From the IMG/VR virus record IMGVR_UViG_3300046804_003463, positions 13,033-77,032 of that record: a stretch of DNA of 64,000 bases; one strand, written 5' to 3'. Every line of letters begins with the position of its first letter. Within the stretch, counting starts at the first letter, position 1. This DNA is from a virus. Position numbers and translations under genes: made by a program. Below are positions 1 to 64,000 of this stretch, piece after piece. The notes beneath the pieces were generated by a model that was not told the DNA's origin, searched no databases, and worked only from the letters and a program-made list of their open reading frames with translations.

Positions 1-135
1 GGCAGTTTTTTCAAAGAATTTTTTCTCCTCTTTGGTCCATTCACGATGAAACCTTGCAAATAGAATTGGTGTAGGAAATAACCCTTGAATTGTTGGATCC
101 GGTATAATACTAATTGTGTTATTTTTCTTGCTCAT
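1..135 (-). CDS. Partial (runs off window) putative 2OG-Fe(II) oxygenase, TIGR02466-like
   Basis: Manually read ORF MSKKNNTISIIPDPTIQGLFPTPILFARF...; the LFPTPI N-terminal motif is typical of this phage family. Confidence 0.5.
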   Translation of the reverse strand, partial: MSKKNNTISIIPDPTIQGLFPTPILFARFHREWTKEEKKFFEKTA

Positions 136-244
136 TTTCATCCCTATCAATATCTAACCACAAATAACGTGCAGTGTCATCAATCACTCGTTGTGACCAC
201 ATCTCTTCATTTTCTAGTACAGGCACATCATATTCTGGTGCCAT
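119..244 (-). CDS. Small acidic hypothetical protein (41 aa)
   Basis: Manually read ORF MAPEYDVPVLENEEMWSQRV...; fills the gap in a tightly packed minus-strand run. Confidence 0.45.
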   Translation of the reverse strand: MAPEYDVPVLENEEMWSQRVIDDTARYLWLDIDRDENEQEK

Positions 245-251
245 CCAAGGC

Positions 252-476
252 TTATTTGTATTTGCTTTCAAAGTATTCATTTACTTTATATTTTGCTTCT
301 TCCATTGATTCTGCTATAACTTTTACCCATGCTATACCACCGGCAATTTCCATGTCAAATGGCACAGGACCATTAAACTCAAACTCTTCGGGTATATTGA
401 TTTGTACTTCATATTCTTCAAGATTGCGTATGCGATTCATCACCGCATCAAACTCGGCTCGTCGTGTCATAGTCAT
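252..476 (-). CDS. Hypothetical protein
   Basis: 74-aa ORF in the minus-strand gene run. Confidence 0.6.
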   Translation of the reverse strand: MTMTRRAEFDAVMNRIRNLEEYEVQINIPEEFEFNGPVPFDMEIAGGIAWVKVIAESMEEAKYKVNEYFESKYK

Positions 477-1338
477 CTCCTATCACTCCATTGTACACGA
501 CTCGTTTCACAGTGTCAACTCTGTGAGCAGAATTTCGTGCGCCCATCACAACAATTACCTCATGATAATCTTTTTCACCATTAACTTTGTGTACTAATAT
601 TGCCACGCAAAAGCCGGCAGGATTTGTGAAGCCTGTTTTACTTATTTGAACACCCTCTACTTGTGACAATATAGCGTTGTTTGTATTATGTAGAACTAAA
701 ACTCTATTCTTTCTTTTACCTGGCGTTTCAATCGTCGTAATCTTTTTGGTAGAAATGTTTCGTATTTCTGGATAATTTGCCGCTTCAACAACCATCTGTG
801 TTACATCACTGGCTGTGCTTACATTATATTTACTCAAGCCGGAAGGATCATCAAAACTTGTGTTGTACATGTCTAGCATCAATGCTTTTGAATTCATGTG
901 ATCCATAAAACGTCTACGACCACCGGGATAATCTGCCGCTAATGTTTCTGCTGCTGCATTGTCACTCTTGATTAGTAGCATATGAAACAATTCACCACGG
1001 GTATACTCAAGGCGTGGCATTTTACTGCCTGCATTTTTACTGAGTACAAGTTTACGATTCATATCACGATCATAGTCTAATGCAACCATAGCAGTCATGA
1101 GTTTGGTCATACTTGCCAATGCACGGACTTCATCAATGTTTTGTGCCCTTGTAATTGTGCCCTCAGTAATATTTGTGACCATTACCGATACAGTGCTATA
1201 AGTTTGCACTGTCTGCTGCTTTGCTTTCTTTTTCTTTTTAACTTTGTGTTTAGACTTGGCATCTGCGGTTGTTATCGTCAGAAAAAATAAAACAAAAAAT
1301 GTTACAAGCCACTGTGTGAGTGTAAGTTTCTTATTCAT
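448..1338 (-). CDS. D-alanyl-D-alanine endopeptidase/carboxypeptidase (peptidase S11, PBP7/PbpG-like)
   Basis: Signal peptide, Lys-rich linker, and SxxK (ASMTK), SxN (SDN) and KTG (KTGFT) motifs. Confidence 0.9.
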   Translation of the reverse strand: MNKKLTLTQWLVTFFVLFFLTITTADAKSKHKVKKKKKAKQQTVQTYSTVSVMVTNITEGTITRAQNIDEVRALASMTKLMTAMVALDYDRDMNRKLVLSKNAGSKMPRLEYTRGELFHMLLIKSDNAAAETLAADYPGGRRRFMDHMNSKALMLDMYNTSFDDPSGLSKYNVSTASDVTQMVVEAANYPEIRNISTKKITTIETPGKRKNRVLVLHNTNNAILSQVEGVQISKTGFTNPAGFCVAILVHKVNGEKDYHEVIVVMGARNSAHRVDTVKRVVYNGVIGDDYDTTSRV

Positions 1339-1427
1339 TTAGTGATTAGAAAAAAAATAAATGGTGAAATCATCACCATAAAGAATACAACGATGTAGAA
1401 TAGTAGATACCTGAACATTGAGTTCAT
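1335..1427 (-). CDS. Small hydrophobic membrane peptide (30 aa)
   Basis: Manually read ORF MNSMFRYLLFYIVVFFMVMISPFIFFLITK with upstream AAGGAG. Confidence 0.45.
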   Translation of the reverse strand: MNSMFRYLLFYIVVFFMVMISPFIFFLITK

Positions 1428-1450
1428 CGCCCTCTCCTTGGGCGACAAAC

Positions 1451-1693
1451 TTATTTCAGTTTATCACCCACTTGTTTGATTGTGTTTTCATAGCCTTCAC
1501 AAAGTTCCATGTAATATTGAACCTCATTCCACGCATGTAACAATTGAAATTTTGCCTCATATAATGTATTCGTCAGTGCTTTATATTTGTCTCTAGGACC
1601 ATTCTCAATAAGTGTTATCAAAATGTCAAGTTTATCGATGATTGTAACATCACCACCAACATCATCATCAAAACTATCCGGATCGTCTGTCAT
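1451..1693 (-). CDS. Hypothetical protein
   Basis: 80-aa ORF; start overlaps the upstream stop. Confidence 0.6.
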   Translation of the reverse strand: MTDDPDSFDDDVGGDVTIIDKLDILITLIENGPRDKYKALTNTLYEAKFQLLHAWNEVQYYMELCEGYENTIKQVGDKLK

Positions 1694-1860
1694 TTTTCGC
1701 CTTTTTCAAGCAGATTAATTGCATCTTTTGTAAATCTTATTTCTTTATTAAGTGTATCACGAATTTCATACAAATCAAGTAATCTTGCCCGCAAACGATT
1801 TAGTTCCACGTTTTCATCCGTGGTCTTTTGTTTGGGTGTAAATGTATATATCTCAGCCAT
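1690..1860 (-). CDS. Hypothetical coiled-coil protein (56 aa)
   Basis: Manually read ORF MAEIYTFTPKQKTTDENVELNRLRARLLDL...; directly after a sigma70-like promoter. Confidence 0.6.
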   Translation of the reverse strand: MAEIYTFTPKQKTTDENVELNRLRARLLDLYEIRDTLNKEIRFTKDAINLLEKGEK

Positions 1861-1866
1861 GAAAAG

Positions 1867-1895
1867 AGTTTATCATCATTGAGAATATTTGTCAA
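1867..1895 (-). promoter_or_regulatory. sigma70-type promoter TTGACA-N17-TAAACT, likely leaderless
   Basis: -35 at 1890-1895, -10 at 1867-1872; ATG 6 nt downstream. Confidence 0.6.
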
Positions 1896-2032
1896 TCGTT
1901 TGCATCATTTTCATCCATCAATGCCCACATGAATAGAAAACCTGCCATCGCTATTAATATGGCAAACATATCACCCATTTGCATACCCATTACGATTAAA
2001 AACAGAAACAATAAAAATATGAATATTTTCAT
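1892..2032 (-). CDS. Small membrane protein (46 aa)
   Basis: Manually read hydrophobic ORF MKIFIFLLFLFLIVMGMQMG... Confidence 0.5.
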   Translation of the reverse strand: MKIFIFLLFLFLIVMGMQMGDMFAILIAMAGFLFMWALMDENDAND

Positions 2033-2347
2033 TTACCACCTCTCTGCACGTTGCCATGTGTCATCGTAATCAGCGGCGTAATCGGTGACATCTGGAATGT
2101 TGACTGCAAAATCCTCTATGTCAGGCATGTGTATCTCTTCACCTTTTCTGTGTGCCGAAAGATATTTGCCTGCTTTTGCACGTGTTGCTGCACCTTCAGG
2201 TGTTTGATGATACTCTAATAGTTTTTTTGACCGTATCGCCTTGTCTTCTTCAGAATGTACACGAACATTACCACAAGACATGGAACAATATGGTCCACGT
2301 TTCTTGTGTGTTACTCCACATCTAGGACAGGTTTTTTCGGCGGGCAT
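2033..2347 (-). CDS. Hypothetical protein with N-terminal Cys cluster (possible Zn finger)
   Basis: CPRC...YCSMSC. Confidence 0.6.
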   Translation of the reverse strand: MPAEKTCPRCGVTHKKRGPYCSMSCGNVRVHSEEDKAIRSKKLLEYHQTPEGAATRAKAGKYLSAHRKGEEIHMPDIEDFAVNIPDVTDYAADYDDTWQRAERW

Positions 2348-2945
2348 TTTCTTCTAGTGTTTTCTCTATGTATTCACATAGCCAATGACCTAAAATCAAA
2401 TGACCTTCTTGTATGCGTGGTGTTGACGTTGATGGTATGGCAATGTAATAATCTGAGTAGTCATGCATCCATCTTGTTTTCATACCAGTAAATGCAACAT
2501 TGACTAGACCATTCATGTGGCCAAATTTCATTGCTTCAAGAATGTTTTCTGATAAACCTGAGGTTGAAAGATAGATTGCTACATCACCAGGATTTGAAAG
2601 TGCTTGTAGTTGTCTTGAAAAGATATGCTTGAAACCCAAATCATTACCAATTGCAGTGAGAATTGAGGTGTCAGTGTTCAAAGCAATAGCGGCATATGCA
2701 TCACTCTGTAAATTGAAATAAGAAACTAATTCACCAGCAAGATGTTGTGCTTCTGCTGCTGAACCACCATTGCCCATGAAAAATATTTTTTTATTGTTCA
2801 ACAAGGCACTCACACATGCCTGTGCAGCAATTTTAGTTTCTTCTAATGGATTTGGTATTGGATGTGAAGCAAACTCTAATGGTGCATCCGCCAACAAAGA
2901 ATCAATCACCGCTCTGGTGTCTTTCAAAGACTCATATATGTTCAT
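2322..2945 (-). CDS. gmhA: Phosphoheptose (sedoheptulose-7-phosphate) isomerase
   Basis: SIS-domain motifs GNGGSAAEAQH, TAIGND, STSG, TPRIQEGH. Confidence 0.93.
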   Translation of the reverse strand: MNIYESLKDTRAVIDSLLADAPLEFASHPIPNPLEETKIAAQACVSALLNNKKIFFMGNGGSAAEAQHLAGELVSYFNLQSDAYAAIALNTDTSILTAIGNDLGFKHIFSRQLQALSNPGDVAIYLSTSGLSENILEAMKFGHMNGLVNVAFTGMKTRWMHDYSDYYIAIPSTSTPRIQEGHLILGHWLCEYIEKTLEENARRKNLS

Positions 2946-2953
2946 AACGACCT

Positions 2954-3223
2954 CTATGCTGATTGAAAAATATCCTGCGCCCTACATGTGGTAATGAAAT
3001 TGATGAATGCTACTGCTTCACTTTCATCTTCATAATATCGTAGTATTGTTTGACCTGTGTACTTTGAAATAATCATGAGTAAGATATAGTGGTCACGGTA
3101 GGTGGAAAACTTTATCCACCAACCGTTTCTGACCACTGGTTGCCAAAACTTCGTCTTACCTTCTATATCAAGCCTTAGTTTCTTTGATTTCGGATTTGAT
3201 GATTTTTTTTGCATCTTCTGCAA
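2954..3223 (-). CDS. Hypothetical protein (start uncertain)
   Basis: 89-aa ORF whose 5' end overlaps the upstream gene. Confidence 0.5.
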   Translation of the reverse strand: MQKMQKKSSNPKSKKLRLDIEGKTKFWQPVVRNGWWIKFSTYRDHYILLMIISKYTGQTILRYYEDESEAVAFINFITTCRAQDIFQSA

Positions 3224-3419
3224 TGTTCTTATTCAGATTTACTACTTTCTTTGTATATGTAGTAAAAGTGTTTTCTGTAACACTGTCAAAATAGGCAATG
3301 GTGTGATCAACTAAAACTTTGTTGAAATCAATTGTTTTGATTGTTGCTTCTTCAGCCTTGCGCTGAATATCATTCCATGAGTAGAAAGTTGGAAATTGAG
3401 GTGCTTGTGTGAAAAACAT
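3168..3419 (-). CDS. Phasin-like (PHA granule-associated) small helical protein
   Basis: Amphipathic helical 83-aa ORF, strong SD (CAGGAG), own promoter overlapped by a PhaR-like TGCAnTGCA element. Confidence 0.45.
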   Translation of the reverse strand: MFFTQAPQFPTFYSWNDIQRKAEEATIKTIDFNKVLVDHTIAYFDSVTENTFTTYTKKVVNLNKNIAEDAKKIIKSEIKETKA

Positions 3420-3467
3420 AATTATCTCCTGTAAAAGTTAGACAGCCCACTTAGGCACTGTCATACC

Positions 3468-3499
3468 ATTATATAGTATTTTTATGATGCAGTGCAATA
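3468..3499 (-). promoter_or_regulatory. sigma70-type promoter TTGCAC-N18-TATAAT with an overlapping PhaR-like operator
   Basis: -10 at 3468-3473, -35 at 3492-3497; ATGATGCAGTGCAATA at 3484-3499. Confidence 0.55.
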
Positions 3500-3888
3500 G
3501 ATTTCAGGTGATCTTTGCGTATCTTCGCCGTGACCCAATCGTTATAGTAATTCTCACTCAGCAAGGCATGGCGTGACATTATCTCATACGTTTCAAAATA
3601 CGCACATTCAGATTTGCTTTTACACAAATGAAGAATTATTCTTCGGTAGTTACTTTCTCCGGTTGCTGCAACTTCCCTTTTGAGTGTGTCGTTGGAACCG
3701 TAATAGGTTTCCCAATCGGAAGGTTTTCGGATCTTTTTTTTCTTGCCGTTGATTTGTCTTGTGCCAGCCTGCGTAAAGTATTTGCGTCCAATATATTTTC
3801 TTCCTGTAGTGAGATTTTCTATTAGGTACACAAAGCCAAACGATGTGCCGTCATACTCATACGGCACACCATCATAATACCATGTCAT
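3469..3888 (-). CDS. denA: GIY-YIG endonuclease, T4 endonuclease II-like
   Basis: GFVYLIEN...KYIGRK and YYGS motifs. Confidence 0.75.
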   Translation of the reverse strand: MTWYYDGVPYEYDGTSFGFVYLIENLTTGRKYIGRKYFTQAGTRQINGKKKKIRKPSDWETYYGSNDTLKREVAATGESNYRRIILHLCKSKSECAYFETYEIMSRHALLSENYYNDWVTAKIRKDHLKSIALHHKNTI

Positions 3889-4061
3889 AGTGGTTCTTCA
3901 TCATCATCGTCATGAAGGTCCTCATCATCAAAACTTTCATCGTCAAGTATTAAATATTCTCCGCAAAACGGACAATGTGTTGGGTCTGATTCTGTGTGCA
4001 TCTCATTGTAAGAGATGGCAAATTCAGAGCCACATGCTGTGCATTCATGTTGTATTCTCAT
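3885..4061 (-). CDS. Small zinc-ribbon protein with acidic tail (58 aa)
   Basis: Manually read ORF MRIQHECTACGSEF...HCPFCGEY...DDEEPL. Confidence 0.65.
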   Translation of the reverse strand: MRIQHECTACGSEFAISYNEMHTESDPTHCPFCGEYLILDDESFDDEDLHDDDDEEPL

Positions 4062-4063
4062 AA

Positions 4064-4498
4064 TTAATTACACCAAGATTGTTTTGCCTCACCAAAATAT
4101 TCACGTGCAAGGCCATTTTGAATTAACATTGAACGAAGACTTTGACCGTCTAGAACGATGTCTCCCAATACACGACCACCAAATTTATCCCAGTCATAGA
4201 GTATCACTTGACGCTTAGATGATTTAGCAACTGCATTGGTTGTAAATTTTGTTGCCAATTTTCCTCTTTCATCCTCCTGTGGACATTTAGCACGAAAGCC
4301 TTTTTCTGGTGTATCTACACCATAAATGCGAACAGCAAGTTCAGGCTTCAGTGGTGCAGGTAAAAATGGCGCTGCAATCACTACAGTGTCACCGTCATTT
4401 ACACGGACAATTTGTGCATCATACATCACGCCTTGTGGTGCTTTTTGTGCCAATGCCAGTGACGGCAATAGCATAATCATTAACAGCAATTTTTTCAT
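4064..4498 (-). CDS. Secreted thermonuclease (staphylococcal nuclease-like)
   Basis: Signal peptide; DGDT, RIYGVDTPE and DKFGGRVL motifs. Confidence 0.88.
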   Translation of the reverse strand: MKKLLLMIMLLPSLALAQKAPQGVMYDAQIVRVNDGDTVVIAAPFLPAPLKPELAVRIYGVDTPEKGFRAKCPQEDERGKLATKFTTNAVAKSSKRQVILYDWDKFGGRVLGDIVLDGQSLRSMLIQNGLAREYFGEAKQSWCN

Positions 4499-4968
4499 AT
4501 TGATTCCTTACAAACGAGATTGAGAATATCAAAGCGTGTGGTGTGCGGCACATTCAAACTAACGATGTTTGAATTGACTTCATATGAGTTGCGAAAAACT
4601 ACTTTATTATTTGCATCAACATACAAATCCATAAGCATCATGAGTTGTTTTCTACCACAGTGCAATGAACCAAATACATACAATGCACTCACAGGAACAT
4701 CTACGCCATAAAATTCTTGTGGAACATGATATGGCACATATGCGTGAAAACTAACAATTTCTTGTTTAGCGCCGACTGTGCTTTTCTCAATGTATATATC
4801 ATAACCATCGGACTGAGTTACAAAATGCCAGTCGTTTTGATTGTGGATGATTTTATCATCGTTTGTGAAGTTAAGCCGGTATTCCGACTCTTCTGCATTT
4901 ACCGAAAAGGCTAAAAGTGCTGCAATGACAAAAGAAAATAGGTGCTTCATGGGATCCCCCCGAAACAC
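4495..4968 (-). CDS. Secreted/periplasmic hypothetical protein (probable start MKHLF at 4950)
   Basis: Signal peptide ending in VNA-E. Confidence 0.65.
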   Translation of the reverse strand: MFRGDPMKHLFSFVIAALLAFSVNAEESEYRLNFTNDDKIIHNQNDWHFVTQSDGYDIYIEKSTVGAKQEIVSFHAYVPYHVPQEFYGVDVPVSALYVFGSLHCGRKQLMMLMDLYVDANNKVVFRNSYEVNSNIVSLNVPHTTRFDILNLVCKESI

Positions 4969-4984
4969 CTATTTAGAACACAAA

Positions 4985-5695
4985 TCAACTCCAGTATTTA
5001 CTGTTGTCCAATTTATCCCAATACTTTTGATTATTACGATTTATGAAGTTTTTGATCAAATACCAACCCATACCAAAGTACCCCATTTTCTTGAATCTAC
5101 GGGAATCTTGACCAAAATAATGATTTAGTATTTTAAACTTTTTAGGTTCATACATTCTTGAAAGGAAATAATCTTCAGATGTAGAAAACCTTTCATTGAA
5201 GCCCCCAAACGCATCAAACTTACTCTTACGGGTTAGCATGAAGGCACCCACAGCAAACGGAGAAAAATGTTTCAAAATTTGATTGATTTTATTGAAAATA
5301 AAAAACCCAAGTTCCGCTTTCCAATCATCTTCGTAACATCTAATATTTGCTCCAATCAAATCTAAATCGTTCTGTTCAATCTCAAAAACAGCATCACGAA
5401 TCATATAATTATCAAAAAATATCACATCAGCATCTATGAACAAAATATATGGTGTGGTGACTAATTTTGCGGCATTGTTTCGTGCCACAGCAACAGGACC
5501 ACCATCAATGATTTCAATATTCAGAAAAGCACGATTGTTTCTAATTACATCTCTGGTGTTGTCAGTTGAACAGTCAGCAATAATAATTCTAGTGTCACCT
5601 ATCTTCTGTTGACGTAAAGAATTAAGCAAATGATTTATGTAATTTTCTTCATTTTTGCTTGGAATAACAATTGTGATTTTATCGCTTAGTTTCAT
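4985..5695 (-). CDS. Glycosyltransferase family 2
   Basis: IVIPSKNEE, DCSTD, DAD (DxD) and ED motifs. Confidence 0.9.
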   Translation of the reverse strand: MKLSDKITIVIPSKNEENYINHLLNSLRQQKIGDTRIIIADCSTDNTRDVIRNNRAFLNIEIIDGGPVAVARNNAAKLVTTPYILFIDADVIFFDNYMIRDAVFEIEQNDLDLIGANIRCYEDDWKAELGFFIFNKINQILKHFSPFAVGAFMLTRKSKFDAFGGFNERFSTSEDYFLSRMYEPKKFKILNHYFGQDSRRFKKMGYFGMGWYLIKNFINRNNQKYWDKLDNSKYWS

Positions 5696-5864
5696 CTTTC
5701 CTCACGCACTTTCCCTCAATCTTAAAATTGTCAAACTTTAACCAATACGTCATAGACTGTAAAGTTTGTTCACATTGTTGTTGTGTATCAAATTGTAGAT
5801 TTATTCTTCCCGGTATGTCGTTTGAATTGTTCAGATGTACCGCTATCAATATCATCAACCACAT
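5679..5864 (-). CDS. Small hypothetical protein
   Basis: 61-aa ORF with hydrophobic N-terminus and two Cys. Confidence 0.5.
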   Translation of the reverse strand: MWLMILIAVHLNNSNDIPGRINLQFDTQQQCEQTLQSMTYWLKFDNFKIEGKCVRKDETKR

Positions 5865-6615
5865 TATCGCTCTCCTGTGTCCATGTGATTATTTCCCATC
5901 TACCATCATGGTGTTCAACAAGTGCTGTCATTGATTCTACCCAGTCACCGTCATTCATATACATTACACCATCAATTTTTTTTATTTCTGCTTGATGTAT
6001 ATGACCACAAATCACACCGTCAAATCCTTTTTTCTTACAATATGCCGCTAAATTACTTTCAAATTGAAATATGAAATCAACTGCTTTTTTTACCTTGCGC
6101 TTAAGGAAACGACTAAGACTAAAATAACCAACACCCATTCTATGGAGGATCCAATTGAATTTACTATTGAAAGATAAAATGGTGTCATACGCTTTGTCTC
6201 CTAGTATTGCTAGCCACGGAGCAAGTCTAGTAATACCGTCAAAAAAGTCTCCGTGAATAACAAGATAGTGTTTACCATCAGCACCAATGTGTTCTATTTG
6301 ATTATGCATTTCAATCATACCAAAATTTAAATTATATTGTAAATATGGTCTAAGAAATTCATCATGATTACCTAACACATATACCACTCTTGTATTTCTT
6401 TTTGCGTGTCCTAATATACGTCTTACCACATTTGTGTGACTTTGTTTCCAGCGCCATTTATTTTGTTTTATTTTCCAAGCATCAATTATATCACCAACAA
6501 GATAAAGTGTTTCACACGAATTATTTTTGAGAAAATTGTTTAGTGCTTCAGCCTTACAATCTTTCGTTCCAAGGTGAACGTCTGAAATGAAAATACTACG
6601 ATATTTTTTGTCCAT
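5788..6615 (-). CDS. plcP: LpxH2/PlcP-type metallophosphoesterase (putative phospholipase C)
   Basis: SDVHLG, GDIID, GNHD, HGD and CGHIH motifs plus YMNDGDWVESMTALVEH, matching the PlcP/LpxH2 subfamily; lies in the pstS run. Confidence 0.78.
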   Translation of the reverse strand: MDKKYRSIFISDVHLGTKDCKAEALNNFLKNNSCETLYLVGDIIDAWKIKQNKWRWKQSHTNVVRRILGHAKRNTRVVYVLGNHDEFLRPYLQYNLNFGMIEMHNQIEHIGADGKHYLVIHGDFFDGITRLAPWLAILGDKAYDTILSFNSKFNWILHRMGVGYFSLSRFLKRKVKKAVDFIFQFESNLAAYCKKKGFDGVICGHIHQAEIKKIDGVMYMNDGDWVESMTALVEHHDGRWEIITWTQESDNVVDDIDSGTSEQFKRHTGKNKSTI

Positions 6616-6676
6616 TGAAATACTGGTTACGGGTCCAGTGTCACCTGATAGTTGTGACCGATTTTTTTATTTTGTT

Positions 6677-8083
6677 TTAGAAGTTCAACTGGCTTCTGAA
6701 CATGACTGCTTGATCACCTTTTACACGACTGCCCGATGCACCAACTAATTGATCAAACTTTGTATCAACATAATTTACCATAAAACGTAGATTGTCGGTA
6801 GCAAACCATGTGATGCCATATGTCATAGCAGTAGCACGATTTGATTTGCCAGCCGCTACTACGATAGGACTTGCATCAAACTCACTCATACGTACACCAA
6901 CTTGCCATGCACCACGGCCACCTTTGTCTAAAGAATTGTTAGGTTTAATTGCACCAAACACACCGTCTTTATAATTGTATGATTCACCAGTAATATTATA
7001 AGTTGCTAAAACATAATACCCTTTAATTTCTTGATTTACACCAACAGCAGGATCATAAACGAATTCAAATTGTTCACCTTGTATTTTAAAGGCATTATAT
7101 GCTATTGCTGCTTCAAGACCTTGGCGTGTTCTAGTTGTCAAACCACTTAGAGCAGGGCCGGTAAACCAAGCATTTTGAGACCTTGATTCTGTTCTTGCAC
7201 TTGATGGTGTAACTCCACCTTTAATTTCACCTGTACTATATGCAGCACCCAAATGTGCGACATATGCTTTGCTGCCAGTGAGTTCAGCAATGTTTGTGGT
7301 TACACGACCAATGTAATCAAGACTATCTGCTACGACATCTTTGTTACCACGACCACGACTGACTGCGGCTGCATAGGTCAATCCTGTTGTCGGCACACCA
7401 TGAATCATAAAGCCTGTTTCTTTTGCAGGAATAAATTCACCTTCAACTTGACCAATCAGACTACGTTCCATCATATCAATATTGTTGGAACTTTGTAGTT
7501 GCTCTAAACTAAATGGCATTTTGAACAAACCAAACTGAAATTGCATTTCAGGATTGGCTGCATAGTTTACCCATCCTACATCTAAATTTGTTGTTGATGA
7601 TGCTGCGCCAACATCATTACCAAAATTACCCACAAATTCATATTTGAAGTCTTTAGCAAACTGTCCACGAACACCAAATCTAGCACGACGAACTTCTGCT
7701 AAGTTTTGATACGAATCCGTGGTTTGACCGACAGCATAATTCGGTGAGTAGTGTCGATAGTCCATATGTAATCGACCTGTAAATTGTGCTGTGTTGTTTC
7801 CATCTTTGCTTTTGAGTCCAATTCCATTTTCGGTGACTGAACCATCATTTGCTCTGGCTTGTCTCCACTTGTTGTTGTCGCTAACATCTTTGTCAATTCT
7901 TTGCTCGGCAAATTTTTTGTTTTCTTCTCTTTCTTCATATGCTTTGAGTTTTGTTTCATATTCTTGTTGAGTGATTACATTCTTCTCTCTTAGAATGTTC
8001 AATGTTTCTTTATACTCATCAGCATATGCAGGAATTGCCGCTGCTAGTGCAATTACGATAGAAAGTTTTTTAAATAGTTTCAT
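6677..8083 (-). CDS. Phosphate-selective outer-membrane porin (OprO/OprP family)
   Basis: Signal peptide, RRARFG, GLFKMPFSLEQL, C-terminal Phe; adjacent to pstS. Confidence 0.88.
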   Translation of the reverse strand: MKLFKKLSIVIALAAAIPAYADEYKETLNILREKNVITQQEYETKLKAYEEREENKKFAEQRIDKDVSDNNKWRQARANDGSVTENGIGLKSKDGNNTAQFTGRLHMDYRHYSPNYAVGQTTDSYQNLAEVRRARFGVRGQFAKDFKYEFVGNFGNDVGAASSTTNLDVGWVNYAANPEMQFQFGLFKMPFSLEQLQSSNNIDMMERSLIGQVEGEFIPAKETGFMIHGVPTTGLTYAAAVSRGRGNKDVVADSLDYIGRVTTNIAELTGSKAYVAHLGAAYSTGEIKGGVTPSSARTESRSQNAWFTGPALSGLTTRTRQGLEAAIAYNAFKIQGEQFEFVYDPAVGVNQEIKGYYVLATYNITGESYNYKDGVFGAIKPNNSLDKGGRGAWQVGVRMSEFDASPIVVAAGKSNRATAMTYGITWFATDNLRFMVNYVDTKFDQLVGASGSRVKGDQAVMFRSQLNF

Positions 8084-8092
8084 GATTTATCC

Positions 8093-9115
8093 TTATTTCC
8101 AAATTGAGTTACCGTCAGGACCTTTTAGATCCTTGCGCCAGTTGTCTTGTACAAGTTTAACCACATCGGCAGGCATATGAACATACTCTAATTCTTCACT
8201 CATTTTGCCACCGTTTTTGTAAGACCAGTCAAAGAACTTGAGAACTGCACGGCCTGTCAATGCATCTGCTTGTTGCTTGTGCATCAAAATAAAACTTGCG
8301 CCTGTTGCTGGCCATGCATCTTTACCTGTTTGCCATGTCAGCAATAGATACATGCCTGGTGCATTTGCCCAATCTGCATTTGCTGCCGCTGTTTTGAATG
8401 TAGAATCATCAGGTAATACAAAGTTACCATCACGATTCTTTAGTGACGCATAAGGAATCTTATTGCGTTTTGCATATGCATATTCAACATAACCAAATGC
8501 ACCTTTCAGTCTTTGTACTTGTGCTGCTACACCCTCATTACCTTTACCACCTACACCTGTTGGCCATTTTACTGCTGTGCCTTCACCGACTACTTTTGCA
8601 AATTCAGGATTTGCTTTACCAAGAAAGTTTGTCCAGATGAATGTGGTGCCTGAACCATCTGCACGATGAATAACTGTGATTGGTATTGCAGGTAGATTTA
8701 TACCAGGATTCAAATCGGTGATTGCTTTGTCATTCCACTTTGTAATTTTACCAAGATGAATGTTTGCGACTACATCTGGTGTCAGTTTCAGTTTGCCTGA
8801 CTCAATGCCATCAAGGTTGAATACTGGTACTACACCACCGATGATTGCTGGAAACTGCATTAGACCTTCTTTGTCTAATTCCTCTTTCTTCAATGGCATA
8901 TCAGATGCGCCAAAATCAACTGTCTTGGCTTTGATTTGACGAATGCCACCACCCGAACCGATTGATTGATAGTTTAGACCAATGCCAGTTTGTGCTTTAT
9001 ATGCTTCAGCCCACTTTGCATAGATTGGAAATGGAAAAGTCGCACCGGCTCCAGTAAATTCTGCTGCTGATGCGACTCCTGTGAATAGCAATAATGATAG
9101 TAAAAACTTCTTCAT
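8093..9115 (-). CDS. pstS: Phosphate ABC transporter periplasmic binding protein
   Basis: GAGATFP, GSGGG, DFGASD, RADGSGTT and GKGNEGV motifs. Confidence 0.96.
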   Translation of the reverse strand: MKKFLLSLLLFTGVASAAEFTGAGATFPFPIYAKWAEAYKAQTGIGLNYQSIGSGGGIRQIKAKTVDFGASDMPLKKEELDKEGLMQFPAIIGGVVPVFNLDGIESGKLKLTPDVVANIHLGKITKWNDKAITDLNPGINLPAIPITVIHRADGSGTTFIWTNFLGKANPEFAKVVGEGTAVKWPTGVGGKGNEGVAAQVQRLKGAFGYVEYAYAKRNKIPYASLKNRDGNFVLPDDSTFKTAAANADWANAPGMYLLLTWQTGKDAWPATGASFILMHKQQADALTGRAVLKFFDWSYKNGGKMSEELEYVHMPADVVKLVQDNWRKDLKGPDGNSIWK

Positions 9116-9152
9116 ATTATCTCCTTTGAGTTAGACTACTAAAATAGTTCTG

Positions 9153-9171
9153 TGTAACGGATCCGTCACAA
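9153..9171 (-). promoter_or_regulatory. Pho-box-like, near-palindromic element upstream of pstS
   Basis: TTGTGAC-GGAT-CCGTTAC: two GTnAC half-sites 11 bp apart. Confidence 0.4.
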
Positions 9172-9219
9172 TTTAGAATTTTTTTTAATAGTCTGACCGC
9201 CGAAGACAATCAGACTTTA

Positions 9220-9227
9220 TATTTAGT
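9220..9227 (-). promoter_or_regulatory. T4-late-type promoter candidate (ACTAAATA)
   Basis: Variant of TATAAATA directly after the nrdB stop; the same octamer occurs in tandem at 28147-28161. Confidence 0.45.
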
Positions 9228-9228
9228 A

Positions 9229-10221
9229 TTACGCTGCTTTACCCCAAACAGTTTCCCAATTGCCTGTCAATGCACCTTTTGAATAATCTGTTGCACGATT
9301 CTCAAAAAAGTTTGTGTGTGTTGGTGCATTGATCATCTCTTCAACCCATGGAAGCGGATTCTTTTTAACCTTGAATACACCCTTGAGACCCAGACTAATG
9401 AGGCGACGATCAGCAATGTAGCGTATGTAAAGTTTAACGTCATCAGCAGATAGACCAGACATGTCACCCATATTAAAAGCAAGATCAATAAACTTATCTT
9501 CAAGTTCAACCATTTTTTCAGCAATAGTATAAATTTTTGATTTAAGGTCGTCATTCCATATCTGCTTATTTTCTTCAATATAGGTTCGGAATAATTTAAT
9601 CATAGACTCAGCGTGTTGTGTTTCATCCACGATTGACCAAGTAATAATCTGACCCATGCCTCTCATTTTACCTTGGCGTGGGAAGTTAAGTAGCATGATA
9701 AAGGAACTGAATAGTTGCATCCCTTCGGTGAAAGCAGAGAATACTGCAATATGAGCAGCAGTAGAAGCCCTATCGCCATTCTGTGTGCTAATACCAAGAA
9801 TATAATCGTGTTTTGAACGCATTTCGTCATATTCCATAAACTCCGTGTATGTGGTGTCTGGCATACCAAGTGTTTCAATTAGATGTGAGTATGCTGCGAT
9901 GTGTAATGCTTCACGTGCTGCAAAACCTAACAGCATCATTCTTACTTCAGGTTGAGGGAAATAAGGTAGGTAATTATTAACATAGCCACCCGCAACATCA
10001 ATGTCACCCTGAGTAAAAAATCTGAATATATGAGTAAGAAAATTCTTTTCGTCTTTCGTAAGTTTATTCTTCCAATCCTTAACATCTTCAAGCATTGGAA
10101 CTTCCGTGTGAAGCCAGTGACTCTGTTCATGTTTGAGCCAACTTTCGTATGCCCAAGGATATGCAAATGGTTTGAATGATGTTCTTTCGTCTGTTAGTTT
10201 TGTATCTTGCTTTTTAATCAT
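9229..10221 (-). CDS. nrdB: Ribonucleotide reductase class Ia beta subunit
   Basis: EALH and DETQH di-iron motifs; NFFENRATDY tail. Confidence 0.96.
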   Translation of the reverse strand: MIKKQDTKLTDERTSFKPFAYPWAYESWLKHEQSHWLHTEVPMLEDVKDWKNKLTKDEKNFLTHIFRFFTQGDIDVAGGYVNNYLPYFPQPEVRMMLLGFAAREALHIAAYSHLIETLGMPDTTYTEFMEYDEMRSKHDYILGISTQNGDRASTAAHIAVFSAFTEGMQLFSSFIMLLNFPRQGKMRGMGQIITWSIVDETQHAESMIKLFRTYIEENKQIWNDDLKSKIYTIAEKMVELEDKFIDLAFNMGDMSGLSADDVKLYIRYIADRRLISLGLKGVFKVKKNPLPWVEEMINAPTHTNFFENRATDYSKGALTGNWETVWGKAA

Positions 10222-10459
10222 TGATGAATGCCTCTAGTTCTTGTTTTGTCTTATTACCTACTAATCTTTTTGTTGCCATGTTATCTTCCATCATCACCAA
10301 TGTTGGTACACCACGAATACCAAATTCTGCTGCTATTTCTGGTTGTGCGTCAATGTCAATTACTTCAATTGGCACATTTGTTTGTACATCTTCTAGTGTC
10401 TTTGCTAACATCTTACATGGACCACACCATGATGCTGTAAATCTAACGACCTTTTTCAT
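10214..10459 (-). CDS. Thioredoxin
   Basis: WCGPC motif. Confidence 0.95.
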   Translation of the reverse strand: MKKVVRFTASWCGPCKMLAKTLEDVQTNVPIEVIDIDAQPEIAAEFGIRGVPTLVMMEDNMATKRLVGNKTKQELEAFIND

Positions 10460-10593
10460 TTGCCTTGACCTCTATATTTTTTATGTGAACGCTTTTCATG
10501 TTTATTCATTGATGCTGTTTTCTTTTGACCGCCTTGTTTTGTGCGTTTGTGTACTGTTTTGTGTTTGTTCACGTTAGGTGCTTTAACTGACAT
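10456..10593 (-). CDS. Small, highly basic protein ending KKYRGQGK (45 aa)
   Basis: Manually read ORF with SD AGGAG. Confidence 0.7.
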   Translation of the reverse strand: MSVKAPNVNKHKTVHKRTKQGGQKKTASMNKHEKRSHKKYRGQGK

Positions 10594-10601
10594 AATTTCT
10601 C

Positions 10602-11234
10602 CTATTCATACATTACTGTTTCAGTGTCACCCAAAGACCATTTGGGATTTTGTTCTACAACATACTTCTTGGTACAAACTTTAAAATCTGGAAACTTTAG
10701 TTCTTTTGGATTACTTGCTGCGTCTAAAAACAAACAACGATTATTTGGCTGTGCTGCATACTGACCGTTGTATAATTCAATGAAATTGAAACTCTTATGA
10801 TCTTCTGGCCATTCAGCATAACTTGTATCTATAATATTTAAATCTGGTGCCGAATGGTCTACAGTAAACAAATAGTTGCCTTCGTAGAACTGTTTGTCTT
10901 TGGCATAAAACTTGCATGTAAGATTACGCACAAATGCTTTTTGTATCACAGTGAAATCATAACTGAAACAATCCCAAATTTGCAATGTGTCTAAAGGTAA
11001 AAAAGTTTTTGGGAGATTATCCGTTCTGCTAACAAAAGCATGTAATGGTAGTTTATCGTAAAGTGCGCCATAGTTTGGTAAATATGCCTCTATTCTGAAT
11101 GCTTGACTTCTGATGCTTTTGATTGTAACCCAGATACATGGCTCATACTCACCATGACCTTTCTCAAAATCATACAGAAACTCCTTGCGTATGTAACAAT
11201 GTACAGGTGGCAGATTTGCTACTAAATGTGCCAT
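10602..11234 (-). CDS. Conserved phage hypothetical protein
   Basis: 210-aa ORF; NLPP...IRKEFLYD...WDCFS...GQYAAQPNNR pattern recalled from aquatic phages. Confidence 0.75.
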   Translation of the reverse strand: MAHLVANLPPVHCYIRKEFLYDFEKGHGEYEPCIWVTIKSIRSQAFRIEAYLPNYGALYDKLPLHAFVSRTDNLPKTFLPLDTLQIWDCFSYDFTVIQKAFVRNLTCKFYAKDKQFYEGNYLFTVDHSAPDLNIIDTSYAEWPEDHKSFNFIELYNGQYAAQPNNRCLFLDAASNPKELKFPDFKVCTKKYVVEQNPKWSLGDTETVMYE

Positions 11235-11476
11235 TTTTTCTCATGTAAATGAAATTTCATGCCAACATATGTTCCTGCAAATGCACCAAGAACTGCTGGT
11301 ATGATCATCATGTTGTCGTTTGTGTAGTTGATGATTGCTACACCACCTAAAAATGTAATTGCTGATGCCCAAATACTTGATGCCATTGGTCTATCGTTTT
11401 GTACTGATTTAAGTAACTGTGTATAAACAATGTCTGTAACAAACATACAAACAAATGTAAAAATATATGCCCACAT
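11222..11476 (-). CDS. Small multi-pass membrane protein
   Basis: Three hydrophobic segments. Confidence 0.65.
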   Translation of the reverse strand: MWAYIFTFVCMFVTDIVYTQLLKSVQNDRPMASSIWASAITFLGGVAIINYTNDNMMIIPAVLGAFAGTYVGMKFHLHEKKWHI

Positions 11477-11604
11477 TATTTTTTCTCTTCGACTTTCTTT
11501 TCTACTGGTGGTGGCTCAGGTGGCCAGATTTGTTCTTTGATATAATTGGCTCCGAACCAGCCCCATGCTGAAAAGAAACCCCACATCATAATTTCAAGTA
11601 TCAT
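11476..11604 (-). CDS. Small membrane-anchored protein (42 aa)
   Basis: Manually read ORF MILEIMMWGFFSAWGWFGANYIKEQIWPPEPPPVEKK... Confidence 0.5.
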   Translation of the reverse strand: MILEIMMWGFFSAWGWFGANYIKEQIWPPEPPPVEKKVEEKK

Positions 11605-11605
11605 G

Positions 11606-12247
11606 TTACTTCTCCAATAATCTATTCACAAACTCTCTCAAAAGTTTATGATGTCTCCCTTGATGCCAATGTTTATGTAGATATGGTTTACTGTACCAAT
11701 ACTCTTCTGCTTCTAAGTGTGGACCAATTAGTCCTATTTTGTTTTGTATGACTGCTGCTGGATCACCGTTGCTGTATCTGGCAATTGTTTCGAACTTTGA
11801 TTCATCTCCGATAAATGCAGGTCCATCGTAAAAGAAGAACCTGTCTGTATTGCCTTGCCAGTCACATTCAACTGCTTTGGAATAATATCGTTTAGTACAG
11901 GTATTTGGTCGTCGTATGTATTGTTTGGCTTCAATGCCATCCACAATGTCCAAAAAATTGTGGTCAGCCCAATAAGCACCCATGCAAATACCGAGAAATC
12001 TACCACCATTCTTAATGTATTGTCTGACACCAGATTCATGATATTTAAACATATGGTCATAGGTGTCAGCATCGCCAATGCCACCAGGAAAGCAAACAAT
12101 ATCCACATCGTTAAAGTAGTCGTCTTCAATTTCATGTTTGGTAAAAAGTTTGTAGTTATAGTTAGCACCTAGTGCTTTGATTACACCATTACATGATTGT
12201 ACAGAACACCTTGGGTGCTGTACAAAAAGAGCAATTGTACAACTCAT
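11606..12247 (-). CDS. Class I glutamine amidotransferase-like (BPL_N-type) protein
   Basis: FPGG, FLGICMGAY (nucleophile Cys) and GPHLE motifs. Confidence 0.8.
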   Translation of the reverse strand: MSCTIALFVQHPRCSVQSCNGVIKALGANYNYKLFTKHEIEDDYFNDVDIVCFPGGIGDADTYDHMFKYHESGVRQYIKNGGRFLGICMGAYWADHNFLDIVDGIEAKQYIRRPNTCTKRYYSKAVECDWQGNTDRFFFYDGPAFIGDESKFETIARYSNGDPAAVIQNKIGLIGPHLEAEEYWYSKPYLHKHWHQGRHHKLLREFVNRLLEK

Positions 12248-12366
12248 TTTTCTTCTTTTTTATTCTCCTGCTCTTTTTTCTTTGGTTGTTGAACAGGAGT
12301 TTTTTCCTTGTAAGTTGGCCTTTTTGGATGCGGCTTTTGTTTTTTTGGATTTAGTTCGAATGACAT
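12244..12366 (-). CDS. Small basic hypothetical protein (40 aa)
   Basis: Manually read ORF MSFELNPKKQKPHPKRPTY...; abuts both neighbours. Confidence 0.45.
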   Translation of the reverse strand: MSFELNPKKQKPHPKRPTYKEKTPVQQPKKKEQENKKEEK

Positions 12367-14160
12367 TTAGCCCTCACATGCTAAACAGACCTCCTCGGTA
12401 GCCAGTTGCTTCAAATCAATTTCTTGAATGATTTCTCGTTCAATCTTTTTGGATACTTTGTCAGCCTTTGCTAGTTTTTCTGAACGACAGTAGTACAATG
12501 TTTTAAGTCCTTGCTTCCATGCTTGAAAGTGTACTGCATGAAGGTATTTAACATTTACATCAGGTCTAAAAAAGAGGTTAATGGATTGCGCCTGGTCAAT
12601 GTAATGCTGTCTGTCAGCGGCGTGGTCCACAACCCATCTTTGGTCAATTTCCATACCAGTTTTGTAGACATCTTTGGTGTAGTCATCCAGGAAATCCAAG
12701 TGCTGGACGGAACCGTCGTTTGCAATGATACTTGACCAGATTTCTTGATAATCCAATTTGCTGTCTGCATTACATTTCTCCTGAATAATTTTATCTAGAA
12801 ATTTATTCTTGTTTAGAAAAGCGCCTGAAAGAGTGTCTTGTCTATAAGCATTAGCACGGTAAGGCTCAACGGAGGGACTAGTATTGCCCATAATAATGGA
12901 AGATGAAGCATTAGGAGCAATGGCAAGCATATGGCTAAACCTTTTACCTGTACCAACAGCATCAGGAGCCTCACCTCTTTCTTTTCCGAGTTCGTAATTT
13001 GCATCATCTAATCTCTCACGAATATGTTTGAATACTTGATTGTTCAGTGACTTTGCTACTGCTGATTCGAACGCCACATTTTTCTTCTGTAGAAGAGCAT
13101 GATAGCCAAGAGCCCCCACGCCAATGCTGCGCTCTTGTTGAGCAGAGAACCTGGCTCTGTGTATAGCATCAGGAGCATTGTCAATAAAATACTGAAGTAC
13201 ATTATCAAGCATTTCCGCCACGTCCCGCAGAAAAAGTTTATCATTTTTCCAATCATCATAATACTCCAAGTTTACAGACGAAAGACAGCAAACTGCTGTG
13301 CGTTGTTTATCTGTAGGTAAAATAATTTCACTGCAAAGATTTGATTGTTTGATGCTCAGGCCTTTTTCTTTCTGAAACTCTGGCATCAAACGATTTGATG
13401 TGTCAATGAAATGAATGTATGGTTCACCAGTGAGCATACGTGTTTCAAGTATGCGTTGCCACAATTCACGTGCCGATATTTTATCTTTGACTTCACCTGA
13501 GTGTGGGTCTTTGAGTTCCCATGTATCATCAGCATCATGGTCAAGCATACATTTTTCAATCAGTTGCATAAAGTCATCGGTGATGTTGATGCCATGATGC
13601 AGATTTAGTGTACGCAGATTAGGATCACCAGTTGGCTTTCTCATCTCTAAGAAATTGATAATATCAGGATGAGAAATGTCAAGATAAGCAGCATAAGAGC
13701 CACGCCTTGTACGACCTTGTCTATATGCCAATGAAGATGCATCGTAAGTACGTAAGTGAGGCATAATACCAACGGACTTATCGTCAGCAGAACGAATTCC
13801 CAAGCCGATTCCAACACCACCTCCCAACATTGATAACCAATTTACTTCCGAAAGAGTATTGACCAAACCTTCCGCTGAATCATCCAAATAGGGTAGAAAA
13901 CAACTGATAGGCAGACCACGCTTACTGCGGCCAAAAGATAAGATAGGAGTAGAATAAGAAAGCCAGTGCTTACTAGAATAATCGTAAAGCCTTTGAGCAT
14001 GATCAGGATTGGATGCAAAGGCTGCGGATACGAATGCGAATCTTTCTTGTGGGCTTGTTTCGTCCTCACGCATGTACGATTCTCTAAGTCTTTTAATTCC
14101 GAGTTCATCAAATAAGTTATCCCTTGTATAGTCTATTGTAATGCTGCTCTTATCTACCAT
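12367..14160 (-). CDS. nrdA: Ribonucleotide reductase class Ia alpha subunit (short, no ATP cone apparent)
   Basis: ISCF, SNLCSEI, APNASSS, KTLYY and C-terminal CLAC. Confidence 0.96.
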   Translation of the reverse strand: MVDKSSITIDYTRDNLFDELGIKRLRESYMREDETSPQERFAFVSAAFASNPDHAQRLYDYSSKHWLSYSTPILSFGRSKRGLPISCFLPYLDDSAEGLVNTLSEVNWLSMLGGGVGIGLGIRSADDKSVGIMPHLRTYDASSLAYRQGRTRRGSYAAYLDISHPDIINFLEMRKPTGDPNLRTLNLHHGINITDDFMQLIEKCMLDHDADDTWELKDPHSGEVKDKISARELWQRILETRMLTGEPYIHFIDTSNRLMPEFQKEKGLSIKQSNLCSEIILPTDKQRTAVCCLSSVNLEYYDDWKNDKLFLRDVAEMLDNVLQYFIDNAPDAIHRARFSAQQERSIGVGALGYHALLQKKNVAFESAVAKSLNNQVFKHIRERLDDANYELGKERGEAPDAVGTGKRFSHMLAIAPNASSSIIMGNTSPSVEPYRANAYRQDTLSGAFLNKNKFLDKIIQEKCNADSKLDYQEIWSSIIANDGSVQHLDFLDDYTKDVYKTGMEIDQRWVVDHAADRQHYIDQAQSINLFFRPDVNVKYLHAVHFQAWKQGLKTLYYCRSEKLAKADKVSKKIEREIIQEIDLKQLATEEVCLACEG

Positions 14161-14173
14161 TTCTTCTCCATTG

Positions 14174-14827
14174 TTATTTTTCTAGTGCTGCCACTACATT
14201 TGGAAATTTATATTCAATAATTTCCCAACATGCTTTTGCTACATTCATATGTTCTTTTTGTGTGCCATTTTCCATACGCAACTGACAGTAGTGGATCCAA
14301 CTACGTAATGTACCATTCATGTACATACGTGACTGTGTGTTGCCTTCTGGTAATACTACACGTGCTTGTTCTTTTGCAATACCATTTGCTATCGCCCAAT
14401 CATATGCTGCTTTTGCTTCAGCAATTAGATTGACTTGCTTAACTTTCCATTCCGACTGTAATTCATTATCGTCAGTCTCAATAGAGTTTTGACGATTCTT
14501 TGTGTCTTGTAATCTTGCTTCACGTAGTTCAAAACCTAAATCTTTTGTTGGATCAGCATATCTTTGGCTGAACTCTTGAAAAGAAAAACTACGATGTCGC
14601 AAGATTTGTCTTGCAATGTCTCTTGTAGTGTTTATTTCCATAACGACATTGACCATTTCAAATGGTGACCAATGTTGATTTTTGATAAGATAACGAATCA
14701 ATTTTGCAGGGTCACTGTTCATTCCCTGATTGCTTGGATTTGATACACGTGCCATATGCACAATCAAATCTTCAGCAGAACTGTAACCATTTAATGGTAA
14801 CGTTATACCAACTAACTTCACATTCAT
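14174..14827 (-). CDS. thyX: Flavin-dependent thymidylate synthase
   Basis: RHRSFSFQEFSQRY ThyX motif. Confidence 0.96.
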   Translation of the reverse strand: MNVKLVGITLPLNGYSSAEDLIVHMARVSNPSNQGMNSDPAKLIRYLIKNQHWSPFEMVNVVMEINTTRDIARQILRHRSFSFQEFSQRYADPTKDLGFELREARLQDTKNRQNSIETDDNELQSEWKVKQVNLIAEAKAAYDWAIANGIAKEQARVVLPEGNTQSRMYMNGTLRSWIHYCQLRMENGTQKEHMNVAKACWEIIEYKFPNVVAALEK

Positions 14828-15873
14828 AATTTCTTCCAAAAAGTAAATTTGGCTATAGCCTCAAGTCCATAAAATGTATTACTATCTATGATTTCCTGAA
14901 TTTCGCCTGTTGAAAAACCGTTCAGCACCATCTCATTTATATCTTTACCTTCAATGTTATCAGGCCAAATTACAACATTATGATTTGATTTGATAGCATC
15001 CTCAATCAATTTACACACTTCTTTATTTCTTGGTTCATTATCAAATACCAAGGTAATTTTTTCTGCATGAATATTTTTCACTGTTAAAGATAAATTAGCA
15101 TCACCCGATGCTACACAATTATTCAGAAACAAACTATCTAGTGGACCTTCTACAAGATAAACACGTTTCTTTAAATCAACTCTGTCCATACCAAAGACAA
15201 GTTTACTTGTTGATTCATCTGTTCTCAATGTAACATAGCGTAGTGTGCGGTCGCTTGTCTCTAAAGCACGACCAGACACAGCAATTAGTTCGTTCTGGTA
15301 ATTAAAATATGGTATAACTAGCCTAGCGTCTTCAACTAGTTTCTTATCGTGATTTGGTATAAGCGCATCACAAAATGCTTTGTAGTTTGAAGTGAACAAC
15401 AACTTATCATAATGTTCTTCAGGTATTAAACGATTCTCAGCGTATGTTAGACAAAAATGTCCACTTGGTAAGTTACTGAGCCATTCCCCATGTTCAAATA
15501 TGCTGCGCTTTTTGATGTGACCAAATTTGGGTGGGTTGGTGACGATTCGTGGTGAAAACTCACTCTTTCTGTGATACGTGTTGGCAGTTCCGGTTGTGCC
15601 CGACTTGTACTTTTCGAGTACATATTCTCCATGTAAGGATGGGTCGATGTGCTTGAGGAAATTGGCGACATTTGTTCCTACTCCACAGTTATGACAGCGA
15701 TAGAATAAATCATTGCCCTTGGCAAAAATATAACCACGGGCTTTGATTTTGTTAGTTTTGGAATCTCCACAATACGGGCAAGAGAAGTTCCACAGATTGT
15801 CACCCTTCTGCTTGAAATTACGCAAGCGTGAAGAGGTCAATCTCACATATTTTGTATCAATATAAAGAGCCAT
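14824..15873 (-). CDS. gp61: DNA primase, T4 gp61-like
   Basis: CPYCGDS...CHNC Zn ribbon; TOPRIM VEGPLD and DNE motifs. Confidence 0.95.
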   Translation of the reverse strand: MALYIDTKYVRLTSSRLRNFKQKGDNLWNFSCPYCGDSKTNKIKARGYIFAKGNDLFYRCHNCGVGTNVANFLKHIDPSLHGEYVLEKYKSGTTGTANTYHRKSEFSPRIVTNPPKFGHIKKRSIFEHGEWLSNLPSGHFCLTYAENRLIPEEHYDKLLFTSNYKAFCDALIPNHDKKLVEDARLVIPYFNYQNELIAVSGRALETSDRTLRYVTLRTDESTSKLVFGMDRVDLKKRVYLVEGPLDSLFLNNCVASGDANLSLTVKNIHAEKITLVFDNEPRNKEVCKLIEDAIKSNHNVVIWPDNIEGKDINEMVLNGFSTGEIQEIIDSNTFYGLEAIAKFTFWKKL

Positions 15874-15879
15874 ACATTC

Positions 15880-15908
15880 ATTATAACACTACTGCTCAAG
15901 AAAATCAA
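15880..15908 (-). promoter_or_regulatory. sigma70-type promoter TTGATT-N17-TATAAT, likely leaderless for primase
   Basis: -10 at 15880-15885, -35 at 15903-15908; ATG 6 nt downstream with no SD. Confidence 0.6.
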
Positions 15909-16337
15909 TCAATTAAAAAACTTTGCCAGGTATTCGAATTTTACGTTAGAAATAATCCATGCGACAACCACAACGCCGCCGGCGACCATCCACTTCCACT
16001 GCATCAAAGACTTTAGGTCATCGTCTTCTTTTTGATTGTGTTCGGTGATATGGTCACGCAACGATTTGATTTCATCCATGATTCTACGTTCTGTCAGTTC
16101 AATCTTATCGGATAGATTTCTGTCTGTGGTAGTAATCCTCGAATGAAGTTCCTTAATATCGCTAACGGTATCTTCTTTGCGTTTGTCCATGTCTTTGTAA
16201 ATTTGGTTGACCACCGATGAATTGTTATCTGAGAGTTTCTCGATAACACGATCCATCTTTTCACAAAGGTCAACAAGTGTGTTGACTTTCTCTTTGAGAA
16301 CGCCAACTTCCACTTTGAGTGCTACATCTCCGTCCAT
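15909..16337 (-). CDS. Coiled-coil protein with C-terminal transmembrane helix
   Basis: Heptad pattern followed by WMVAGGVVVVAWII. Confidence 0.7.
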   Translation of the reverse strand: MDGDVALKVEVGVLKEKVNTLVDLCEKMDRVIEKLSDNNSSVVNQIYKDMDKRKEDTVSDIKELHSRITTTDRNLSDKIELTERRIMDEIKSLRDHITEHNQKEDDDLKSLMQWKWMVAGGVVVVAWIISNVKFEYLAKFFN

Positions 16338-16340
16338 TGC

Positions 16341-16538
16341 TTACTTCTTATCAGGTATCGCTGTACCTTCCAGTTTTTTGTGGACTTTGATAGTCTTGCA
16401 GACTTCTTTTTCTTTTTTAGTTTTGTTATCAAACTCTTTGACACACACTTTCTTTTCTTCAGCAGCAAAAGCGCCTTTGCTTAGTGGTACGAAAAGCAGA
16501 GCCAAAATCATGGATAAGAATGCAATTTCTTTTTTCAT
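16341..16538 (-). CDS. Small secreted basic protein
   Basis: Signal peptide and two Cys. Confidence 0.6.
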   Translation of the reverse strand: MKKEIAFLSMILALLFVPLSKGAFAAEEKKVCVKEFDNKTKKEKEVCKTIKVHKKLEGTAIPDKK

Positions 16539-16762
16539 TTTTCTTCCTTCGAAACAAATTTTTCGGTTGCGGTAAATCCCAATCCACCAAGCACAACATA
16601 CATTATAACATCAAGTGTCTGAGGATTCAATTTCTTTTCAAAAAACAATTCGGCAATAAAACCAGTAGCAAGCAAAAGGAACGCCAAAAAGGTAATGAAC
16701 CTTTTGCTGCTAGGCTGTTGCTCACCTTCAGCGGTGAGCATTTGTATCATAAATTTTTTCAC
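16535..16762 (-). CDS. Two-TM membrane protein, holin candidate
   Basis: SSKR followed by two TM helices; in the lysis cluster. Confidence 0.55.
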   Translation of the reverse strand: MKKFMIQMLTAEGEQQPSSKRFITFLAFLLLATGFIAELFFEKKLNPQTLDVIMYVVLGGLGFTATEKFVSKEEK

Positions 16763-17247
16763 AGTTCTGGATGTGGTGGCTGTGCTGGTGCTTCTTTACC
16801 ACCAAAACCTGTTGCCACTGTTGGTGCAAATGATGCAAATGCATCAAATCCAGCAGACATACCCATTGGTGCTGCAAACCCAGCCATGCTCGTTGGTGAA
16901 CTAAAGCCCACTGAACTTACTGGAGCTGGTGGTGGAGATGGTGGAGGTGGCTTGTTTGCTGCTTCAAGTGCCTTTGCTCTCAACTCTTTATCATCACCTG
17001 CTAACATAATACCCGACAATGTACCAGTCAAGAATGTAGCAATTGGAATAATCAATTCAAAAAACTTATTGTCAACAGGACTCATGCCGTTCATTGGCTG
17101 AGTAACAAAAATCAAACTATACAGAACAACAAAAACAATACCAAATAGTGTTAGACCTAAAACGATACCAATGAAAAACTTCAGTCGTGCGTTTAGTTCT
17201 TCAGTGGTGTATCTTTCTCCTGACCATAATTCGTTAATCATTTGCAT
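16759..17247 (-). CDS. Two-TM membrane protein with Pro-rich tail
   Basis: Hydrophobic helices followed by PPPPSPPPAP. Confidence 0.65.
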   Translation of the reverse strand: MQMINELWSGERYTTEELNARLKFFIGIVLGLTLFGIVFVVLYSLIFVTQPMNGMSPVDNKFFELIIPIATFLTGTLSGIMLAGDDKELRAKALEAANKPPPPSPPPAPVSSVGFSSPTSMAGFAAPMGMSAGFDAFASFAPTVATGFGGKEAPAQPPHPEL

Positions 17248-17462
17248 TCTCCTTTACTTGGAACTTGTAGCATTGGTTGTGAAGGTTGACCGACTTTATT
17301 TTTTTCGTAATGTGTCAAATCTTCTGGACAAGTTCCGTTTGCGCTACAGTATGGTTTTTTACATTGTTTCTGTTCCCAATTTTCTGGGTCTTGACATGGA
17401 TAACGATATCTTTCTTCACAAGCAACCAGTAATGGTAACAATAGAAGGACTAGATATTTCAT
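17238..17462 (-). CDS. Small Cys-rich lipoprotein
   Basis: Lipobox LVAC plus four further Cys. Confidence 0.7.
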   Translation of the reverse strand: MKYLVLLLLPLLVACEERYRYPCQDPENWEQKQCKKPYCSANGTCPEDLTHYEKNKVGQPSQPMLQVPSKGECK

Positions 17463-18079
17463 CAGTGTACTCCTAGAACATGAAGTGCATGTTCATAATG
17501 TTTCTTGCGGTCTTCAAGTCCTATGGTGCCACCATTAATTCTCTTAGTCATGGTCAGAATATCACCTTTATCTGCCCATTGATTCAGTTTGTTTGTTTCC
17601 CAAAACCAACATGCAGATTGTGCAGCGCCTTCAAATGTTTGTGTATATTCTGCTGCTTCTTCAGGAGATATTTCTAATGAAGCGGCAAACCAAGTATAGT
17701 TTGTTTTGCCAGTCAGTTGAATCAGTCCACGGCCACGGTATTTGTAGCCGTCACCAGATGCTTCGTTGCCATTACCCATACGGTCGGCGTAAATACGATT
17801 AGCAATTTTCTCTGGTTTCTTTTCATATGCTTTTGCAGTTGCCATATCTGGAAAATACTTTCCAAATATTTTCATCAGACTTTCTGCTTTGTAGTTCAAG
17901 TTCTCTGTGAGAAAAACAAAACCACCAGACTCATGTGAGCATTGTGCAATAAACGATGCAATACGCTGTGGCGTATTGATTTCATAATCTGGAAGTAATT
18001 GGCTTAATGCTTTGTGCCACTGATCAATATATGGGTTTTTTGGTAGTAATTGTTTTAATTGTTCTTTTGTGAGTTCCAT
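17462..18079 (-). CDS. Glycoside hydrolase family 19 endolysin
   Basis: FIAQCSHESGG, YRGRGLIQLTG and INGG motifs. Confidence 0.92.
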   Translation of the reverse strand: MELTKEQLKQLLPKNPYIDQWHKALSQLLPDYEINTPQRIASFIAQCSHESGGFVFLTENLNYKAESLMKIFGKYFPDMATAKAYEKKPEKIANRIYADRMGNGNEASGDGYKYRGRGLIQLTGKTNYTWFAASLEISPEEAAEYTQTFEGAAQSACWFWETNKLNQWADKGDILTMTKRINGGTIGLEDRKKHYEHALHVLGVH

Positions 18080-18094
18080 GTGTATCCTCAGGTA

Positions 18095-18355
18095 TTATTT
18101 TACGGAATCAAAAATCTCCTTTTGTAATCTATACCATTCTATCCACATGTCAACTTTGTCACTACACTTATGATACTCCATGTAGTTGTCAGATACGACC
18201 GTAATCACATCACTCAGTTTGGTCGTGTCTTCTTTTAGTTGTGTCAGTGGCGGGCAAGGTTTTCCTAGTGATTCTGGCATTTCAGGAAACTTACGAGCCA
18301 CTGGCACGGTAGTGCTACAGCCAGACAGCAATAAGACTATAAGTAATTTTTTCAT
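18095..18355 (-). CDS. Outer-membrane spanin (Rz1-like lipoprotein)
   Basis: Lipobox LSGC, Pro-rich, directly follows the i-spanin. Confidence 0.8.
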   Translation of the reverse strand: MKKLLIVLLLSGCSTTVPVARKFPEMPESLGKPCPPLTQLKEDTTKLSDVITVVSDNYMEYHKCSDKVDMWIEWYRLQKEIFDSVK

Positions 18356-18789
18356 GGCTTCTTGGCTGCTTCGTTCAAAATACTTACTACGTTGGGATCA
18401 AGTTCACACTTCGCATCAATAACTTTTTCCACTTCCTTAATCTTTTGGACAATAATCTCTCGTTTTTCAACGACTCTCTTTGTTCTCTCTCTGATTTGCG
18501 TTTCAATAACAACATTTGTCTGCTGTGATTTCGCTTCTGCATCTTTCACTTTCTCCTCTAGTTCAGCCACTCGTTGACGCCATTCTTGCTCTACGCTATA
18601 GCCTCCTTTCCAATATATACCGACACAGAGCAGTGCTATGGAAACATATTTGATTATGTTCGCATAGTTGCTAATGAATAATAGTCTGCTACCTATGAAA
18701 CCTAAGATGGTGCCTATGACACCACAAACTAAAACTGTATTAATAATGAATAGAAGAAAACCAGAGGGCAAAAAACTAAGAAGCCACAT
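18352..18789 (-). CDS. Inner-membrane spanin (Rz-like)
   Basis: N-terminal TM segments followed by a coiled coil; upstream of Rz1-like gene and endolysin. Confidence 0.75.
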   Translation of the reverse strand: MWLLSFLPSGFLLFIINTVLVCGVIGTILGFIGSRLLFISNYANIIKYVSIALLCVGIYWKGGYSVEQEWRQRVAELEEKVKDAEAKSQQTNVVIETQIRERTKRVVEKREIIVQKIKEVEKVIDAKCELDPNVVSILNEAAKKP

Positions 18790-19009
18790 TTGATTTTCTC
18801 TTTAGGAATGAAATGAATGTCGCAGTCTTGCGTTTCTTGACACCAGGTTCACCCTGTGGTCCTACACCAAGTCCGGCAATAGCACCACCGCCGACTGCGT
18901 TTGCTGGTGCGCCCATAGCACCAGCATCTTCTTTGAGTGGTTTACAGACTTTATCGGTGCTACACCAATAATAACCTGCACCACATTCTTTTTTGAATTC
19001 GTTAGACAT
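18776..19009 (-). CDS. Hypothetical protein (start MSNEFKKEC)
   Basis: Start follows CATAAATA at 19015-19022; Gly/Pro-rich with an LKE/D motif. Confidence 0.55.
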   Translation of the reverse strand: MSNEFKKECGAGYYWCSTDKVCKPLKEDAGAMGAPANAVGGGAIAGLGVGPQGEPGVKKRKTATFISFLKRKSNVAS

Positions 19010-19025
19010 AGTTTTATTTATGTTA

Positions 19026-19742
19026 TTAGTACCCTGTTCCACCAACATTATAGCCAGTATATACAGTCCAATTTGTGCCTGTGCTATCTCCAACCATAAC
19101 ATAACTTTGATTGGCAGTTACACCACGATTTGATGGTCCCAAATCACCGCCTGTGAGTTTTGCTGTAGAACTGTACAAACCGGAAATGACACCAACATTA
19201 TTATTACCTCTTGCTTGTACACCAACCAACAATTCAATCCAAGGACTGCCACCAGTCAGACTTGGGTTAAAAAATGTTAATTCATACACCATGTTGGGGC
19301 TGCCCGGTGTGCCAGTTGTTGATGATGTTCCTTCCCAACGCAACCTCTTATAGTCTGTACCCGAAGTAAAACTTGAAACTCTTTGCCATGAATTATCTGC
19401 GGCGGCAAAAAATATTTTATTGAGAGCAGGTGAAGATGCACTTAGACCATTGAATTGATTTGAGCCTGAACCGAATGTTACATAGTAATTTGAGTTTGGA
19501 AAAAAACTAGTATAACCAGTATTATTGTATGTCCATGTAAATGGTAAAGTCACATTTGTATTTGCATCATCACCAGTTGATGAAATGATAGATGTCCAAC
19601 CAGATGCGGGAAATGGACTTTGTGCGCCAGCACCCAGAACGGGCGCCTTTGTGCCAGTGTTTAATGTATAAACACCACTAACTGGTATCTGTGAATCAAC
19701 GTAGATTCCACCAGTGATTGTGATGCCAGGTCCGATTATCAT
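19026..19742 (-). CDS. Putative virion (fibre/appendage) protein
   Basis: Gly/Ser/Thr-rich, beta-type composition. Confidence 0.55.
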   Translation of the reverse strand: MIIGPGITITGGIYVDSQIPVSGVYTLNTGTKAPVLGAGAQSPFPASGWTSIISSTGDDANTNVTLPFTWTYNNTGYTSFFPNSNYYVTFGSGSNQFNGLSASSPALNKIFFAAADNSWQRVSSFTSGTDYKRLRWEGTSSTTGTPGSPNMVYELTFFNPSLTGGSPWIELLVGVQARGNNNVGVISGLYSSTAKLTGGDLGPSNRGVTANQSYVMVGDSTGTNWTVYTGYNVGGTGY

Positions 19743-20131
19743 TTTAGATTTCTGAGAACTTCTGCGACATTCATATCAATCGGTATTTCTGATGATATGA
19801 TGTCTGTGCCGTTGATGCCACGAACTCTTTCGGGCATGAGATTCAAAAATATCAAATATGTTTTGAGAATACTATAATCACTTTTGTTGGTGTGATAAAA
19901 CATTATTCTCGTCGATACTTCAGGACCAAAAATATTGTACAAAACAACAATGTGATTGAGTATCAGTCGCTCACGCATTTCACCATGTTTAGAGTAACGT
20001 CTGAATAATCGTTTGAGATAATTTAATCGCTTCATGTCCTCAGTGAACTCACTCATGATGCAATTAGGCCTATCATAAGCCTTTGCAGCATATAACATAA
20101 TATTTTCTTCAGTCAGATTCTCAAACGACAT
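19739..20131 (-). CDS. Conserved T4-like phage hypothetical protein
   Basis: LYAAKAYDRPNC...DMKRLNYLKRL...ERLILNH pattern. Confidence 0.75.
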   Translation of the reverse strand: MSFENLTEENIMLYAAKAYDRPNCIMSEFTEDMKRLNYLKRLFRRYSKHGEMRERLILNHIVVLYNIFGPEVSTRIMFYHTNKSDYSILKTYLIFLNLMPERVRGINGTDIISSEIPIDMNVAEVLRNLK

Positions 20132-20160
20132 AATAAATGCGGCTGACCGAAGCCAGCCGC
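20132..20160 (-). terminator. Intrinsic terminator-like hairpin with UUCG loop
   Basis: GCGGCTGGC-TTCG-GTCAGCCGC-ATTTATT. Confidence 0.7.
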
Positions 20161-20168
20161 CAATTCAA

Positions 20169-20747
20169 TCAAGAGTCAGGTGCAATAGCGTCATCAGATG
20201 CGTCACCAGTCATTGAACCCATTGCTACTAGAGTTTCAAATGTGGTGCGACCATTGCGTCCACCCATTGTAAAGGTGAATGCAGTGTTTCCAAATGTGTT
20301 CGCTGTTGGTGTACCAGTATACAGACCAGCATTTGAAACTGAGATGCTAGAAATTCTACCAGTAGCAGCAGTCGTTACGCTGACTTGTGCAGAGGTGTTA
20401 TTTGTACCACCACCAGACAATACCAGTGTATATGTGCAGGCCGATGCTGCTGGACCTACAGCGCCAGTGTTTGCTGTAACTGACACAACAGGACCAGAAC
20501 CTTTTGTACGAGCTACCCAACCAGCATGTGTTGGTTGACCGTCAGTGATAAGTGGCTCTTCTGTCGTATCTATACCGAATACACCAAACTCTACATTTGT
20601 GCGGGTTGCACTCATGTATGTGTTACCAAATACTGATGAAGTTTCCGAATTAGCTATACTTTCACCAGTGGTTGATACATCGTAGCCTGTTAGACCCGAA
20701 AAGTTTGGAGCATTGTTAGATGCGTCTACATTTCCCCAAAGTGGCAT
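20169..20747 (-). CDS. Putative virion structural protein (MPLWG N-terminus)
   Basis: MPLWG...HAGWV...GR...ETLVAM pattern; follows CATAAATA (20776-20783). Confidence 0.65.
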   Translation of the reverse strand: MPLWGNVDASNNAPNFSGLTGYDVSTTGESIANSETSSVFGNTYMSATRTNVEFGVFGIDTTEEPLITDGQPTHAGWVARTKGSGPVVSVTANTGAVGPAASACTYTLVLSGGGTNNTSAQVSVTTAATGRISSISVSNAGLYTGTPTANTFGNTAFTFTMGGRNGRTTFETLVAMGSMTGDASDDAIAPDS

Positions 20748-20778
20748 GTTTTTCTCCTATAAATCTTTGATTGTTTAT

Positions 20779-22269
20779 TTATGTTTTCTGCATATCGCTA
20801 GACAATTCGGGGTCTTTTTGAAACTTGTCCGATGCCTCTTCTTGTTCTTGCTTTTTTCCTTTTGCAGCATCTCTTACGATTTGTGCTTTACGGGATAGAG
20901 TTCTTGCTGCTGCACTTGGCTCGTCAACGGCTTCACTTACAGTCTTCCAGCCACCCCCCTTTGACTTGTACCACTTTGATGCCCAACCGTTGGCATATGC
21001 AGAAGGATACACATCAAACTTTTGTTTTGCTAGTGCTTTTGCTTTAGACCACAATGCAGGATTGGTCGGAGCATTCTTCTCTTCAAGATACTCAATCTCT
21101 TCGTTGACATGACCATACTTCTTTTTGTACCAATCAGGCATGCCATTCTTTTTTCTCCAATGTCTTACAGTCGCAGAATCATTTGCTTGGTCACGATACT
21201 TGTTTTCTGCTGTTGTGTTATGACTCTTCATTGCTTCTGCTGCTTCATGTGCATCTTTGGCAATGTGAACTAACGCTTCATTAGATTTCTTATGATACTC
21301 ATGACCTTCTAGTGGATGACGCTGTGATGGACGGCCTTCTGTCAGTTCAACTTCTTCTTTGTTGTATTTCTTTTTCAAATACTTGTCAACCTTGCGTTCA
21401 TATTCACCTTTTGGTTTCTTTGCAACAGGAGTACCATGTGGAGAAGGAACATATCGCTTAACTTCTTCTTTCATACCCTTAGGCTTGATACCTTTTTTCT
21501 TCATGTTGATAGCAATTGCTGCCTGTTGTGCAGGATTTGCTGCTTCGCTCAATTCACCACGCAGATAGTTTGCCGCTGTAGAAATATAATCTTCAGCCAA
21601 TGTAATCTTTGATTGTACCCATTCAGGAAGATTTGTGTTATCATCCATCATGTCAATCAAATCTTGTGCATTGAACATTAACGAACGAAGTTGTGACATT
21701 GCCATATCGCCTTCGTAATCGTATTCACGTGGGTCTTTTGCTTCTTTCATATGTTCCTCGTTTACTCTAGGTGATGCTTGAGTGAAAGATTGAAATGGTT
21801 TTTTTGAAGGTCCAGAAACATGTCTGCCTTTTTTGAACAATTCATATGAAATTCTTCCAGTTTGAATTTGTTCATTCACTTCTGTCTCTTCAGAAACTCT
21901 TGATGCTTTCATGATACCACGAATCAATGGTGCTTTGAGTTGTTTATGTCTTGGCACAGAAATGTTTTCTTTTGACTTAGGATGGCCGTATACATCATGA
22001 CCACCAGAAGTTCTCTTCAGTGACCAACCAGATTTTTTCAGATGAGCATGTACATCACGTGTCTTCATGCTTGACTCTGGCATCTCATCAAGTTGTTCAA
22101 CTGATTCAACTTTATATTTCTTTTTGATTTCGGCCTGCTTTGCAAGTCTTTCTCTGTCATCAGAAATGCTGTAAGAATGACCTAGTTCTTTGTAATAGTC
22201 GGGATGTGGTAGTCCCGACTTCTTACGCAGAGCCATTTGTCGTTGATGTAGTTTATCGGCGACTGACAT
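20779..22269 (-). CDS. Modular internal-head-type polyprotein with a HicA-like domain
   Basis: Modules separated by (L/V)xE acidic linkers; aa ~63-124 are HicA-like. Confidence 0.7.
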   Translation of the reverse strand: MSVADKLHQRQMALRKKSGLPHPDYYKELGHSYSISDDRERLAKQAEIKKKYKVESVEQLDEMPESSMKTRDVHAHLKKSGWSLKRTSGGHDVYGHPKSKENISVPRHKQLKAPLIRGIMKASRVSEETEVNEQIQTGRISYELFKKGRHVSGPSKKPFQSFTQASPRVNEEHMKEAKDPREYDYEGDMAMSQLRSLMFNAQDLIDMMDDNTNLPEWVQSKITLAEDYISTAANYLRGELSEAANPAQQAAIAINMKKKGIKPKGMKEEVKRYVPSPHGTPVAKKPKGEYERKVDKYLKKKYNKEEVELTEGRPSQRHPLEGHEYHKKSNEALVHIAKDAHEAAEAMKSHNTTAENKYRDQANDSATVRHWRKKNGMPDWYKKKYGHVNEEIEYLEEKNAPTNPALWSKAKALAKQKFDVYPSAYANGWASKWYKSKGGGWKTVSEAVDEPSAAARTLSRKAQIVRDAAKGKKQEQEEASDKFQKDPELSSDMQKT

Positions 22270-22271
22270 GA

Positions 22272-23294
22272 CTAGTCTTTCTTAGCCATTTTGGTTGCGG
22301 TGGCATACATTACCGACTTTGCACGTTCACCGTAACGCTGTTTGAAACCAGAAAGTTTTTTCTTCATACCCATTACATAATCTTCTTTCTTCTTTGCTTC
22401 ACCTTTTGTCAGTTCACGCTCATCAATTTGCTCAACTGATTCTGGCATTGTCTTTACACCGACAGTTTTACCAGCAGCAATTTTTGGTTGTTTCTTCTTA
22501 GCTTCAAAACTTGCTTTTTGGTCTTCATATTCTTTTGTCCACTCGTCATTTGTTGGCTCTTCAACGATGGTTTCAACAAAGCCATTTACCTTGTCGGCAT
22601 CAAGCACTTCAATTTTTGTACCGTCAATGTCCATCTCTTCAGTTTCAATTGGTGCTAGAACTTTCAGACCATGCTCATTGTACAGTTCAAGCATTTCTGT
22701 AAATGATGCTGACTCATTGACACGTGTTGAACGCTTGTAGTTTTGACGGGCACCATAACCACCTTTTTTCTTTGGTGTATCATCTTCATCATCGTCATCT
22801 TTGTAGTCACGCTTATGTACAAGACCTGTTGCTGTCTTTGTGACTGAACCTGTTGCTGTCTTACCAGCATCCATGCGCTTCTTAGCATCTGCTACAGTTG
22901 GAAATGCTTCGTTCAGTTGCTCTTGTTCTGATGCTTCAACTTCTTCATTCTTTTTACCATAGTAATCATCTTTGTACATGCGTGATGTTGCCTTACGCAG
23001 ACCTTTTGTGCGGTTTTTTGTCTTGTCTGCAATTGCTTTGCTTACATATGAACCAAGTGCTTTTCTACCTGCTGGTGTATCACCAACTTCGTCTAATTGT
23101 TCAACTTCTTCTTTCTTCAGCACACCACGACCAACCAACACATCTTTGTGTGTAATCTTATCTTTTGGATGTGCTAGTGCTGCCAAAGATTTCTCTTTGT
23201 CGGTTTTTGGTGTTGAACCATGACTTGTTTCTGCCATGATTTTTGCTGCTGCTTCTGCGACACCTTTCAGTGCCTTGTCATGAAAAATTGACAT
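22272..23294 (-). CDS. Modular internal-head-type protein
   Basis: Charged modules with EQLDE, QLNE, RVNE and QIDE linkers. Confidence 0.65.
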   Translation of the reverse strand: MSIFHDKALKGVAEAAAKIMAETSHGSTPKTDKEKSLAALAHPKDKITHKDVLVGRGVLKKEEVEQLDEVGDTPAGRKALGSYVSKAIADKTKNRTKGLRKATSRMYKDDYYGKKNEEVEASEQEQLNEAFPTVADAKKRMDAGKTATGSVTKTATGLVHKRDYKDDDDEDDTPKKKGGYGARQNYKRSTRVNESASFTEMLELYNEHGLKVLAPIETEEMDIDGTKIEVLDADKVNGFVETIVEEPTNDEWTKEYEDQKASFEAKKKQPKIAAGKTVGVKTMPESVEQIDERELTKGEAKKKEDYVMGMKKKLSGFKQRYGERAKSVMYATATKMAKKD

Positions 23295-23318
23295 TGTAGT
23301 TCTCCTGATTTAGTTTTG

Positions 23319-24629
23319 TTATCTTGTAATCTCTTCCCAATCCATTGATGCATAGATGTCTGAACCGTTTAGGGTAGCAGAAGCACATAATGTTAATTCG
23401 TATGGAGTGTTGGTGAAACTGTCTCTTTCTAATTGAAATTTGAATAATGCTTCTTTAAGAATATCAACTGGTGCTGCACTAATTGTTGCACCAGTAAAAC
23501 CTGATGCTAATACACGACCGCCAGTCATTGTACCGCCATCAATTTTGTATTCAACAGAAGAATTATCTCCCGCACTTACCCAAGTTCCACCTCCAGTGGT
23601 GTTGGCGCCTGCTCTTACTTGCCAATTATAAACTGAGTTATTCGTAATACCCAATATTGATAGTGCAGTAAGAATTACGATTGCATCTAAACGATTTGCT
23701 TTTAATCTTAGTGAAATAACTGGATAATATGTTCCAGGCGTTGGTAAATCAATAGGTGATCCAATTGCTGTTTGAATGGCTTGTTGAGAGCCATACAATT
23801 CATACCCACCTTCAGAAATGACTGTCGAACATATTTGCTTCATTGTTGAGTTACTTGCGGTAACTCCAGTATTCTTGATTTCATATCTTAATGGCAAAGA
23901 GGCCGTTGTCATGTAAGGTGTTAAATTTTTATTATCATTATGAAATATATGTGCGATTGTCATTTTACCATCAACAACAAAACCACAACGAACATCACCA
24001 ACACCTAACCATTCAACGTCCATCCAAAGAATGTTTGTTTTACTTACGTCAAGTCCACCAGTGTGTTCTGCACCACCACTTTGTGATGAATAACCCGTAC
24101 CGTCAAACTTATCTACATTCCAATCTGATTGTGCAACTCTTGTTTCTGTAACTGTGCTTGATGTGTTTGTTCTCAATACGAAATAATTTGTTGTACCATC
24201 ATTCTCAAGATAAATGCCATTACTTTGACCAAAATATCCTACTCTTTGACGAACATTTGCTTTTGGTTCGTTCATAGCAAATGTTGACATAATCAACAAA
24301 GATTTACCTGGTTGATAAGACATAACTTTTGTCGTTTCTCTGGCAACTTCAGCATTTGCGGTTGTGCCAACAGTCATATTAATTGTACTTTGGTTTTCAA
24401 CAAAAGTGTATGAACTATTACTTGCTGTGTTTGATGTTACCCACAGTCCATTATCAGAAAAACGATGTGTGCTTTCAAACAAAGTAACAGGATTTACGAT
24501 ACGCAAACGGCCAAACGCATCTGTCAAAGTGCCAGACGGTGAAAGACGATCAGACATCATATTCACTTCATAACGAGTGAATACTTGTCCTGAATCTATC
24601 TTATGTAAGTCCGTTCTAAATTGTGCCAT
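23319..24629 (-). CDS. Putative virion structural protein
   Basis: DAFGRLR motif; beta-rich 436 aa. Confidence 0.6.
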   Translation of the reverse strand: MAQFRTDLHKIDSGQVFTRYEVNMMSDRLSPSGTLTDAFGRLRIVNPVTLFESTHRFSDNGLWVTSNTASNSSYTFVENQSTINMTVGTTANAEVARETTKVMSYQPGKSLLIMSTFAMNEPKANVRQRVGYFGQSNGIYLENDGTTNYFVLRTNTSSTVTETRVAQSDWNVDKFDGTGYSSQSGGAEHTGGLDVSKTNILWMDVEWLGVGDVRCGFVVDGKMTIAHIFHNDNKNLTPYMTTASLPLRYEIKNTGVTASNSTMKQICSTVISEGGYELYGSQQAIQTAIGSPIDLPTPGTYYPVISLRLKANRLDAIVILTALSILGITNNSVYNWQVRAGANTTGGGTWVSAGDNSSVEYKIDGGTMTGGRVLASGFTGATISAAPVDILKEALFKFQLERDSFTNTPYELTLCASATLNGSDIYASMDWEEITR

Positions 24630-24631
24630 AA

Positions 24632-24894
24632 ATTAGCAGTTCCACTTTCTTATTTTGGCTTTAACTCCGGATATTTTTTATGCATTTCTTCCCTTGATAG
24701 TTCATGCATATCTTTCCACATTTTTGCTTCTTTTTTAGTTTTTGTGGTTCTAATATGACGGCCATTTTCATCATGCACATTATATTCAACATCGGCTGTT
24801 GTTCTGCCACGATAACTTTCTTTCTTAGTTATTGTTGCTTTCTTTTCTTCAACTATGAAAGACTTAAATGTTTTCATTAGCAATTCCACTTTCT
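24632..24894. repeat. 19-bp direct repeat (1 mismatch) flanking a small gene
   Basis: attagcagttccactttct (24632-24650) and attagcaattccactttct (24876-24894). Confidence 0.85.
24650..24877 (-). CDS. Small protein with capsid-targeting-like N-terminus (MKTFKSFIVEE)
   Basis: N-terminus resembles the T4 IP CTS MKTYQEFIAE. Confidence 0.7.
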   Translation of the reverse strand: MKTFKSFIVEEKKATITKKESYRGRTTADVEYNVHDENGRHIRTTKTKKEAKMWKDMHELSREEMHKKYPELKPK

Positions 24895-25593
24895 CAGTGC
24901 TTTATTAATACGTGAATCTGGATCACGTGCTGTCTTTGCTGATGTCAGTCTACGCTTCATGCCGCCCATTCTTGCACAGAATGATTTGCGACGATTTGCT
25001 GCTTTAGAACCAGGTTTCAGTTTGCTTGGCTTTGTTGTCACAGCCATTGACAGTTTTGAACCTGGATTCTCACGACGATATGATTCAATACCTTTACGAT
25101 TCAAACCACCAGACTCAGACTTACCTTCTTTACGCTGCCATGCTGCAACTTCTTCTAACTGTTCTAATTGTTCATCTGTCAGCGGACCATCGTCTGCTTC
25201 ATAGTTCTCTTTTTTCACTTTCATCATCTTTGGCTTTGTGAACACAGGATTATCCGCACCACCAGCATCACCTTCTCTCTCCTCTACAAATTTTTTCAGC
25301 TTTTTATAATAATCTGATTTTTCACCGATATGCTTCAATGCAATTTTTCTAGCAACATGTTTTTCATCAGTATGTTCCATTTCAACTTTAGTGCCATGTG
25401 CTACCAAATCTTGAATATCTGAAATAGACATTTTATATTTTTTTGCTAAATCATCTTCAGAAGGAACTGATTTATCAAGTTCAACTTCTTCTTTTACACA
25501 TGAGCCTGGTGAATATGGTTTTTTACCAGGTACTGGTCTATGACCTGGCCAACAACGACCAGCTTCATCTAAGAATGCGCTAAACGATTTCAT
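24877..25593 (-). CDS. Modular internal-head-type protein (CTS-like MKSFSAFLDE; DUF5661-like and DUF6321-like modules)
   Basis: GTKVEMEH...DYY module and AWQRKEGK...SFCARM...WNC module, separated by LEE/ELD linkers; DUF names from memory. Confidence 0.7.
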   Translation of the reverse strand: MKSFSAFLDEAGRCWPGHRPVPGKKPYSPGSCVKEEVELDKSVPSEDDLAKKYKMSISDIQDLVAHGTKVEMEHTDEKHVARKIALKHIGEKSDYYKKLKKFVEEREGDAGGADNPVFTKPKMMKVKKENYEADDGPLTDEQLEQLEEVAAWQRKEGKSESGGLNRKGIESYRRENPGSKLSMAVTTKPSKLKPGSKAANRRKSFCARMGGMKRRLTSAKTARDPDSRINKALRKWNC

Positions 25594-28115
25594 ATGTAAT
25601 TTCTCTTTTTAAATGTTGTAAGTGAGATACCTTTTTTCTTCAGTTCGTCTTCTTTTTGATCACCAATTGATGCTGTAGTCGTGTCGCCTGTAAGTTCATT
25701 GATATTTTTAGGCACAACTTGTGTTGCTTTACCTTTTTTGCTTAATTTTTCACCCATGTCTCTAGCAGGAGATTCACCAGCACCCGCCATTGAAATGCCT
25801 GGCTCTATACCTTTGTCTATTGACTCTTGAATTTTTTTCTGCCAATTTTCTTTGATGGTTGAGATGGTGATGGTTCTTCTATCTTCACTTCTTCCTTCGG
25901 CAACGGGCTTGTCAAGGGCTGGTCGTTCTTTTCTTCCAACACTGGCTCTAACTTTTCCAAGTTCTTTGGCTGTTGGGGTGAAACTATTTTGTCCATAAAC
26001 TGCTTCAATCGCAGAATTATCAGGTGAATGTACTTCATACAAATCCTCTTTTAGTTTTACAACATATCTCTTGCCTACTTTTGCTACTGTGCCACCTTTT
26101 TGGTGTGCTTCTTTTGCTGCTGAACCACGAATAAAAAACAATCGTGTCTTGCCATTCTTGTCTGTCAATAGTTTTTGTTTCTTCGTTTCTTCACTAATCT
26201 TGCCTTTGCCAAAATTTGATACATTGATTGGATCACCTTTACGTTCTGGGTTAGGATCGTGTTTTCTTTTTGCACGAACAGCAGCAGCACGTTCTTTCTT
26301 TGACAACGCTGCACGTTTTTCATTTGACATGCATTTTGGTTTTGGTTCACCTGGCTCTCTTGCACAAGGACCAATTGCTTCACCCTTACTATTGATGCGT
26401 TTCCAACCACCTTCGGGATCAGTTTTGCTGAACCATTTACGCAGGTCTTCTTTAATCATGCCTCTTCCTAGTGTAAGTAGATTAAATGCACCAGGATCAG
26501 ACATCGTATTCACTTCCTCTTCTTCTACCATGTCTTCTTCATCTGACTTGAGCAAACGAAGTGTGCGTGTGACTTCTTCTACAGTATCTCCTGTTACTGA
26601 TACTGTGACTGCTTCATTCATCTTAGCCATTTTGCTTTGATGTGTTTCAACAGTCTTTGCAATCTTTTCTACTGGCACTAGACTACCATGCACTGAACGA
26701 TGTGTGACTTTACCATCTTTACCATAACGACCAAAGCCATAATACTCAAGACCCATTGTGTTCATATCATCATGTGTGCCGGCATCTTTATGTGGTTTCG
26801 TGTCGGTACGAATTGGTGCTGTATCTTTTTTACCTAACTCTGTAGCAATCCAACCTTTTGCTGAATCATTCTTTGGTGGTTTACCAACAAACTTTTGTAT
26901 GTTCTTGAAAATGCCGTCTAGTTCTTTTGTCTTTGCTTCTACAACTTCTGGTGGTGCAGAACGCAAATCTTCTGAGTTATCAAACTCAACATAATTGTCA
27001 CGGAATAGTTTACCAAACATTGGTCGTGCCGCTTGTACAGAATCCCATTTTTCTTTACGAATGTCTTCTGGTACTGTACGACCACCACGTTGACCACGTT
27101 CAATATTTCTCTCTTTTGATACTTCGTCGGCTGTGTTGACCATAATCATGGATGTTTCATATCCTAACTTCTCAAGCATGTCTTTGATTTTGGCATACTT
27201 TTCTGGGTCATCACCTGTACCATTGATGATAAGACCATTACGACCATGAAGTGCAAGACGTTGACGCAACTCTGTAACATTCTTTGCACGTTTGCGAACT
27301 GCATTTCTTTGCGCTTCTTCATTGTCTGGCATTTTCTTATCAAGACCTTCTTTGTCCATCAGATACTCAAGTGCTTTGTCTGAATTGATTTCAGTCAGAC
27401 CATGACCATCAAGTGTCTTACTCAACACATAATCTTTACCTGAGCCAGGACCACCACCAAGAAACACTGCTTTGAAAATACCTTTGTCGTGAACACCTTC
27501 ACGAATGATTTCTTCGTGCAATCTCATACCTTTACGTACATCATTGAACATTTGTTTGACATGTGCATGAGACATTGATGATGGTGCGCCCTTCTTGAAT
27601 GAATCAAGGTCACCACTCTTTGCATGTTCACGCATCTTTGAAGCAGAAATGCCAGTTACACCTTCAGCATCAGGATCACGTTCACCCGCTGAGTGTACTT
27701 TGATTGATTTGAAATTGAAACGGGCACCTTCATGTGTGCCATTATACTTGTGAAGCAATCTGTGATATTCTTCTGTACGATCAGAGCCACCAACCATGTG
27801 TAGATGAGTTACACCTTTCTTATGCAATGCTTCTGCATGGTCAAAGAATGTTGGCTTGTCTTTAGATGCTGCTGTGAAGTTCGTGCCAGGAAATGCACGT
27901 TTAGCATGTTTGACTTTTTGATCTGCTGTAAGGGGATTTTTCTTAGAGTCCTGTGAATGTGACAAGACGATGTGATGAGAACCGCCGACAGAATCGGCAA
28001 TATCTTTGACTTTGTTGACTAGTTTTTCGTGACCGTTTGTGATAGGATTCATGCGACCAAATGCTAGGACGGCATGTTTCTCTTTCTGTTCACGTAGAAA
28101 ATCTCTAAATTTCAT
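25590..28115 (-). CDS. Modular protein: CTS-like N-terminus, HIGH-superfamily nucleotidyltransferase, P-loop kinase (zeta/AAA_33-like), further modules
   Basis: MKFRDFLRE; FGRMNPITNGH, VGGSDR, ISASKMR; GGPGSGK; DLRKWF...KPKC module. Confidence 0.8.
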   Translation of the reverse strand: MKFRDFLREQKEKHAVLAFGRMNPITNGHEKLVNKVKDIADSVGGSHHIVLSHSQDSKKNPLTADQKVKHAKRAFPGTNFTAASKDKPTFFDHAEALHKKGVTHLHMVGGSDRTEEYHRLLHKYNGTHEGARFNFKSIKVHSAGERDPDAEGVTGISASKMREHAKSGDLDSFKKGAPSSMSHAHVKQMFNDVRKGMRLHEEIIREGVHDKGIFKAVFLGGGPGSGKDYVLSKTLDGHGLTEINSDKALEYLMDKEGLDKKMPDNEEAQRNAVRKRAKNVTELRQRLALHGRNGLIINGTGDDPEKYAKIKDMLEKLGYETSMIMVNTADEVSKERNIERGQRGGRTVPEDIRKEKWDSVQAARPMFGKLFRDNYVEFDNSEDLRSAPPEVVEAKTKELDGIFKNIQKFVGKPPKNDSAKGWIATELGKKDTAPIRTDTKPHKDAGTHDDMNTMGLEYYGFGRYGKDGKVTHRSVHGSLVPVEKIAKTVETHQSKMAKMNEAVTVSVTGDTVEEVTRTLRLLKSDEEDMVEEEEVNTMSDPGAFNLLTLGRGMIKEDLRKWFSKTDPEGGWKRINSKGEAIGPCAREPGEPKPKCMSNEKRAALSKKERAAAVRAKRKHDPNPERKGDPINVSNFGKGKISEETKKQKLLTDKNGKTRLFFIRGSAAKEAHQKGGTVAKVGKRYVVKLKEDLYEVHSPDNSAIEAVYGQNSFTPTAKELGKVRASVGRKERPALDKPVAEGRSEDRRTITISTIKENWQKKIQESIDKGIEPGISMAGAGESPARDMGEKLSKKGKATQVVPKNINELTGDTTTASIGDQKEDELKKKGISLTTFKKRNYI

Positions 28116-28146
28116 ATCCCCCTACCTCTGCGGCAGTTGTTTACAT

Positions 28147-28161
28147 TATTTAGTATTTAGT
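28147..28161 (-). promoter_or_regulatory. Tandem T4-late-type promoter candidates (ACTAAATA x2)
   Basis: Directly upstream of the CTS-bearing gene run. Confidence 0.55.
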
Positions 28162-28864
28162 AGATTTCCGTTGCTCCTGTGCTGGCCATGACACCTTGAC
28201 AGTGTATTTTATCTAGTTCCACAAGACGGTCAGGTTCAATGTTGAAGAAATGTGCATGTTCTGTGTCAACACCGGCATCTTGAACTACACCAATGTTTCT
28301 TCTACAGACGATAGAGTAATCATCAATAAGACTTGGGCAAAATGAGAATAAACGAGTAATCAACAAATCAGTAAATGTTTCTGCAACTTCACCTCTCATC
28401 CAAGTTGGCATTCTTTTCTTAAACACATACCTACCAAAGTGGTCATGCTCTGCTATGTCAAATTCATCATGAAGTATGGTTCTTGCAGAAAACTTGTACA
28501 CTCTACGAACAGAATGCATCAGACGTTTCATCTCAGGTGCTTGTTTCAGAAGCATCATCATTTTTAGCATCAACACATTTTCTGCTTCACTTTTGCGGGC
28601 AACAGCAGCAAACTGTGCTATGTCTTTATCACCAGAAAAGTCAGCAATCAAATCAACAAGACCACTCATGCTGTCATACTTTTCTTTTTCTACTGCCTCT
28701 GGTGAACCATCTGCTAAAATAACAATCGCATCAGGACATTTCTTTCTGAGTGATACAAGACCTTCAATCGTTTGTTGTAATCTATCTTCACGACTGAGTA
28801 CACCCATGTTTGGATTAAGAGCAGATGTTACAATGAATAGCTGAAGTGAAGGAATCAATGACAT
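28157..28864 (-). CDS. Putative glycosyltransferase-like (GT-A) protein
   Basis: VTSA...RLQQT...ILADGS...KFSAR pattern; last gene of the sugar/cyclitol cluster. Confidence 0.5.
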   Translation of the reverse strand: MSLIPSLQLFIVTSALNPNMGVLSREDRLQQTIEGLVSLRKKCPDAIVILADGSPEAVEKEKYDSMSGLVDLIADFSGDKDIAQFAAVARKSEAENVLMLKMMMLLKQAPEMKRLMHSVRRVYKFSARTILHDEFDIAEHDHFGRYVFKKRMPTWMRGEVAETFTDLLITRLFSFCPSLIDDYSIVCRRNIGVVQDAGVDTEHAHFFNIEPDRLVELDKIHCQGVMASTGATEIY

Positions 28865-29529
28865 TCGTACTCCGAAAATAATTTAATTGTTTTATATGTC
28901 GCTTTTGATTTCAATACATGAAGAATCGTGTCAGTAATTTCTTTTGTATCTAACAACTTGTCTTTATTCGGATGACCATCTTGCATCGGTGTATTAATGC
29001 CACCAGGATGAATACTTGTCACACGAATTTCATCCATTTGTGTATAAATCTCTTTACCAAGAACATCAGCAAAAGCAGTAATAGCGTGTTTAGACGCTGA
29101 ATAAACTGCTTCCCATTCCAGTGGCATAAGACCTGATACAGAATTGATGAAGAAAATATCACTATGTTTATTCATCCACTTGTATGCTTCTTTTGTTACA
29201 TACATCGTGCCTTTGACATTCAAATCAATGATTCTGTCTATTGACTCAAATGAAAAATCATCTCTGAATAAACCCCATTGATATACGCCAGCATTGTTTA
29301 CAAGAACATCAATGTGTGTACCAATTCTTTTGAATGCTTCTTCAACTTGTTTTGATTTCGTGATGTCACATTCTATCCATTGAAATGTGTCGGGAAAGGC
29401 AAAAAGGTTGATAGATGGCTTTGTGCGTGAAAGACCATATACAAAGTAACCTTCATCAATCAGTCTGTCTGCTATATCATAACCAAGACCATAACTACAA
29501 CCTGTCACCACAGCCACTTTACGCATCAT
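28855..29529 (-). CDS. Short-chain dehydrogenase/reductase
   Basis: TGCSYGLG, NNAG, YSASK and PGG motifs. Confidence 0.92.
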   Translation of the reverse strand: MMRKVAVVTGCSYGLGYDIADRLIDEGYFVYGLSRTKPSINLFAFPDTFQWIECDITKSKQVEEAFKRIGTHIDVLVNNAGVYQWGLFRDDFSFESIDRIIDLNVKGTMYVTKEAYKWMNKHSDIFFINSVSGLMPLEWEAVYSASKHAITAFADVLGKEIYTQMDEIRVTSIHPGGINTPMQDGHPNKDKLLDTKEITDTILHVLKSKATYKTIKLFSEYECH

Positions 29530-30662
29530 ATCTCCTCAAAAACATCAATCGCTAATTTCATTTCATCTTCTGTAATGTCATTTACAATCTTATAGTTGCC
29601 AATAGCAATAGGTAATGGCGCATACTGATTACCATTACGATGCTTTGTTGCATCACGTAGGCTCTCTAACAATAACTTCATGTTGGTAAAGTCTTTGTGA
29701 AATGTTTTGAGTTTTAGTCTCTTTGCGACACCAAATATTCGTTTGAGTTGAACAGTATCAATGTAGCCACGAATGAATGAAATACATGAACTGTATAAAC
29801 AATCCAATGCTACTGCTTCACCATGTAGCAATTCAGGTATATTAGTCATTTCAATGACAGGACTGAATGTGTGTCCAAAATCTACACACCGATCTAATCG
29901 TTTTTCCCACAGATTAGGTCCAAGTTCTGCAATCATGTCTGTGATAGCAAGATTGATGACACGAACTGGTACGGCACCATACTGAAACTTTTCATCAATC
30001 AGTATTTCTGCATTCTCTTCTAGTAGATGAAAGAGTTCTGGTGATTTGATGACAGCAAGTTTGAATATCTCTGCAATGCCATTGATGATTTCTCGTTCAC
30101 TCTGTGTACGAATAAATTTCTTGTCAATGTATGTCGCAAGTGGTGGGTAGTACGCACCAATACGATTGCGTCTGCCTAGATGATTGACACCAACTTTAGA
30201 ACCTACAGAAGCGTCAACGATGGCAAGAAGTGTTGTGGGAATTTTAACGTATGGAATTCCACGGCGGTATATGCTACAAGCAAAGCCAACAATATCCAGC
30301 AGAACACCTCCGCCAATAGCGATAATCGGTTCACGGCGTAACACTCCATTCTGTTCAAAAAAGTCTAAGATACGATCTACATTCTTCCAGTTTTTATTTT
30401 CTTCTTTGCAGTCTACACAAAGTATTTTGCAACTCAACTTGACCGCACCAAAGTATGTTGCAATGTTATCTTTGTACAAATCATGTACTTCAGAATCAAT
30501 AACAATGATTCTGCGATCACTATTCGTAATGTTTACAATGTCTTGATTACTTGGGCTGAAGATGTCAGCAGAGTATGTAAGTTTGAATTCTACTGGTAGT
30601 TCTGTTTTGACTGACCAAGTTCGTTTGAACTTGTCATAATCCATCATAAAGTCTAAACTCAT
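29526..30662 (-). CDS. Sedoheptulose-7-phosphate cyclase, 2-epi-5-epi-valiolone synthase (EEVS)-like
   Basis: DHQS fold (GGGVLLD, PTTLLAIVDASVG) with MIAELGPNLWE..LDRCVDFGHTFSP and KHRNG, unlike AroB (LNxGHTxGH). Confidence 0.85.
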   Translation of the reverse strand: MSLDFMMDYDKFKRTWSVKTELPVEFKLTYSADIFSPSNQDIVNITNSDRRIIVIDSEVHDLYKDNIATYFGAVKLSCKILCVDCKEENKNWKNVDRILDFFEQNGVLRREPIIAIGGGVLLDIVGFACSIYRRGIPYVKIPTTLLAIVDASVGSKVGVNHLGRRNRIGAYYPPLATYIDKKFIRTQSEREIINGIAEIFKLAVIKSPELFHLLEENAEILIDEKFQYGAVPVRVINLAITDMIAELGPNLWEKRLDRCVDFGHTFSPVIEMTNIPELLHGEAVALDCLYSSCISFIRGYIDTVQLKRIFGVAKRLKLKTFHKDFTNMKLLLESLRDATKHRNGNQYAPLPIAIGNYKIVNDITEDEMKLAIDVFEEI

Positions 30663-31612
30663 TTCATCGCCTTACTAAACAATTTACATGCATGAACATA
30701 AAAATATTTTGCTTTGTCAATATCACCTGCCAGCAATTTGAAGGGCAGCATACGAATGAACTGTGATGCTTCAAGTATATCTATGAGTTTCATTTTATCT
30801 TCTGGTAACTCAGAGATGAAGTGTTTGTTGAATGTATCAAAGTTATTCGTGTCATCGTTTGGATTAGATAAATTAATTCCTTTCACATGAACATTGTGGT
30901 CATTGATAAGACCATAATAACTGCGTGAACACTGAAGCACTTGTGCGTAGTCAAGGTATTTGGTATTCCACATACTCTCTTCATACACATCAATGAAAAC
31001 TACACGGTCTTCTTCAAATGAGTACATGATATTCTCAAGTGTTGGATTACCATGTATATTACACTCATCATCGTTCTTTAATTCGGAAAAGTATTCTTTC
31101 AGAACATGAAGATAACCACCCACACCTGTAACAACTTCACCATTGAAATGATATGTGCCATAATAAAAGAAATCTTCAAACTCTTTTATCTTGATAGCAT
31201 CTTCAATTTTCTGTTGTATTTCTTCAATAAAATAAAGTTTTGGTGCGCCAGCAATAGGTTCTTTTCTGATTGAGTGAAGTGTATTCAGTCCTTTCCAGAC
31301 TGCTTGACTTATTTTGAAGATTTGTTCTTCACTTAGTATGTCTTTGCTAAGAATGCTTTTGATGTCATGAAAGCCCTCTAGATATTCTAAATCAAACCAT
31401 GCTTCAACGCTAGTAGAATCAACATTTACAACTTTGGGAAATAGATTAGGATATAGTGTATTGTATTGCTGTAGTTTCATTAACTGAGAATACCAACGCA
31501 TGAAACCATATTCACGATTTCCTACACGTGAAATTTCCTTGCGTACAATTTTCTCATCTGGTAACCAATAAGTTCTACTTAATGAGCCACCCTTCAATGA
31601 TATAGTTTTCAT
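30659..31612 (-). CDS. Aminoglycoside-phosphotransferase/choline-kinase-like protein
   Basis: LKGGSLS loop, HGNPTLENI (HGD-like) and FID motifs. Confidence 0.7.
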   Translation of the reverse strand: MKTISLKGGSLSRTYWLPDEKIVRKEISRVGNREYGFMRWYSQLMKLQQYNTLYPNLFPKVVNVDSTSVEAWFDLEYLEGFHDIKSILSKDILSEEQIFKISQAVWKGLNTLHSIRKEPIAGAPKLYFIEEIQQKIEDAIKIKEFEDFFYYGTYHFNGEVVTGVGGYLHVLKEYFSELKNDDECNIHGNPTLENIMYSFEEDRVVFIDVYEESMWNTKYLDYAQVLQCSRSYYGLINDHNVHVKGINLSNPNDDTNNFDTFNKHFISELPEDKMKLIDILEASQFIRMLPFKLLAGDIDKAKYFYVHACKLFSKAMK

Positions 31613-32340
31613 TTTGCACCTAGTGTTTGCCTTGCTATCTCAATGCCGTATTCTTGTGGACTACCTAGCACAATTGTCTCTTGACTACCACCAAGAGGAT
31701 TCATGAATACTTGTTTATTGGATTGTATCATACTTTGTATCACATCTGCAATATACAATTCACCATCTTTTTCGGCTAACTTGTTGTAATATTCTAAGTA
31801 AAGGTGTCCAGTTAGAAAACCATAGAAGCCTGATGACGCATACGGTGAGATTTGTTTCTTTTCTACGATTTCAATTACCGTGTTTTCATATGCACGAACA
31901 TAAGAATACTTTGGTGAATTACCCACGAACACATCAATGTACGCATCATGCTTTGCGGTCAAGTCATCAGCAATAAAATCTATACGACGACCTTTGATGA
32001 TCGTATCTGCGTTATGTACAAATGTTGGTAAATGTTTGTTGTTTAGTTGTTCAATACCAATTGCCGCTGTGTGTGCTTGACCTTTTGTATCACCAATATA
32101 CAAAATATTGCTGTCGTTCCAACCTAGTGGCTTGATTGCTTCAACAAGTTGTTCTTTGAAATAGATGTCTCTTTTGTTGGCGACAAGAATAAGTTGATTG
32201 ACCCAACCAATGTTTTTCAAAATGTCATATATGATTGTCTTATCATTCCAAGGCAAAAGATATTTTGGTATGTCAAAGCCGACATCATGAAAACGGGTGT
32301 TATAACCCGCCATACAGATTATCAGATTCATTTCAGCCAT
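31609..32340 (-). CDS. Sugar-phosphate nucleotidyltransferase-like protein
   Basis: ICMAGYNTRF...PKYLL, TKGQAHT, NAD, EKK, GELYI and LGSP motifs. Confidence 0.82.
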   Translation of the reverse strand: MAEMNLIICMAGYNTRFHDVGFDIPKYLLPWNDKTIIYDILKNIGWVNQLILVANKRDIYFKEQLVEAIKPLGWNDSNILYIGDTKGQAHTAAIGIEQLNNKHLPTFVHNADTIIKGRRIDFIADDLTAKHDAYIDVFVGNSPKYSYVRAYENTVIEIVEKKQISPYASSGFYGFLTGHLYLEYYNKLAEKDGELYIADVIQSMIQSNKQVFMNPLGGSQETIVLGSPQEYGIEIARQTLGAK

Positions 32341-33041
32341 TCTTCCATATCATTTCGTAGCAGTGAATGCCATGTGCTGTTGTACTCACCTGGTGAAAAC
32401 GGATGATTGACATCACAATACACAAGATTCTCACCAACAAGATTGTTTCTCTTCCAGTTGGCACTCATAAAATCTTCCATCATGTATTGTACACCAGAAT
32501 TGTAGAACTCATCAATGTGATTGTAAGCATCAGCATACTTGTCCATGTTTTCGGATGATGAGAACGCAAACTGATCGTTGCCAAAGTCACGTTCTGGTGT
32601 CATGCGACAGTTTGGTATATACAACTTACTGTTGTCTAGTTCTTCAAATGGTATGCGAACATTAATAGCAAAGTCAAATCGTGAACGAATGACCCAATCA
32701 AACTTTGTTTCAAAGTATTTTTCATACTCATACTTTGTTTTCATACACTCTCTGATTGCATACAACTGAGCATATGTTGACATGCGACCATCTTTAACTT
32801 TCCAGTTTGGTGATGGTGGTGGAGTATTCGTGTACTTTGACAAATCAACTGTGGGATTTGGTGATGTCTTAAAGCTGTATGCATTGTATGTTGAAGAAAT
32901 CTTTTGCATTTGTTCAGCAGGCATTTCCCAAGAATGCAGAAATACAGTAACATCATTACCTTTGATGATGTTCTCGTAATGATATGCATAGCCTTTTTCC
33001 CACATTCTTGGTTGGCCAGAAATACATAGTGCTATTCTCAT
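32328..33041 (-). CDS. Putative glycosyltransferase-like protein
   Basis: MRIALCISGQPR...FLHSW...DWVIRSRFD...NDQFA pattern recalled from phage sugar loci. Confidence 0.6.
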   Translation of the reverse strand: MRIALCISGQPRMWEKGYAYHYENIIKGNDVTVFLHSWEMPAEQMQKISSTYNAYSFKTSPNPTVDLSKYTNTPPPSPNWKVKDGRMSTYAQLYAIRECMKTKYEYEKYFETKFDWVIRSRFDFAINVRIPFEELDNSKLYIPNCRMTPERDFGNDQFAFSSSENMDKYADAYNHIDEFYNSGVQYMMEDFMSANWKRNNLVGENLVYCDVNHPFSPGEYNSTWHSLLRNDMEEWLK

Positions 33042-33718
33042 AGTTCTCTTCCTACATTTGCTTTGTTGTCTGTGATGCCAAATGGCTTTAGTTGTTCCTT
33101 TTCCATCACAACCATACTATTGTAAAATGAAACAGAATACAGATTGTGATATACATCTAATGCTTCTTGTGAAATTGGTGAACCTTGAAAGTGTTGCTGA
33201 TTGACAATATCAGTTGCTCGTTTACAATGTTCTGTGAATGTACCAGCACCACGAAACACACCACCCCATGGCTGTGGCCAATAACTTGTGTGAGTGTCTT
33301 CACAAATGTAAACACCACCTTCTTTGATATGTGGAAAAACTTTATTGAGTGTGGTGATTTGATGATTCATTACATGTGAACCATCGTCAATTACAATGTC
33401 AAACTTGTCTTGTGTTTTGAGAAATTCATCCCAAAACTCTGGATCACTTTGGTCACCCATCACAATATTGACATCACCATCATACTCATACTTCAAACAT
33501 TCTTCATTGATGTCAATAGCAACAACTGATGTATCAGAACCAAAGTATTTCAACCACATCTCAATTGAGCCACCACCCAACACACCAATTTCAAGTATGC
33601 GTGGTGCTTTGTGAGTAAATTTACTCAGATGTCTTTCATATACATCAAAATAACCTGACCATTTGGTAGAACCTTTTTCAAGTTCCCAAAATAATTCTTT
33701 GATTCTATTTGTCGTCAT
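33038..33718 (-). CDS. Class I SAM-dependent methyltransferase
   Basis: LEIGVLGGGS, GDQS, DIVIDDGSH and GGVYICED motifs. Confidence 0.88.
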   Translation of the reverse strand: MTTNRIKELFWELEKGSTKWSGYFDVYERHLSKFTHKAPRILEIGVLGGGSIEMWLKYFGSDTSVVAIDINEECLKYEYDGDVNIVMGDQSDPEFWDEFLKTQDKFDIVIDDGSHVMNHQITTLNKVFPHIKEGGVYICEDTHTSYWPQPWGGVFRGAGTFTEHCKRATDIVNQQHFQGSPISQEALDVYHNLYSVSFYNSMVVMEKEQLKPFGITDNKANVGREL

Positions 33719-34547
33719 ATTTCGCCTCAATCACTTTACGCCATTCTGGCACACGATCATACTGATGTACAATAGTATACTCTATTCCTGTTGAAGTTAC
33801 AACCTTGTCACCTTCTAGTTTCGGTGATGGTTCTAATAGATGTGGTCTAAACTGTTCAATCTTACTTGGATCAGCAGTTGTACCTAATTGACATGCCCAA
33901 CCTTCTTCTGATTTCATGTACATTGATGTTTTCACATATGGATGTCTAGAAACCATCACATTGAATACCGCTTGATCAACAATTGGTATTGGGCGATTGA
34001 TACAGTTCAAAAATAATTGCAATGTTAAATCTCTCATTGCATGTCCACGGCCGGCAAGAACACCTACATTGAAAATTGTATTGTTCTTGAAATCATCATA
34101 GATGCCTTGACCATAACATTGTGTAATATTTTCACGACCCCATGGCTCATCTTTATATTTCATACTTTCAGAAGAAAACACTAAGTCTTCTTGTGCAGAA
34201 AGATTCTCTTCTAACCATGTAACAGGATTTTTTTGAAAGATAACATCTCGTACATCAGTGGTAATCACATAACGATAGTCGTTGCTTTTGAGCAGTTTGT
34301 AAATATGAACAAATCGTTCAACATGCACCATCAGTTGTGATTGATAAGTTAGATTACCTTCACCGTCTTGATTGAATGCAATGATTGAGAAACCTGCTTC
34401 AGTTACCTTTTTTACGGTATCTTTGTCGCAGTTCATGAGAATCAGAACTTTGTCACCCTCAAAGCCTGATTGATTGATTGAATTAATCCAATACTTTAGT
34501 TTTGCCCAATCATAATTTGTTGAGCAACCCACGATCAAATCCTTCAT
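33705..34547 (-). CDS. Putative glycosyltransferase (GT-A, DxD)
   Basis: TDVRDVIFQ, NVGV, DQAVFN and HQYDR motifs. Confidence 0.75.
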   Translation of the reverse strand: MKDLIVGCSTNYDWAKLKYWINSINQSGFEGDKVLILMNCDKDTVKKVTEAGFSIIAFNQDGEGNLTYQSQLMVHVERFVHIYKLLKSNDYRYVITTDVRDVIFQKNPVTWLEENLSAQEDLVFSSESMKYKDEPWGRENITQCYGQGIYDDFKNNTIFNVGVLAGRGHAMRDLTLQLFLNCINRPIPIVDQAVFNVMVSRHPYVKTSMYMKSEEGWACQLGTTADPSKIEQFRPHLLEPSPKLEGDKVVTSTGIEYTIVHQYDRVPEWRKVIEAKYDDK

Positions 34548-34562
34548 AATATCTCCAATAAT

Positions 34563-34748
34563 TTATTTTATGTCTGTTGTTGCCCAGTTCGTTGTGTATT
34601 TTTTGTATTGTTGTTGACTCTGACCAGGCGTGTCATCAAGATATTTAGCAGTGAGTTCTGGTCTGCCCCACTCACCACCACCTGCTTTAGACACAAACTC
34701 TTGTCTGCTATCTTTATTTGCCTTGAGATAATCTTTGAATGTTTTCAT
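34563..34748 (-). CDS. Small protein with CTS-like N-terminus (MKTFKDYLK)
   Basis: GEWG...Y..DTPGQ motif. Confidence 0.6.
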
Positions 34749-35068
34749 ATCGTGAATGAAGAACCGCAACCACAAGTAGCAGTTACGTTTGGATTTTTGA
34801 TTGTAAATGAAGCGCCCATCAAATCTTCTTTATAATCAATCTCGGCTTCATTCATATATTGTAAACTTATAGTATCTATGACAACGCCAACACCATCTCT
34901 TTCGAATGTCATATCATCTTCATTTGGTGGGTATTCTTCTAACGTAAACCCATATTGAAAACCCGAACACCCACCACCTTGTACAAACACACGAAGTTTC
35001 AATGAAGGATCTTCTTCAGCAATAATTGTCTTGATTTTTCTCACAGCAGAATCAGATATAGTTATCAT
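34745..35068 (-). CDS. erpA: A-type Fe-S cluster carrier (ErpA/IscA/HesB)
   Basis: GGGCSGFQY and TCGCGSSF motifs. Confidence 0.92.
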
Positions 35069-35190
35069 TCAGATTTATTCCCTTTAACAATACCCATTAC
35101 TTTTGCTTGTAAATTTTTTGCAAACTGTGGTTGTGGAAAATTCCAACCAATAAATGCACCCAATAACAACCAGAAAAGTGTTTCTAACAT
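35065..35190 (-). CDS. Small membrane protein (41 aa)
   Basis: Manually read [28 protein letters not shown]... with SD AGGAG. Confidence 0.6.
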
Positions 35191-35200
35191 ATGAGTCTCC

Positions 35201-35473
35201 TTATCCTCTTGTGAGTGTCAGTATTTTTTGCATTTGTTTCTCAATGATAGGACCACGATTAGGCCAATGAATGTATGGCTGACTTGCGGTCTTGTATAGA
35301 TTCGTCAGAAATGGCATGATAATCTTTTCCACTTGTTGAAGTCTTGCTTTATACTCTTCAACGGTTTCATCTTTCTCAGCAATGACTGCTTGGTACTCAA
35401 CTTCATCTACTGTGCTGAAGCCAAAATCATCATCTGCATACTCTGCTAAAATTTTATTGATATCGTATTCCAT
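35201..35473 (-). CDS. Conserved phage hypothetical protein
   Basis: DFGFS...PFLTNL...YIHWPNR pattern. Confidence 0.7.
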   Translation of the reverse strand: MEYDINKILAEYADDDFGFSTVDEVEYQAVIAEKDETVEEYKARLQQVEKIIMPFLTNLYKTASQPYIHWPNRGPIIEKQMQKILTLTRG

Positions 35474-36696
35474 TACTTGTCCCATGCTTTCTGTGCGTTA
35501 AAGTTTTGTCTGCTGAACTCTAGTCTGTCTACTAGTTTCAATGCTTTACCAACATGATCTACAGCAACAAAACCCTCTGGTGCTGTGATACGAAAACCAT
35601 CATCAGTGCGAACAAATGTACCAATGCTCTTGATAGTTTCCAACTTACGAATAATCATCAACTTGGCATCAACAATCAAATTCATCAAGTCAAATATTGA
35701 TTTTAGTTGAATGGCATTTGAACGATAGAAACGCATCACTTCATTCTTTTCTTTGATACGTTTTTGTTTTGTATCTTCTTTCTTTGCTGCAAGAATTTCT
35801 TTGTTCAATTTTGCTTCAACATAATTCATCAATTCTTGTGTATGAATTCTTGTGTCTGCAATCTTTTTACCTTCACGAACTTTTGTATTGTTGAATGTTT
35901 TGATTTGTGTAAGAAAAACATCCGATGCAGCAATACGATTCAATGTCAATGCGGGTATTGAATTGAAAACTCTGCCTGCATTTGAAAGAATAGATGTAAT
36001 TGCTGCCGTTTCTTCTTCAGTAAATGTAACTGAACCTGACGCATCAGTAAACGAAGCATCACGAAACCAAACATCTTTTGTTGGCTTCAAATGTCCAATG
36101 TCAATGTTGTATGATGCTTTCATTGTCTCTAATGTTTTACCAGAGTATGATGTATGAAACACAACACCAATCTGTGCAGCCATCATTGTCTGTGCTAACT
36201 TTGATTTTGTTGGCACAGCATATACGATTGTGTTTGGTTGAAATATAATGTATTCTTCACCATCAATAGTTTCTTTTTTGATGTCGCCCTTACTGAACAT
36301 CATATCACCTTGCAGTACACCTTTGATACCCAATTTAGGTAAGAATGCAAGTGCAAGTTTTAGTTTCTGATTCAGTCCACCACCAGGATGATTTGCATCA
36401 ATATCTTCATCAGTATAATTCAATTTTGCATTTTTTGCAAACACTGATTTAGTGCCAACGAAAAAATTACCGTTCTCTGGATTTGTACCAGCAAAGATAG
36501 CAGGTGCGCCATCCCATTTTGTGGTTACATTTATTTTTGAACCTGTATGACCGGCAAGCATATTACGCAATGAACGAAGAAAATCTATTGCTTCACGTGC
36601 GCCTGATACACCACCGTTTAGTACGTTGTCTTCAAGATGCTCAAGATGAACATTCTTGCCTTCTTTACTTTCTTTGAGATATTCCATGAATTTCAT
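35473..36696 (-). CDS. DUF6267-like protein with ligase-type KxDG motif and CTS-like N-terminus
   Basis: MKFMEYLKE; HLEHLED; TKWDG; QGD; PEGFV; LKLVDR. Confidence 0.7.
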   Translation of the reverse strand: MKFMEYLKESKEGKNVHLEHLEDNVLNGGVSGAREAIDFLRSLRNMLAGHTGSKINVTTKWDGAPAIFAGTNPENGNFFVGTKSVFAKNAKLNYTDEDIDANHPGGGLNQKLKLALAFLPKLGIKGVLQGDMMFSKGDIKKETIDGEEYIIFQPNTIVYAVPTKSKLAQTMMAAQIGVVFHTSYSGKTLETMKASYNIDIGHLKPTKDVWFRDASFTDASGSVTFTEEETAAITSILSNAGRVFNSIPALTLNRIAASDVFLTQIKTFNNTKVREGKKIADTRIHTQELMNYVEAKLNKEILAAKKEDTKQKRIKEKNEVMRFYRSNAIQLKSIFDLMNLIVDAKLMIIRKLETIKSIGTFVRTDDGFRITAPEGFVAVDHVGKALKLVDRLEFSRQNFNAQKAWDK

Positions 36697-37421
36697 TTTG
36701 ACATACTTAGAAATGGGTTTTCTTTTTTTGTTCCTGGTGCCACAGAAAATTTACTATTAGGCATTTTTTTGATTTTTATTTCCGCTTGTACTTCATAAAA
36801 TTCTGAACGGGTAGCAACACGAACTTTGAAATCACCTGATCCACTCAAAACTGGAATGCCTTTTATTTTGAGTGGATTCTTTTTTGATATCATATAAAAA
36901 TCATCACCTGCCTGCATGTAGTAAGCCGGCTCCGCTTTACCAATTGTATAGTGTTCTGTTACGACATCACCAAGATTATAATTTTCTTCATTAGCAATAT
37001 AACGATTGACACTTGGTTGATCAAAAAATGCTTTCATTACACTCAAAGGCACTGCACCTTCCTCTTTGAGTCCACTTTTTGTAGTTGGTATCTTGATTAC
37101 TTTTTCGGGTATGCCAGAAAACTTTGCAATATCCTTGATAAACTTTTTGGCTTGTGCAGACTTATTCAAAATATCTACGGTGTGTTTGGCAGCAGGAGTT
37201 TTATAAGTCGTATGCCACTTACCTTTCTCATAATAAACACGTGGATTGGAAAGATTATCTGTGTGAGACATTTTTACCTCTATCCACACTTTCATGCGAT
37301 TGTACTCCATCAATACATCAGAATACTCTGTGCTAACTTTCGGCCTTTTTGCTGTAACTCCAGGAATCTTATTGATATTTTTGGCGACATCATTTTCAAA
37401 TTTGTCGGAGGCTGCACTCAT
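36693..37421 (-). CDS. PD-(D/E)xK nuclease-like protein
   Basis: FE...SD...IEVK pattern. Confidence 0.6.
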   Translation of the reverse strand: MSAASDKFENDVAKNINKIPGVTAKRPKVSTEYSDVLMEYNRMKVWIEVKMSHTDNLSNPRVYYEKGKWHTTYKTPAAKHTVDILNKSAQAKKFIKDIAKFSGIPEKVIKIPTTKSGLKEEGAVPLSVMKAFFDQPSVNRYIANEENYNLGDVVTEHYTIGKAEPAYYMQAGDDFYMISKKNPLKIKGIPVLSGSGDFKVRVATRSEFYEVQAEIKIKKMPNSKFSVAPGTKKENPFLSMSK

Positions 37422-37448
37422 TAAACATCCTTTCAGTTGTTATTAGAG

Positions 37449-37456
37449 TATTTATA
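37449..37456 (-). promoter_or_regulatory. T4 late promoter consensus TATAAATA
   Basis: Exact match at the end of gp41, upstream of the nuclease and DUF6267-like genes; gp55 is in the window. Confidence 0.65.
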
Positions 37457-38858
37457 CCTTGAAGCCTCCGAACTTATTCTTCATTCCTGACTGTCTTTCA
37501 CGGTCACCGAAACTATTCAGAGGTTTGTCATCAACTTGACCAGAATCAACAAGGTCTTCTTGTGCTGACTGTTCTACATCATACAGTTTCATTTTGGCTC
37601 TGTCAATACCAATAACAAACCTTTTGAAATAACCAGGATCATTGTAACGATTCTTTAGTTGCTTAATTAATATCTGATTCAATTGTTGCAACTCTTCGGT
37701 ACTTATCAAAGCGAACATAAAGTCAGCGGTCGCTGGTAGGCCAAAGGACTCTGAAGTGTCCTCAAGACCAGGATCGCTGGAGGTGAAGCCAGAACGAGTT
37801 GTCTGCGTAGCCGATACTATTGGAACATCAAACTCAACCGCTAGACCTCTAAGCTCTTCCGCAATAGCCTTAACATAAGAATAACTATTTACATTAGCAC
37901 CAGGTTTGATTCTGGCACTTGCACAAATGTTAAGATAGTCAATGAAGATGATGTCAGGTTTGAAACTTTTCTTTAGTTGCAATTCATTTAACAAAGCACG
38001 GAAGTGCAATGCTGATGCTGCTGCTGTTGGATACTCTTTGATGATAAGTTTGCCTTGTGTCTTGACTTTGAGTGCAGAAAACTTACGATCATAATCTTGC
38101 TTTGAAATAGAATTTAAGTCTGCAATATCAATATTCAATAGATTCGCATCAATACGTTCAGCAATTCTTTCTTCGGCCATTTCCATTGTGATATACAACA
38201 CATTCAGGCCTTGTGATAAACATGAACCAGCCACATGACACATGAACAATGATTTACCAACGCCTGTGCCAGCAAGTGCAATGTTCAGTGTTTTCTTTGG
38301 CAGACCACCTTTGGTAATTTTATTGAACAAATCAAGGTCAAATGGTATTTTTGTTTCATGACGATGATAGAACTCAAAACGGTTGTCGGAATCATCAATA
38401 TAGTCGTGACCAACGGACCTGTCAAATGATACACCAAGTGCATCACTTAACAACTTTGGTATCATGCCTTTATCTTCTTTGTTAGCCTTATCATCAAGAA
38501 TATTAACAGACTTCATGATGGCATTGTAGATTGCTTTATCTTGACAAAACTTCTCTGTTTGTTTGATTAGCCATTCTGTATCTGTTGGGTCATCTTTATC
38601 TGCATTTATTTCACGAATCATCTCAACTGATTTTCTGACCTGATCTTCAGTTAGTTTGCGTGATTCAGTGAAATTAATTACAAGAGATTCGTAGGTAGGA
38701 AGATGTTTAAATTGGTGAATGTGTTCATCAATTTCGTTGAACACAATTTTTTCGGTGCTGTCAGTGAAGTATTCTGTTTTTATGAAAGGTAAAATCTTTC
38801 TTGCATAATCTTCATTGTAAATTAAGTTCTTCAGTATCGTAGTTTCTAGTCTTTTCAT
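37452..38858 (-). CDS. gp41: Replicative helicase, T4 gp41-like
   Basis: AGTGVGKS, IDYLNI, SATQTTR, SESFGLPATAD and QLKNRY motifs. Confidence 0.96.
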   Translation of the reverse strand: MKRLETTILKNLIYNEDYARKILPFIKTEYFTDSTEKIVFNEIDEHIHQFKHLPTYESLVINFTESRKLTEDQVRKSVEMIREINADKDDPTDTEWLIKQTEKFCQDKAIYNAIMKSVNILDDKANKEDKGMIPKLLSDALGVSFDRSVGHDYIDDSDNRFEFYHRHETKIPFDLDLFNKITKGGLPKKTLNIALAGTGVGKSLFMCHVAGSCLSQGLNVLYITMEMAEERIAERIDANLLNIDIADLNSISKQDYDRKFSALKVKTQGKLIIKEYPTAAASALHFRALLNELQLKKSFKPDIIFIDYLNICASARIKPGANVNSYSYVKAIAEELRGLAVEFDVPIVSATQTTRSGFTSSDPGLEDTSESFGLPATADFMFALISTEELQQLNQILIKQLKNRYNDPGYFKRFVIGIDRAKMKLYDVEQSAQEDLVDSGQVDDKPLNSFGDRERQSGMKNKFGGFKV

Positions 38859-39183
38859 TCGGTTTTTCCAAAAGTATTTCTGTGAGTATATCACCAATCA
38901 TTGTAACAAACTCTTCATCATTTTGCAAGTCATTCATATCAAATGATGAGGAGTTGATGATTGTGTAATCAAACGAAAGTCGGGCAAAGTCGCCTTCTTC
39001 TACAATCTTTGCTTTGCCATATTGATAAACAACACCAGCATACTTACCTTTGAGTATGCCGATGTTTGTTATGACATCATCTTCTTCAGATGATAGAAAA
39101 TGGAAGTCTTCGTCAATCTGATACTTCGGCTTCTTCTTCCAAGGATACAGTTTCGCCCATAATGCTACTATAAGTGATTTCAT
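38812..39183 (-). CDS. Hypothetical protein at the T4 gene 40 position
   Basis: Lies between uvsX and gp41. Confidence 0.55.
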   Translation of the reverse strand: MKSLIVALWAKLYPWKKKPKYQIDEDFHFLSSEEDDVITNIGILKGKYAGVVYQYGKAKIVEEGDFARLSFDYTIINSSSFDMNDLQNDEEFVTMIGDILTEILLEKPNEKTRNYDTEELNLQ

Positions 39184-40174
39184 ATTTCTTCCTTACAAAC
39201 TCCTTGAACCTTTCATCAGCAAGAATATCCTTCCAAAATTCTTCTGTTTGTGTTTCTGCAAATCTCTTTTTGTCTAACACTTCACCAGTTTCTTGGTCAA
39301 CTTTGGCATACCAGCCATTACTTGGCTTCACAACGAAATTACCTTCGATAGCGATATCCAATAAGCCAGACCACTTGTTAATACCACCATCAAAAGATAC
39401 AGTAACAGGTATTTTAGATTTTTCACGGACATATCTACTTTTCTCTACGTTGATGATGAAGTTGTAGCCAACGATTTCTGAACCATCTTTGTCTTGTTGA
39501 CGACCAAGAATCCAAATTGTATCGGCTGAGTAATAAGAGCCTGTGCCACCACCAACGATGTCTTTCGGAAACATACCAATCTCTTTGTATGTGTGATTAA
39601 CAACGACCATTGGTATATCTTTGATCGTTAGATGTGGTGTGACCATACGAAACAAAGACTTCATCTGCTTTGCTCGGCTCATGTCAGCAACAGATTTACC
39701 TTCAATTGAATCTTCAACTTCTTTCTTTGATGCCAAATTACCAATTGAATCTAACACAATAATTACTTTGTCAGTCTTCTCAATGTTTTGTAGTTGATTC
39801 ATGATGTCATGTTTCAACTGTTCAACATCAGTAATTGGTGTGTGCAACACACGTTCAGTATCTATACCAAAGGCATCAAAGTAACTTTGTGGTGTGCCAA
39901 ATTCTGAATCATAAAATAATACAACGGCATCATCATATTTGTTCATGTAAGATTTTGCCATGAGTAAAGCAAATGCCGTCTTGAAGTGTTTTGATGGACC
40001 GGCAAACATCGTAAGACCAGGTGTCAAGCCACCATCTAAATCACCCGAAAGTGCCACATTGACAATAGGCACATCAGTTTGAATCATGTCTTTTTCCGTA
40101 AAGAACTTTGATTTAGAAAGCACCGATGTCTCTTTGATCGTTGATGATTTCTTTAGTTTGTCAAGTACGCTCAT
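39113..40174 (-). CDS. uvsX: RecA-like recombinase
   Basis: GPSKHFKT, YDSEFG, DSIGNLAS motifs. Confidence 0.96.
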   Translation of the reverse strand: MSVLDKLKKSSTIKETSVLSKSKFFTEKDMIQTDVPIVNVALSGDLDGGLTPGLTMFAGPSKHFKTAFALLMAKSYMNKYDDAVVLFYDSEFGTPQSYFDAFGIDTERVLHTPITDVEQLKHDIMNQLQNIEKTDKVIIVLDSIGNLASKKEVEDSIEGKSVADMSRAKQMKSLFRMVTPHLTIKDIPMVVVNHTYKEIGMFPKDIVGGGTGSYYSADTIWILGRQQDKDGSEIVGYNFIINVEKSRYVREKSKIPVTVSFDGGINKWSGLLDIAIEGNFVVKPSNGWYAKVDQETGEVLDKKRFAETQTEEFWKDILADERFKEFVRKKYEITYSSIMGETVSLEEEAEVSD

Positions 40175-41072
40175 TCATATCTCCAATGTCTGCAATTTTA
40201 TCTTTTGGTATCACCGTATGTTTATCATCTACAAAGAATGATTCTAATGTACGTGATGGTGTGCTGTCAAGTTTTTTCTTCTTTACAACCTTTTTGATTG
40301 GCTCTATTTCACCTTTATCTTCTCTGATTCTACGATATGTTTGATTTGCCGCTATCAATAATAGCACAGCAAGTGGGTCAAACACAATGATAATGACAAA
40401 GATAACTAGGCGAACTGCTTTGTCAATCAAGTCCCTATCTTGTGTGCCATAAACTACTTCGGCAACATATTTTATAGGCCCCAAATCCGATTCAGCCTTT
40501 TTAACTTCCAAGGATAAAGGGAGCTTTTCCTCTGTGAGTGTCTGTATCTCTTTTTGAAGCCTCTTAGTCTCAGCAATGATTCTCTCACGGTCTTTCTGTT
40601 GGGCTTTGCGGATCTGGTTCGCCCGTTCGGCACCCTTTTCGTCTTTTGACCTGCCCATAACTTGATCGACAGCCTCATCATACTGACTAAGGTTCTTGTT
40701 GTTCCTCTCAATCTGCGATTGAATAACTTTGATCTTTTCATCATAGATTTCTACCTTTGCTGCTTGTGGTGCTATTGTGCTTGAATGTTCAATGTGTGCT
40801 TTTGACAAATAACCAAAAATACCCATTGATGTAATACCCATCAACAACACAACTGCAATGAGAAAATAAAGTTTGAGTGCAGAGAATGTTGTTTTCCAAT
40901 GATTATATACCCACGATACAGTTACCAGTTTTGCTGCTTCAAGCACAGAACCCATGAGAATAATAGGCCAGTATGAACCTGGAAATATCTGTGCAAGTCC
41001 AATCACCGAGTAATATGCAGCAATACCCGATAAGGCAATAGCAGTCAAAAATGGCAGTATTACATGTATCAC
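40161..41072 (-). CDS. Multi-TM coiled-coil membrane protein
   Basis: Three N-terminal TMs, a coiled coil, then GPIKY and FDPLAV. Confidence 0.75.
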   Translation of the reverse strand: MIHVILPFLTAIALSGIAAYYSVIGLAQIFPGSYWPIILMGSVLEAAKLVTVSWVYNHWKTTFSALKLYFLIAVVLLMGITSMGIFGYLSKAHIEHSSTIAPQAAKVEIYDEKIKVIQSQIERNNKNLSQYDEAVDQVMGRSKDEKGAERANQIRKAQQKDRERIIAETKRLQKEIQTLTEEKLPLSLEVKKAESDLGPIKYVAEVVYGTQDRDLIDKAVRLVIFVIIIVFDPLAVLLLIAANQTYRRIREDKGEIEPIKKVVKKKKLDSTPSRTLESFFVDDKHTVIPKDKIADIGDMNERT

Positions 41073-43597
41073 GTGAAGAAACTTTCAAGTGTGTATCGCT
41101 TCTCTGTCTTCCAACCAATACAATCAAGAATCAATTTGATCGGTTCAAGAAAAGTTTTTTCAAACTGTGTTTCATAATCAATATATTCTTGCAGACCAAA
41201 CTCTTTTGGTAGTCTTGTTGGAAAAGAAACAACTGTATCTCTAAACGGGTTTGGTGTTTTAAGATAGGTGAATTTCAACTTTTCACCTTCTTGTATCAAA
41301 GGATACTTAGTCAACAAGTTGTGCTGTTTAAGGAAATGATTATACAGTATTGCACCCTTCACATGTATTGGAGTGCCTTTCTTGTATATTGTAGTAGAAT
41401 CAGCATACTCTTTCAAGCCATTACAACCACGTGGAAAAGAAATATCTTCAACAGGTAACTTACGAAACTCTTCTCTAAAGTCGGCAATGAATTGATGCAC
41501 CGTTTCTTCGTCGGTGTTTACGACCAAATCAACCAGCTTGTACATCTTGGCTCTTACGGCGGTAGGTGTTGATGACTTGACCATCTCAAGACCCATAACT
41601 TTGAGTTTGGGTTTTGCATATTGTACACCTTCGTTATTGTACACATTCAGAATATAACGTTTCTTTGCTGTCCAAATACCTTTGTCGGACAAGCCTTCAC
41701 GTTTCATTTGCATTTTCTGGTCGTATGCGTGAACATATTCAGCAAGACTCTGATAACTTTCATCAATATATGGTTGAATCTTCTCTTCACAGATTTTGTC
41801 CATGAAGGTGATAACTTTCTCAGCCGATGACTTCTGTTTATAGACAGAATCAACCAATGGACCAAGATTGAGATAGATCGAATCTGTATCTGAAGCAATA
41901 ACATAGTCTTTATCAGTTTTTAATAATTTGTTTAGATATTCGTTGAGTTTGTTTTCAATCCAACGAATTGACAATTGACCTGCTTGTGTAACAGCAAGTG
42001 CTTGCCTCAAATCATAGAACCGAAAATACTGTGAACCCATCGCACCATAAGCAGAGTTCAAAGAGACTTTCTTAGCCAACTGTAGATTGTTATATCTTGC
42101 AATTAACTTTTCAATTTCTTTTTTCTTTGCTGCATCTTTTTCATCTTCATAATCTTGTTGCTGCTTCAACATCAACTTCTTGAATTTCTTGCGGTCTTCA
42201 TACATCTCAATCATCATTGCTGGCAGAAAGCCTTGTTTGTCTGTACGAAAGAATTGACCGTTAGGTGTGATAGTTACATTGCTCATCACACTTGTGTCAA
42301 TTTCTCTCTCAAGCAAACTTTCTACTGATGCCTGTGTTGAAAGACGGCGCATGTCATCTGTATAATCTTCTTTCTCAACCAAAGTTTCGGGTGAGATATT
42401 GTATTGCATAATCAAATGCGGATACAGACTGTTCAAGTCAAACGATGCAACCCAATTGTGTAAGCCAATTTGTGGTTCTTTGACATATGCACCTTCAAAT
42501 GCTTCACTCTTCTTTGCAACACGGCGTGGTGGCACAACAATCTTTTTTTCTAGTAGATAGTTGTAGATTAGTGCATCCCACATTCTTGTTTGTGCAAACA
42601 CATCATCATAGTTACACTTTGTGTCATATGCCAGAGTAAGTGCAAGTTCAATTAGTTTTAGTTTGTCTTCTAACTTCAGAATCAGGTGTACATCTTTGAT
42701 GTTATACTCAATAAACTTCTGATGGTCAAGTTTATAAAGTTGATGTAGATTATCATATTCATCATACGATAGTTTGCTTTCACCAAGTTCTACACTTGCA
42801 ATTGTATCAAGACGATAGTTCTCGGCGTTTTTACCACCTGGCGCATACCATTGATACAGTTCAAGATAGTCAAGAACAGAAATGCCAATCAAATCATAAA
42901 CAGTTTGTTCTTTGCCTTTGAACATGGTCTTTCTTTCTGAATAGACTGACCATGGCGACAACTTATTTACTGCATCATCCCCAAATAAACGTTTAAACCG
43001 ATTGACAAGGTAAGGAACATCAAAGAACTTGATATTCCAACCAGTAACAACGTCAGGCCAATTACTTGACCAGTCAGCAATAAACCGTTCACACAGATCG
43101 ATTTCATCTTCACAACGAATGTATGTTTCTTCACCTTTTACCTCATAATCACCACAACCATAAACTGTAGTACCGCCGTTCAATTGATGAATAGCGATTG
43201 CTGTAATAGGCTCAGTGGCCTTGTATGGATCGGGAAATCCATTTTCTGAACCGACCTCAATGTCTATGAATACGACAGAGAGATGAGAAATATCCCAATC
43301 AATAATGCCTCTAAAATTGTCAGCAATGAAGGCGTATTCATAGCGTGTATTGCCGTAGATTTTAAAGTTTGCAATGTCTTCATAACGTTTGACAAAATCA
43401 CGTGCCTCCCGAATGGTATCAAAAGTCATAGGTTCCAATGGCTCATTGAACAATGAACGCCACTGAGATGGTTTGTTAGATTGCACAAACAAAGACGGAG
43501 AGTATTTGACTTTGCTCTTTACTCTCCGCCCATTGTTTACTCCACGAAAAAGAATGTTATTGCCGTGGACACAAACATTTGTATAATATTTTGACAT
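41069..43597 (-). CDS. gp43: Family B DNA polymerase, T4 gp43-like
   Basis: DIEV exonuclease motif, DLNSLYP, KVSLNSAYG, DTDS. Confidence 0.97.
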   Translation of the reverse strand: MSKYYTNVCVHGNNILFRGVNNGRRVKSKVKYSPSLFVQSNKPSQWRSLFNEPLEPMTFDTIREARDFVKRYEDIANFKIYGNTRYEYAFIADNFRGIIDWDISHLSVVFIDIEVGSENGFPDPYKATEPITAIAIHQLNGGTTVYGCGDYEVKGEETYIRCEDEIDLCERFIADWSSNWPDVVTGWNIKFFDVPYLVNRFKRLFGDDAVNKLSPWSVYSERKTMFKGKEQTVYDLIGISVLDYLELYQWYAPGGKNAENYRLDTIASVELGESKLSYDEYDNLHQLYKLDHQKFIEYNIKDVHLILKLEDKLKLIELALTLAYDTKCNYDDVFAQTRMWDALIYNYLLEKKIVVPPRRVAKKSEAFEGAYVKEPQIGLHNWVASFDLNSLYPHLIMQYNISPETLVEKEDYTDDMRRLSTQASVESLLEREIDTSVMSNVTITPNGQFFRTDKQGFLPAMMIEMYEDRKKFKKLMLKQQQDYEDEKDAAKKKEIEKLIARYNNLQLAKKVSLNSAYGAMGSQYFRFYDLRQALAVTQAGQLSIRWIENKLNEYLNKLLKTDKDYVIASDTDSIYLNLGPLVDSVYKQKSSAEKVITFMDKICEEKIQPYIDESYQSLAEYVHAYDQKMQMKREGLSDKGIWTAKKRYILNVYNNEGVQYAKPKLKVMGLEMVKSSTPTAVRAKMYKLVDLVVNTDEETVHQFIADFREEFRKLPVEDISFPRGCNGLKEYADSTTIYKKGTPIHVKGAILYNHFLKQHNLLTKYPLIQEGEKLKFTYLKTPNPFRDTVVSFPTRLPKEFGLQEYIDYETQFEKTFLEPIKLILDCIGWKTEKRYTLESFFT

Positions 43598-43902
43598 TAA
43601 AGTTTAAGACCTGGTGGCGCTATCTCAATGCGACTGAACATTTTTCTGTATTGAGATAGTAAATCGGTCACAGGCGTATTGACTGTTAAAATATCATCAT
43701 ACTTGAATTTGATGCCTTTGTCAAACTCTTCAACATAAGCAAGATATGGTGCAAAACCAACACCACCAGGATCATTTGCAGCACGTGGTGGCACAGCAAT
43801 GACTTGCATAGGATTTTTTACTACAATATCGTCACCTTGTTCAGTGACTTCACCAATAATTGTTTGATGTGTTTTAAATGTAATACAAACTATTTCACTC
43901 AT
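43597..43902 (-). CDS. Conserved hypothetical protein (small beta-rich)
   Basis: 101-aa ORF immediately upstream of gp43. Confidence 0.65.
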   Translation of the reverse strand: MSEIVCITFKTHQTIIGEVTEQGDDIVVKNPMQVIAVPPRAANDPGGVGFAPYLAYVEEFDKGIKFKYDDILTVNTPVTDLLSQYRKMFSRIEIAPPGLKL

Positions 43903-44129
43903 ACTGTTACCTTTGTAGATGGTTCATAAACATCAAGTGTTACCCACTTTTTTGGAAATAACATTTCACGGCCAACAAAGTCGGCAATGTCATATGTTGG
44001 GTCATCAACAAGACCAATTAATTCAACCTTGTCATCAAACTCACGCATTACAAGATCATACTTGTATGCTTTAGGAAGTTTAGTGTTTGTTTCAGCCAGT
44101 TGTTTAGCCACTTTTGTAATATTACTCAT
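43899..44129 (-). CDS. Hypothetical protein
   Basis: 76-aa ORF with overlapping start and stop. Confidence 0.6.
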   Translation of the reverse strand: MSNITKVAKQLAETNTKLPKAYKYDLVMREFDDKVELIGLVDDPTYDIADFVGREMLFPKKWVTLDVYEPSTKVTV

Positions 44130-44132
44130 AAC

Positions 44133-44627
44133 TTACTCCTTACATTGAATAACTTTAACATCACATTTTTTCAAAAATTCAATACCCGATTCACTTCTGT
44201 AGGTTTCTTTGAAATAGACCTCCTTGATTCCTGACTGATATATCATTTTAGCACATTCCAAGCACGGTGCGTGGGTAATAAACATTGTTGCCCCTTCACT
44301 TGAGTTTGTTGACCGAGAAACTTTCGCAAGACAGTTTGATTCGGCATGAAGCACTTCTGGCTTAGAGTGCAATTTTGACCATCCATGTGCAGTTTCAGTA
44401 TAACCATTATGCAACATGAATTTGTCACTTTGCTGACATTCGGATTTTAACACATATTCAAGTTCTTCACAATTGTTGTCCCAACCAGATGGCATACCAT
44501 TGTAACCAATACCAATAATAGTATTGTCTTTGACGATTACACAACCTACCTGTAATCTTTTTGCTGTAGAAAGTTCAGCATAAACACTTGCCGCTTTCAT
44601 ATGGGCTTTTATGTATTTTTCTTTCAT
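44133..44627 (-). CDS. cd: dCMP deaminase
   Basis: GYNG, HAESN and PCLEC motifs. Confidence 0.92.
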   Translation of the reverse strand: MKEKYIKAHMKAASVYAELSTAKRLQVGCVIVKDNTIIGIGYNGMPSGWDNNCEELEYVLKSECQQSDKFMLHNGYTETAHGWSKLHSKPEVLHAESNCLAKVSRSTNSSEGATMFITHAPCLECAKMIYQSGIKEVYFKETYRSESGIEFLKKCDVKVIQCKE

Positions 44628-44679
44628 AATAAGTAAGCACTCACTTGCATACAAGGGCACTACGAAAAAATCATCCTGG

Positions 44680-45495
44680 TTATTCCAGAATGATAAGTGG
44701 TACCCTAGCTACGTTTACGCCGTTAGCGTGTAAAAAGAATGGAAGAAATCTTTCGCCTAAAAATCCTGGATAACGCCAAGGTAAAGGCTCAGATGTTGTC
44801 TGTTGTGTTGGATATACAGCGATTGTATTTTGCCACACGTATTCTAATAATTCGAATAACTCAGATGCGTACTTTCTGAATAATTGTTTACGCATGACAT
44901 AGCATGTCTCAAAACTTGCACCATGCTCATCCCACCACTGCATACTGTCTCTGTAGTCTGGCAATAATTTTTCAATACCCTCTAAAAACAGATTCAGGTA
45001 TTCCGGTGGTTGTGAATGTAAGTATTGTGTACGAACAGAATAAGGCAGTGGCGTAATTGGATTTGTGATTGCATCATGTGTTTCAAGCAGTTTCAGTGCT
45101 GCTGCTTTCTGTTCGTCAGAAGCCATGTAATCAGCACTTTCTTTTGTTGGTGGCATTGCTGCTTTTAGCACATTTCTGTCTAAGTCACCTTTAAAGTCAA
45201 GATAGCGACGATATGTTGTACAACCGATGAAGTCAGCACGTGCGTGTTTCCACAAGTAATATTCAGATGCTTGTTGACCTAACGCACGAAGAAAATCATC
45301 TTCACTGCGTGTGCCATAATAATGACGATACTCATACACACTCTTATGATGAGATGTGTTTATCCAATTACCTGGTCCCGGTGGATGCCAACCATATGGT
45401 GCATGACTACCAGCATACGCAGCCTTCAACCAAGACGATTCGTGATTAAAAGGAAAGTCCTTATGAAAATGACTTACCATTAGTAGATCAGTCAT
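44680..45495 (-). CDS. DUF4422-like putative glycosyltransferase
   Basis: SEYYLWK, IGCTTYRRY, YASELFELL and RYPGFLGER motifs. Confidence 0.7.
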   Translation of the reverse strand: MTDLLMVSHFHKDFPFNHESSWLKAAYAGSHAPYGWHPPGPGNWINTSHHKSVYEYRHYYGTRSEDDFLRALGQQASEYYLWKHARADFIGCTTYRRYLDFKGDLDRNVLKAAMPPTKESADYMASDEQKAAALKLLETHDAITNPITPLPYSVRTQYLHSQPPEYLNLFLEGIEKLLPDYRDSMQWWDEHGASFETCYVMRKQLFRKYASELFELLEYVWQNTIAVYPTQQTTSEPLPWRYPGFLGERFLPFFLHANGVNVARVPLIILE

Positions 45496-45652
45496 CTTGT
45501 GTCTCTTCTTTTCTCTTCTTCTTGAACTCAATACGTGGTGCAATGATTGCTTGAATCATCTCACGTTTGTAGTCAAATTTATGTTCACCTTTAAGACTTG
45601 ACAGTAAAATCTTCAAGTCTTTTTTCATTTTAAAATTTTGATTGGGTTTCAT
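45488..45652 (-). CDS. Small basic hypothetical protein (54 aa)
   Basis: Manually read ORF MKPNQNFKMKKDLKILL... Confidence 0.55.
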   Translation of the reverse strand: MKPNQNFKMKKDLKILLSSLKGEHKFDYKREMIQAIIAPRIEFKKKRKEETQDD

Positions 45653-46230
45653 TACCATGTCCAAGAAACGTATGAGTATCGTGTGCCTTTCGTCACTAAG
45701 TCAACTCTGTGTGGATAAAGAAAGTTTGATGGGAAAATCATAATCTCACCTGCCTTCAAAGTTATGGGTGTATCTTGCCAAAACACCAGATCACCACCCT
45801 CATAGCCACCATTTAAACCACCAAGAATAGTGAGTGTTGGTATACCTTTGCGCTGACCATCAAACATTGAATGAATGTGATCGCAATGAAGTTTCATGTT
45901 TGTGTTTTCACGATATCGATTAAAACGAACTTCTGTGTAACCTTGCCAAGTGGCATACCAATCGCAACCCCATTCCGCAAGTTCTTGGTGATATCTTTGT
46001 AGACCATCCCAAATTCTTTGCATAATGTATTCTTTGTGTTTTACATTTGACCATGTAACGGCAAGTTCGTGTTCATACGAATGATTGGAATTGTTATGAT
46101 AATCATAAAATTGATGTGTTTGAAACTGACCCTCTACTAGTTCTAGTTCGTCAACAGTCTCTTGGCACACTTCTGGTGTGAGCCAATCGGAATAGATTTT
46201 GAGGTATGATCGTAAGTCTTTGTTCATCAT
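45652..46230 (-). CDS. 2OG-Fe(II) dioxygenase (prolyl-hydroxylase-like)
   Basis: HCD, EGG, FPSNFLYPH and RYS motifs. Confidence 0.88.
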   Translation of the reverse strand: MMNKDLRSYLKIYSDWLTPEVCQETVDELELVEGQFQTHQFYDYHNNSNHSYEHELAVTWSNVKHKEYIMQRIWDGLQRYHQELAEWGCDWYATWQGYTEVRFNRYRENTNMKLHCDHIHSMFDGQRKGIPTLTILGGLNGGYEGGDLVFWQDTPITLKAGEIMIFPSNFLYPHRVDLVTKGTRYSYVSWTW

Positions 46231-46239
46231 GTATCCTTC

Positions 46240-46261
46240 AAAGTGGGGCTTGCGCCCCACT
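46240..46261 (-). terminator. GNRA-loop hairpin after hsp20 (weak terminator or stabiliser)
   Basis: AGTGGGGC-GCAA-GCCCCACT-TT. Confidence 0.55.
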
Positions 46262-46263
46262 CA

Positions 46264-46743
46264 TTACGCAGCCTTCTTTTCTTCTTGTAGAAGTTGAGGC
46301 TGGAATGTTTTGAGTTCATTACCAATCTCAATCTTACGTGGTTTCTTATGCTCTGGAATGATGTTCTCAAGTCCAATGCGTAGAATGCCATCTTTGTATT
46401 CTGCACCTTTTACTTCAATGGTGTCAGCAATAGTGATTGACTTAGTGAAAGAACGTGTACCAATACCACGATGTAGATATTCCAAGTTTGGTGTTCCTTC
46501 AACCTTTTCACCTTTGATAGTCAATGTATTTTCTTGTACCTGAATATCAATTTCATCTTTACTGAAACCAGCAACAGCAAGTTCTACCGCATACTTATTA
46601 TCATCTATTTTGATGATGTTATGTGGCGGAAAGTTATTTACTGGTTTAGTTTCATTCAGAATTGATTCTACATCACGAATAAAGTTTTCAAAGCCAAGTG
46701 TCTGATGAAACAATGGTCCAAAAGCAATACGTCCTACTGTCAT
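46264..46743 (-). CDS. Small heat-shock protein (Hsp20/IbpA-like)
   Basis: NFPPHNI, LAVAGF, YLHRGI, DGIL and PRKIEI motifs; SD AAGGAG before MTVGR. Confidence 0.95.
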   Translation of the reverse strand: MTVGRIAFGPLFHQTLGFENFIRDVESILNETKPVNNFPPHNIIKIDDNKYAVELAVAGFSKDEIDIQVQENTLTIKGEKVEGTPNLEYLHRGIGTRSFTKSITIADTIEVKGAEYKDGILRIGLENIIPEHKKPRKIEIGNELKTFQPQLLQEEKKAA

Positions 46744-46804
46744 AGTTTTCTCCTTTTTAAGCAAGTTAAATTACGTGACCCCGAAGGCATCACGACTTAC
46801 TTGC
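46741..46804 (-). promoter_or_regulatory. ROSE-like RNA thermometer candidate
   Basis: UUCG hairpin followed by CUUGCUU-AAA-AAGGAG covering the hsp20 SD. Confidence 0.6.
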
Positions 46805-46978
46805 AACCACAAATGCTGTGCGGTTGACAAGATAAGTTCTTTGTGGATTACTTTGACTAAAGACTTTAATAAACTCGTTACTACCTTCTTTAATCACGTT
46901 GTCGTAATCCCTAGTATACACTTCTTCTTTAGTGTATTTATTTATTAGTTTGATCGGATTGTTTTTCACTTTGCTCAT
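46790..46978 (-). CDS. Hypothetical protein
   Basis: 62-aa ORF between regA and hsp20. Confidence 0.6.
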   Translation of the reverse strand: MSKVKNNPIKLINKYTKEEVYTRDYDNVIKEGSNEFIKVFSQSNPQRTYLVNRTAFVVASKS

Positions 46979-46991
46979 GATGACTCACCAT

Positions 46992-47393
46992 TTATTCTTT
47001 CTTCTTTTTACCGATATTATATTTGGCAACTAATTCCCAGTCATCTTTCTCTTTGAAAGATATAATTTTAATTTGATGAATTGGTGCCATGTTGTTTTCA
47101 ATTATATCATAGTTCACAACTTTAATCAAGCCCCACTCTTCAAGTAAATTGGCAATAGCGTTACGTCTTTGTATATCGTTTTCGGTAATCGTTGATGGTT
47201 TACCGTCTAATGCAAATAACTCTTTGAAATGTACAATGTAATATTTGCCTTGCTTGTGCAATATGTGGCAAGACTGATACAATACTCTTTCTTTTCTTGA
47301 TGATACACCAATCCTTGTTAGTGTCTCTCGTACTTTTAGAAAGTCATCCTCTTCTACAAGAACAACTTCAACAAACTTAGATATATCCACCAT
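46992..47393 (-). CDS. regA: Translational repressor RegA
   Basis: FLKVRETLTRIG, LYQSCHILHKQG and HFKEL motifs. Confidence 0.96.
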   Translation of the reverse strand: MVDISKFVEVVLVEEDDFLKVRETLTRIGVSSRKERVLYQSCHILHKQGKYYIVHFKELFALDGKPSTITENDIQRRNAIANLLEEWGLIKVVNYDIIENNMAPIHQIKIISFKEKDDWELVAKYNIGKKKKE

Positions 47394-47394
47394 G

Positions 47395-47781
47395 TCATTT
47401 CCTTAACCCACCCGTTAGGGTTTCTTCTTTTAGTTTTTGGATTTGTTCTTTGCTTAGTATTCGCAAAGCCTCACGTGCTTTGGAATCGGACAGGCCATAG
47501 ACCAGTTTGACACATTCCAAATCATCGTTTTTTTCAGACTTAGCCCACTTCGCAAATGGTCTTTTCATAGACCTGACAGTATTTAGTAAATAGTCAAATT
47601 GTAGCTTCTTTTCAAGGTAGTGCCTACTATTCATCTCGTTTGCAAAGGCTAGACAGTCTTTGTGCTGAGACAAGGCTCGGTTGACCAGAAAAGGATTGTA
47701 GTCCTTCTCAGTCAGGTCATCTACAATAAGTTGTTTCTTGGTTTGTAGAATAGCTGTGGCGTAGTCAAATGGATTGCTCAT
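47395..47781 (-). CDS. gp62: Clamp loader small subunit, gp62-like
   Basis: YNPFLVNRALS motif; position before regA. Confidence 0.9.
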   Translation of the reverse strand: MSNPFDYATAILQTKKQLIVDDLTEKDYNPFLVNRALSQHKDCLAFANEMNSRHYLEKKLQFDYLLNTVRSMKRPFAKWAKSEKNDDLECVKLVYGLSDSKAREALRILSKEQIQKLKEETLTGGLRK

Positions 47782-48242
47782 TTTTTATAACTTGAATCTG
47801 CATATTTCATAAGTTCGTGAATTTCTTCCTGAGTCAACTTCTTGACCGCTATCAATGATTCTTGCTCAATTGGAATCACTACCATCTTATGACCGAACTT
47901 CGTTGTGTATCTTTCACTCTCAACGAATGTTTTAGGATTAGCACTGAAAATCCAACCACCCCATTTGTATTTTGGATTTATCAAAGGGGGTATAGAAACA
48001 AAATACAGTTCATCAACATTACGACATTTTCTCAACTGTGTTTCTCTAAAAGTGAAAGCATTTTTTACCACAAAAGGTTGTTCTGTTTTAACCTCTATAT
48101 GTTTACCATCAACAATCATATCTTTTGTGTGATCGAAATGATCAATAGATTCCTGAACTTTGTGTCCTAAACTATTTAAATAGTTCACAACAATCTTTTC
48201 ACCTATTCTACCTAATATGTCAATTCGTTGTTCGTGTTTCAT
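47778..48242 (-). CDS. PD-(D/E)xK nuclease-like protein
   Basis: GRIGEKIV...DMIVDGKHIEVK. Confidence 0.6.
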   Translation of the reverse strand: MKHEQRIDILGRIGEKIVVNYLNSLGHKVQESIDHFDHTKDMIVDGKHIEVKTEQPFVVKNAFTFRETQLRKCRNVDELYFVSIPPLINPKYKWGGWIFSANPKTFVESERYTTKFGHKMVVIPIEQESLIAVKKLTQEEIHELMKYADSSYKK

Positions 48243-48639
48243 GTTTTTCCAAATATTTCACAAGTTTCATAACACCATCCAGATTATCTCCGGCTCTTGC
48301 TAAAGCAGAATTACAGTCGTGACAAATCCAACCCCTAAACTGACCAGTTTTGTGATCATGATCCAAAAAGAGTCCTATTGGTTTTCTATTTTTAGTTTGT
48401 TCAAGTGTGCATTTACCACAACACTCACAAACATTTGGTCTTGCTCTAACGTATTTTTTTAAATTGGCTCTAACTTTTATTTGTTTACTAACACAAACTT
48501 TGCAACGATTATCACGCTTATCATAATTTGTTAACAATGATGCAAATTCAATTAAAGGTTTTTCAACTTTGCAGTATATACATGGTTTAGTTTCAACCAA
48601 TTGAGGCTGTTCACCTAAAAACTGAGATAAATTACCCAT
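48220..48639 (-). CDS. Endonuclease VII-type His-Me nuclease (homing-endonuclease-like)
   Basis: CxxC pairs; LDHDHKTGQFRGWICHDCN. Confidence 0.85.
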   Translation of the reverse strand: MGNLSQFLGEQPQLVETKPCIYCKVEKPLIEFASLLTNYDKRDNRCKVCVSKQIKVRANLKKYVRARPNVCECCGKCTLEQTKNRKPIGLFLDHDHKTGQFRGWICHDCNSALARAGDNLDGVMKLVKYLEKHETRTTN

Positions 48640-48640
48640 A

Positions 48641-49570
48641 TCATTTGAATTCCACGTTGGCCATAATTTCTGTCAGACAAGCAACAAGATTGATTTCATG
48701 ATCAGCAACGAATGCCTGCTTATACTGATAGTCAGCAAGAATTAGCACTGCCTGTGGTATACTCTGAGGCTTTGCAATGTCATACAAAGCATCATAGAGT
48801 TTGCGAAAGAATGTCGTGTTATCAATTTCCGACGTTGCTGCCCATTTACGGACGGATGTAAAGTCTTTTTCTTTCAGATGTTTGACAATCTGTGTTAGAG
48901 AAATATCACCAATCTGAGAGAGTATGCCTACATCAATCTTGCCGAGTTTGGAATAGCGTTGAAGTTCATTAATAACACGACGAAAATCTGGAAAGTGTTT
49001 CTTGACTACTTCAGCGATTACCTTTTCATCAAATTCAACTTTCTCTGTGTCTAGTATGTGTGTGATGCGTTTGAAGAAGGCAGAAGCCATCTTTTGTTTT
49101 TCACCATTCTTCAAACCAAATTCAATCACCGCACAACGACTGTGTAGTGGGTCAATGATTTTGTTTTTGTAGTTACAAGTGAAAATGAAAGAACAGTTTG
49201 CAGCAAACTCTTCAATAGCGTTACGCAGAATTGCTTGTGCGTTTGGTGTTAGATAGTCTGCTTCATCTAGAATGACGACCTTTCGGCCGCCAGATAGAGA
49301 AATAGATGATGCATAGTTTTTAATTTTGACACGAATCGTATCAACACCGTTCTCATCAGAACCATTGATTATCATGTAGTCGCAACCGATTTCGTTGCAC
49401 ATGGCCTTGGCGATTGTAGTCTTGCCCACGCCCGCTCCACCAGCCAGAAGGAGATTTGGTATCTCCTTCTGATTCACGTATTCTTGAAATGTTGCCTTCA
49501 AGCGTTCTGGTAAAATACAATCTTCCACTGTTCGTGGCCGATACTTTTCTGTCCACAGAAGATGTTCCAT
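48641..49570 (-). CDS. gp44: Clamp loader large subunit, gp44-like
   Basis: EKYRP, GAGVGKTT, DEAD and SRC motifs. Confidence 0.96.
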   Translation of the reverse strand: MEHLLWTEKYRPRTVEDCILPERLKATFQEYVNQKEIPNLLLAGGAGVGKTTIAKAMCNEIGCDYMIINGSDENGVDTIRVKIKNYASSISLSGGRKVVILDEADYLTPNAQAILRNAIEEFAANCSFIFTCNYKNKIIDPLHSRCAVIEFGLKNGEKQKMASAFFKRITHILDTEKVEFDEKVIAEVVKKHFPDFRRVINELQRYSKLGKIDVGILSQIGDISLTQIVKHLKEKDFTSVRKWAATSEIDNTTFFRKLYDALYDIAKPQSIPQAVLILADYQYKQAFVADHEINLVACLTEIMANVEFK

Positions 49571-49609
49571 GGTAACCTTTCACAAAAATCATAATGTAGT
49601 AATATTATA

Positions 49610-49819
49610 TCAGTCAGCGTTCAATGCTGCAAGAACTTCCAGATAATTTTCTTTTACATGCCAATCAATGCCGTTGATACCATAGATAACAGTTTTGCCT
49701 TCCTGTTCTGGAATAGTTTTTACTGGCTCAAACACGGATGCAATTGCCTCTTTATTAATGGCGATAGATTCACCATCAAAAGCAGGTGATGCATTCGTAA
49801 AAACAACGAACTTACCCAT
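49610..49819 (-). CDS. Hypothetical protein
   Basis: 69-aa ORF between gp45 and gp44. Confidence 0.6.
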   Translation of the reverse strand: MGKFVVFTNASPAFDGESIAINKEAIASVFEPVKTIPEQEGKTVIYGINGIDWHVKENYLEVLAALNAD

Positions 49820-49821
49820 GA

Positions 49822-50502
49822 TTAACCTTTCTCATATTTTGAACCAGCTTCAGTTGCAATCCAATACTGAATGTTCATTGATTTGTGTTTGAAATGTGCA
49901 ATACCTTTTGAAGATATTGTAACTGCATAAGCACCAGAAAGCATCTTCAAGTTTTCGGTTTTGAAGAGCATTTTGTATTTGTTACCATTACTCTTTGAAA
50001 CTTCCAAAGACTCGGTGTGTGCTGCATCATTCTGTGAATCAAATGCAGTCACAGAGATTTTACTTCCATCAGATTCAACGGCAATGTGTGGTGAAGACAG
50101 AACATTGGCTGCACGTAGAATCCAATCAAAGTCTTCAGCACTCAAATCAAACTTGATTTCTGGATTGTCCAGTTCCAGATTTTTGTCTGGTGCTGCAACA
50201 ATCATGCTAGTGGCACAAAAACGATATTTGATTTTGCTACGACCTTGCAAACCAGAGATGAGTACATTTGCCTCATCAAAGTCAATGACCGGCTCTTCTT
50301 TGTGAAGAGAAAGAACGGACAAAAAGTTGTTTAGATCATATACACCAAACTCTTTTGGAATCTCTTCAGAGACAACAGCCTCGGCAAGAATATTCTTGTG
50401 TGTAGAGATGGTACGAATTGTTTTACCTGGTTTGAAAACAATGCCTTGATTGATACTAGCAAAGTTTTTCAACACAGACAAAGTTTCATTTGAAAGTTTC
50501 AT
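49822..50502 (-). CDS. gp45: Sliding clamp, gp45-like
   Basis: LKNFASIN, FGVYDL..FL and YWIATE motifs. Confidence 0.95.
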   Translation of the reverse strand: MKLSNETLSVLKNFASINQGIVFKPGKTIRTISTHKNILAEAVVSEEIPKEFGVYDLNNFLSVLSLHKEEPVIDFDEANVLISGLQGRSKIKYRFCATSMIVAAPDKNLELDNPEIKFDLSAEDFDWILRAANVLSSPHIAVESDGSKISVTAFDSQNDAAHTESLEVSKSNGNKYKMLFKTENLKMLSGAYAVTISSKGIAHFKHKSMNIQYWIATEAGSKYEKG

Positions 50503-50505
50503 AAT

Positions 50506-50775
50506 TTATTTCCTCGTCAAATCATGGTTGTGTAAGGCCATTATAGCATAATGTACAACTTTCATCAAGTCATCACGATTGTAGCCGTTCTTTTTGCCGT
50601 ATCGTTGTGCGTATTTGATGATGTTACCAATAAAGAATCCTTCACCATGCCCACAATCAATGATGAATTCTGAAGTTTGGAATTTGTTTAGTGAGTAGTG
50701 TTGACCGTATGTCTTATCAACGTATTCTTTTATGTCTTTAAGAATACGGTCTTCACTGTACTTGTAATCTATCAC
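50506..50775 (-). CDS. DUF3310-like small helical protein
   Basis: HY...GEGFFIGNIIKYAQRYGKK...DLMK. Confidence 0.7.
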   Translation of the reverse strand: MIDYKYSEDRILKDIKEYVDKTYGQHYSLNKFQTSEFIIDCGHGEGFFIGNIIKYAQRYGKKNGYNRDDLMKVVHYAIMALHNHDLTRK

Positions 50776-51587
50776 AGTCTACCAGTATACTGAGCAACGG
50801 CGGGCATGTTGCCAGTAAATGCGTATGTACCAATATGCTGTGTCTTCATCCAAGGACATAACCAAACTTGTCCACCAATCTTGCGCCACATCTGACAGAA
50901 CATGTAATCTTCTGATAGATAACGTTCAGAGCCTCCACCAACACAAGAATCGGCTGTGTCAATCACCGTATCAAAGTATGCATGAATGTAACGTGAACCA
51001 TCAAAGTGTGCTTGACCAACATGGTCGGGTTTGTATTTGATTTGAGGATAAGCATCCTTCATTTTATCGAACACACCACGTTTAATCATCATGTGACCTG
51101 TGCCAATCTCCATCACTTCAAGTGGGTCAGATACTTGAAATTGTTGTGTGCCTTTCACCACATTGAATACATATTCACCAACAAGATTCTCAAGTTCTCT
51201 TGGGTTTAAATCTGGATGACGACGAGCAGTCTCAGCAATATTACTCCAATTGATTGACTTCTTTGGATATGGACCACCAATTACATCTTTATCAAGTGCA
51301 AGTAAGGCAACAACATCGTTCGGATCAAAATGAATATCCGAATCGATAAACATCATGTGTGTAAAATCTGTGCGTAGAAACTCATCTACTAGATAATTTC
51401 TTGCTCTTGTGATGAGAGATTCGTTGAAGAGGAAGGAAAACTTTGTTTCAATACCGTAACGAATCATAACGGTTTGAAGGTCAAGACATGATTTCATGTA
51501 CAGACCGTGATTCATTCCACCATACATGGGTGTGGCAATGAACAGTTTATTTTTTCTTAGTTGTTCAATATCGACTTGTATTTGCAT
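50772..51587 (-). CDS. Glycosyltransferase-like (GT-A) conserved phage protein
   Basis: ATPMYGG, ESLITRARN, FIDSD and YLSEDYMFC motifs. Confidence 0.7.
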   Translation of the reverse strand: MQIQVDIEQLRKNKLFIATPMYGGMNHGLYMKSCLDLQTVMIRYGIETKFSFLFNESLITRARNYLVDEFLRTDFTHMMFIDSDIHFDPNDVVALLALDKDVIGGPYPKKSINWSNIAETARRHPDLNPRELENLVGEYVFNVVKGTQQFQVSDPLEVMEIGTGHMMIKRGVFDKMKDAYPQIKYKPDHVGQAHFDGSRYIHAYFDTVIDTADSCVGGGSERYLSEDYMFCQMWRKIGGQVWLCPWMKTQHIGTYAFTGNMPAVAQYTGRL

Positions 51588-51597
51588 AATCTATCCA

Positions 51598-51637
51598 TAA
51601 AAAAGAGTGAGAACACATAATATATATGCTCTCACTC
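51598..51637 (-). terminator. Intrinsic terminator
   Basis: GAGTGAGAGCATATA-TAT-TATGTGTTCTCACTC followed by a T run. Confidence 0.75.
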
Positions 51638-51656
51638 CACCAGTTTTTAGCCTAAT

Positions 51657-51920
51657 TTAGGCAAACGCCTGACCACCAAGAACTGCATGTGCAGCAGCGA
51701 TCATTTTCTTGGTAGGTTTACCAAGTTTGTAGTATGTGATGCGACGACCATCAGCAAGAGTTTTCTTGTTGGTATAAATGCAGTAACCTTCCGCACGTAG
51801 TTCTTCAATGCGGGCACCAACATTTACAATACCAAAACGGGCACGTGCCTGAGCAGCGGTCAAAGTATTGTAAGGACCATCCTTAGAAAGGAACTTGAGG
51901 ATTTTCTCTTTAGCAGACAT
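51657..51920 (-). CDS. Winged helix-turn-helix protein
   Basis: LT.AQARARFGI..VGARIEELRAEGYCI. Confidence 0.75.
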   Translation of the reverse strand: MSAKEKILKFLSKDGPYNTLTAAQARARFGIVNVGARIEELRAEGYCIYTNKKTLADGRRITYYKLGKPTKKMIAAAHAVLGGQAFA

Positions 51921-51941
51921 TCAATTTACTCCATAAAAATT

Positions 51942-51983
51942 AGTCGCACGAAAAAATAAAAAGTAGAGGCGACTTTTCTCTAC
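51942..51983 (-). promoter_or_regulatory. 5'-UTR hairpin/pseudoknot candidate
   Basis: GTAGAG/CTCTAC stem; loop AGTCGC complementary to downstream GCGACT. Confidence 0.45.
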
Positions 51984-51992
51984 ATACTTACT

Positions 51993-52030
51993 ATTATATA
52001 AAAAAAGAGAGAGTGTGTCAACACTCTCTC
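51993..52030 (-). promoter_or_regulatory. Consensus sigma70 promoter fused with an intrinsic terminator
   Basis: GAGAGAGTGT-TGAC-ACACTCTCTC-T7; TTGACA at 52016-52021, N17, TATAAT at 51993-51998. Confidence 0.85.
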
Positions 52031-52051
52031 AGGCAAAAGTGAATTACAACC

Positions 52052-53233
52052 TTAGAATGGTTGTTCTTCAGAGGAAGTCACCGGTACTTCATCAACCACA
52101 ACTGGTGCAGCATTAGGGTCAATACCAGCATCAATCTTAGTATACAGATCAAGGAAGGTAATCTTAGTATCGGCATCAAAACGATTCAAGCAATACTCAA
52201 TTGCCTTTTTCTTATCACCGTAGATACCGAAAGTTTTGACAATGTGTACTAGGCGGCGGGTAGAAATAACTTCATCACAACCACCATCAGCAAACGTATT
52301 ACGAATTGTATTTGCCCAAGTCACAAGATTTTTGGCAAATGTCTCATCAGAGCGACCAACAGAATCAAGTTCTTTGTTGACAATTTTTTCTTCAATACGT
52401 GCAGGTGGAAACTCTTGTTCCATTGTGTTAGGAAAACGCTCAAGAAACGCCTCATTCAACACATTGGTAAACATATAACGACCATCTTCAGAGCCTTTAC
52501 CTTTTGTGTTAGCAGTGGCGAACACGGTAAAGCCTGGCGCAGGTACAACCAACTCATTCTTTTTCTTTAGCAAGAATGGCTTACCCTCAAGCACCCGTTG
52601 TAAGCACGACAAGTTTTGTGCACCGTAGTCAATCTCATCAATACAGAGTACAGCACCTTGACGGGCAGCAACGGTCACAGGACCATCACGCCATTCCATC
52701 TGACCGTTGATAAGTACATAGTTACCAAGCAAGTCACCTTCATCAGAATCAGGTGTCATTGATACGCAAATAAATTTACGTTTTGCTTTGGCACAAGCCT
52801 GTTCAATACTCATGGTCTTACCGTTACCAGACTGACCAGTAATGAACACAGGAAAGAACTGTTTTGATTTCACAATTGACAACACATCTTCAAAGTTGCC
52901 AAAAGGAACATAGTTGTCATATTGAGAAGGAATCAGATTCTCAATTTCAAGATCAGTTGTCACATTAGCAATGCGATTACCTGATGTATTCTCAACCTTA
53001 GCCAAAGGTATTACCTGAGCAGCCAGACTGATAGCAGGAGCAGCACCAGAGGCGTTAGGAACACGATATACACCACGTTTGACCTTATTAGCCTCATCAT
53101 TGGTGAACCAGTAAGGGATAGCAAGACCAGCATTCTCAGCGACATCTTTCACTTCTGACAACGATACTTCAGATTTGCCAGTTGCAATAAGTGCATCAAG
53201 AAATGCCTTGCGTTTGTCAGCACGACTTGTCAT
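52052..53233 (-). CDS. MoxR/CobS-like AAA+ ATPase
   Basis: GQSGNGKT, IDEID, ATANTKGKG and NEAFLERF motifs. Confidence 0.92.
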   Translation of the reverse strand: MTSRADKRKAFLDALIATGKSEVSLSEVKDVAENAGLAIPYWFTNDEANKVKRGVYRVPNASGAAPAISLAAQVIPLAKVENTSGNRIANVTTDLEIENLIPSQYDNYVPFGNFEDVLSIVKSKQFFPVFITGQSGNGKTMSIEQACAKAKRKFICVSMTPDSDEGDLLGNYVLINGQMEWRDGPVTVAARQGAVLCIDEIDYGAQNLSCLQRVLEGKPFLLKKKNELVVPAPGFTVFATANTKGKGSEDGRYMFTNVLNEAFLERFPNTMEQEFPPARIEEKIVNKELDSVGRSDETFAKNLVTWANTIRNTFADGGCDEVISTRRLVHIVKTFGIYGDKKKAIEYCLNRFDADTKITFLDLYTKIDAGIDPNAAPVVVDEVPVTSSEEQPF

Positions 53234-53265
53234 AATATAAACTCTCCATCACATTAGGAACTACC

Positions 53266-53302
53266 ATTATAAAGAAATTCCACCACTTTGTCAAGTGGTG
53301 GA
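53266..53302 (-). promoter_or_regulatory. Consensus sigma70 promoter fused with a hairpin/terminator
   Basis: TCCACCACTT-GACA-AAGTGGTGGA-ATTTCTTT; TTGACA at 53289-53294, N17, TATAAT at 53266-53271. Confidence 0.85.
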
Positions 53303-53308
53303 TTGTTA

Positions 53309-55606
53309 TCAAACTGCTATCATACCAATGAACCGTGATACCAGAACACGATTGACCTGACGATTCTTGGCAAACTTACTGAACGCCTTGGTCAAGGTTG
53401 ATGTAGTAACTTTTTCTGGTGCTTCAAAGTCCTCATCATCAACACTCAAATCAGAACCACCAGGTAGAATAAAGAATGATTCATATCCAGGGTTCTTTGA
53501 TTCAAGAAATTTTTCCTTACGAACAATTTTGATGTATTTCATATAAGCATCTCTTATTTGTAAGAAATTTTGCCGTTCATTTTTACGCAATTCATCAAGT
53601 TCAGCATTGTGTAAACGGCGGCGTACAGCACCCTTCAATGCATGATTAGGTGCCAAATAGAAACCGATGACTTTAGCACCAGTTGTTTTAGTCAACCATT
53701 TAGAAATAGCAATACGCACACTGTCTTCACCGTAAGTCATCTCTTGTTGAATCTTGTTTTTCTTATCACACAGAAAAACGTTTTGATAATCAGAGTTGAA
53801 AAAGTTGCGTGAGCCAGTGCCAACATTATTGGTCACATGAAACGAATTGATATCGTCAGCATCACCATCATGTACTACACACAGATTCACAATATCAAGA
53901 TTGTTGACAGTGCGAAACTCATTGATGATTGGTTGACAAGCAATCAATGCCTCAGTCATTGGTGTATTTGACAATGAATCTGAAGGTGGACGATAAAAGT
54001 TTCTACCACCAGCATAACGGCCGGCATGCCAAGCATCCATGAGGCACAGAATATTCTTGACTGCTTTAGAAAATTCTGAGTTGCTCATTTTGGAGTTAAT
54101 CATCTCACGCAGATACACCGATGACAACCACATTTCATTGTTGTTTTCTGAAAAGCATTCCGATGTTTTGCTTGTGTAATCAGTTTCTTCACCGGGATAG
54201 TCAATGCTGTAACGAACATGATCAGCATTACCAAAACCATAAGCAGTGAATGGTATGTTTACTTTGCGACAAAACATAGCCAAAATCAAAATCTGTTCAT
54301 ATGATGCCGATAAATTATCAGACATTGAACCAGACTTATCAAGCAACAAAACAAGACCATGCGATTTACCTTTTGGTACACGCATTACTTTTTTGAAAAT
54401 GTTGTCATCAATCTGATATTTGAAAATGCGGCTAATATCAATGTCACCAGTTGACGATACTTTGGCTTTTGAAAACTTATCAGCAGCCTTACGCATTTCA
54501 AATTCTTTTGCTAACAGTGAAATGAATCGCTCATTCTTACGACGAAAATCATTGTACAGACTGTTAGCAACCGTTTCATATGATTCTGGTCGTTGCTCTG
54601 AAAATTCTTTAGTTAGAACCTCTTGAACACGTTTTGCTGGTGTAACAATTCTTGCCAAGTTAGGCTTAGGAATATCAATGTAACGATACTCACGTGCGTT
54701 TTTGGCAATCAGTTTGTTTTCATTCTGACGGAAGTTTTCATCAGTCTCACACCGTGGCTCAGAAGATGATTGGTCTTCATTCACACTTTGTGATTCTTTG
54801 TTACGAACTAATTCGTTTTTGTCTTCACCGTCAACATCACCATCTTCATCAGACTGTTCATCACCATTTGATGATGATTCTGTTTCTTGATCACCATCTT
54901 CACCTTTGGCTTTAGACTTAGATTTTTCTTCACCTTGACCATCAGTCTCAGCATCACCTTCATTTGAGCCTGGCTTAGTTTGATAATCGTCATCACCTTC
55001 ATCACCAAAACCGAAGTTGTCTTGAGGTGTGTTAGTCTGTGATTGTTCTTCTTTTGAGTAATCCCAAATCTCATTGGTGAGTTTGAGAACATCATCCCAA
55101 GTTTCACATTCTTGAGTGCGGTCAACAAACTCTTGCTCTTTTGCATTGAAACGAACATCAGGCAAAGAGTAACTAGACTTTGTGTAGATATTCAAACGAT
55201 CAATGAACGGTAACGAATTGACACTGCGACCTTTCAAGCCGAAGAAATCTTTTTCCATCAGTTCATTGAAGCCGTTGACAAACGAACGGCGTAAACCAGG
55301 ATAACGGCGTTTCTGTCGTTTCTCAATACGTGCATCTTCAACTACATTCAAAAAGCCTTTGTAGTTTACACCACGATTGTGTACAGCACCATGCCAACCA
55401 TCAGCAGGTGTATCAATGGCATGACCAACTTCATGACCCATTAACAAGTCATAAAGATCGCCAGACATTTGTTCCCAAATAGGACAAGTTAGAACACGTG
55501 TTTTGGGATTGAACATTGCCGTTGAAACTTTGGCATGTTGAACTACTAGATTTTCGGTGGCCATGAGTTTGGCCAGACCAGACTTTTGATTTTGAATGTT
55601 ACTCAT
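53309..55606 (-). CDS. CobT-like protein: HExxH peptidase-like domain, acidic linker, VWA domain
   Basis: HEVGH, NVVEDARIE, DKSGSM (MIDAS), TP and HDG motifs; partner of the MoxR ATPase. Confidence 0.88.
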   Translation of the reverse strand: MSNIQNQKSGLAKLMATENLVVQHAKVSTAMFNPKTRVLTCPIWEQMSGDLYDLLMGHEVGHAIDTPADGWHGAVHNRGVNYKGFLNVVEDARIEKRQKRRYPGLRRSFVNGFNELMEKDFFGLKGRSVNSLPFIDRLNIYTKSSYSLPDVRFNAKEQEFVDRTQECETWDDVLKLTNEIWDYSKEEQSQTNTPQDNFGFGDEGDDDYQTKPGSNEGDAETDGQGEEKSKSKAKGEDGDQETESSSNGDEQSDEDGDVDGEDKNELVRNKESQSVNEDQSSSEPRCETDENFRQNENKLIAKNAREYRYIDIPKPNLARIVTPAKRVQEVLTKEFSEQRPESYETVANSLYNDFRRKNERFISLLAKEFEMRKAADKFSKAKVSSTGDIDISRIFKYQIDDNIFKKVMRVPKGKSHGLVLLLDKSGSMSDNLSASYEQILILAMFCRKVNIPFTAYGFGNADHVRYSIDYPGEETDYTSKTSECFSENNNEMWLSSVYLREMINSKMSNSEFSKAVKNILCLMDAWHAGRYAGGRNFYRPPSDSLSNTPMTEALIACQPIINEFRTVNNLDIVNLCVVHDGDADDINSFHVTNNVGTGSRNFFNSDYQNVFLCDKKNKIQQEMTYGEDSVRIAISKWLTKTTGAKVIGFYLAPNHALKGAVRRRLHNAELDELRKNERQNFLQIRDAYMKYIKIVRKEKFLESKNPGYESFFILPGGSDLSVDDEDFEAPEKVTTSTLTKAFSKFAKNRQVNRVLVSRFIGMIAV

Positions 55607-55635
55607 TTGATAACCTCAACTATCATTGAGTAACC

Positions 55636-55664
55636 ATTATATATGGTTTGGTGGGGTTTGTCAA
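55636..55664 (-). promoter_or_regulatory. Consensus sigma70 (early) promoter
   Basis: TTGACA-aaccccaccaaaccata-TATAATggt. Confidence 0.88.
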
Positions 55665-55724
55665 GCACATCAGAAAAGTGTTGCAAAAAAGACATCAATA
55701 CCTCCATATCAAACTGTACACACC

Positions 55725-55753
55725 ATTATAACTGGTGTGGTGGAGATTGTCAA
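55725..55753 (-). promoter_or_regulatory. Consensus sigma70 (early) promoter
   Basis: TTGACA-atctccaccacaccagt-TATAATggt. Confidence 0.88.
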
Positions 55754-55765
55754 GTTGTTTTTTTG

Positions 55766-57097
55766 CTAACGACCAACTTGCTGTAGATACTTAGCCTTTG
55801 TCTCTTCCCAGGTCAACTCAATAAGGTCATCATAAAATAATGTTTCATATGATACATTATTTTTCTTCATCAGTTGTTTGATGCGACCTTTGGCATGTTT
55901 GTCTCTCCAGATGCCGACTAATGAATCATAGTCGGTAGGAAATGCTTTGATTAATTCACTTTCTTTGATACGGTCACAAAGAAAATCGTTTGTGTTTGTA
56001 TACAATGGACTGAAATAAATGCCACGTGCATGTTCAGAACGAATCAACTCTTTAGGTATGTTTAGTTGAGAGTATGTGAAGTTCAATGAACGATTCTTGT
56101 GATCACGTTTGTGTGGTTGACCGCTTGGCTTCACTGCTTCATACCACTCAAAATATTTGCGTGTGTGATTCTTCTTGAGCCATTCACGAATCTCATATCG
56201 TGTATCTTTTTCTGGTTCAAAAGAAACGGAACCAGAGGTGAAACCCATTGGCTGCCAATGATCAAGATTATCATATTGTGATAAGCCGCCTGCTTTTGTC
56301 TTGCCATATAAAGATGTTGTTGTTACACCTACAAGCACATCACCGTAAACTCTTTTCCAAATATTTTGCACTTCGTCTGATAAACACAACAATGCCAGCA
56401 GTTTGCCGCCAACATAATTAAAGCCAAGTGGTTGAAACGGCACAATAGTTGAACCGATGGCTGTATGATTAATCATCGCACCTTGTGTCTTGCGTTCACG
56501 TGACCAGCCAATAAAATTGTCACGTGGTGTTAAATCAAGAAAATCTGATGAGATACAAATAACACCTAGATATTTGCCTGTCACATCATCTTTGACAATG
56601 AAGTTAAGATTACGACCAATGTTTGAATTGTTCTTCATCGTAGAGATGAATGTGCGAATTGTATTCCAGGTTTCTGGCAATTTTTTGTTTCTCTTCTTTT
56701 CAATTGTGACAGAAGAGCCGTCAATACCTGTTTTTGTAATTTCACCAGAGTCATCCGTATATTCAAGCACAGGCTTGAGTTTCAGATAGTCTTCAGCGGA
56801 TTCTGGCACCCAAATGTTAGCCTTGACATCTTCAATAGATGTTGCTTGTGACAAATCAATTAGTTGTTTTTCAACACCAAATAATGTTGAGACTTCTCTA
56901 GAAGGATATTTGTCCTGAACTTCGCACCACTTTTGATACAGTGTGTATTCTTTAACGTCCATTCGTGAGACATAGGTCAATTCACGGATTACTTTCTCAC
57001 GCAGGTAGTCAACATCAATATCGGAAAAAGAACTGGCAGGATTTTTATCTTGCCATTCTTGCCATTGTTGTTCTACATATGTCTTTTCATCAATCAT
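55766..57097 (-). CDS. DUF4338 (Druantia DruA-like) domain protein
   Basis: GRNLNFIVKD...LGVI...PRDNFIGW, GGKLLA and TTSLYG motifs. Confidence 0.7.
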   Translation of the reverse strand: MIDEKTYVEQQWQEWQDKNPASSFSDIDVDYLREKVIRELTYVSRMDVKEYTLYQKWCEVQDKYPSREVSTLFGVEKQLIDLSQATSIEDVKANIWVPESAEDYLKLKPVLEYTDDSGEITKTGIDGSSVTIEKKRNKKLPETWNTIRTFISTMKNNSNIGRNLNFIVKDDVTGKYLGVICISSDFLDLTPRDNFIGWSRERKTQGAMINHTAIGSTIVPFQPLGFNYVGGKLLALLCLSDEVQNIWKRVYGDVLVGVTTTSLYGKTKAGGLSQYDNLDHWQPMGFTSGSVSFEPEKDTRYEIREWLKKNHTRKYFEWYEAVKPSGQPHKRDHKNRSLNFTYSQLNIPKELIRSEHARGIYFSPLYTNTNDFLCDRIKESELIKAFPTDYDSLVGIWRDKHAKGRIKQLMKKNNVSYETLFYDDLIELTWEETKAKYLQQVGR

Positions 57098-57666
57098 TGT
57101 TTTTTGCTTTTACGAATAATTTTTTTCACAAGTTTGTTTGCCTTTTGTCTTGCCATTTTCAACGCAAGAGGCTTCACAAGATTAGTATATCTTACTCCGT
57201 TGAGATGGTCAAGCTCATGTAGAAAACAACGTGCAGATAACCCATGAAGTTTTACCTGATTTAAGTTGCCGTTTTCGTCTGTGAACTCTACTTCAATCCA
57301 TGATGGTCTATCAACATTCAAAAACAAACCAGGAAAAGATAAACAGCCTTCTTTGTCCTTTACATATGGACCTTCATCTACGACTTTGGGATTAATACAT
57401 ACCAATTGAAACTCTTCGGTACCAATCACAAAGATTCTTTCAGCAACGCCGCATTGATTGGCAGACAAACCTAAACCTGCATAAAGTTTCATTGTCATCT
57501 TCAATCTTTTGGCCAATGTAACTAATGCTGGTGCAGGAAATCCACCGGTGTATTCTGGTATCTTTTGACCAAGCATAGGATAATCTTCACCAAACACACG
57601 AAGAGGATCAATCTTTTCTATCTGTTGTATACCAGCAGTAGTATCAATAATTAGTTTTTCACTCAT
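57094..57666 (-). CDS. def: Peptide deformylase
   Basis: GLGLSANQ, EGCLS and HELDH motifs. Confidence 0.95.
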   Translation of the reverse strand: MSEKLIIDTTAGIQQIEKIDPLRVFGEDYPMLGQKIPEYTGGFPAPALVTLAKRLKMTMKLYAGLGLSANQCGVAERIFVIGTEEFQLVCINPKVVDEGPYVKDKEGCLSFPGLFLNVDRPSWIEVEFTDENGNLNQVKLHGLSARCFLHELDHLNGVRYTNLVKPLALKMARQKANKLVKKIIRKSKKQ

Positions 57667-59369
57667 TTCACTATCCTTGAAAAGTTTTTAACTTTCTCAA
57701 ACCTAATTGTATTTGCAAATTTATCTTGTAATATGTCACCCTTGTGGCTGATGACAAATAGATTTACATCATCAAGAGAGTGCAATATCTTCATCAAGTC
57801 TTCTGTGCCACTTGTATCTAAACTTGAATCAAACACTTCATCAAGTATTAATAGATTAGTGTTGGTAGAATTCTTTAGTTTTGCTACGGCACGCCATGTC
57901 AACATCAGTGCCATATCAATACGCTGTTTCTCACCTTCTGAGAAGTTGTGATATGAAAACTCATCACGATGTCTGGATTTAATTGTTTCTCTAAACGATT
58001 CATCAAGATTAAAGTTTACAAAGAAATCCATGCTTGTAAGATACTTGTTCACTAATTTGTTTATCACAGGTAAATACTGTTTGATAATGTTAGTTTTGAT
58101 ACCAGTATCTTTCAACAATGAAGAGGCAACATCATAGTATGCCTTTTCATCCAACAACTGCTTCAGTTCTTCTTGTGCTTGTTCAACTTCTTTCTTGATT
58201 AAGCTCAACTCATTTTCATCAACGTTTTCTTTTGGCTTTTGTACTTGTTTGATTTGTTTTTCCAGTTTAGTGATTGAATCATTCAAACCTTTTACACTGG
58301 TTTGTGTAGTTGCCAATTGAATACGAACATTTGATAACTCTTTTTCTTTTTCACGAAGTTCAGTTACAACAGTTTCTTGTTCAGTAATTTTTGTCTGAAG
58401 TTCTACTAGACCACTAACAAGTTCTTTTTCTTTTGTTCCAAGTTCGCTAAGTTGCCCCTCTTTAAACTCCAAGGTAATGGCTTGCCTACAGGTTGGGCAA
58501 TCAGCATTGTGTTCATAGAACTCTCTATCTGTTCCCAATTTGGATATTTTGCTTTCAATCTGAGATTCAACTTTTTTAAACGAAGTAATCTTCTTTTCAT
58601 TTTCAGGAATTTTAGCACAGATTTCTGATAAGGTTTGCTTGGCTTGCTCCAAGCTGTCAATGTCATCATGTAGGGTGCGTATGGTTTCTCTGTGCAGAAG
58701 TATCTCTTTCTCATATTCTTTTACCTTCTCTTCGTTATCTTGATTCAGTTTATCCTGATGCTCTTTCTTCAATTCATATTTCTGAAGCAACAATGCTATA
58801 TCATTCTTTTTTGATACGGTTTGATCTTTGTTTGTTGACAATCTTTCTTTGATGAGACTATTCATCGTAGAAAAGATTTGTATGTCTAGTAAATCTTCAA
58901 TGATTGCTCTACGGTCAGCAGCAGACAACTGCATGAACGGTGTAAAGGATGCTGAACCAAGTATGACGATCTGCGTAAAAGACTTGTAGTTTAGTTTGAG
59001 AATAAACCTCTCTAGATAGTCTTGATAGTCTTTTACAGCCGCATCTTGATTCAGCAAAACTGTATCTTGGTAGATTTCAAAGATGTTTGGTTTAATGCCA
59101 CGAACAATCTTGAACTCTTTGCTACCAATAGAAAATTCTATTTCAACAACACAATCTCTACTGTTTATACTATTTAATAAATTAGGTTTGTTGACATTAC
59201 GAAACGGCTTACCAAACAAACCAAAGCACAAGGCATCAAGCATTGTTGACTTGCCTGAACCATTTGTGCCAACTATTAATGTATTAGCATTGCTATTAAG
59301 TGCTATCTCGGTAAAGTAATTGCCTGTACTTAATAGATTTTTCCAACGCAGAGTTTTAAATAATATCAT
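57663..59369 (-). CDS. gp46: Recombination endonuclease subunit gp46 (Rad50/SbcC-like)
   Basis: GTNGSGKS, CPTC hook, FSEGE and LDEVFD motifs. Confidence 0.96.
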   Translation of the reverse strand: MILFKTLRWKNLLSTGNYFTEIALNSNANTLIVGTNGSGKSTMLDALCFGLFGKPFRNVNKPNLLNSINSRDCVVEIEFSIGSKEFKIVRGIKPNIFEIYQDTVLLNQDAAVKDYQDYLERFILKLNYKSFTQIVILGSASFTPFMQLSAADRRAIIEDLLDIQIFSTMNSLIKERLSTNKDQTVSKKNDIALLLQKYELKKEHQDKLNQDNEEKVKEYEKEILLHRETIRTLHDDIDSLEQAKQTLSEICAKIPENEKKITSFKKVESQIESKISKLGTDREFYEHNADCPTCRQAITLEFKEGQLSELGTKEKELVSGLVELQTKITEQETVVTELREKEKELSNVRIQLATTQTSVKGLNDSITKLEKQIKQVQKPKENVDENELSLIKKEVEQAQEELKQLLDEKAYYDVASSLLKDTGIKTNIIKQYLPVINKLVNKYLTSMDFFVNFNLDESFRETIKSRHRDEFSYHNFSEGEKQRIDMALMLTWRAVAKLKNSTNTNLLILDEVFDSSLDTSGTEDLMKILHSLDDVNLFVISHKGDILQDKFANTIRFEKVKNFSRIVK

Positions 59370-60442
59370 TCAGTAGTGGTACTCAAAGCCTCAACGTAAA
59401 GTTCCTGCATAATGTTTTTTAGTTTATCAGGTTCCACATTGATTGTCATGTTATCAATATACTTTGAAAGAATCGTCATCGTATCTTCTGCTTGGTCAAT
59501 TAGTTCTTGGTCAACATCACCTGTCGTGTCGGTAAAGTCTTCTACGATTGATATGTCAGCAGCGCCAGCCTTGTAAATGCTATCAATCACAAAGTCAAAC
59601 AAAAATGGATTTAGTTTATTGACTACAACAACTTTGACATAGCAACCTTCATAGACCGAATAATCCATAAATGAAGATTTGTAACCCTCAGCAAAATGTT
59701 CAAGTTCGTCATTGTAGTTCAACTTATGAAACATTCTGTATGGGTTTTTAACAAACTCTTGTTCACGGGTATGTGTGTCAAAGATAACAAAGCCACGTGG
59801 GTCATTATAATCTGCCCATGTCATTTCATTCGGTGTGCCAACATAGTAAATATGGCCGTCATCAGAACGATGATGAAAATGGCCAGACAAAACTATATCA
59901 TACTTGTTAAACAGTGACTTGTCAACACCTTCATGGCAAATGTTGCCACGGTCCATTTCAAAACCTTTTATTTCAAAATGGCCAAAAACGATTTGTGATT
60001 TGGAGTCTTTTAGTTTTTGAAGAATTTCTTCTTGGTTGTCATCACAGATCCAAGGTACCAGATCAACATCAATACCGCCAAACTGCATTGTATTGAAAGT
60101 ATCCAGTACAGTAATGTTATCATAACCGTCTAAAAGTAATTTAGATGAGTTAACCTGTAAGGTGTTTTTGAAAGCAACATCATGGTTACCAAGGAACGTG
60201 ATGAATGTGATGTTGTTTTCTGCAAGTTTATCAAAGAAATATTCACGACACAGATAGAGTGAATTGAAGTTAATAAACTTACGGCGGTCGAAAAGATCAC
60301 CAAGTTGTACAACGGTAGTAACATTGTGATCCTTTAGATATGGGAAAAAGACGTTCGCATAGAACTTCTCTATGTATTTATGAAAATCTAAAGAGTCACC
60401 TCTCATACCGAAGTGAGTATCACCAAGCACACATATTTTCAT
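59366..60442 (-). CDS. gp47: Recombination endonuclease subunit gp47 (Mre11/SbcD-like)
   Basis: GDTHFG, GDLFD, GNHD and SGHFH motifs. Confidence 0.96.
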   Translation of the reverse strand: MKICVLGDTHFGMRGDSLDFHKYIEKFYANVFFPYLKDHNVTTVVQLGDLFDRRKFINFNSLYLCREYFFDKLAENNITFITFLGNHDVAFKNTLQVNSSKLLLDGYDNITVLDTFNTMQFGGIDVDLVPWICDDNQEEILQKLKDSKSQIVFGHFEIKGFEMDRGNICHEGVDKSLFNKYDIVLSGHFHHRSDDGHIYYVGTPNEMTWADYNDPRGFVIFDTHTREQEFVKNPYRMFHKLNYNDELEHFAEGYKSSFMDYSVYEGCYVKVVVVNKLNPFLFDFVIDSIYKAGAADISIVEDFTDTTGDVDQELIDQAEDTMTILSKYIDNMTINVEPDKLKNIMQELYVEALSTTTE

Positions 60443-60446
60443 AATA

Positions 60447-60986
60447 TTATTCTACATCATCATCTAGGAATTGTTCAAGCCCCTCCGACTTCTTTTCTTT
60501 TTTCTTTTTCTTATTTTCCTCAAAGTTGTGAATAAACTCTGAGATGTTATCATACAATTCAAACTGTTTCATATTACCGTTTTCATCTTCGTACATCTCA
60601 CCCTCATCAAGCAAACCGAATTGTTGTGTGGCTTTGTACTTCACATATAGTTGTTTCTTTTCACGCATAATTCTACGTAGAAATGCATAGTAAATTATTT
60701 GTGTGAAGTAGGCAAATGGATTTTTTGATTTAGCCGGGTCAAAGTTGCGAAAGTACATCAGACAGTTTTCTACACCATCTGATATCATCTCATCACGGTA
60801 TGTGTATGAAATAAAGTTTGGCTTACGTGATAGATGTTCTGCAATCTTTAGAAAGCACTCACCAATGTAATCTGGTATCTTTGGTTCTGGTTTACTATTA
60901 GTCTTCGCATCTTCACAATCTGTTCTATATTTTATAAGTGCTGCTAGAAAGTCTGCGTTGTTGACGTAATGATTTGATGTTGTCAT
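60447..60986 (-). CDS. gp55: Late-transcription sigma factor gp55
   Basis: HYVNN, NF..YTYRDEMISDG and NPFAYFTQI motifs. Confidence 0.95.
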   Translation of the reverse strand: MTTSNHYVNNADFLAALIKYRTDCEDAKTNSKPEPKIPDYIGECFLKIAEHLSRKPNFISYTYRDEMISDGVENCLMYFRNFDPAKSKNPFAYFTQIIYYAFLRRIMREKKQLYVKYKATQQFGLLDEGEMYEDENGNMKQFELYDNISEFIHNFEENKKKKKEKKSEGLEQFLDDDVE

Positions 60987-61918
60987 TATACATTACCGTA
61001 AATGTTATTCTTCAAGTATGTATATCCCTTGATGAGTTCTTCTACACCATCATCTATTGTATAATAAGGCAACCAACCTGTTGCTTCTAATTTTTCATTA
61101 GAGACAATGTAATTACGTTGATCTGGGTCTTTCTTGATATCGCCTTCTATAACTGTGAATGTTGGTATATGTTTCTTGATAATGTCACAGAGTTCTAATT
61201 TAGATACATTTGCTGAAGACAGACCTACATTGTAGATGTTGCTCTTCATTTCATCAAACTGATACATGGCATGTAGAAATGCTTCACATACATCACGAAC
61301 ATGAATGTAGTTACGTTTGAAGTGACCTTCAAAGATGATTACATATCCATCATTAACTGCACGATAAACTAAATCGTTTACCAGCAAATCTGTACGCATA
61401 CGTGGTGACATACCAAACACTGTAGCCAAACGATAACTGATTGAGTTCTCACGTTCCATCAATCGTTGTTCTACAGCAACTTTATCAATAGCATACTTTG
61501 AGATTGGTCGCAGTGGTGAATCTTCTGTACAGAAATTATTTTCATCACCTGTACCATATGCAGAGTTGGTTGTCGGCATGATGATACGCTGTTCATCAGA
61601 AACGGCATTCAACATCCAGAACATGGCATCTTTGTTTGTTGTATCTGCACCAACAACATCTTTATTGCACAACGGTGCGCCAACAAGTGCGGCAAGAGGT
61701 ATAATGACATCTGCTTTCTTCAGCAATGGTGACATGTGATGTGGATTACGAATGTCACCATTTACAATAGTAAGTTTTTTGTTTTCACAAAGATGATTTA
61801 AACCTGTCTGTTTATACATGAAGTTATCAATAAGAGTTACTTCATGATTCATCTGCATCAAATACTCAGTCAGAATGCAGCCAATATAACCTGCACCACC
61901 AGTCACTAATATATTCAT
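60986..61918 (-). CDS. NAD-dependent nucleotide-sugar epimerase/dehydratase/reductase
   Basis: TGGAGYIG and YAIDK (YxxxK) motifs. Confidence 0.9.
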   Translation of the reverse strand: MNILVTGGAGYIGCILTEYLMQMNHEVTLIDNFMYKQTGLNHLCENKKLTIVNGDIRNPHHMSPLLKKADVIIPLAALVGAPLCNKDVVGADTTNKDAMFWMLNAVSDEQRIIMPTTNSAYGTGDENNFCTEDSPLRPISKYAIDKVAVEQRLMERENSISYRLATVFGMSPRMRTDLLVNDLVYRAVNDGYVIIFEGHFKRNYIHVRDVCEAFLHAMYQFDEMKSNIYNVGLSSANVSKLELCDIIKKHIPTFTVIEGDIKKDPDQRNYIVSNEKLEATGWLPYYTIDDGVEELIKGYTYLKNNIYGNV

Positions 61919-61919
61919 G

Positions 61920-63101
61920 TTACACCCTATTCAATACATTTGTTATTTCATCAATTGATATTTTGCTTAGTGTTGGGTAGTTACCAACATAGAAAGAATA
62001 AAAATGCATGTGATCAGTATTCGGATATTTCATGTAATGATCTTGAGGTACAATACCTTTTAGATATGGCTGTCTCAATTGATTACCACCACCTGCTGAA
62101 CCACGACGAAACTCAATCTCTTCATCACGCATCTTATGCATCAGTCTTTCTACAAAATCTTTGTTAGCATATTCTGACTGTAAAACAATGTTGAACGCAT
62201 AGTTGCTACAACCAATCAATCTGAAGTCCACCTTATATTTCTTCTGATCTAGTTTTGATAAGAAGTAAAAAAGATTCTCATTTCGTAGTTTAACATTTTC
62301 ATCCAAATGTTTCAACTGATTTTGACCAAGTATGCCGCCAATCTCATTGTTACGCATATTGTATGCAGCATAAGCAAAGATAAAGTCTGAGTTCAACTCT
62401 GGATATTCTGCCTTATATTTTTCAGCCATTATCCAGTCACCACATTCACGAACCATGCCATGTGAACGAAGCATACGAACTGTGCGATAAACTTCTTCAT
62501 CATTTGTACATACCATGCCACCCTCAATAGTAGACATGTGATGTGCAAAGTAAAAAGAGAAGTTAGACATCCAACCATAACTACCAAGTAATTTACCATT
62601 GTGTGTTGCACCATGTGATTCACACACATCTTCAATTAAAGGTATGTTGCGATGACGTAGAACTTCCAATACTCTACCAGATAAACAATCAAAGCCTTGT
62701 GCATAAGTAATGAATACAGCACGTGTCTTATCACTGATTGCGTTCAGTATACCAATGTCATTCATGCCAAGCGTATCTAAATCAATGTCAACAAACACTG
62801 GTGTGAAACCACACTGAAGAATAGAAGCAATGTCCGACACCCATGTAAATGGTGGCACAATCACTTCACCACCTTCTGGATGTTTAATCTTCAACATTGT
62901 CATTGACAATAGATTTGCTGAAGCACCTGAGTTGACGAACACGGAGTATTTCACTCCCAACCATTTACTCCATGCCTCTTCAAAAGCACGACACTCTGGT
63001 CCATTCGTAAGTTTAGGATTATCTTTTTTAAGATGCTCTATTACCAAATCTAAATCTTCTCTAGTAATATTATCTGACATTAAAGGATACTTCATCATCA
63101 C
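61920..63101 (-). CDS. DegT-family PLP enzyme, ColD/RfbH-like NDP-sugar 3-dehydratase
   Basis: NSGASAN, EDVCE and SFYFAHHMSTIEGG (His at the usual Lys position). Confidence 0.82.
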   Translation of the reverse strand: MMMKYPLMSDNITREDLDLVIEHLKKDNPKLTNGPECRAFEEAWSKWLGVKYSVFVNSGASANLLSMTMLKIKHPEGGEVIVPPFTWVSDIASILQCGFTPVFVDIDLDTLGMNDIGILNAISDKTRAVFITYAQGFDCLSGRVLEVLRHRNIPLIEDVCESHGATHNGKLLGSYGWMSNFSFYFAHHMSTIEGGMVCTNDEEVYRTVRMLRSHGMVRECGDWIMAEKYKAEYPELNSDFIFAYAAYNMRNNEIGGILGQNQLKHLDENVKLRNENLFYFLSKLDQKKYKVDFRLIGCSNYAFNIVLQSEYANKDFVERLMHKMRDEEIEFRRGSAGGGNQLRQPYLKGIVPQDHYMKYPNTDHMHFYSFYVGNYPTLSKISIDEITNVLNRV

Positions 63102-64000
63102 TCCATTATAATCTTCGAGCCTTCAAAATCAAATCTGAAAGGCACCCATACATTGATTTCAGGTATTGCTTGTTTTATCTTTTCATGAGCATCTGGTGGC
63201 GCAAGAAACATAAAGAAACCACCACCACCAGCACCCATCAGTTTACCACCATATGCTCCAGCATTGATAGCCTTGTTGTATATTGTATCTATGTAATCAG
63301 TTGTAACAGTGTCAGTAAGTTGTCGTTTACGATTCCATTGATACTTTAACAATTCACCTATCTCTTTTATTTTACCATGACTCTCAAAAATATGCAATGC
63401 GGTTTCAGTGATTGTTGTAATTTCTTCAAGTAGTTTTTTAGACTTGCCTTCTTTGATAGCATCGACTTGCTGTTTGGCGTGTACATTTGAAAATCTATCG
63501 ATACCAGAAAAACCTAGCATGATATGTTCTTCTAGGTCTAAGACATAATCATCTTTGATTCTTAGATCACGAACGTTCATGTTTGCTCCAGAAAGTTCAA
63601 GAACACGAACGCCGCCATATGCGGCCATGAATTGATCTTGGACGCCAACAGACTCACCAATATAGTTTTGTTCTATATTGATAGCATCTAACGCCAAACC
63701 ATATGGCGTAGGCAACTTGCCCTGTAATGTAAGTATGGCGTGAATCAGTCCAACAGTGAACGAAGAACTTGATCCAATACCAGAACGAGCAGGCAAATCC
63801 CCATCATGAGTAATAGAAATTCCATTAGGTATATCATAGTATTTCAAACACTCCCGTACAGAAGGATGATCTATTTGTGAGACATCTGATACACTTTCAA
63901 TCTTAGAGTAAATAACTCTGTTTACATAATCAAAATAAGGTGGTAAAACTTTTAGATTTATATAGCAATAATGCGCCATAGCAGCAGATATGATTTTAGT
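63098..64000 (-). CDS. GHMP kinase, HddA-like heptose-7-phosphate kinase (5' end outside window)
   Basis: PARSGIGSSSS, GVQDQ and GKLMGAGGGGF motifs; frame open to the window edge. Confidence 0.85.
   Translation of the reverse strand, partial: TKIISAAMAHYCYINLKVLPPYFDYVNRVIYSKIESVSDVSQIDHPSVRECLKYYDIPNGISITHDGDLPARSGIGSSSSFTVGLIHAILTLQGKLPTPYGLALDAINIEQNYIGESVGVQDQFMAAYGGVRVLELSGANMNVRDLRIKDDYVLDLEEHIMLGFSGIDRFSNVHAKQQVDAIKEGKSKKLLEEITTITETALHIFESHGKIKEIGELLKYQWNRKRQLTDTVTTDYIDTIYNKAINAGAYGGKLMGAGGGGFFMFLAPPDAHEKIKQAIPEINVWVPFRFDFEGSKIIME

Follow-up and report, generated by a model that had tools for sequence, protein, structure and literature searches.

The seven genes that follow nrdB on the minus strand of the window (the whole stretch of DNA analysed, 64 kb) are not one module: synteny across 160 related viral loci (non-independent samples with many near-duplicates) shows that they fall into three units. 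We propose, with a probability of about 0.6, that these units are neighbours in a variable part of a T4-like phage genome: a pstS-porin pair that would increase phosphate import (unit 1), a plcP-(s61)-GT2 cassette that would renovate host membrane lipids (unit 2), and o157 with the nuclease SNase, which would be late secreted backbone proteins (unit 3).

The window comes from a 77-kb virus record of IMG/VR whose completeness is put at ~45%, and its backbone (gp43-type polymerase, gp46/SbcC, primase, nrdA) is T4-like. This T4-like phage probably comes from fresh water, with a freshwater betaproteobacterium (order Burkholderiales) as its likely host. All genes of the run listed in a preliminary description were found in place and tightly packed on the minus strand, with family matches for nrdB, PstS, the porin, the PlcP-like enzyme, GT2 and SNase:

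9229-10221, minus strand: nrdB (PF00268, 255 bits)
9220-9226, minus strand: late-promoter-like motif CTAAATA, immediately after the nrdB stop and upstream of pstS
9190-9216, minus strand: hairpin with a UUCG loop, lying after the late-type motif and before the Pho-box-like site
9152-9170, plus strand: a near-palindromic site of the Pho-box class, GTGTAAC-GGAT-CCGTCAC, located 38-56 nt before the pstS ATG
8093-9115, minus strand: pstS (equivalog NF008171, 422 bits, cut-off 339; TIGR00975, 377 bits; phrog_5385)
6677-8083, minus strand: OprO/P-family outer-membrane porin with signal peptide (Porin_O_P PF07396, 151 bits, cut-off 20.9)
6623-6662, minus strand: conserved 40-nt element ATCGGTCAC-N9-GGTGAC-CTGGA-CCGTAACCAG in the porin-plcP spacer
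5788-6615, minus strand: PlcP-like metallophosphoesterase, putative phospholipase C, cytoplasmic (Metallophos, 48.8 bits)
5679-5864, minus strand: s61, 56-61 aa, an optional cassette member that overlaps plcP in its variable tail and also the start of GT2
4985-5695, minus strand: GT2 glycosyltransferase, GT-A fold, 236 aa (PF00535, 76 bits; PF13506, 30 bits)
4970-4976, minus strand: late-type motif CTAAATA, which precedes the o157 ATG (4950) by 19 nt
4495-4950, minus strand: o157, secreted, Adhesin_E-like, with signal peptide (PF16747; the ORF extends to 4968, but the ATG at 4950 is the likelier start)
4064-4498, minus strand: SNase, a signal-peptide staphylococcal-type nuclease (PF00565, 40 bits; phrog_452)

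The intergenic gaps from pstS to SNase are 9 nt (between pstS and the porin), 61 nt, overlap, overlap, 16 nt and overlap, and no terminator-like site was found on the coding strand from 10600 to 3300. Cleavable signal peptides are present in PstS, the porin, o157 and SNase; PlcP and GT2 lack one. The contiguity that had been described therefore holds in the window, but the idea of a single unit does not, since the plcP-s61-GT2 block occurs in only 20 of the 80 porin loci and moves independently. The link to nrdB holds in the window's lineage only (43/80 loci).

pstS and the porin gene are adjacent in 80/80 viral porin loci. The nearest cellular relatives of PstS are from Burkholderiales (65-76% identity). 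The porin belongs to the same Pfam family as P. aeruginosa OprP/OprO (PDB 2o4v, 4rjw), and the alignment spans the whole barrel, with a best phmmer score of only 61 bits (E = 8.8e-16, for OprP 2o4v). Equivalents of R34, R59, R60, K74, D94, S124, S125 and R133 are kept, as are 5/8 central phosphate-site residues, and none of the mapped sites varies among 47 phage copies. Unlike OprP/OprO, the phage porin has Y62->R, K121->Q and K126->N and an N-terminal extension of ~60 residues; because K121 and K126 are missing, its phosphate specificity is not assured. During infection the pair would be expressed as an operon, adding a periplasmic phosphate-binding protein that passes phosphate to the host PstCAB and an anion-selective OprO/P-type outer-membrane channel, which jointly would increase phosphate import.

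In cyanophages, pstS (and phoA) are reportedly auxiliary genes under host PhoR/PhoB control. Cyanophage PstS reportedly integrates into the host PstCAB (bioRxiv 10.1101/2021.07.20.453049). Both cases involve a T4-like phage and a periplasmic PstS of host origin that comes without pstCAB, is preceded by host-type Pho boxes and presumably serves to raise phosphate uptake when phosphorus-starved hosts are infected. The present case differs in that the donor and Pho-box types are betaproteobacterial, the box is inverted in the window's lineage, and pstS is always in an operon with an outer-membrane porin; phoA and phoH were not found on this contig of a ~45% complete record. The only phage oprP that we found in the literature is that of freshwater amoC-phages (2026 preprint, bioRxiv 10.64898/2026.06.18.733297), likewise a phosphate-selective-porin-family gene, which is treated there as a host-derived auxiliary gene of large freshwater phages of Betaproteobacteria. 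It groups closely with the oprP genes of the Nitrosomonadaceae hosts, whereas the porin described here is at most 46% identical to sampled cellular homologues; the text of that preprint does not mention pstS, which here always precedes the porin, and unlike those phages this contig has no amoC. None of the GenBank phage records contains this porin.

Most viral pstS-porin copies are preceded by a betaproteobacterial-type Pho box. With a weight matrix from 39 cellular betaproteobacterial pstS Pho boxes, sites of at least 10 bits were detected in 39/48 distinct pstS upstream regions and in 23/57 distinct plcP upstream regions (forward boxes in 22/57), the background being 0.007 per 130 nt. The pattern TGTMAY-N5-TGTMAY has 74 matches in 1.88 Mb of viral loci, 61 of them no more than 110 nt upstream of pstS or plcP (~0.03 expected by chance upstream of each gene); in cellular betaproteobacteria, 33/80 pstS loci have it 65-131 nt before the gene. 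Host-type boxes before pstS-porin in most lineages imply control by host PhoB and, with the obligate pairing, support the external phosphate pool that had been suggested. In the window, the site at 9152-9170 scores 17.3-17.4 bits, the best in the 64 kb (runner-up 9.7), and it is kept at 17-18 bits within the lineage. However, that score belongs to the strand opposite pstS; in the pstS orientation the site reaches only 7.5 bits, which makes PhoB activation of this copy doubtful. The window's lineage combines a strong but inverted Pho box before pstS with a late-type motif farther upstream. CTAAATA occurs six times in the window, always on the coding strand, the copies at 9220-9226 and 4970-4976 being intergenic; no 7-mers are commoner upstream of phage pstS than TAAATAT and CTAAATA, and by its sequence CTAAATA is predicted to be a T4-type late promoter. 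The UUCG-loop hairpin is kept across the lineage with wobble-compatible changes in the alignment; it was rejected as a classical terminator because no U-tract follows it.

The third unit behaves differently: o157 and SNase are backbone genes that do not co-vary with the phosphorus genes, SNase going with a zinc-ribbon gene and segE rather than with pstS, the porin or plcP. The match of o157 to PF16747 (20.6 bits) is below the cut-off of 23.7, and its atlas neighbours carry Adhesin_E; its relatives form two divergent types (68-99% or 29-37% identity). SNase retains the equivalents of D21, R35, D40, T41, E43 and R87. Its signal peptide and intact active site would suit the view that all seven genes are one co-transcribed module drawing on three phosphorus pools, in which secreted SNase, helped by o157, degrades periplasmic or extracellular nucleic acid and feeds phosphate through the porin and PstS. 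The single strand, the tiny gaps, the lack of terminator-like sites between genes and the position of SNase downstream of pstS-porin in 45/80 porin loci point the same way, and some bacteria have Pho-regulated extracellular nucleases, such as Xds and Dns of Vibrio cholerae. We nevertheless consider this module unlikely. SNase and o157 stay with the zinc-ribbon gene, segE and o83 regardless of the plcP cassette, stay with the backbone regardless of pstS-porin (loci L135, L136), and are missing where pstS-porin sits elsewhere (L036, L050-52, L060 and others). Furthermore, o157 is preceded by its own late-type CTAAATA motif, the weight matrix gave no Pho-box-class site near either gene in the 64-kb window, and no phosphatase is encoded here to free phosphate from periplasmic nucleotides. 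Of the three pools originally suggested, external phosphate and membrane phospholipid are supported, whereas nucleic acid is not. The secreted nuclease is probably unrelated to the phosphorus genes, and unit 3 would consist of late, secreted backbone proteins with no demonstrable role in phosphorus scavenging.

The second unit is a mobile and optional cassette, plcP-(s61)-GT2, in which plcP lies directly upstream of GT2 in 69/69 GT2 loci with room upstream, from many contexts that include contigs of 229-525 kb; there are at least 497 viral relatives, and most plcP cassette contexts are without pstS or porin. In other lineages the cassette frequently comes with a terminator and a forward Pho box of its own. 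Their place is taken in the window by the 40-nt element, whose blocks are invariant and loops variable among 11 distinct sequences, which had no match in Rfam; the weight matrix gave no Pho box for the window's plcP itself. Here the cassette, inserted behind the porin without a promoter or terminator of its own, would presumably be read through from the pstS promoter.

The PlcP metal motifs DxH, GD, GNHD/E, H and GHxH do not vary among 22 sequences from phages and cells. s61 is a real gene, with two invariant Cys, an invariant N-terminus shared by 16 homologues and a pN/pS of ~0.24 in overlapping and free parts alike; profile searches, including PHROG, gave no family match, and its AF2 model (pLDDT 63) is beta-beta-alpha-beta. 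For GT2, all 27 sequences compared keep D88xD90 and E174-D175, the AF2 model (pLDDT 91.2) has a GT-A fold, and the structure matches are generic GT-A enzymes, including a membrane mannosyltransferase at TM 0.72. We propose that PlcP removes the phospho-head group of host glycerophospholipids, leaving diacylglycerol, and that GT2 is its partner, a diacylglycerol glycosyltransferase making a phosphorus-free glycolipid, so that the membrane would stay intact while lipid phosphorus is freed for phage nucleotide synthesis. Such re-capping, a likely role of GT2 that the preliminary description did not include, would make the process lipid renovation rather than mere phospholipid breakdown.

Bacterial lipid renovation by PlcP-Agt is known from S. 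meliloti, Phaeobacter MED193, SAR11 HTCC7211, P. aeruginosa PA3219/PA3218 and B. cenocepacia (PMC4796936, PMC8528852, PMC13691135, PMC9239053). The phage cassette resembles these systems in pairing an LpxH-like metallophosphoesterase with a glycosyltransferase, in the Pho box before it and in its linkage to other Pho-regulon genes, and its PlcP is 50-54% identical to proteins of cellular plcP-GT4 operons, as in Acetobacteraceae, where a GT4 Agt-like gene comes after the PlcP relative to form the canonical operon. It differs in being viral, in the frequent insertion of s61, in an activity that is predicted from sequence, and in its partner, a 236-aa GT-A fold GT2 that is not homologous to the characterised GT-B fold GT4 Agt. 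Cellular GT2 relatives at 35-41% identity include several without PlcP nearby. A GT2-PlcP operon divergent from PhoX was found in SAR86 (57-60% and 46% identity), and paired GT2 and PlcP also in UBA1459, a Methanobacterium MAG and a Pacearchaeota MAG; in Undibacterium, plcP adjoins ppk and pstSCAB-phoU, the cellular PlcP relatives being ~50% identical. A published neighbourhood table missed the matching GT2 beside SAR86 PlcP. These phosphorus-stress loci, the constant plcP-GT2 pairing and the forward Pho boxes support the membrane phospholipid pool. The cultured pelagimyophage Mosig (Pelagibacter phage EXVC030M, MT647606) likewise has a PlcP-like gene (49% identity) beside pstS, annotated 'putative UDP-2,3-diacylglucosamine hydrolase' (LpxH) and not discussed in the genome announcement; unlike in the window, the two genes are divergent, without GT2 or porin.

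In another reading, the PlcP-like enzyme and GT2 remodel the envelope for a reason other than phosphorus (for example, lipid A/LPS modification or a superinfection-blocking surface glycan) and the porin is a replacement or decoy outer-membrane protein. Lambdoid phages, which encode the general porins Lc and NmpC, offer a model for the latter; the public family annotation is 'LpxH', the nearest solved structures of the PlcP-like enzyme are LpxH, and GT2 has weak GtrB-like O-antigen-conversion PHROG matches (E ~5e-5). LpxH was, however, rejected as the identity of the PlcP-like enzyme: its scores against the equivalog models fall far below the cut-offs (45.6 vs 134, 34 vs 190), the similarity amounts to 21 bits in the N-terminal half only, and the motif is GNHD vs GNRD in LpxH structures. 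Since many cassettes are also preceded by Pho boxes, cellular relatives lie beside PhoX, ppk-pstSCAB-phoU or Agt, and the porin is never apart from pstS, we regard envelope remodelling as quite improbable. That mis-assembly or mis-binning has fused a piece of host chromosome, the block, to phage DNA, as the Burkholderiales-like PstS and the filing of some related contigs in bacterial MAGs (L082, L083, L213-L215) might suggest, is effectively refuted by its uniform GC (0.36-0.40), by dozens of independent viral contigs, drawn from many metagenomes and including ones of 155-223 kb, with the same gene order between phage nrdB and phage backbone genes, by a porin that is 72-85% identical among phages but shows no more than 46% identity to any match across 301 sampled Burkholderiales genomes, by the absence of this porin within 4 kb of cellular pstS (0/80 loci), and by the phage gene o213 on MAG contig L082.

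We found no paper on viral PlcP in the literature. On the three-unit reading, the plcP-(s61)-GT2 cassette probably takes the phosphorus out of host membrane lipids and puts sugar lipids in their place, and such lipid renovation would be a new function for phages.

The window is the final 64 kb of a 77-kb IMG/VR record with an estimated completeness of about 45%. Nearly all of its genes lie on the minus strand, and its T4-like backbone includes a gp43-type DNA polymerase, a gp46/SbcC-like nuclease subunit, a primase and nrdA/nrdB. The preliminary description listed seven genes after nrdB, and coordinates, family scores and signal peptides bore out every item of that list. Signal peptides are predicted for PstS, the porin, o157 (a secreted Adhesin_E-like protein) and the nuclease, and not for PlcP or GT2.

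Features of the run downstream of nrdB
9229-10221, minus strand: nrdB; the seven-gene run lies downstream of it
9220-9226, minus strand: CTAAATA late-type motif, directly after the nrdB stop
9190-9216, minus strand: hairpin with an 11-12 bp stem and a UUCG loop, between the late-type CTAAATA and the Pho-box-like site
8093-9115, minus strand: pstS (PstS equivalog model)
6677-8083, minus strand: OprO/P-family porin (Porin_O_P)
6623-6662, minus strand: conserved 40-nt element, ATCGGTCAC-N9-GGTGAC-CTGGA-N-CCGTAACCAG, in the position of a Pho box upstream of the window plcP
5788-6615, minus strand: PlcP-like metallophosphoesterase, 275 aa
5679-5864, minus strand: small ORF s61, recognised by homologue conservation
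4985-5695, minus strand: glycosyltransferase GT2, 236 aa (PF00535)
4970-4976, minus strand: CTAAATA late-type motif, 19 nt before the o157 ATG
4495-4968, start probably 4950, minus strand: o157, secreted protein with a signal peptide
4064-4498, minus strand: staphylococcal-type nuclease, SNase (PF00565)

The run had been read as a single phosphate-scavenging module, but synteny among viral loci divides it. A porin-seeded scan of the viral collection turned up 114 confirmed relatives, 80 of which were fetched as porin loci (some on contigs of 155-223 kb); scanning with GT2 gave at least 497, of which 80 were fetched and 69 had enough upstream sequence. pstS adjoins the porin in 80 of the 80 porin loci. 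Among these loci plcP, s61 and GT2 (20, 16 and 18 loci, respectively) form an all-or-none block, which either fills the space from the porin to o157/SNase exactly or lies somewhere else. SNase (45 of 80), o157 (28), a zinc-ribbon gene (43) and segE (45) travel with the backbone, and are missing where pstS-porin occupies other genomic contexts. GT2 has plcP directly upstream in all 69 informative loci; most of these, some on contigs of 229-525 kb, have neither pstS nor porin close by. Some loci, L135 and L136 among them, read nrdB-plcP-s61-GT2-o157-SNase without pstS or porin, and close PlcP homologues also occur on long contigs of up to 367 kb. From these patterns of presence and absence we conclude that pstS-porin, plcP-(s61)-GT2 and o157-SNase are three separately inherited units that this genome happens to stack. 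The supposed link of the run to nrdB holds in just 43 of the 80 porin loci.

The third unit encodes two secreted proteins, both with signal peptides. o157 matches the full length of the Adhesin_E profile PF16747 at 20.6 bits, below the cut-off of 23.7; its atlas neighbours carry Adhesin_E (score 0.91), and it comes in two divergent types among relatives. SNase scores 40.1 bits against PF00565 (cut-off 21) and, aligned to 4h7b, has equivalents of all six of D21, R35, D40, T41, E43 and R87. The proposal that this nuclease supplies phosphorus is unlikely to be correct; it is position alone that ties o157 and SNase to phosphorus. The variable region is flanked by two genes at 3469-4061 (minus strand), one for a homing endonuclease of the SegE type (GIY-YIG; PF19835, 110 bits) and the other the 58-aa zinc-ribbon gene; lying beside a place where cassettes come and go, the endonuclease may promote the spread of its neighbours.

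PstS scored 421.9 bits against the E. coli-type equivalog model NF008171 (cut-off 339) and 377 against TIGR00975 (cut-off 205), and its N-terminal signal peptide ends in ...GVASA. Among cellular PstS proteins the closest, at 65-76% identity, belong to Oxalobacteraceae and Burkholderiaceae (Burkholderiales), which points to a betaproteobacterial host. The porin matched PF07396 at 150.8 bits (cut-off 20.9; profile positions 3-349 of 370) and OprP (2o4v) at E=8.8e-16 over residues 84-461. Phosphate in the centre of OprP is bound by D94, Y62, S124, S125, K121, K126, R34 and R133 (PMC5877670). The phage porin keeps five of these eight (R34, D94, S124, S125 and R133), substitutes R for Y62, Q for K121 and N for K126, and also has equivalents of OprP R59, R60 and K74; all mapped positions are invariant in 47 distinct phage porins. 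This retention and invariance supports a functional anion channel of the OprO/P family, for which phosphate specificity is a candidate property only.

Among phages the porins are 72-85% identical. Against 301 sampled Burkholderiales genomes identity was at most 46%, with matches in 52 genomes (those in two unpublished ones, G028 and G296, were weak and enter this count only), and no cellular donor was identified in this sample. An exact-peptide scan of the genome collection gave no match, nor did a protein search of 50,697 GenBank phage records; at the DNA level, GenBank phages showed similarity to nrdB and nothing else. High identity among phages, low identity to sampled cells and absence from GenBank phages make the porin look like an old, phage-maintained gene. 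The alternative that the block is a chimeric host fragment was rejected on the flat GC content (0.36-0.40), the recurrence of the same order, from nrdB into phage backbone, in many viral contigs, the low identity of the porin to its sampled Burkholderiales matches, and the absence of this porin within 4 kb in the 80 cellular pstS loci.

The PlcP-like enzyme has a full set of metal motifs (D12xH14, G41D42, G82N83H84D85, H121 and G204H205xH207), none of which varies across 22 sequences from phages and cells. Its Acetobacteraceae relatives (50-54% identity) are followed, with overlapping stop and start codons, by a GT4 Agt-like gene, as in the canonical plcP-agt operon (PMC4796936, PMC8528852); an Undibacterium homologue adjoins ppk and pstSCAB-phoU, and a SAR86 copy lies beside PhoX. 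By analogy with these cellular relatives, which occupy PlcP-type neighbourhoods, the phage protein is PlcP-like and a candidate phospholipase C of lipid renovation. The public annotation as LpxH was rejected: scores were 45.6 bits against NF003743 (cut-off 134) and 34 against TIGR01854 (cut-off 190), the phage motif is GNHD where LpxH structures have GNRD, and the match to those structures reached 21 bits only. A PlcP-like gene annotated as LpxH is present in two cultured phages, Pelagibacter phage Mosig, where it is divergent from pstS, and Synechococcus phage S-SRM01. In Undibacterium curvum (L287, 129-8603) the PlcP homologue, a histidine phosphatase, ppk and pstSCAB-phoU make up one phosphorus-homeostasis neighbourhood. 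Among 80 betaproteobacterial pstS loci, plcP lies within 4 kb of pstS in eight.

The partner of PlcP in the cassette is a GT2 enzyme (PF00535, 76.1 bits, cut-off 23.3) in which D88 and D90 (DxD) and E174 and D175 (ED) are invariant in 27 sequences. Its model (pLDDT 91.2) has a GT-A fold and matched TarS, TarP and PcManGT with a Foldseek probability of 1.00; the structures nearest to it in fold are generic GT2 enzymes, one of them a membrane-associated mannosyltransferase. The C-terminus has many basic and aromatic residues and may be a membrane-interface segment. We rejected identification of this partner as Agt: the canonical Agt has GT4/GT-B domains (PF13439, PF00534), and the Agt-like cellular neighbour in locus L090 has the GT4 domains, whereas the phage protein lacks them and has GT2-type domains only, with a GT-A model. 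A match to PF13506 (GT21, the type of the processive diacylglycerol glycosyltransferase Pgt; 30.4 bits, cut-off 21.7) covers residues 79-188 only.

The same GT2 subfamily is paired with PlcP in cells too, in either gene order. SAR86 single-cell genomes carry GT2 (57-60% identity) and PlcP (46%) in an overlapping operon, divergent from PhoX and with ordinary cellular genes around it; other cellular pairs occur in UBA1459, a Methanobacterium MAG and a Pacearchaeota MAG. A published table of PlcP neighbourhoods lists SAR86C without a recognised lipid gene nearby, so that this GT2 would seem to be a partner of PlcP not characterised before. At four SAR86 loci (L216-L218 and L227, ~4995-6432) the neighbours of the operon, PhoX apart, are a TonB receptor, a cyclopropane-fatty-acid synthase-like gene and an FMO-like gene; the operon is a candidate uncharacterised lipid-renovation locus, and the AT-richness of its GT2/PhoX spacer is too high for any Pho-box call. 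Phage-type plcP (52-82% identity) was also seen on five contigs in Polynucleobacter, Fischerella, Haliscomenobacter, Crocinitomicaceae and gammaproteobacterial MAGs (L082, L083, L213, L214 and L215), with GT2 (67-69%) on all but L083 and the phage gene o213 on L082. All five probably come from phages and ended up in bacterial MAGs through binning.

Judged from its conservation, s61 is a real gene and an optional one in the plcP cassette. Across its 16 homologues neither the N-terminus nor a pair of cysteines varies, and pN/pS is about 0.24. No match was found in Pfam, PHROGs or NCBIfam, nor any similarity to the small ORF after Mosig plcP, and the AF2 model was too weak for a structure search. 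At 5788-5864 (minus strand) plcP and s61 overlap in different frames, plcP with its final 25 codons and s61 with its initial 26. The plcP tail varies in length among relatives (263-294 aa) while the s61 N-terminus does not change, so selection in the overlap seems to act on s61.

A PhoB-dependent promoter is expected to have a Pho box that reads in coding orientation and consists of two direct repeats of 7 nt (period 11 bp), with a -10 element some 10 bp downstream. Aligned phage upstream regions contain a direct repeat, TTGTAAC-N4-TTGTCAT/TTGTAAT, 10-12 nt upstream of a TAAATA element; in plcP cassettes a terminator hairpin often comes immediately before this repeat. TGTMAY-N5-TGTMAY had 74 matches on the two strands of 1.88 Mb of viral loci, and 61 of them lay on the coding strand within 110 nt upstream of pstS or plcP, against an expectation of about 0.03 upstream of each gene; because the loci lack independence, the excess counts as an enrichment, with no p-value attached. 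The pattern also occurs 65-131 nt upstream of cellular betaproteobacterial pstS in 33 of 80 loci. With a weight matrix built from 39 cellular sites (background 0.007 per 130 nt), sites of at least 10 bits were found in 39 of 48 distinct phage pstS upstream regions (19 forward, 20 reverse) and in 23 of 57 distinct plcP upstream regions (22 forward). Putative PhoB control is well supported by sequence across the family. For the window copy it is uncertain. The site at 9152-9170 scores 17.4 bits, the highest in the 64 kb (the runner-up has 9.7), and is a near-palindrome in reverse orientation that scores 7.5 bits in the direction of pstS. A CRP-type reading of this palindrome was rejected, the half-site spacing being 8 and not 6.

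No Pho box was found upstream of the window plcP (best forward score 4.8 bits). The window plcP-GT2 would depend on read-through from upstream, and the coding strand of the run has no terminator-like site. The 40-nt element precedes plcP wherever the cassette has no Pho box of its own, including a locus without the porin (L172). Its half-sites resemble those of the pstS site at a spacing 3 nt wider; its putative stems show no variation from which covariation could be judged, and it had no match in Rfam, where the search otherwise gave chance snoRNA-like matches only. All six copies of CTAAATA in the window are on the coding strand. The UUCG hairpin is conserved, with wobble-compatible changes, within the lineage of the window. 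An A-run stands behind it where a terminator would have a U-run, and the hairpin may serve in RNA processing or stability. A generic scan for sigma-70 promoters and terminators showed no enrichment. In cassettes with a forward Pho box (L145, L166, L173, L182 and others) TAAATA ends 4-8 nt before the plcP ATG and no Shine-Dalgarno sequence was seen; plcP mRNA may there be leaderless or nearly so. The divergent pstS/plcP spacer of Mosig (L358, 3345-3494) has (T/C)TTAACA repeats with an 11-bp period, such as TTTAACA-AAAA-CTTAACA, which may be a SAR11-type Pho box, and ATAAATA directly 5' of the plcP ATG.

Phage pstS is textbook knowledge, and to our knowledge the phosphorus genes of phages have so far been pstS, phoH and phoA, mostly in marine cyanophages. 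Neither phoH nor amoC is on this contig (about 45% complete). A June 2026 preprint reports oprP, as a host-like gene, in freshwater amoC-phages, and pstS is never mentioned in its text (bioRxiv 10.64898/2026.06.18.733297); those phages carry amoC, unlike this contig. KEGG-based lists of auxiliary genes enter viral 'lpxH' as an LPS gene, and in the open-access literature we found no paper with both plcP and AMGs or describing a viral PlcP. The plcP-GT2 cassette, a putative lipid-renovation cassette, appears to be undescribed for viruses, and to use a type of glycosyltransferase not yet characterised in cells.

The interpretation first given is right in part. In many lineages pstS-porin and plcP-GT2 carry host-type Pho boxes; these two separately inherited units, not the seven-gene run, are the valuable part. 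Taken jointly, and tentatively (with a probability of roughly 0.45), the data would mean that hundreds of phages, probably freshwater ones, carry a self-contained, PhoB-controlled cassette converting host phospholipid to glycolipid, with a GT2-type diacylglycerol glycosyltransferase unrelated to the known Agt, and that SAR86 and some archaeal and candidate-phylum (CPR) lineages have in this module a lipid-renovation pathway that has gone unrecognised. With pstS-porin, these phages would seize both the uptake and the membrane-sparing arms of the host Pho regulon to pay for their DNA.

If this is true, the gene content of lake phages extends to two more arms of the bacterial response to phosphate starvation. 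One would be an outer-membrane phosphate channel joined to pstS; the other, membrane lipid renovation, could make a considerable part of the cell's phosphorus available for virus DNA, and the cell would stay whole up to lysis. Estimates of viral effects on phosphorus cycling, and on lipid biomarkers of phosphorus-limited waters, would change. The GT2 partner of PlcP is a candidate for a new class of glycolipid synthase, and would fill the SAR86 blank in the published survey of PlcP neighbourhoods.

What the first reader, a model, noticed from the sequence alone, without database searches (positions are those of the whole stretch)
4985..6615. Viral membrane-lipid remodelling pair (PlcP-like phospholipase C plus glycosyltransferase)
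Seen: a metallophosphoesterase with the PlcP/LpxH2 signatures, followed by a GT2. Established: PlcP (S. meliloti SMc00171, marine heterotrophs) cleaves phospholipid head groups to diacylglycerol, which glycosyltransferases convert to P-free glycolipids. The characterised partner, Agt, is GT4, so a GT2 here is a departure. Inference: the phage frees P from host membranes and back-fills them with glycolipid.
Basis: partly seen in the sequence, partly recalled or inferred. Interest (0 to 1): 0.8.

Follow-up and report, generated by a model that had tools for sequence, protein, structure and literature searches.

The report
Phage PlcP phospholipase plus GT2 cassette
An uncultured T4-like aquatic phage carries a true relative of the bacterial enzyme PlcP, which cuts phosphate head groups off membrane lipids, coupled to a small virus-type sugar-transferase and placed behind phage phosphate-uptake genes, so it probably mines host membrane phosphorus and refills the membrane with glycolipid; no activity has been measured.

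Summary
Window 4985-6615 holds two minus-strand genes: a 275-aa metallophosphoesterase (5788-6615), then a 236-aa GT2 (4985-5695).

The phosphoesterase is a PlcP orthologue, not LpxH.
- It is 54% identical to the P. aeruginosa PA3219 orthologue and 46% to the S. meliloti SMc00171 orthologue.
- It scores 46 bits on NCBI's LpxH model, whose cut-off is 134.
- It falls on the PlcP side of a 100%-supported split from 30 true LpxH.

The GT2 belongs to a mostly viral family.
- 67 of 71 GT2-anchored viral loci have the PlcP gene beside it.
- In sister phages an Agt-like GT4, the classical partner, fills the same slot (42 GT2, 33 GT4 of 80 loci). The partner switches at least 8 times on the PlcP tree.

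The pair lies downstream of phage pstS and a phosphate-selective porin, behind a Pho-box-like site, with no terminator predicted between them. Enzyme activities, the GT2 acceptor and PhoB control are inferred.

Two extras: a conserved 56-61-aa gene between the two enzymes, and a covarying two-hairpin RNA motif with no Rfam match just before the PlcP start codon.

Earlier notes of this scan report the module on other DNA (at least 85 genomes). I found no paper describing it.

The parts
9154..9170 (-). Pho-box-like site (7-4-7 direct half-sites TGTGAC / CGTTAC) about 38 nt upstream of the pstS start codon; candidate PhoB-dependent promoter of the whole run
   Evidence: The sequence was read. Both half-sites are conserved while the spacer varies in sister loci. 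Other sister loci carry clearer TGTAAC-N5-TGTAAC or CTGTCAC-N4-CTGTCAC repeats at the same place, followed 10 nt later by a TAAATA-type -10 element. The loose pattern is not enriched in the window on its own, so support comes only from comparison.
8093..9115 (-). pstS, periplasmic phosphate-binding protein (340 aa); context gene
   Evidence: NCBIfam PstS NF008171 at 421.9 bits (cut-off 339). PHROG 5385, phosphate transporter subunit.
6677..8083 (-). Phosphate-selective porin O/P homologue (468 aa); starts 9 nt after pstS; context gene
   Evidence: Pfam Porin_O_P PF07396 at 150.8 bits. A pstS-porin pair lies directly upstream of the phosphoesterase in 19 of 63 sister loci that have room for it.
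6621..6668 (-). Conserved two-hairpin RNA motif filling the porin-PlcP spacer; ends 5 nt before the PlcP ATG, and no Shine-Dalgarno sequence is visible
   Evidence: Covariance model R1 gives 63.6 bits, E 5e-16, and a single copy in the 77-kb record. In 46 distinct sequences 96.9% of cells pair, against 24-38% when partners are slid, and all 5 pairs of helix 1 show double compensatory changes. No Rfam 15 family matched at E up to 10.
5788..6615 (-). PlcP-type metallophosphoesterase (275 aa): predicted Mn-dependent phospholipase C that releases diacylglycerol. The last ~25 residues are an unconstrained tail
   Evidence: 54% identity to the PA3219 orthologue and 46% to the SMc00171 orthologue. 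It lies in the PlcP clade, not the LpxH clade. All motifs are intact. The fold is LpxH-like with a helical lid, and the tail 251-275 has pLDDT below 50.
5679..5864 (-). Small conserved gene (61 aa; hydrophobic N-terminus, two conserved Cys). It overlaps the PlcP tail by 77 nt and the GT2 start by 17 nt; function unknown
   Evidence: Conserved at protein level in 73 viral loci, of both the GT2 and the GT4 type. Codon-position variability fits this frame (0.57, 0.33, 0.93) and not the PlcP frame (0.93, 0.57, 0.33) in the overlap. No Pfam match.
4985..5695 (-). GT2 glycosyltransferase (236 aa; GT-A fold, DxD, no membrane-spanning segment, basic and aromatic C-terminal helices): predicted diacylglycerol glycosyltransferase replacing Agt
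   Evidence: Pfam PF00535 at 76 bits. Invariant D88, D90, E174/D175 and an RRFKK-GY motif. Model pLDDT 95.5. PDB neighbours are generic GT2 enzymes. The C-terminal 45 aa hold 9 K/R and 12 F/W/Y, and there is no TM segment. Slot exchange with GT4 is shown.
4064..4968 (-). Downstream genes on the same strand with no predicted terminator before them: a 157-aa protein with a signal-peptide-like N-terminus (4495-4968) and a staphylococcal-nuclease homologue (4064-4498). Membership of the module is not shown
   Evidence: Pfam SNase at 40 bits and a weak Adhesin_E hit. No minus-strand terminator was found between 10400 and 3300. The two genes are syntenic in many sister loci whether or not pstS and the porin are present.

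Best explanation
This is a phage-borne membrane-lipid renovation cassette inside a phosphate-stress gene run.

Proposed mechanism:
1. The run pstS, phosphate porin, RNA motif, plcP, small ORF, GT2 is probably transcribed from a Pho-box-type promoter upstream of pstS when the infected Gram-negative host is phosphate-starved (inferred).
2. The PlcP orthologue, an LpxH-like Mn-dependent phosphoesterase with a lipid-binding lid, cuts phospho-head groups from host glycerophospholipids. This leaves diacylglycerol in the inner membrane. (Orthology is shown; activity is inferred.)
3. Host phosphatases would then turn the released phospho-alcohols into phosphate for phage nucleotide synthesis (inferred).
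4. The 236-aa GT2 is a peripheral-membrane, inverting GT-A enzyme of a mostly viral family. It takes the place of the classical retaining GT4 Agt and glycosylates the diacylglycerol. This removes a bilayer-disrupting lipid and keeps the membrane intact until lysis, probably giving a beta-linked glycolipid rather than Agt's product (inferred from slot exchange and enzyme class).
5. The small conserved protein and the RNA motif are parts of the cassette whose roles are unknown.
For: PlcP identity:
- 54% identity over 246 aa (E 7e-90) to the P. aeruginosa gene that sits between the azoR3 region and a GT1-family gene plus cyaB, which is the PA3219-PA3218-PA3217 layout.
- 46% over 263 aa (E 1e-82) to the S. 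meliloti gene beside the luxR-type regulator and AHL synthase genes, which I read as SMc00171.
- Blast scores are bimodal. PlcP-like proteins score 150-280 bits to the window protein and at most 50 to E. coli LpxH; true LpxH do the reverse.
- The LpxH-versus-PlcP split has 100% support in two trees, and both characterised orthologues fall on the window's side.
- 75 of 81 Gammaproteobacteria have a true LpxH at 150-333 bits. About 20 also have a second copy at 37-54 bits, like the window's 45.6. That second copy is followed by a GT4 in 6 of 12 loci examined.
- 145 of 401 Alphaproteobacteria have one homologue at 43-56% identity.
- All catalytic motifs are intact, and the nearest solved fold is LpxH.

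GT2 role:
- A glycosyltransferase follows the viral PlcP in 75 of 78 loci: 42 GT2 and 33 GT4.
- In the loci that carry the small ORF, both partner types start at the same offset after PlcP.
- The viral GT4 is 35-38% identical over its full length to the plcP-adjacent GT4 of bacteria, including the Agt1 orthologue.
- The partner type changes 15 times on the viral PlcP tree, at least 8 of them forced by strongly supported branches.
- 67 of 71 GT2-anchored loci have PlcP beside it.
- The GT2 has no TM segment but a basic, aromatic C-terminus.
- Its look-alike clusters are mostly viral, and the named bacterial ones act on lipids, such as the carotenoid glycosyltransferase CrtQ. Weak NCBIfam hits point the same way: CruG, HpnB.

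Phosphate context:
- pstS and a phosphate porin lie directly upstream with no terminator predicted in between.
- Pho-box-like repeats stand in front of pstS or plcP in sister loci.

Published function of the bacterial pathway: PMC4796936, PMC8528852, PMC13691135.
Against: - No activity has been measured for any viral copy.
- The GT2's acceptor is unknown. Its best structural neighbour by TM-score is a polyprenyl-phosphate mannosyltransferase (PcManGT), so a polyprenol-phosphate acceptor is not excluded.
- Four viral loci carry the GT2 without PlcP, so it can be kept without a phage PlcP.
- The Pho-box-like site in the window is a weak match and partly palindromic, and the loose pattern is not enriched over chance.
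- PlcP releases phospho-alcohols, not phosphate, and the cassette has no phosphatase.
- T4-like phages shuffle accessory genes in such regions, so adjacency alone is weaker evidence than in a bacterial operon.
- The host is unknown.
Confidence: 0.55

Rival explanations
1. PlcP is genuine, but the GT2 does not use diacylglycerol. It glycosylates another lipid or envelope acceptor, such as undecaprenyl phosphate, LPS, or a hopanoid or carotenoid. It would serve surface modification, for example blocking superinfection, and lies next to plcP only because accessory genes are shuffled as cassettes.
For: - The highest TM-score among PDB neighbours belongs to a polyprenyl-phosphate mannosyltransferase; the others are wall-teichoic-acid and polysaccharide GT2 enzymes.
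- PHROG hits are weak GtrB-like O-antigen conversion families.
- Four loci have the GT2 without PlcP.
- The pelagimyophage literature reads phage glycosyltransferases as O-antigen modifiers (PMC7029224).
Against: - 67 of 71 GT2 loci have PlcP beside it, often with overlapping stop and start codons.
- The slot is otherwise filled by an Agt orthologue, whose bacterial relatives make glycosyl-diacylglycerol (PMC8528852).
- The GT2 lacks the membrane-spanning helices of GtrB-type enzymes.
- PHROG scores are only 21-24 bits over the N-terminal nucleotide-binding part.
Confidence: 0.2
2. The PlcP-GT pair does remodel host lipids, but its benefit to the phage is not phosphorus supply. Replacing anionic phospholipids with glycolipids could change membrane properties, for example tolerance of envelope stress, exclusion of other phages, or timing of lysis.
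For: - In bacteria the PlcP-Agt glycolipids change polymyxin resistance (PMC8528852), grazing susceptibility (PMC9457565) and intracellular survival (PMC13691135).
- Only 31 of 80 viral PlcP loci have pstS within 6 kb, so the pair also occurs away from phosphate-uptake genes.
Against: - In the window the pair lies directly behind pstS and a phosphate porin, with no terminator predicted.
- Pho-box-like repeats precede plcP itself in sister loci that lack pstS upstream.
- The bacterial operon is a Pho-regulon member (PMC4796936, PMC8528852).
Confidence: 0.15
3. The database label is right: the enzyme is LpxH (UDP-2,3-diacylglucosamine diphosphatase), and together with the GT2 it boosts or alters lipid A and LPS synthesis.
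For: - JGI and GenBank annotate homologues, including Mosig EXVC030M, as LpxH.
- The nearest solved structures are LpxH.
- Virus surveys list lpxH among LPS auxiliary genes (PMC10653327, PMC9611531).
Against: - It scores 45.6 and 34 bits on the two NCBI LpxH equivalog models, whose cut-offs are 134 and 190.
- A 100%-supported branch separates it from 30 true LpxH.
- Genomes with a true LpxH carry this type as a second copy.
- In five genomes checked the only LpxH-model hits were these sub-threshold genes. In the sampled Alphaproteobacteria the homologue is usually single-copy.
- It is 46-54% identical to the characterised PlcPs.
Confidence: 0.04

Closest known systems
Bacterial PlcP-Agt lipid renovation operon (P. 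aeruginosa PA3219-PA3218; S. meliloti SMc00171; B. cenocepacia BCAL2364-2366; SAR11 HTCC7211; Phaeobacter MED193)
   Same: The window enzyme is an orthologue at 46-54% identity. A glycosyltransferase gene follows it directly. The setting is Pho-type. Sister phages carry the Agt orthologue itself, 37% identical to the Agt1 orthologue.
   Different: It is carried by a virus. In the window the partner is a 236-aa GT2 (GT-A, inverting) rather than the ~340-aa GT4 (GT-B, retaining). A conserved 56-61-aa gene and a structured RNA motif are added. There is no dagK. It is fused into a run with pstS and a porin.
LpxH (UDP-2,3-diacylglucosamine diphosphatase of lipid A synthesis)
   Same: Same metallophosphoesterase superfamily and the same overall fold with a helical lid. 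The top 25 PDB matches are LpxH, at E about 1e-11 and TM 0.5-0.6.
   Different: Only 16-22% identity. It falls far below the family cut-offs, lies in a separate clade, and is a different paralogue within the same genomes.
Pgt, the processive glycolipid glycosyltransferase found next to plcP in some bacteria (Mesorhizobium loti; cited in PMC4796936), and cyanobacterial MgdA (GT2; from my own knowledge)
   Same: These are GT-A-type enzymes that glycosylate diacylglycerol, so a non-GT4 partner for PlcP has a precedent. The window GT2 has a secondary Pfam Glyco_transf_21 hit of 30.4 bits.
   Different: The window protein is much shorter and has no membrane-spanning part. Its family profile finds no strong match in 251 Cyanobacteria, where MgdA is, from my own knowledge, near-universal, or in 401 Alphaproteobacteria. 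I could not fetch Pgt or MgdA sequences for a direct comparison.
Phage phosphate-stress auxiliary genes (pstS and others in cyanomyoviruses and pelagimyophages); Pelagibacter phage Mosig EXVC030M
   Same: A T4-like aquatic phage with pstS. Mosig carries a 49%-identical PlcP-type gene next to its pstS, annotated as an LpxH-type hydrolase.
   Different: Mosig shows no glycosyltransferase after the gene, no porin, no small-ORF homologue and no RNA motif. The papers I searched do not describe lipid renovation as a viral function.

Membership tests
PlcP (LpxH-like phospholipase C of lipid renovation) | Metallophosphoesterase with intact metal-binding motifs | tested here: met
   D12, H14, D42, N83, H84, H121, H205 and H207 are invariant in an alignment of 37 viral and cellular relatives. 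Pfam Metallophos scores 48.8 bits.
PlcP (LpxH-like phospholipase C of lipid renovation) | Closer in sequence to experimentally characterised PlcP than to LpxH | tested here: met
   54% identity (E 7e-90) to the PA3219 orthologue and 46% (E 1e-82) to the SMc00171 orthologue. At most 44 bits to any of 30 LpxH. The orthologues were identified by their neighbours: cyaB and azoR3, and luxR plus AHL synthase.
PlcP (LpxH-like phospholipase C of lipid renovation) | Falls in the PlcP clade in a tree that includes LpxH | tested here: met
   LpxH (30 rows) is split from all PlcP-like rows with 100% support, in an IQ-TREE quick search and in FastTree. Both characterised orthologues lie on the window's side. 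The careful IQ-TREE search did not finish.
PlcP (LpxH-like phospholipase C of lipid renovation) | Gene neighbourhood with a lipid glycosyltransferase or other non-phosphorus-lipid gene | tested here: met
   A glycosyltransferase follows directly in 75 of 78 viral loci. An Agt-type GT4 follows in the Acetobacteraceae loci examined and in 6 of 12 gammaproteobacterial second copies.
PlcP (LpxH-like phospholipase C of lipid renovation) | Pho-box (PhoB) control | tested here: inconclusive
   A 7-4-7 site upstream of pstS is conserved in sister loci, and clearer Pho-box-like repeats stand before plcP elsewhere. The loose pattern is not enriched in the window, and the host's Pho box is unknown.
PlcP (LpxH-like phospholipase C of lipid renovation) | Phospholipase C activity on PE, PG or PC yielding diacylglycerol | not testable with these tools
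   This needs an enzyme assay or lipidomics.
LpxH | Score above the curated equivalog cut-off and placement in the LpxH clade | tested here: not met
   NF003743 gives 45.6 bits against a cut-off of 134, and TIGR01854 gives 34 against 190. The protein lies outside the LpxH clade.
Agt (GT4 glycosyl-diacylglycerol synthase) | GT-B fold, Pfam Glycos_transf_1 and Glyco_transf_4 domains, about 330-350 aa | tested here: not met
   The window partner is a 236-aa GT-A protein with PF00535 only. Sister phages do carry the GT4.
GT2 (inverting GT-A glycosyltransferases) | PF00535 domain, DxD motif, GT-A fold | tested here: met
   76.1 bits. D88 and D90 are invariant. The model has pLDDT 95.5, and its PDB neighbours are TarS, TarP, K4CP and PcManGT at E about 1e-11.
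Diacylglycerol glycosyltransferase (by function) | Transfers a sugar to diacylglycerol | not testable with these tools
   There is only indirect support: slot exchange with Agt and features of peripheral membrane binding.

The most novel reading that the evidence does not exclude
Large aquatic phages carry a self-contained, host-PhoB-wired lipid-renovation cassette with three parts. One is a virus-specific GT2 that has repeatedly displaced Agt and makes a different, beta-linked glycolipid. The second is a dedicated small protein. The third is a new structured RNA motif that controls or stabilises the phosphate-stress transcripts. Genes filed as viral 'lpxH' in surveys would then really mark viral mining of membrane phosphorus.
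Probability: 0.3. Interest if true: 0.8.

Novelty: new variant of a known kind. Interest (0 to 1): 0.62.

Why it matters
Known phage phosphate genes such as pstS and phoA raise uptake. A viral PlcP cassette would add an internal source, the host's own membrane phospholipids. That bears on how phages finance phosphorus-rich DNA in phosphate-poor lakes and oceans.

The gene is common. At least 272 IMG/VR contigs carry a relative of the PlcP gene, and at least 547 carry a relative of the GT2. Its homologues are routinely labelled lpxH. If the lpxH entries that virus surveys list among LPS genes (PMC10653327, PMC9611531) are this gene, which I did not verify, they place a phosphorus-cycle gene under LPS synthesis.

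The repeated GT4-to-GT2 exchange is a natural experiment in non-orthologous replacement. It points to an uncharacterised, mostly viral family of small GT2 enzymes as candidate glycolipid synthases.

All of this is directly testable with two or three genes expressed in E. coli.

Tried and rejected
I therefore could not inspect the genomic context of database proteins, including the distant GT2 relatives.
- Genomes reached through the genome search carry no names, so class-level searches give distributions without taxa. Named anchors came only from oversized or mislabelled 'plasmid' records.
- The tallies each include one genome flagged unpublished (G243, G692). I removed L276, which comes from G692, from both trees. 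No other claim rests on them.
- LpxH as the identity of the enzyme: rejected.
- Structure search for the GT2 gave only generic GT2 neighbours and does not tell the acceptor.
- Cluster names for GT2 relatives were uninformative.
- A search for a cellular source of the GT2 family found only weak matches: at most 159 bits in 251 Cyanobacteria, at most 92 in 401 Alphaproteobacteria, and at most 139 in 400 Gammaproteobacteria apart from a mis-binned phage contig.
- A Pho-box pattern count in the window was no better than chance.
- Rfam found no family for the RNA motif in the window or in nine other loci. A resemblance of helix 2 to preQ1-I aptamers, recalled from memory, got no support from Rfam.
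- The small gene that overlaps the end of Mosig's PlcP-type gene is not similar to the window's small ORF.
- I did not try to assign a host.
- The careful IQ-TREE run did not finish in the time allowed, so one search is the quick search.
Full report
WHAT IS THERE

The window is part of a 77-kb IMG/VR virus record that is 45% complete by CheckV. It carries a T4-type DNA polymerase, a gp41-like helicase, a gp46-like nuclease, ribonucleotide reductase, ThyX, a SegE-type homing endonuclease and a virion protein. The only nucleotide match among deposited phages is Pelagibacter phage Mosig EXVC030M.

All genes around the finding lie on the minus strand. In reading order they are:
- RNR small subunit, 9229-10221
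- pstS, 8093-9115 (PstS model 422 bits)
- a phosphate-selective porin O/P homologue, 6677-8083 (151 bits)
- the metallophosphoesterase, 5788-6615
- the GT2, 4985-5695
- a 157-aa protein with a signal-peptide-like start
- a staphylococcal-nuclease homologue

IS THE PHOSPHOESTERASE PlcP OR LpxH?

It scores 45.6 and 34 bits on NCBI's two LpxH equivalog models, whose cut-offs are 134 and 190. Its matches to LpxH chains in the PDB are only marginal by sequence (E about 1e-3).

In 81 sampled Gammaproteobacteria, 75 have a true LpxH at 150-333 bits. About 20 also have a second copy at 37-54 bits. In five other genomes, including alphaproteobacterial ones, the only LpxH-model hits are such sub-threshold genes. 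The window protein finds one homologue at 43-56% identity in 145 of 401 sampled Alphaproteobacteria.

Blast scores are cleanly bimodal. PlcP-like proteins give 150-280 bits to the window protein and at most 50 to E. coli LpxH; true LpxH do the opposite.

A tree of 112 sequences puts the 30 LpxH on one side of a 100%-supported branch and all viral, alphaproteobacterial and second-copy gammaproteobacterial sequences on the other. This is the quick IQ-TREE search; the careful one did not finish.

Named anchors came from the plasmid collection, which holds some chromosomal DNA under plasmid labels.
- A P. aeruginosa record has the gene between the azoR3 region and a GT1-family gene followed by cyaB. 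That is the PA3219-PA3218-PA3217 layout.
- A 3.7-Mb S. meliloti record has the gene beside a LuxR-type regulator and an AHL synthase. From my own knowledge of the sinR/sinI locus I read this gene as SMc00171.

The window protein is 54% identical to the first (E 7e-90) and 46% identical to the second (E 1e-82). Both fall inside the PlcP-like side of the split. PA3219 and SMc00171 are the characterised PlcP enzymes (PMC8528852, PMC4796936).

All metal-binding residues are invariant. The AlphaFold model (pLDDT 79) has an LpxH-like core and a helical lid, and its top 25 PDB neighbours are all LpxH. This fits a lipid substrate. I therefore file the enzyme as a PlcP orthologue. Its activity is inferred.

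WHAT IS THE GT2?

It is a 236-aa GT-A protein with PF00535 at 76 bits, DxD at D88/D90, an invariant E174-D175 and a conserved RRFKK-GY motif. The model has pLDDT 95.5.

PDB neighbours are generic GT2 enzymes. By E-value the best are TarS, TarP and chondroitin polymerase; by TM-score the best is the polyprenyl-phosphate mannosyltransferase PcManGT. This does not identify the acceptor.

The protein has no membrane-spanning segment. Its last 45 residues hold 9 Lys/Arg and 12 aromatic residues, as expected for an interfacial membrane binder.

The family is compact (about 235-245 aa) and looks mostly viral.
- A search of all cluster representatives gives 68 clusters at E below 1e-30.
- The nearest ESM-Atlas clusters are mostly 100% viral. 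The bacterial look-alikes include a CrtQ-type carotenoid glycosyltransferase cluster.
- A family profile finds nothing strong in 401 Alphaproteobacteria, 251 Cyanobacteria or 400 Gammaproteobacteria, apart from a mis-binned phage contig.

WHY I READ IT AS THE PARTNER OF PlcP

In 80 viral loci fetched with the phosphoesterase (75-87% identity), the next gene is a GT2 in 42 and a ~331-aa GT4 in 33. Three have something else and two have no room. In the loci that carry the small ORF, the two partner types start at the same offset after PlcP.

The viral GT4 is 35-38% identical over its full length to the GT4 that follows plcP in an Acetobacteraceae genome, in a gammaproteobacterium, and in P. aeruginosa, where it is the Agt1 orthologue. 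Agt1 makes monoglucosyl-diacylglycerol from diacylglycerol (PMC8528852).

On a tree of 107 distinct viral PlcP sequences, the partner type changes 15 times by parsimony, and at least 8 changes are forced by strongly supported branches. The two glycosyltransferases have therefore replaced each other repeatedly in one slot.

From the GT2 side, 67 of 71 loci with room have PlcP adjacent, often abutting, or within about 1 kb. Two have the reverse order, and four have the GT2 alone next to the RNR gene.

This is the core argument that the GT2 does Agt's job. It is comparative evidence, not biochemical evidence. The class difference (GT4 retaining, GT2 inverting) predicts a different anomeric linkage. 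A rationale for needing any glycosyltransferase comes from the Burkholderia operon, where a diacylglycerol kinase is thought to prevent diacylglycerol build-up (PMC13691135).

PHOSPHATE CONTEXT AND CONTROL

pstS and the porin are 9 nt apart. The porin and plcP are 61 nt apart. No intrinsic terminator is predicted on the minus strand between 10400 and 3300.

Upstream of pstS lies a 7-4-7 site with half-sites TGTGAC and CGTTAC (9154-9170). In sister loci the half-sites are conserved while the spacer varies.

Other sister loci have TGTAAC-N5-TGTAAC, or in one case CTGTCAC-N4-CTGTCAC, followed 10 nt later by a TAAATA-type -10 element. These stand in front of pstS, or directly in front of plcP where pstS is absent. 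This is the layout of Pho-regulon promoters.

The loose pattern is not enriched in the window on its own, and the host's PhoB site is unknown. I therefore rate Pho control as plausible but unproven.

pstS lies within 6 kb of PlcP in 31 of 80 loci.

TWO ADDITIONS TO THE CASSETTE

(a) A small gene. A 61-aa ORF (5679-5864) has its own AGGAG upstream. It overlaps the last 77 nt of plcP and is conserved at protein level in 73 loci of both partner types, with two invariant Cys. In the overlap, variability by codon position fits the small ORF (0.57, 0.33, 0.93) and is inverted for the plcP frame. The PlcP tail is predicted disordered and is absent from cellular homologues. The small gene is therefore real, and its function is unknown.

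(b) An RNA motif. The 61-nt spacer before plcP is filled by a two-hairpin element (6621-6668).
- In 46 distinct sequences 96.9% of cells pair, against 24-38% for slid controls. Every pair of helix 1 shows compensatory double changes.
- A covariance model finds one copy in this record.
- It finds one copy, always on the coding strand, in 53 of 80 viral PlcP loci. It finds none in cellular plcP loci, Mosig or S-SRM01.
- A pattern scan of all viral contigs, filtered with the model, gave 20 strong hits. Of these, 17 directly abut pstS, the porin, plcP or the glycosyltransferase; the other three lie at locus ends.
- In many loci the motif lies after the last gene and is followed by a terminator hairpin.
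- A weaker variant lies between regA and hsp20 in other T4-like contigs, and once inside a tRNA array.
- Rfam 15 has no match.

I cannot say what the motif does. In the window it takes the place of a ribosome-binding site.

LITERATURE

The bacterial pathway is well described (PMC4796936, PMC8528852, PMC13691135). Sebastian et al. already note plcP next to glycosyltransferases other than Agt, including Pgt.

Full-text searches found no paper combining plcP with viral auxiliary genes. The pelagimyophage survey does not mention it. Virus surveys list 'lpxH' among LPS genes, but I could not verify that those entries are this gene.

Earlier notes of this scan report the same module in at least 85 other genomes, including one PlcP+GT2 case with the Agt swap. 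I used them as leads for the Pho box and the small protein, and tested those points here.

VERDICT

- PlcP identity is well supported (about 0.85).
- The GT2 as a diacylglycerol glycosyltransferase is plausible (about 0.55).
- A phosphorus-scavenging purpose is plausible (about 0.6).

This is a new variant of a known kind: the bacterial PlcP-glycosyltransferase pathway, carried by phages and fitted with a virus-type GT2, a small protein and an RNA motif.

Noticed in passing
window 6621-6668 (-); also L072:7898-7946, L112:5201-5249, L108:3576-3624, L340:1209-1256, L356:643-690: A conserved ~49-nt two-hairpin RNA motif with strong covariation and no Rfam match. It sits at the edges of phage pstS, porin, plcP and glycosyltransferase genes, either just before the plcP ATG or after the last gene and before a terminator. 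A weaker variant lies between regA and hsp20 in other T4-like contigs, and once directly before a tRNA inside a tRNA array. Its function is unknown.
   Followed up: partly
window 5679-5864 (-): An unannotated 61-aa gene between plcP and the GT2. It overlaps the plcP tail and is conserved in 73 viral loci with two invariant Cys. Codon-position variability shows that this frame, not the plcP tail, is under selection. It has no Pfam match.
   Followed up: partly
window 6677-8083 (-): A phage-encoded phosphate-selective porin O/P homologue (Pfam 151 bits) lies 9 nt after pstS. It has no PHROG family. A pstS-porin pair lies directly upstream of plcP in 19 of 63 sister loci.
   Followed up: partly
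window 4064-4968 (-): A 157-aa protein with a signal-peptide-like N-terminus and a staphylococcal-nuclease homologue follow the GT2 with no predicted terminator. A secreted nuclease could be a further phosphorus-scavenging step, but I did not test this.
   Followed up: no
L206, L217, L218, L219: Four viral loci carry the GT2 (66-69% identical) next to the RNR genes without any PlcP gene in the stretch held. The GT2 can therefore be kept on its own.
   Followed up: no
L003 (Polynucleobacter MAG, 6-kb contig) and L004 (Fischerella MAG, 11-kb contig): Short contigs binned into bacterial MAGs carry the viral-type PlcP (81% and 69% identity) with a GT2 or a GT4. L003 also has the RNA motif. In the tree they sit inside the viral clade, so they are probably mis-binned phage DNA.
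   Followed up: partly
L430 (NZ_CP042268.1) and L431 (CP090106.1): Two 'plasmid' records of PLSDB hold chromosomal DNA. One is a 167-kb P. aeruginosa record with the PA3217-PA3223 region. The other is a 3.7-Mb S. meliloti record labelled pSymB that carries the sinR/sinI region.
   Followed up: no
L162:5007-5711 (Synechococcus phage S-SRM01): A freshwater cyanophage has a distant PlcP-type gene (37% identity, very long branch) beside psbA and hli genes, with no glycosyltransferase after it. It is annotated as an LpxH-type enzyme.
   Followed up: no
window 11606-12247 (-): A 213-aa protein with a weak class-I glutamine-amidotransferase / BPL_N-like hit has ~50%-identical relatives directly flanking the plcP-GT module in many sister loci, in either orientation.
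   Followed up: no

Follow-up and report, generated by a model that had tools for sequence, protein, structure and literature searches.

[quoted passage not shown] In the T4 record, ipII and ipIII begin with MKTYQEFIAE and ipI begins with MKTFKEF. Mapping of this capsid-targeting sequence (CTS) has tied positions 4 and 7 to targeting and positions 8 and 10, those of the gp21 site L/I-x-E, to processing (PMC9026906), and one leader on unrelated cargos has been reported among T-even internal proteins (PMC3012670). Polyvalent proteins of phages and conjugative elements (Iyer et al. 2017), with which the head proteins DarA and DdrB of P1 are grouped here, combine 2-15 unrelated domains in one polypeptide and are predicted or have been shown to travel with the DNA, sometimes after proteolytic processing ahead of packaging; the survey makes no mention of cyanophages, or of HicA or zeta-type kinases in such a role (PMC5512222). 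An NMNAT-like or cytidylyltransferase enzyme (T4-GC190) is found in virions of cyanomyoviruses, where the papers reporting it give no packaging mechanism and consider that it may be a contaminant or else a passenger that they do not explain.

The locus described here, from an uncultured freshwater T4-like phage, shares with the T4 internal proteins the leader and its key positions, unrelated cargos under one leader, small basic products (here predicted), late expression (here predicted from a promoter-like motif), a gp21-family protease in the lineage and capsid-protein sites of like type. Each T4 internal protein is a single small protein cut once, whereas the precursors here chain together up to ~8 modules that are predicted to be cut apart. 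The modules also shift from one ORF to another, some leaders are a residue short of the T4 length, and host range and phage family differ. With T4-GC190 the locus shares a homologous catalytic domain, a syntenic position and the same leader, but here a single 841-aa precursor joins the enzyme to a kinase and to other modules. With the giant phages phiKZ, 201phi2-1 and SPN3US it would share many head-internal proteins that are cut after the Glu ending a short motif, lose their propeptides and are ejected (reviewed in PMC9026906). The protease of those phages is a diverged gp21-like enzyme. Their proteins are not known to share a short N-terminal tag, and they form large paralogous families and not shuffled mini-modules. 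As in polyvalent proteins, several unrelated domains occupy one polypeptide (~7 modules in the 841-aa ORF, 8 in the 496-aa ORF), but those proteins are processed by domains of their own; here the predicted agent is the prohead protease, acting on a universal linker site. No Pfam or PHROGs match to the polyvalent hallmark domains (MuF, ART, ArdC, LPD, internal metallopeptidase) was obtained in the ORFs or their segments. We think it likely that these ORFs encode cargo of a T4-type head-packaging pathway. No paper was found that links the T4 tag to cyanophage-like phages or describes such polyproteins.

Sequences analyzed

The source is IMG/VR record IMGVR_UViG_3300046804_003463, a fragment of ~77 kb that is 45% complete. 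All coordinates are positions in the window, the 64,000-nucleotide stretch of that record under analysis, in which the gene run occupies 20779-28115 on the minus strand (Table 1). The comparison set comprised 79 related viral contigs or loci, 43 sequences of which make up the alignment of the 841-aa polyprotein. One relative, G001, is complete (172 kb, with terminal repeats), and its polyprotein is 82% identical. The phage and its close relatives are uncultured freshwater relatives of the Kyanoviridae.

Table 1. Features of the polyprotein gene run and of related ORFs, by window position.
Feature	Position	Strand	Basis or remark
Tandem late-promoter-like motif ACTAAATACTAAATA	28147..28161	-	26-40 nt upstream of 841-aa ORF
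841-aa polyprotein, leader MKFRDFLRE	25590-28115	-	ORF call; ~7 modules
Leader MKFRDFLRE, CTS-like, one residue shorter than that of T4	28089..28115	-	43-sequence alignment
Residues 10-206, HxGH-type nucleotidyltransferase ("cytidylyltransferase", NMNAT-like), ends LHE/IIRE	27498..28088	-	Pfam PF01467, phrog_3041/395
Residues 207-501, P-loop NMP/nucleoside-kinase-like, helical extension, small beta module (GFGRY..G.VTH), ends MNE	26613..27497	-	Pfam Zeta_toxin/AAA_33
Residues 502-556 (AVTVS...GMIKE), largely low confidence	26448..26612	-	Indel comparison
Residues 557-642 (DLRKWF...GKGKISE), basic, two conserved Cys	26190..26447	-	Junction contexts
Residues 643-841, of which 650-689 form a small beta domain (ends LKE690); the basic tail behind it is poorly ordered and has conserved sites 764 and 807	25593..26189	-	
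238-aa polyprotein: leader MKSFSAFLDE, Cys-Trp mini-module 11-35, DUF5661-containing module 36-148, DUF6321 149-238	24877..25593	-	
75-aa basic protein (from its ATG), leader MKTFKSFIVE then E	24650..24877	-	T4 internal protein-like size and charge
436-aa virion structural protein, within gene run, not a polyprotein	23319..24629	-	phrog_1645, E 1.7e-128
340-aa polyprotein without canonical leader	22272..23294	-	Linkers EEVEQLDE, EQLNE, ESVEQIDE
496-aa polyprotein: helical N-module, HicA 63-133, acidic helical EYDYEGDM, AANPAQQ, GRPSQRHP, DUF5872-like 398-446, conserved C-terminus	20779..22269	-	
HicA-toxin-fold module between EQLDE and EVNE	21871..22083	-	Pfam PF07927, 38.9 bits (cut-off 27)
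DUF6267 protein, 407 aa, leader MKFMEYLKE, outside noted interval	35473..36696	-	Pfam PF19782, E 6e-115
61-aa protein, no Glu at position 10	34563..34748	-	Aromatic targeting positions present

Leaders and their cargos

An earlier note on this DNA had picked out the N-termini MKFRDFLRE, MKSFSAFLDE, MKTFKSFIVEE and MKFMEYLKE, and all four are present on the minus strand at the positions in Table 1. A fifth, MKTFKDYLK, also opens an ORF and has the aromatic targeting positions, but it continues YLKA and so falls short at position 10. The strict leader pattern M-K-(x)-F-x-x-F/Y-L/I-x-E, which was defined post hoc, is seen 4 times among 139 ORFs against 0.0014 expected (Poisson P ~1.5e-13). F4 and F7 are found in MKTFKSFIVE and MKSFSAFLDE, and the identical pattern, shifted by one residue, in MKFRDFLRE and MKFMEYLKE; the processing positions are I8/E10 in the first, L8/E10 in the second and L7/E9 in the last two. 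The likeness to the T4 CTS that had been claimed is borne out, in that the leaders agree with those of IPI and IPII/IPIII at the positions whose function has been mapped. Compared with T4, the leaders of the 841-aa and DUF6267 ORFs are short by one residue, which was counted against the reading of these ORFs as head cargo.

Among the 43 aligned sequences, M1, F3 and E9 of the 841-aa leader are invariant and F6 and L7 almost so, and positions 4 and 8 are hypervariable. L7 is encoded by five Leu codons, with Ile in addition, and E9 by GAA (19) or GAG (18). The leader is modelled as a short helix external to the Rossmann fold.

At least 15 unrelated cargo types stand behind the same leader across the clade of related contigs, and 106 of the 120 best metagenomic homologues of the 238-aa protein are leader-initial. 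The leader of the DUF6267 ORF, whose upstream gene carries TATAAATA, is kept in relatives and is missing from the cyanophage homologues SSM1_189 and S-MbCM100_164. In the cyanophage enzymes, an extra module lies between leader and catalytic domain. In the two podoviruses examined, DUF6321 stands alone beside the capsid gene and lacks both leader and sites; in one of them it begins essentially at the predicted mature N-terminus. By comparison of these sequences the leader is an add-on, apparently separable from its cargo.

Modules of the ORFs

The nucleotidyltransferase module of the 841-aa protein also matches TIGR00125 and, weakly, NMNAT (18 bits against a 127-bit cut-off for the NCBIfam model), and is modelled with a pLDDT of 85-90. 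The kinase module appears by sequence to be an adenylate kinase, and by fold it resembles adenylate kinase, UMP-CMP kinase and polynucleotide kinase; in HTVC008M the module is an ORF of its own that begins MIPFILKE|GLYDPGIFKA. Two-domain fold matches are to NadR (6gyf, 8x7f) and also to ATP sulfurylase-APS kinase, with the same architecture of nucleotidyltransferase then kinase. Module 502-556 is removed in relative L019 by a deletion running exactly from E501 to E556, and in other relatives it is relocated behind the next module. That next module, 557-642, is missing from the orthologue in ~65% of relatives, where it is found in other ORFs; hydrophobic-x-Glu precedes it in all 14 independent contexts, including those directly behind the leaders MKTFNTFVVE and MKTFNSFVSE. 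Further along, relative L076 lacks exactly residues 691-763, that is, E690 to E764.

The start of the 238-aa ORF overlaps the stop of the 841-aa ORF (ATGA). Copies of the 75-aa protein are 97-100% identical in 7 related contigs, and the 436-aa structural protein shows 78-95% identity in the relatives listed. The 340-aa and 496-aa ORFs are both polyproteins, but neither begins with the leader, and their leaderless state counts against their being head cargo. A conserved 22-aa N-terminus ending in IMAE, a variable middle and a conserved basic C-terminus make up the 340-aa ORF. The HicA module of the 496-aa protein scores 42.8 bits in the genome search, matches the HicA chains 4c26 and 6g26, and follows L-x-E in all 11 contexts. 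Because neither the contig nor the complete relative gave a match to a HicB-like antitoxin (HicB_lk) above the cut-off, the module is classed by sequence as a HicA-like fold and not as a HicAB toxin-antitoxin module.

Junctions between modules

All of the linkers given in the earlier note (EQLDE, EVNE, ELSE, ELTE, YLEE, IIRE, MIKE, QIDE) are present, and the check that it had proposed, a comparison of module gain and loss with the xxE linkers, found that boundaries, indels and points of ORF fusion and fission coincide to the residue with hydrophobic-x-Glu sites. The other computational tests of the note's interpretation likewise favoured it. Indels in relatives extend from site to site, as in L019 and L076, with the caveat that alignment programs tend to put gap ends at repeated motifs. 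Against a background rate of 0.0275 per position, hydrophobic-x-Glu stands at a fixed offset before eight unrelated module families, in 14/14, 9/9, 9/9, 9/9, 11/11, 18/21, 12/15 and 3/3 independent contexts; a ninth family has sites at two offsets, with 7/17 at the commoner. A hydrophobic-x-Glu fixed at a module start could formally belong to the module. The same module is found behind an internal site or an N-terminal leader, and cleavage would yield the same mature end in either case.

At the conserved sites P3 and P1 are invariant and P2 is filled by 6-11 different residues; at the sites that lie within the fold of the kinase, P2 is conserved. The motif of the giant-phage protease has a small residue at P3. 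In AlphaFold models of the 841-aa and 496-aa proteins, each of the conserved junctions lies in a linker with pLDDT<50, those of the 496-aa protein being E62, 127/133, 176, 242, 311, 397 and 446; the second of the two models is of low confidence (mean pLDDT 53). In one relative the chain reaches 1431 aa.

The junctions bear on whether anything beyond the leader is cut. The proteins might be packaged with only the leader removed, as long multi-domain "polyvalent" virion proteins in which the acidic linkers are flexible spacers. Phages are well known to package multi-domain proteins (PMC5512222), and S-SCSM1_29, in which the same modules are chained over 517 aa, is on record as a single virion protein. 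Spacers, however, need no fixed Glu at the module boundary across nine unrelated families. The internal junctions share the P3/P1 constraint and free P2 of the leader site, former N-terminal leaders persist within fused ORFs, where a module may follow leader or internal site alike, and T4 gp21 makes multiple internal cuts in core proteins (PMC9026906). We consider removal of the leader only to be unlikely. Packaging and cleavage of the polyproteins are well supported as predictions.

It might also be supposed that the proteins are not targeted to the head, the leader motif serving expression or some other localisation and the linkers being DNA-level recombination joints for module shuffling. 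AT-rich starts (ATGAAA) are common in highly expressed genes, and shuffling of modules through short conserved sequences is described in part of the literature on T4-like genomes. Codons of the conserved leader and linker residues nevertheless vary freely, 75 instances of the linker being encoded by 40 different DNA sequences; because P2 varies freely and the codons vary synonymously, the peptide is the target of selection. Moreover, the motif agrees position by position with the experimentally defined T4 tag, homologues are present in virions (see below), and leaderless versions occur in the two podoviruses examined, which would by family be expected to lack the T4-type head pathway. We regard this explanation as highly improbable.

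Homologues in virions

In the published proteome of S-SM1, the cytidylyltransferase, which begins MKKFSAFLNE, was detected in virions with 25 peptide counts, more than the 8 listed there for gp21; the neighbouring SSM1_188, 191 and 192 were likewise detected. NMNAT-like proteins were found in virions of S-SCSM1 and of two further cyanophages (S-CBWM1 and another). Mass spectrometry of cyanophage virions also turned up a polyprotein built of these modules, S-SCSM1_29, which is annotated as a virion protein. The enzyme went undetected in the S-PM2 and Syn9 proteomes, and the S-SCSM1 authors themselves note that contamination by carry-over is possible.

These proteomes also bear on the proposal that the polyproteins are of the prohead core or scaffold type, shaping or filling the core, cut to peptides and mostly gone before DNA packaging, and not delivered effectors. 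We give that proposal little credence, since homologues occur in mature virions with many peptides and enzyme and toxin folds are hard to account for as filler. T4 gp22, gp67 and gp68 do behave in this manner (PMC9026906), a core-position gene adjoining gp21 in G001 begins MKSLLEFKSIVEEE, many modules are tiny and show no enzyme fold that can be recognised, and the linkers share the acidity of scaffold proteins. The cargo genes of G001, however, lie far from its head-gene module, and the predicted fragments are mostly basic (pI 9-11), as are the retained T4 internal proteins.

Prohead protease and putative late promoter

No gp21-type protease gene was found on the 45%-complete contig. Peptidase_S77 with GELGHP and GVSSRxLGS motifs is encoded in 3 of 3 larger related contigs, one of them complete (terminal repeats), and in the major capsid protein of these contigs MIKE|S and ILQE|T take the place of the FLTE|A of T4 gp23.

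As to the tandem late-type promoters described earlier, the tandem ACTAAATACTAAATA is present and the G001 orthologue has the same tandem upstream, but for the 8-mer ACTAAATA the window shows no enrichment (4 seen vs 3 expected). TAAATA lies at -60..-9 of 23 of the 214 ORFs of G001 against 3.1 expected (~7-fold); these ORFs include this operon and genes assigned here as gp18, gp19, gp22 and gp23. We propose that the operon is transcribed late from an NTAAATA-type promoter.

A proposed pathway for the polyproteins

Under head packaging of the T4 type, late transcription from the NTAAATA-type promoter would supply precursors whose ~10-residue leader, the putative homologue of the T4 CTS, docks them on the prohead scaffolding core. 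A gp21-type prohead protease would then cut after the Glu of hydrophobic-x-Glu, taking the leader off and parting the modules at the disordered linkers. Each polyprotein would thus be split into a few enzymes (nucleotidyltransferase, P-loop kinase, HicA-fold RNase) and several small proteins, most of them basic. These would remain inside the head alongside the DNA and would probably be ejected into the host. It is from the nature of some modules only (the HicA RNase fold, the nucleotidyltransferase plus kinase) that we infer a role in anti-defence or host takeover after ejection. Because the cut site is also the module joint, modules could be gained, lost, moved between ORFs or split into leader-bearing ORFs with the mature products unchanged. 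If true, this pathway would account for the arrival of enzymes in cyanophage particles.

Genomic setting and relatives

The window derives from an IMG/VR viral contig of 77 kb, with an estimated completeness of 45%, and all ORFs examined in and around the polyprotein run are on its minus strand. Genes for UvsX, a gp41-type helicase, a DUF6267 protein and a "cytidylyltransferase" stand in the same order, at about 39% identity, in the window and in Pelagibacter phage HTVC008M, which is classified in the Kyanoviridae. Megablast found no match to the region among 50,697 phage records, and no close relative was found among isolates. We did find 79 related viral contigs, one of which, G001, is a complete genome of 172,439 bp with terminal repeats. 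Within the run, the start of one ORF overlaps the stop of the previous one in the series of 841, 238 and 75 aa; the 75-aa ORF is followed by a virion structural protein (phrog_1645) and then by the 340- and 496-aa ORFs. A block of inserted biosynthesis genes lies just outside the run (see table).

Features of the window and of related loci
Feature	Location	Strand	Remarks
108-aa ORF	window 18776-19102	-	Cys-rich stretch; outside the polyprotein run
Polyprotein run	window 20779-28115	-	841-, 238-, 75-, 436-, 340- and 496-aa ORFs
340-aa ORF	window 22272-23294	-	homologues in about 35 loci
75-aa leader protein	window 24650-24877	-	97-100% identical in L002, L003, L004, L008, L010 and L011
Inserted sugar/cyclitol-type biosynthesis genes	window 28157-34547	-	separate DUF6267 from the polyprotein operon; dehydroquinate-synthase-like, SDR, kinase-like, nucleotidyltransferase, glycosyltransferase-like
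61-aa ORF	window 34563-34748	-	outside the run
DUF6267 protein, 407 aa	window 35473-36696	-	K-W-D-G motif (..TTKWDGAPA..)
242-aa ORF	window 36693-37421	-	overlaps the DUF6267 start; perfect TATAAATA 25-32 nt upstream
HxGH nucleotidyltransferase	residues 10-206 of 841-aa protein		
P-loop NMP or nucleoside-kinase-like domain	residues 207 to about 430 of 841-aa protein		
DLRKWF...KISE module	residues 557-642 of 841-aa protein		
222-aa gene	G001 126124-126792 (in L090)	+	gp67/gp68 position, between portal and protease
1431-aa polyprotein	L019:5453-9745	+	496-aa type; longest chain of these modules seen
SSCSM1_29	L107:163-1716		virion polyprotein

A probable T4-type head-targeting leader

The earlier note had read these polyproteins as packaged in the head, cut by a gp21-type protease and injected as effectors, and the ORFs, N-termini and linkers that it named are all in place. 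In its strict form, M-[KR]-(x)-F-x-x-[FY]-[LI]-x-E, the leader pattern occurs four times among the 139 ORFs of this genome, versus 0.0014 expected, and every occurrence starts from the first Met of a genuine ORF. In the T4 record, MKTYQEFIAE opens ipII and ipIII, and MKTFKEF opens ipI. The first ten residues of T4 IPIII suffice for head targeting, with positions 4 and 7 serving targeting and positions 8 and 10 serving gp21 processing, in which the cut falls behind L/I-x-E (PMC9026906). MKTFKSFIVE and MKSFSAFLDE agree with T4 at all four mapped positions, as do MKFRDFLRE and MKFMEYLKE with a shift of one residue; the leader of the 61-aa ORF lacks the Glu.

In a 43-sequence alignment of the 841-aa family, M1, F3 and E9 of the leader do not vary at all and F6 and L7 hardly vary, with 11 kinds of codon at position 4 and 16 at position 8; Leu7 is encoded by five Leu codons or replaced by Ile, and Glu9 by GAA or GAG (19 versus 18). 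Across related loci at least 15 unrelated sequences stand behind the same leader, among them the nucleotidyltransferase, a Cys-Trp mini-module, DUF6321, DUF6267, the DLRKWF module and the 75-aa protein. Among metagenomic homologues of the 238-aa ORF, it opens 106 of the best 120 (out of at least about 8000). The DUF6267 proteins of cyanophages S-MbCM100 and S-SM1 have no leader; the enzyme of these phages begins MKKFSAFLNE and carries an extra module between leader and Rossmann domain. We reject the idea that the leader is simply part of the Rossmann fold, given this separation and the structural model, in which it forms a separate helix. Judged from sequence, the leader is a portable peptide under selection, and homology to the T4 capsid-targeting sequence is its best interpretation.

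In contigs sharing the 75-aa protein nearly unchanged, the neighboring 841-aa protein is merely 78-94% identical, and most other relatives lack the 75-aa protein; this pattern suggests strong constraint or recent exchange. The 222-aa gene of G001 opens MKSLLEFKSIVEEE, similar to the leader of the 75-aa ORF.

The 340- and 496-aa ORFs have no canonical leader and show conserved termini of another kind. The 340-aa family has a fixed 22-residue N-terminus, MSIFNDKALKGVAEAAAKIMxE, a freely varying middle and a fixed basic C-terminus (..RYGERAKSVMYATATKMAKKD); in the 496-aa family the C-terminus is fixed (..DKFQKDPELSS..). These fixed ends may represent a further type of assembly signal.

Predicted protease sites as module boundaries

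The earlier note had proposed comparing module gain and loss with the xxE linkers, and orthologue indels do extend from site to site. The L019 orthologue of the 841-aa protein lacks residues 503-556 and that of L076 lacks 691-763, while inserted modules lie after LHE201, before MNE501 and after ISE642. The DLRKWF module is gone from the orthologue in many relatives and is located in other ORFs there, with hydrophobic-x-Glu immediately before it in every context. Two of these contexts are the N-terminal leaders MKTFNTFVVE and MKTFNSFVSE, so the predicted mature end is identical whether the module follows a leader or an internal site. Fused ORFs likewise keep former leaders internally (for example ...SFKSFINE followed by RCWPGY).

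Nine unrelated module families were anchored by short motifs and their independent upstream contexts counted. Eight have a site at one fixed offset, in 14/14, 9/9, 9/9, 9/9, 11/11, 18/21, 12/15 and 3/3 contexts; the ninth has sites at two offsets, the commoner in 7/17. The background frequency of hydrophobic-x-Glu is 0.0275 per position. Sites 9, 206 and 501 are 100% conserved in the 841-aa alignment, with 11 kinds of residue at P2. At sites 242, 282 and 350, within the kinase fold, P2 is conserved too, as ordinary fold conservation would lead one to expect.

The linkers could instead be kept at the DNA level as recombination signals. The E-[ES]-V-E-Q-[LI]-D-E linker, however, occurs 75 times in 40 different encoding DNA sequences, and because its codons vary we reject this as the main constraint; linker DNA may still aid shuffling. 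From their sequences, the linkers are best read as prohead-protease sites. In T4, processing is blocked by Glu-to-Asp substitution at such sites.

For the 841-aa protein, AlphaFold (43 sequences, mean pLDDT 65) predicts the nucleotidyltransferase and kinase domains with confidence, along with a small beta domain. Segments of pLDDT<50 in this model (200-208, 486-511, 524-558, 617-646, 690-750 and 762-820) contain the conserved junctions 201/206, 501, 556, 642, 690, 764 and 807. Confidence is lower for the 496-aa protein (mean pLDDT 53); all seven of its conserved junctions lie in low-confidence segments, which separate a helical N-module, a HicA fold and a DUF5872-like module.

Protease, capsid protein and putative promoters

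No gp21 (PF03420) was detected on the contig of the window, but this contig is incomplete and the genomes used as controls do not carry the family. Peptidase_S77 was present in 3/3 larger related contigs (E about 1e-35), where its GELGHP and GVSSRxLGS motifs align with T4 gp21. Around the position of the T4 gp23 site FLTE|A, the major capsid protein of G001 shows MIKE|S and ILQE|T.

The 8-mer ACTAAATA is not enriched in the window, and TATAAATA occurs once; the TAAATA core is enriched in G001, lying 9-60 nt upstream of 23/214 ORFs versus 3.1 expected, including the genes here assigned as gp18, gp19, gp22 and gp23, and that of the polyprotein. Tandem CTAAATACTAAATA is common to the window and G001. 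The G001 gene syntenic with the 242-aa ORF also has TATAAATA.

Module identities

By fold, the nucleotidyltransferase-kinase pair best matches NadR and ATP sulfurylase-APS kinase, both of which have two domains in this order. The 496-aa protein carries a HicA-fold module; no HicB for it was found in G001. Other modules are DUF5661, DUF6321, DUF5872-like or unnamed, and the predicted cleavage fragments are for the most part basic. Pfam searches of ten cut-out modules (E<=1) gave DUF5661 and a sub-threshold DUF5872 match and nothing else. In the ESM Atlas, the DLRKWF module matched nothing but unnamed viral clusters (at 0.89), a lead at best. The 238-aa ORF gave at least about 8000 protein matches, with no informative name among the matches listed; they were informative on leader frequency alone. 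DUF6267 had no match among PDB sequences, nor did DUF6267, the 436-aa or the 242-aa protein in NCBIfam.

The K-W-D-G motif of the DUF6267 protein recalls motif I of covalent nucleotidyltransferases (ligases); motif and leader together hint that it may be a packaged ligase-like enzyme. A single profile, phrog_455, joins DUF6267 and the nucleotidyltransferase. The Cys-rich stretch of the 108-aa ORF (..CGAGYYWCSTDKVCKP..) resembles the N-terminus of SSCSM1_29 (..CKPGYYWCYTDKKCKK..), and this ORF may be a further member of the module pool.

Presence of homologues in virions

In S-SM1 virions, the cyanophage-core "cytidylyltransferase" T4-GC190 accounted for 25 peptide counts, against 8 for gp21 in the same table, and its neighbors GC1453, GC1454 and GC1455 (SSM1_188, 191 and 192) were also found there (Sullivan et al. 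2010). The S-SCSM1 study reports an NMNAT-like protein in virions and cites two further cyanophage proteomes with the same, offering no mechanism. S-SCSM1_29, an annotated virion protein, strings the same modules together over 517 aa, with junctions of the same type, and the next gene opens MKTFKQFMSE.

In the two podoviruses examined, DUF6321 is a stand-alone gene of 84-94 aa beside the capsid gene and has neither leader nor sites, and in one it starts essentially at the predicted mature N-terminus. These two phages, which by family should lack a T4-type head pathway, serve as a natural control.

Overall, the polyproteins are probably packaged in the head and processed. By analogy with T4 IPI and Alt, their products could plausibly be injected and act as effectors.

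Implications

A broader reading, which we offer tentatively and consider rather doubtful as a whole, is that aquatic T4-like phages (Kyanoviridae and freshwater relatives) might share a cargo platform of general use, built as "beads on a cleavable string" and including first-strike effectors. A single short tag would bring any precursor into the head, and one protease site would act as maturation cut, module boundary and evolutionary shuffling joint. Effectors injected with the DNA would include an antitoxin-less HicA RNase and a NadR-like NAD-salvage pair, which could counter NAD-depleting defenses.

Literature joining "capsid targeting" with cyanophage, pelagiphage, KVP40 or Kyanoviridae yielded only a general T4 review. 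In the openly available literature we found no paper on the T4 tag in cyanophage-like phages or on such polyproteins, which does not prove absence; a survey of polyvalent proteins (PMC5512222) does not cover them.

These results offer a concrete candidate mechanism for the recurrence of non-structural enzymes in cyanophage particles, noted but unexplained in papers, and would carry the T4 head-targeting tag beyond coliphages, to the very abundant myoviruses of lakes and oceans. The proposed cargo polyproteins have a new layout, in which protease sites double as module joints, and this layout predicts a cleavage map. The leader could serve as a natural tag to load proteins into environmental phage heads. 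If confirmed, the pool of injected proteins would be large, the DUF6321 module alone accounting for at least about 8000 clusters in the metagenome search.
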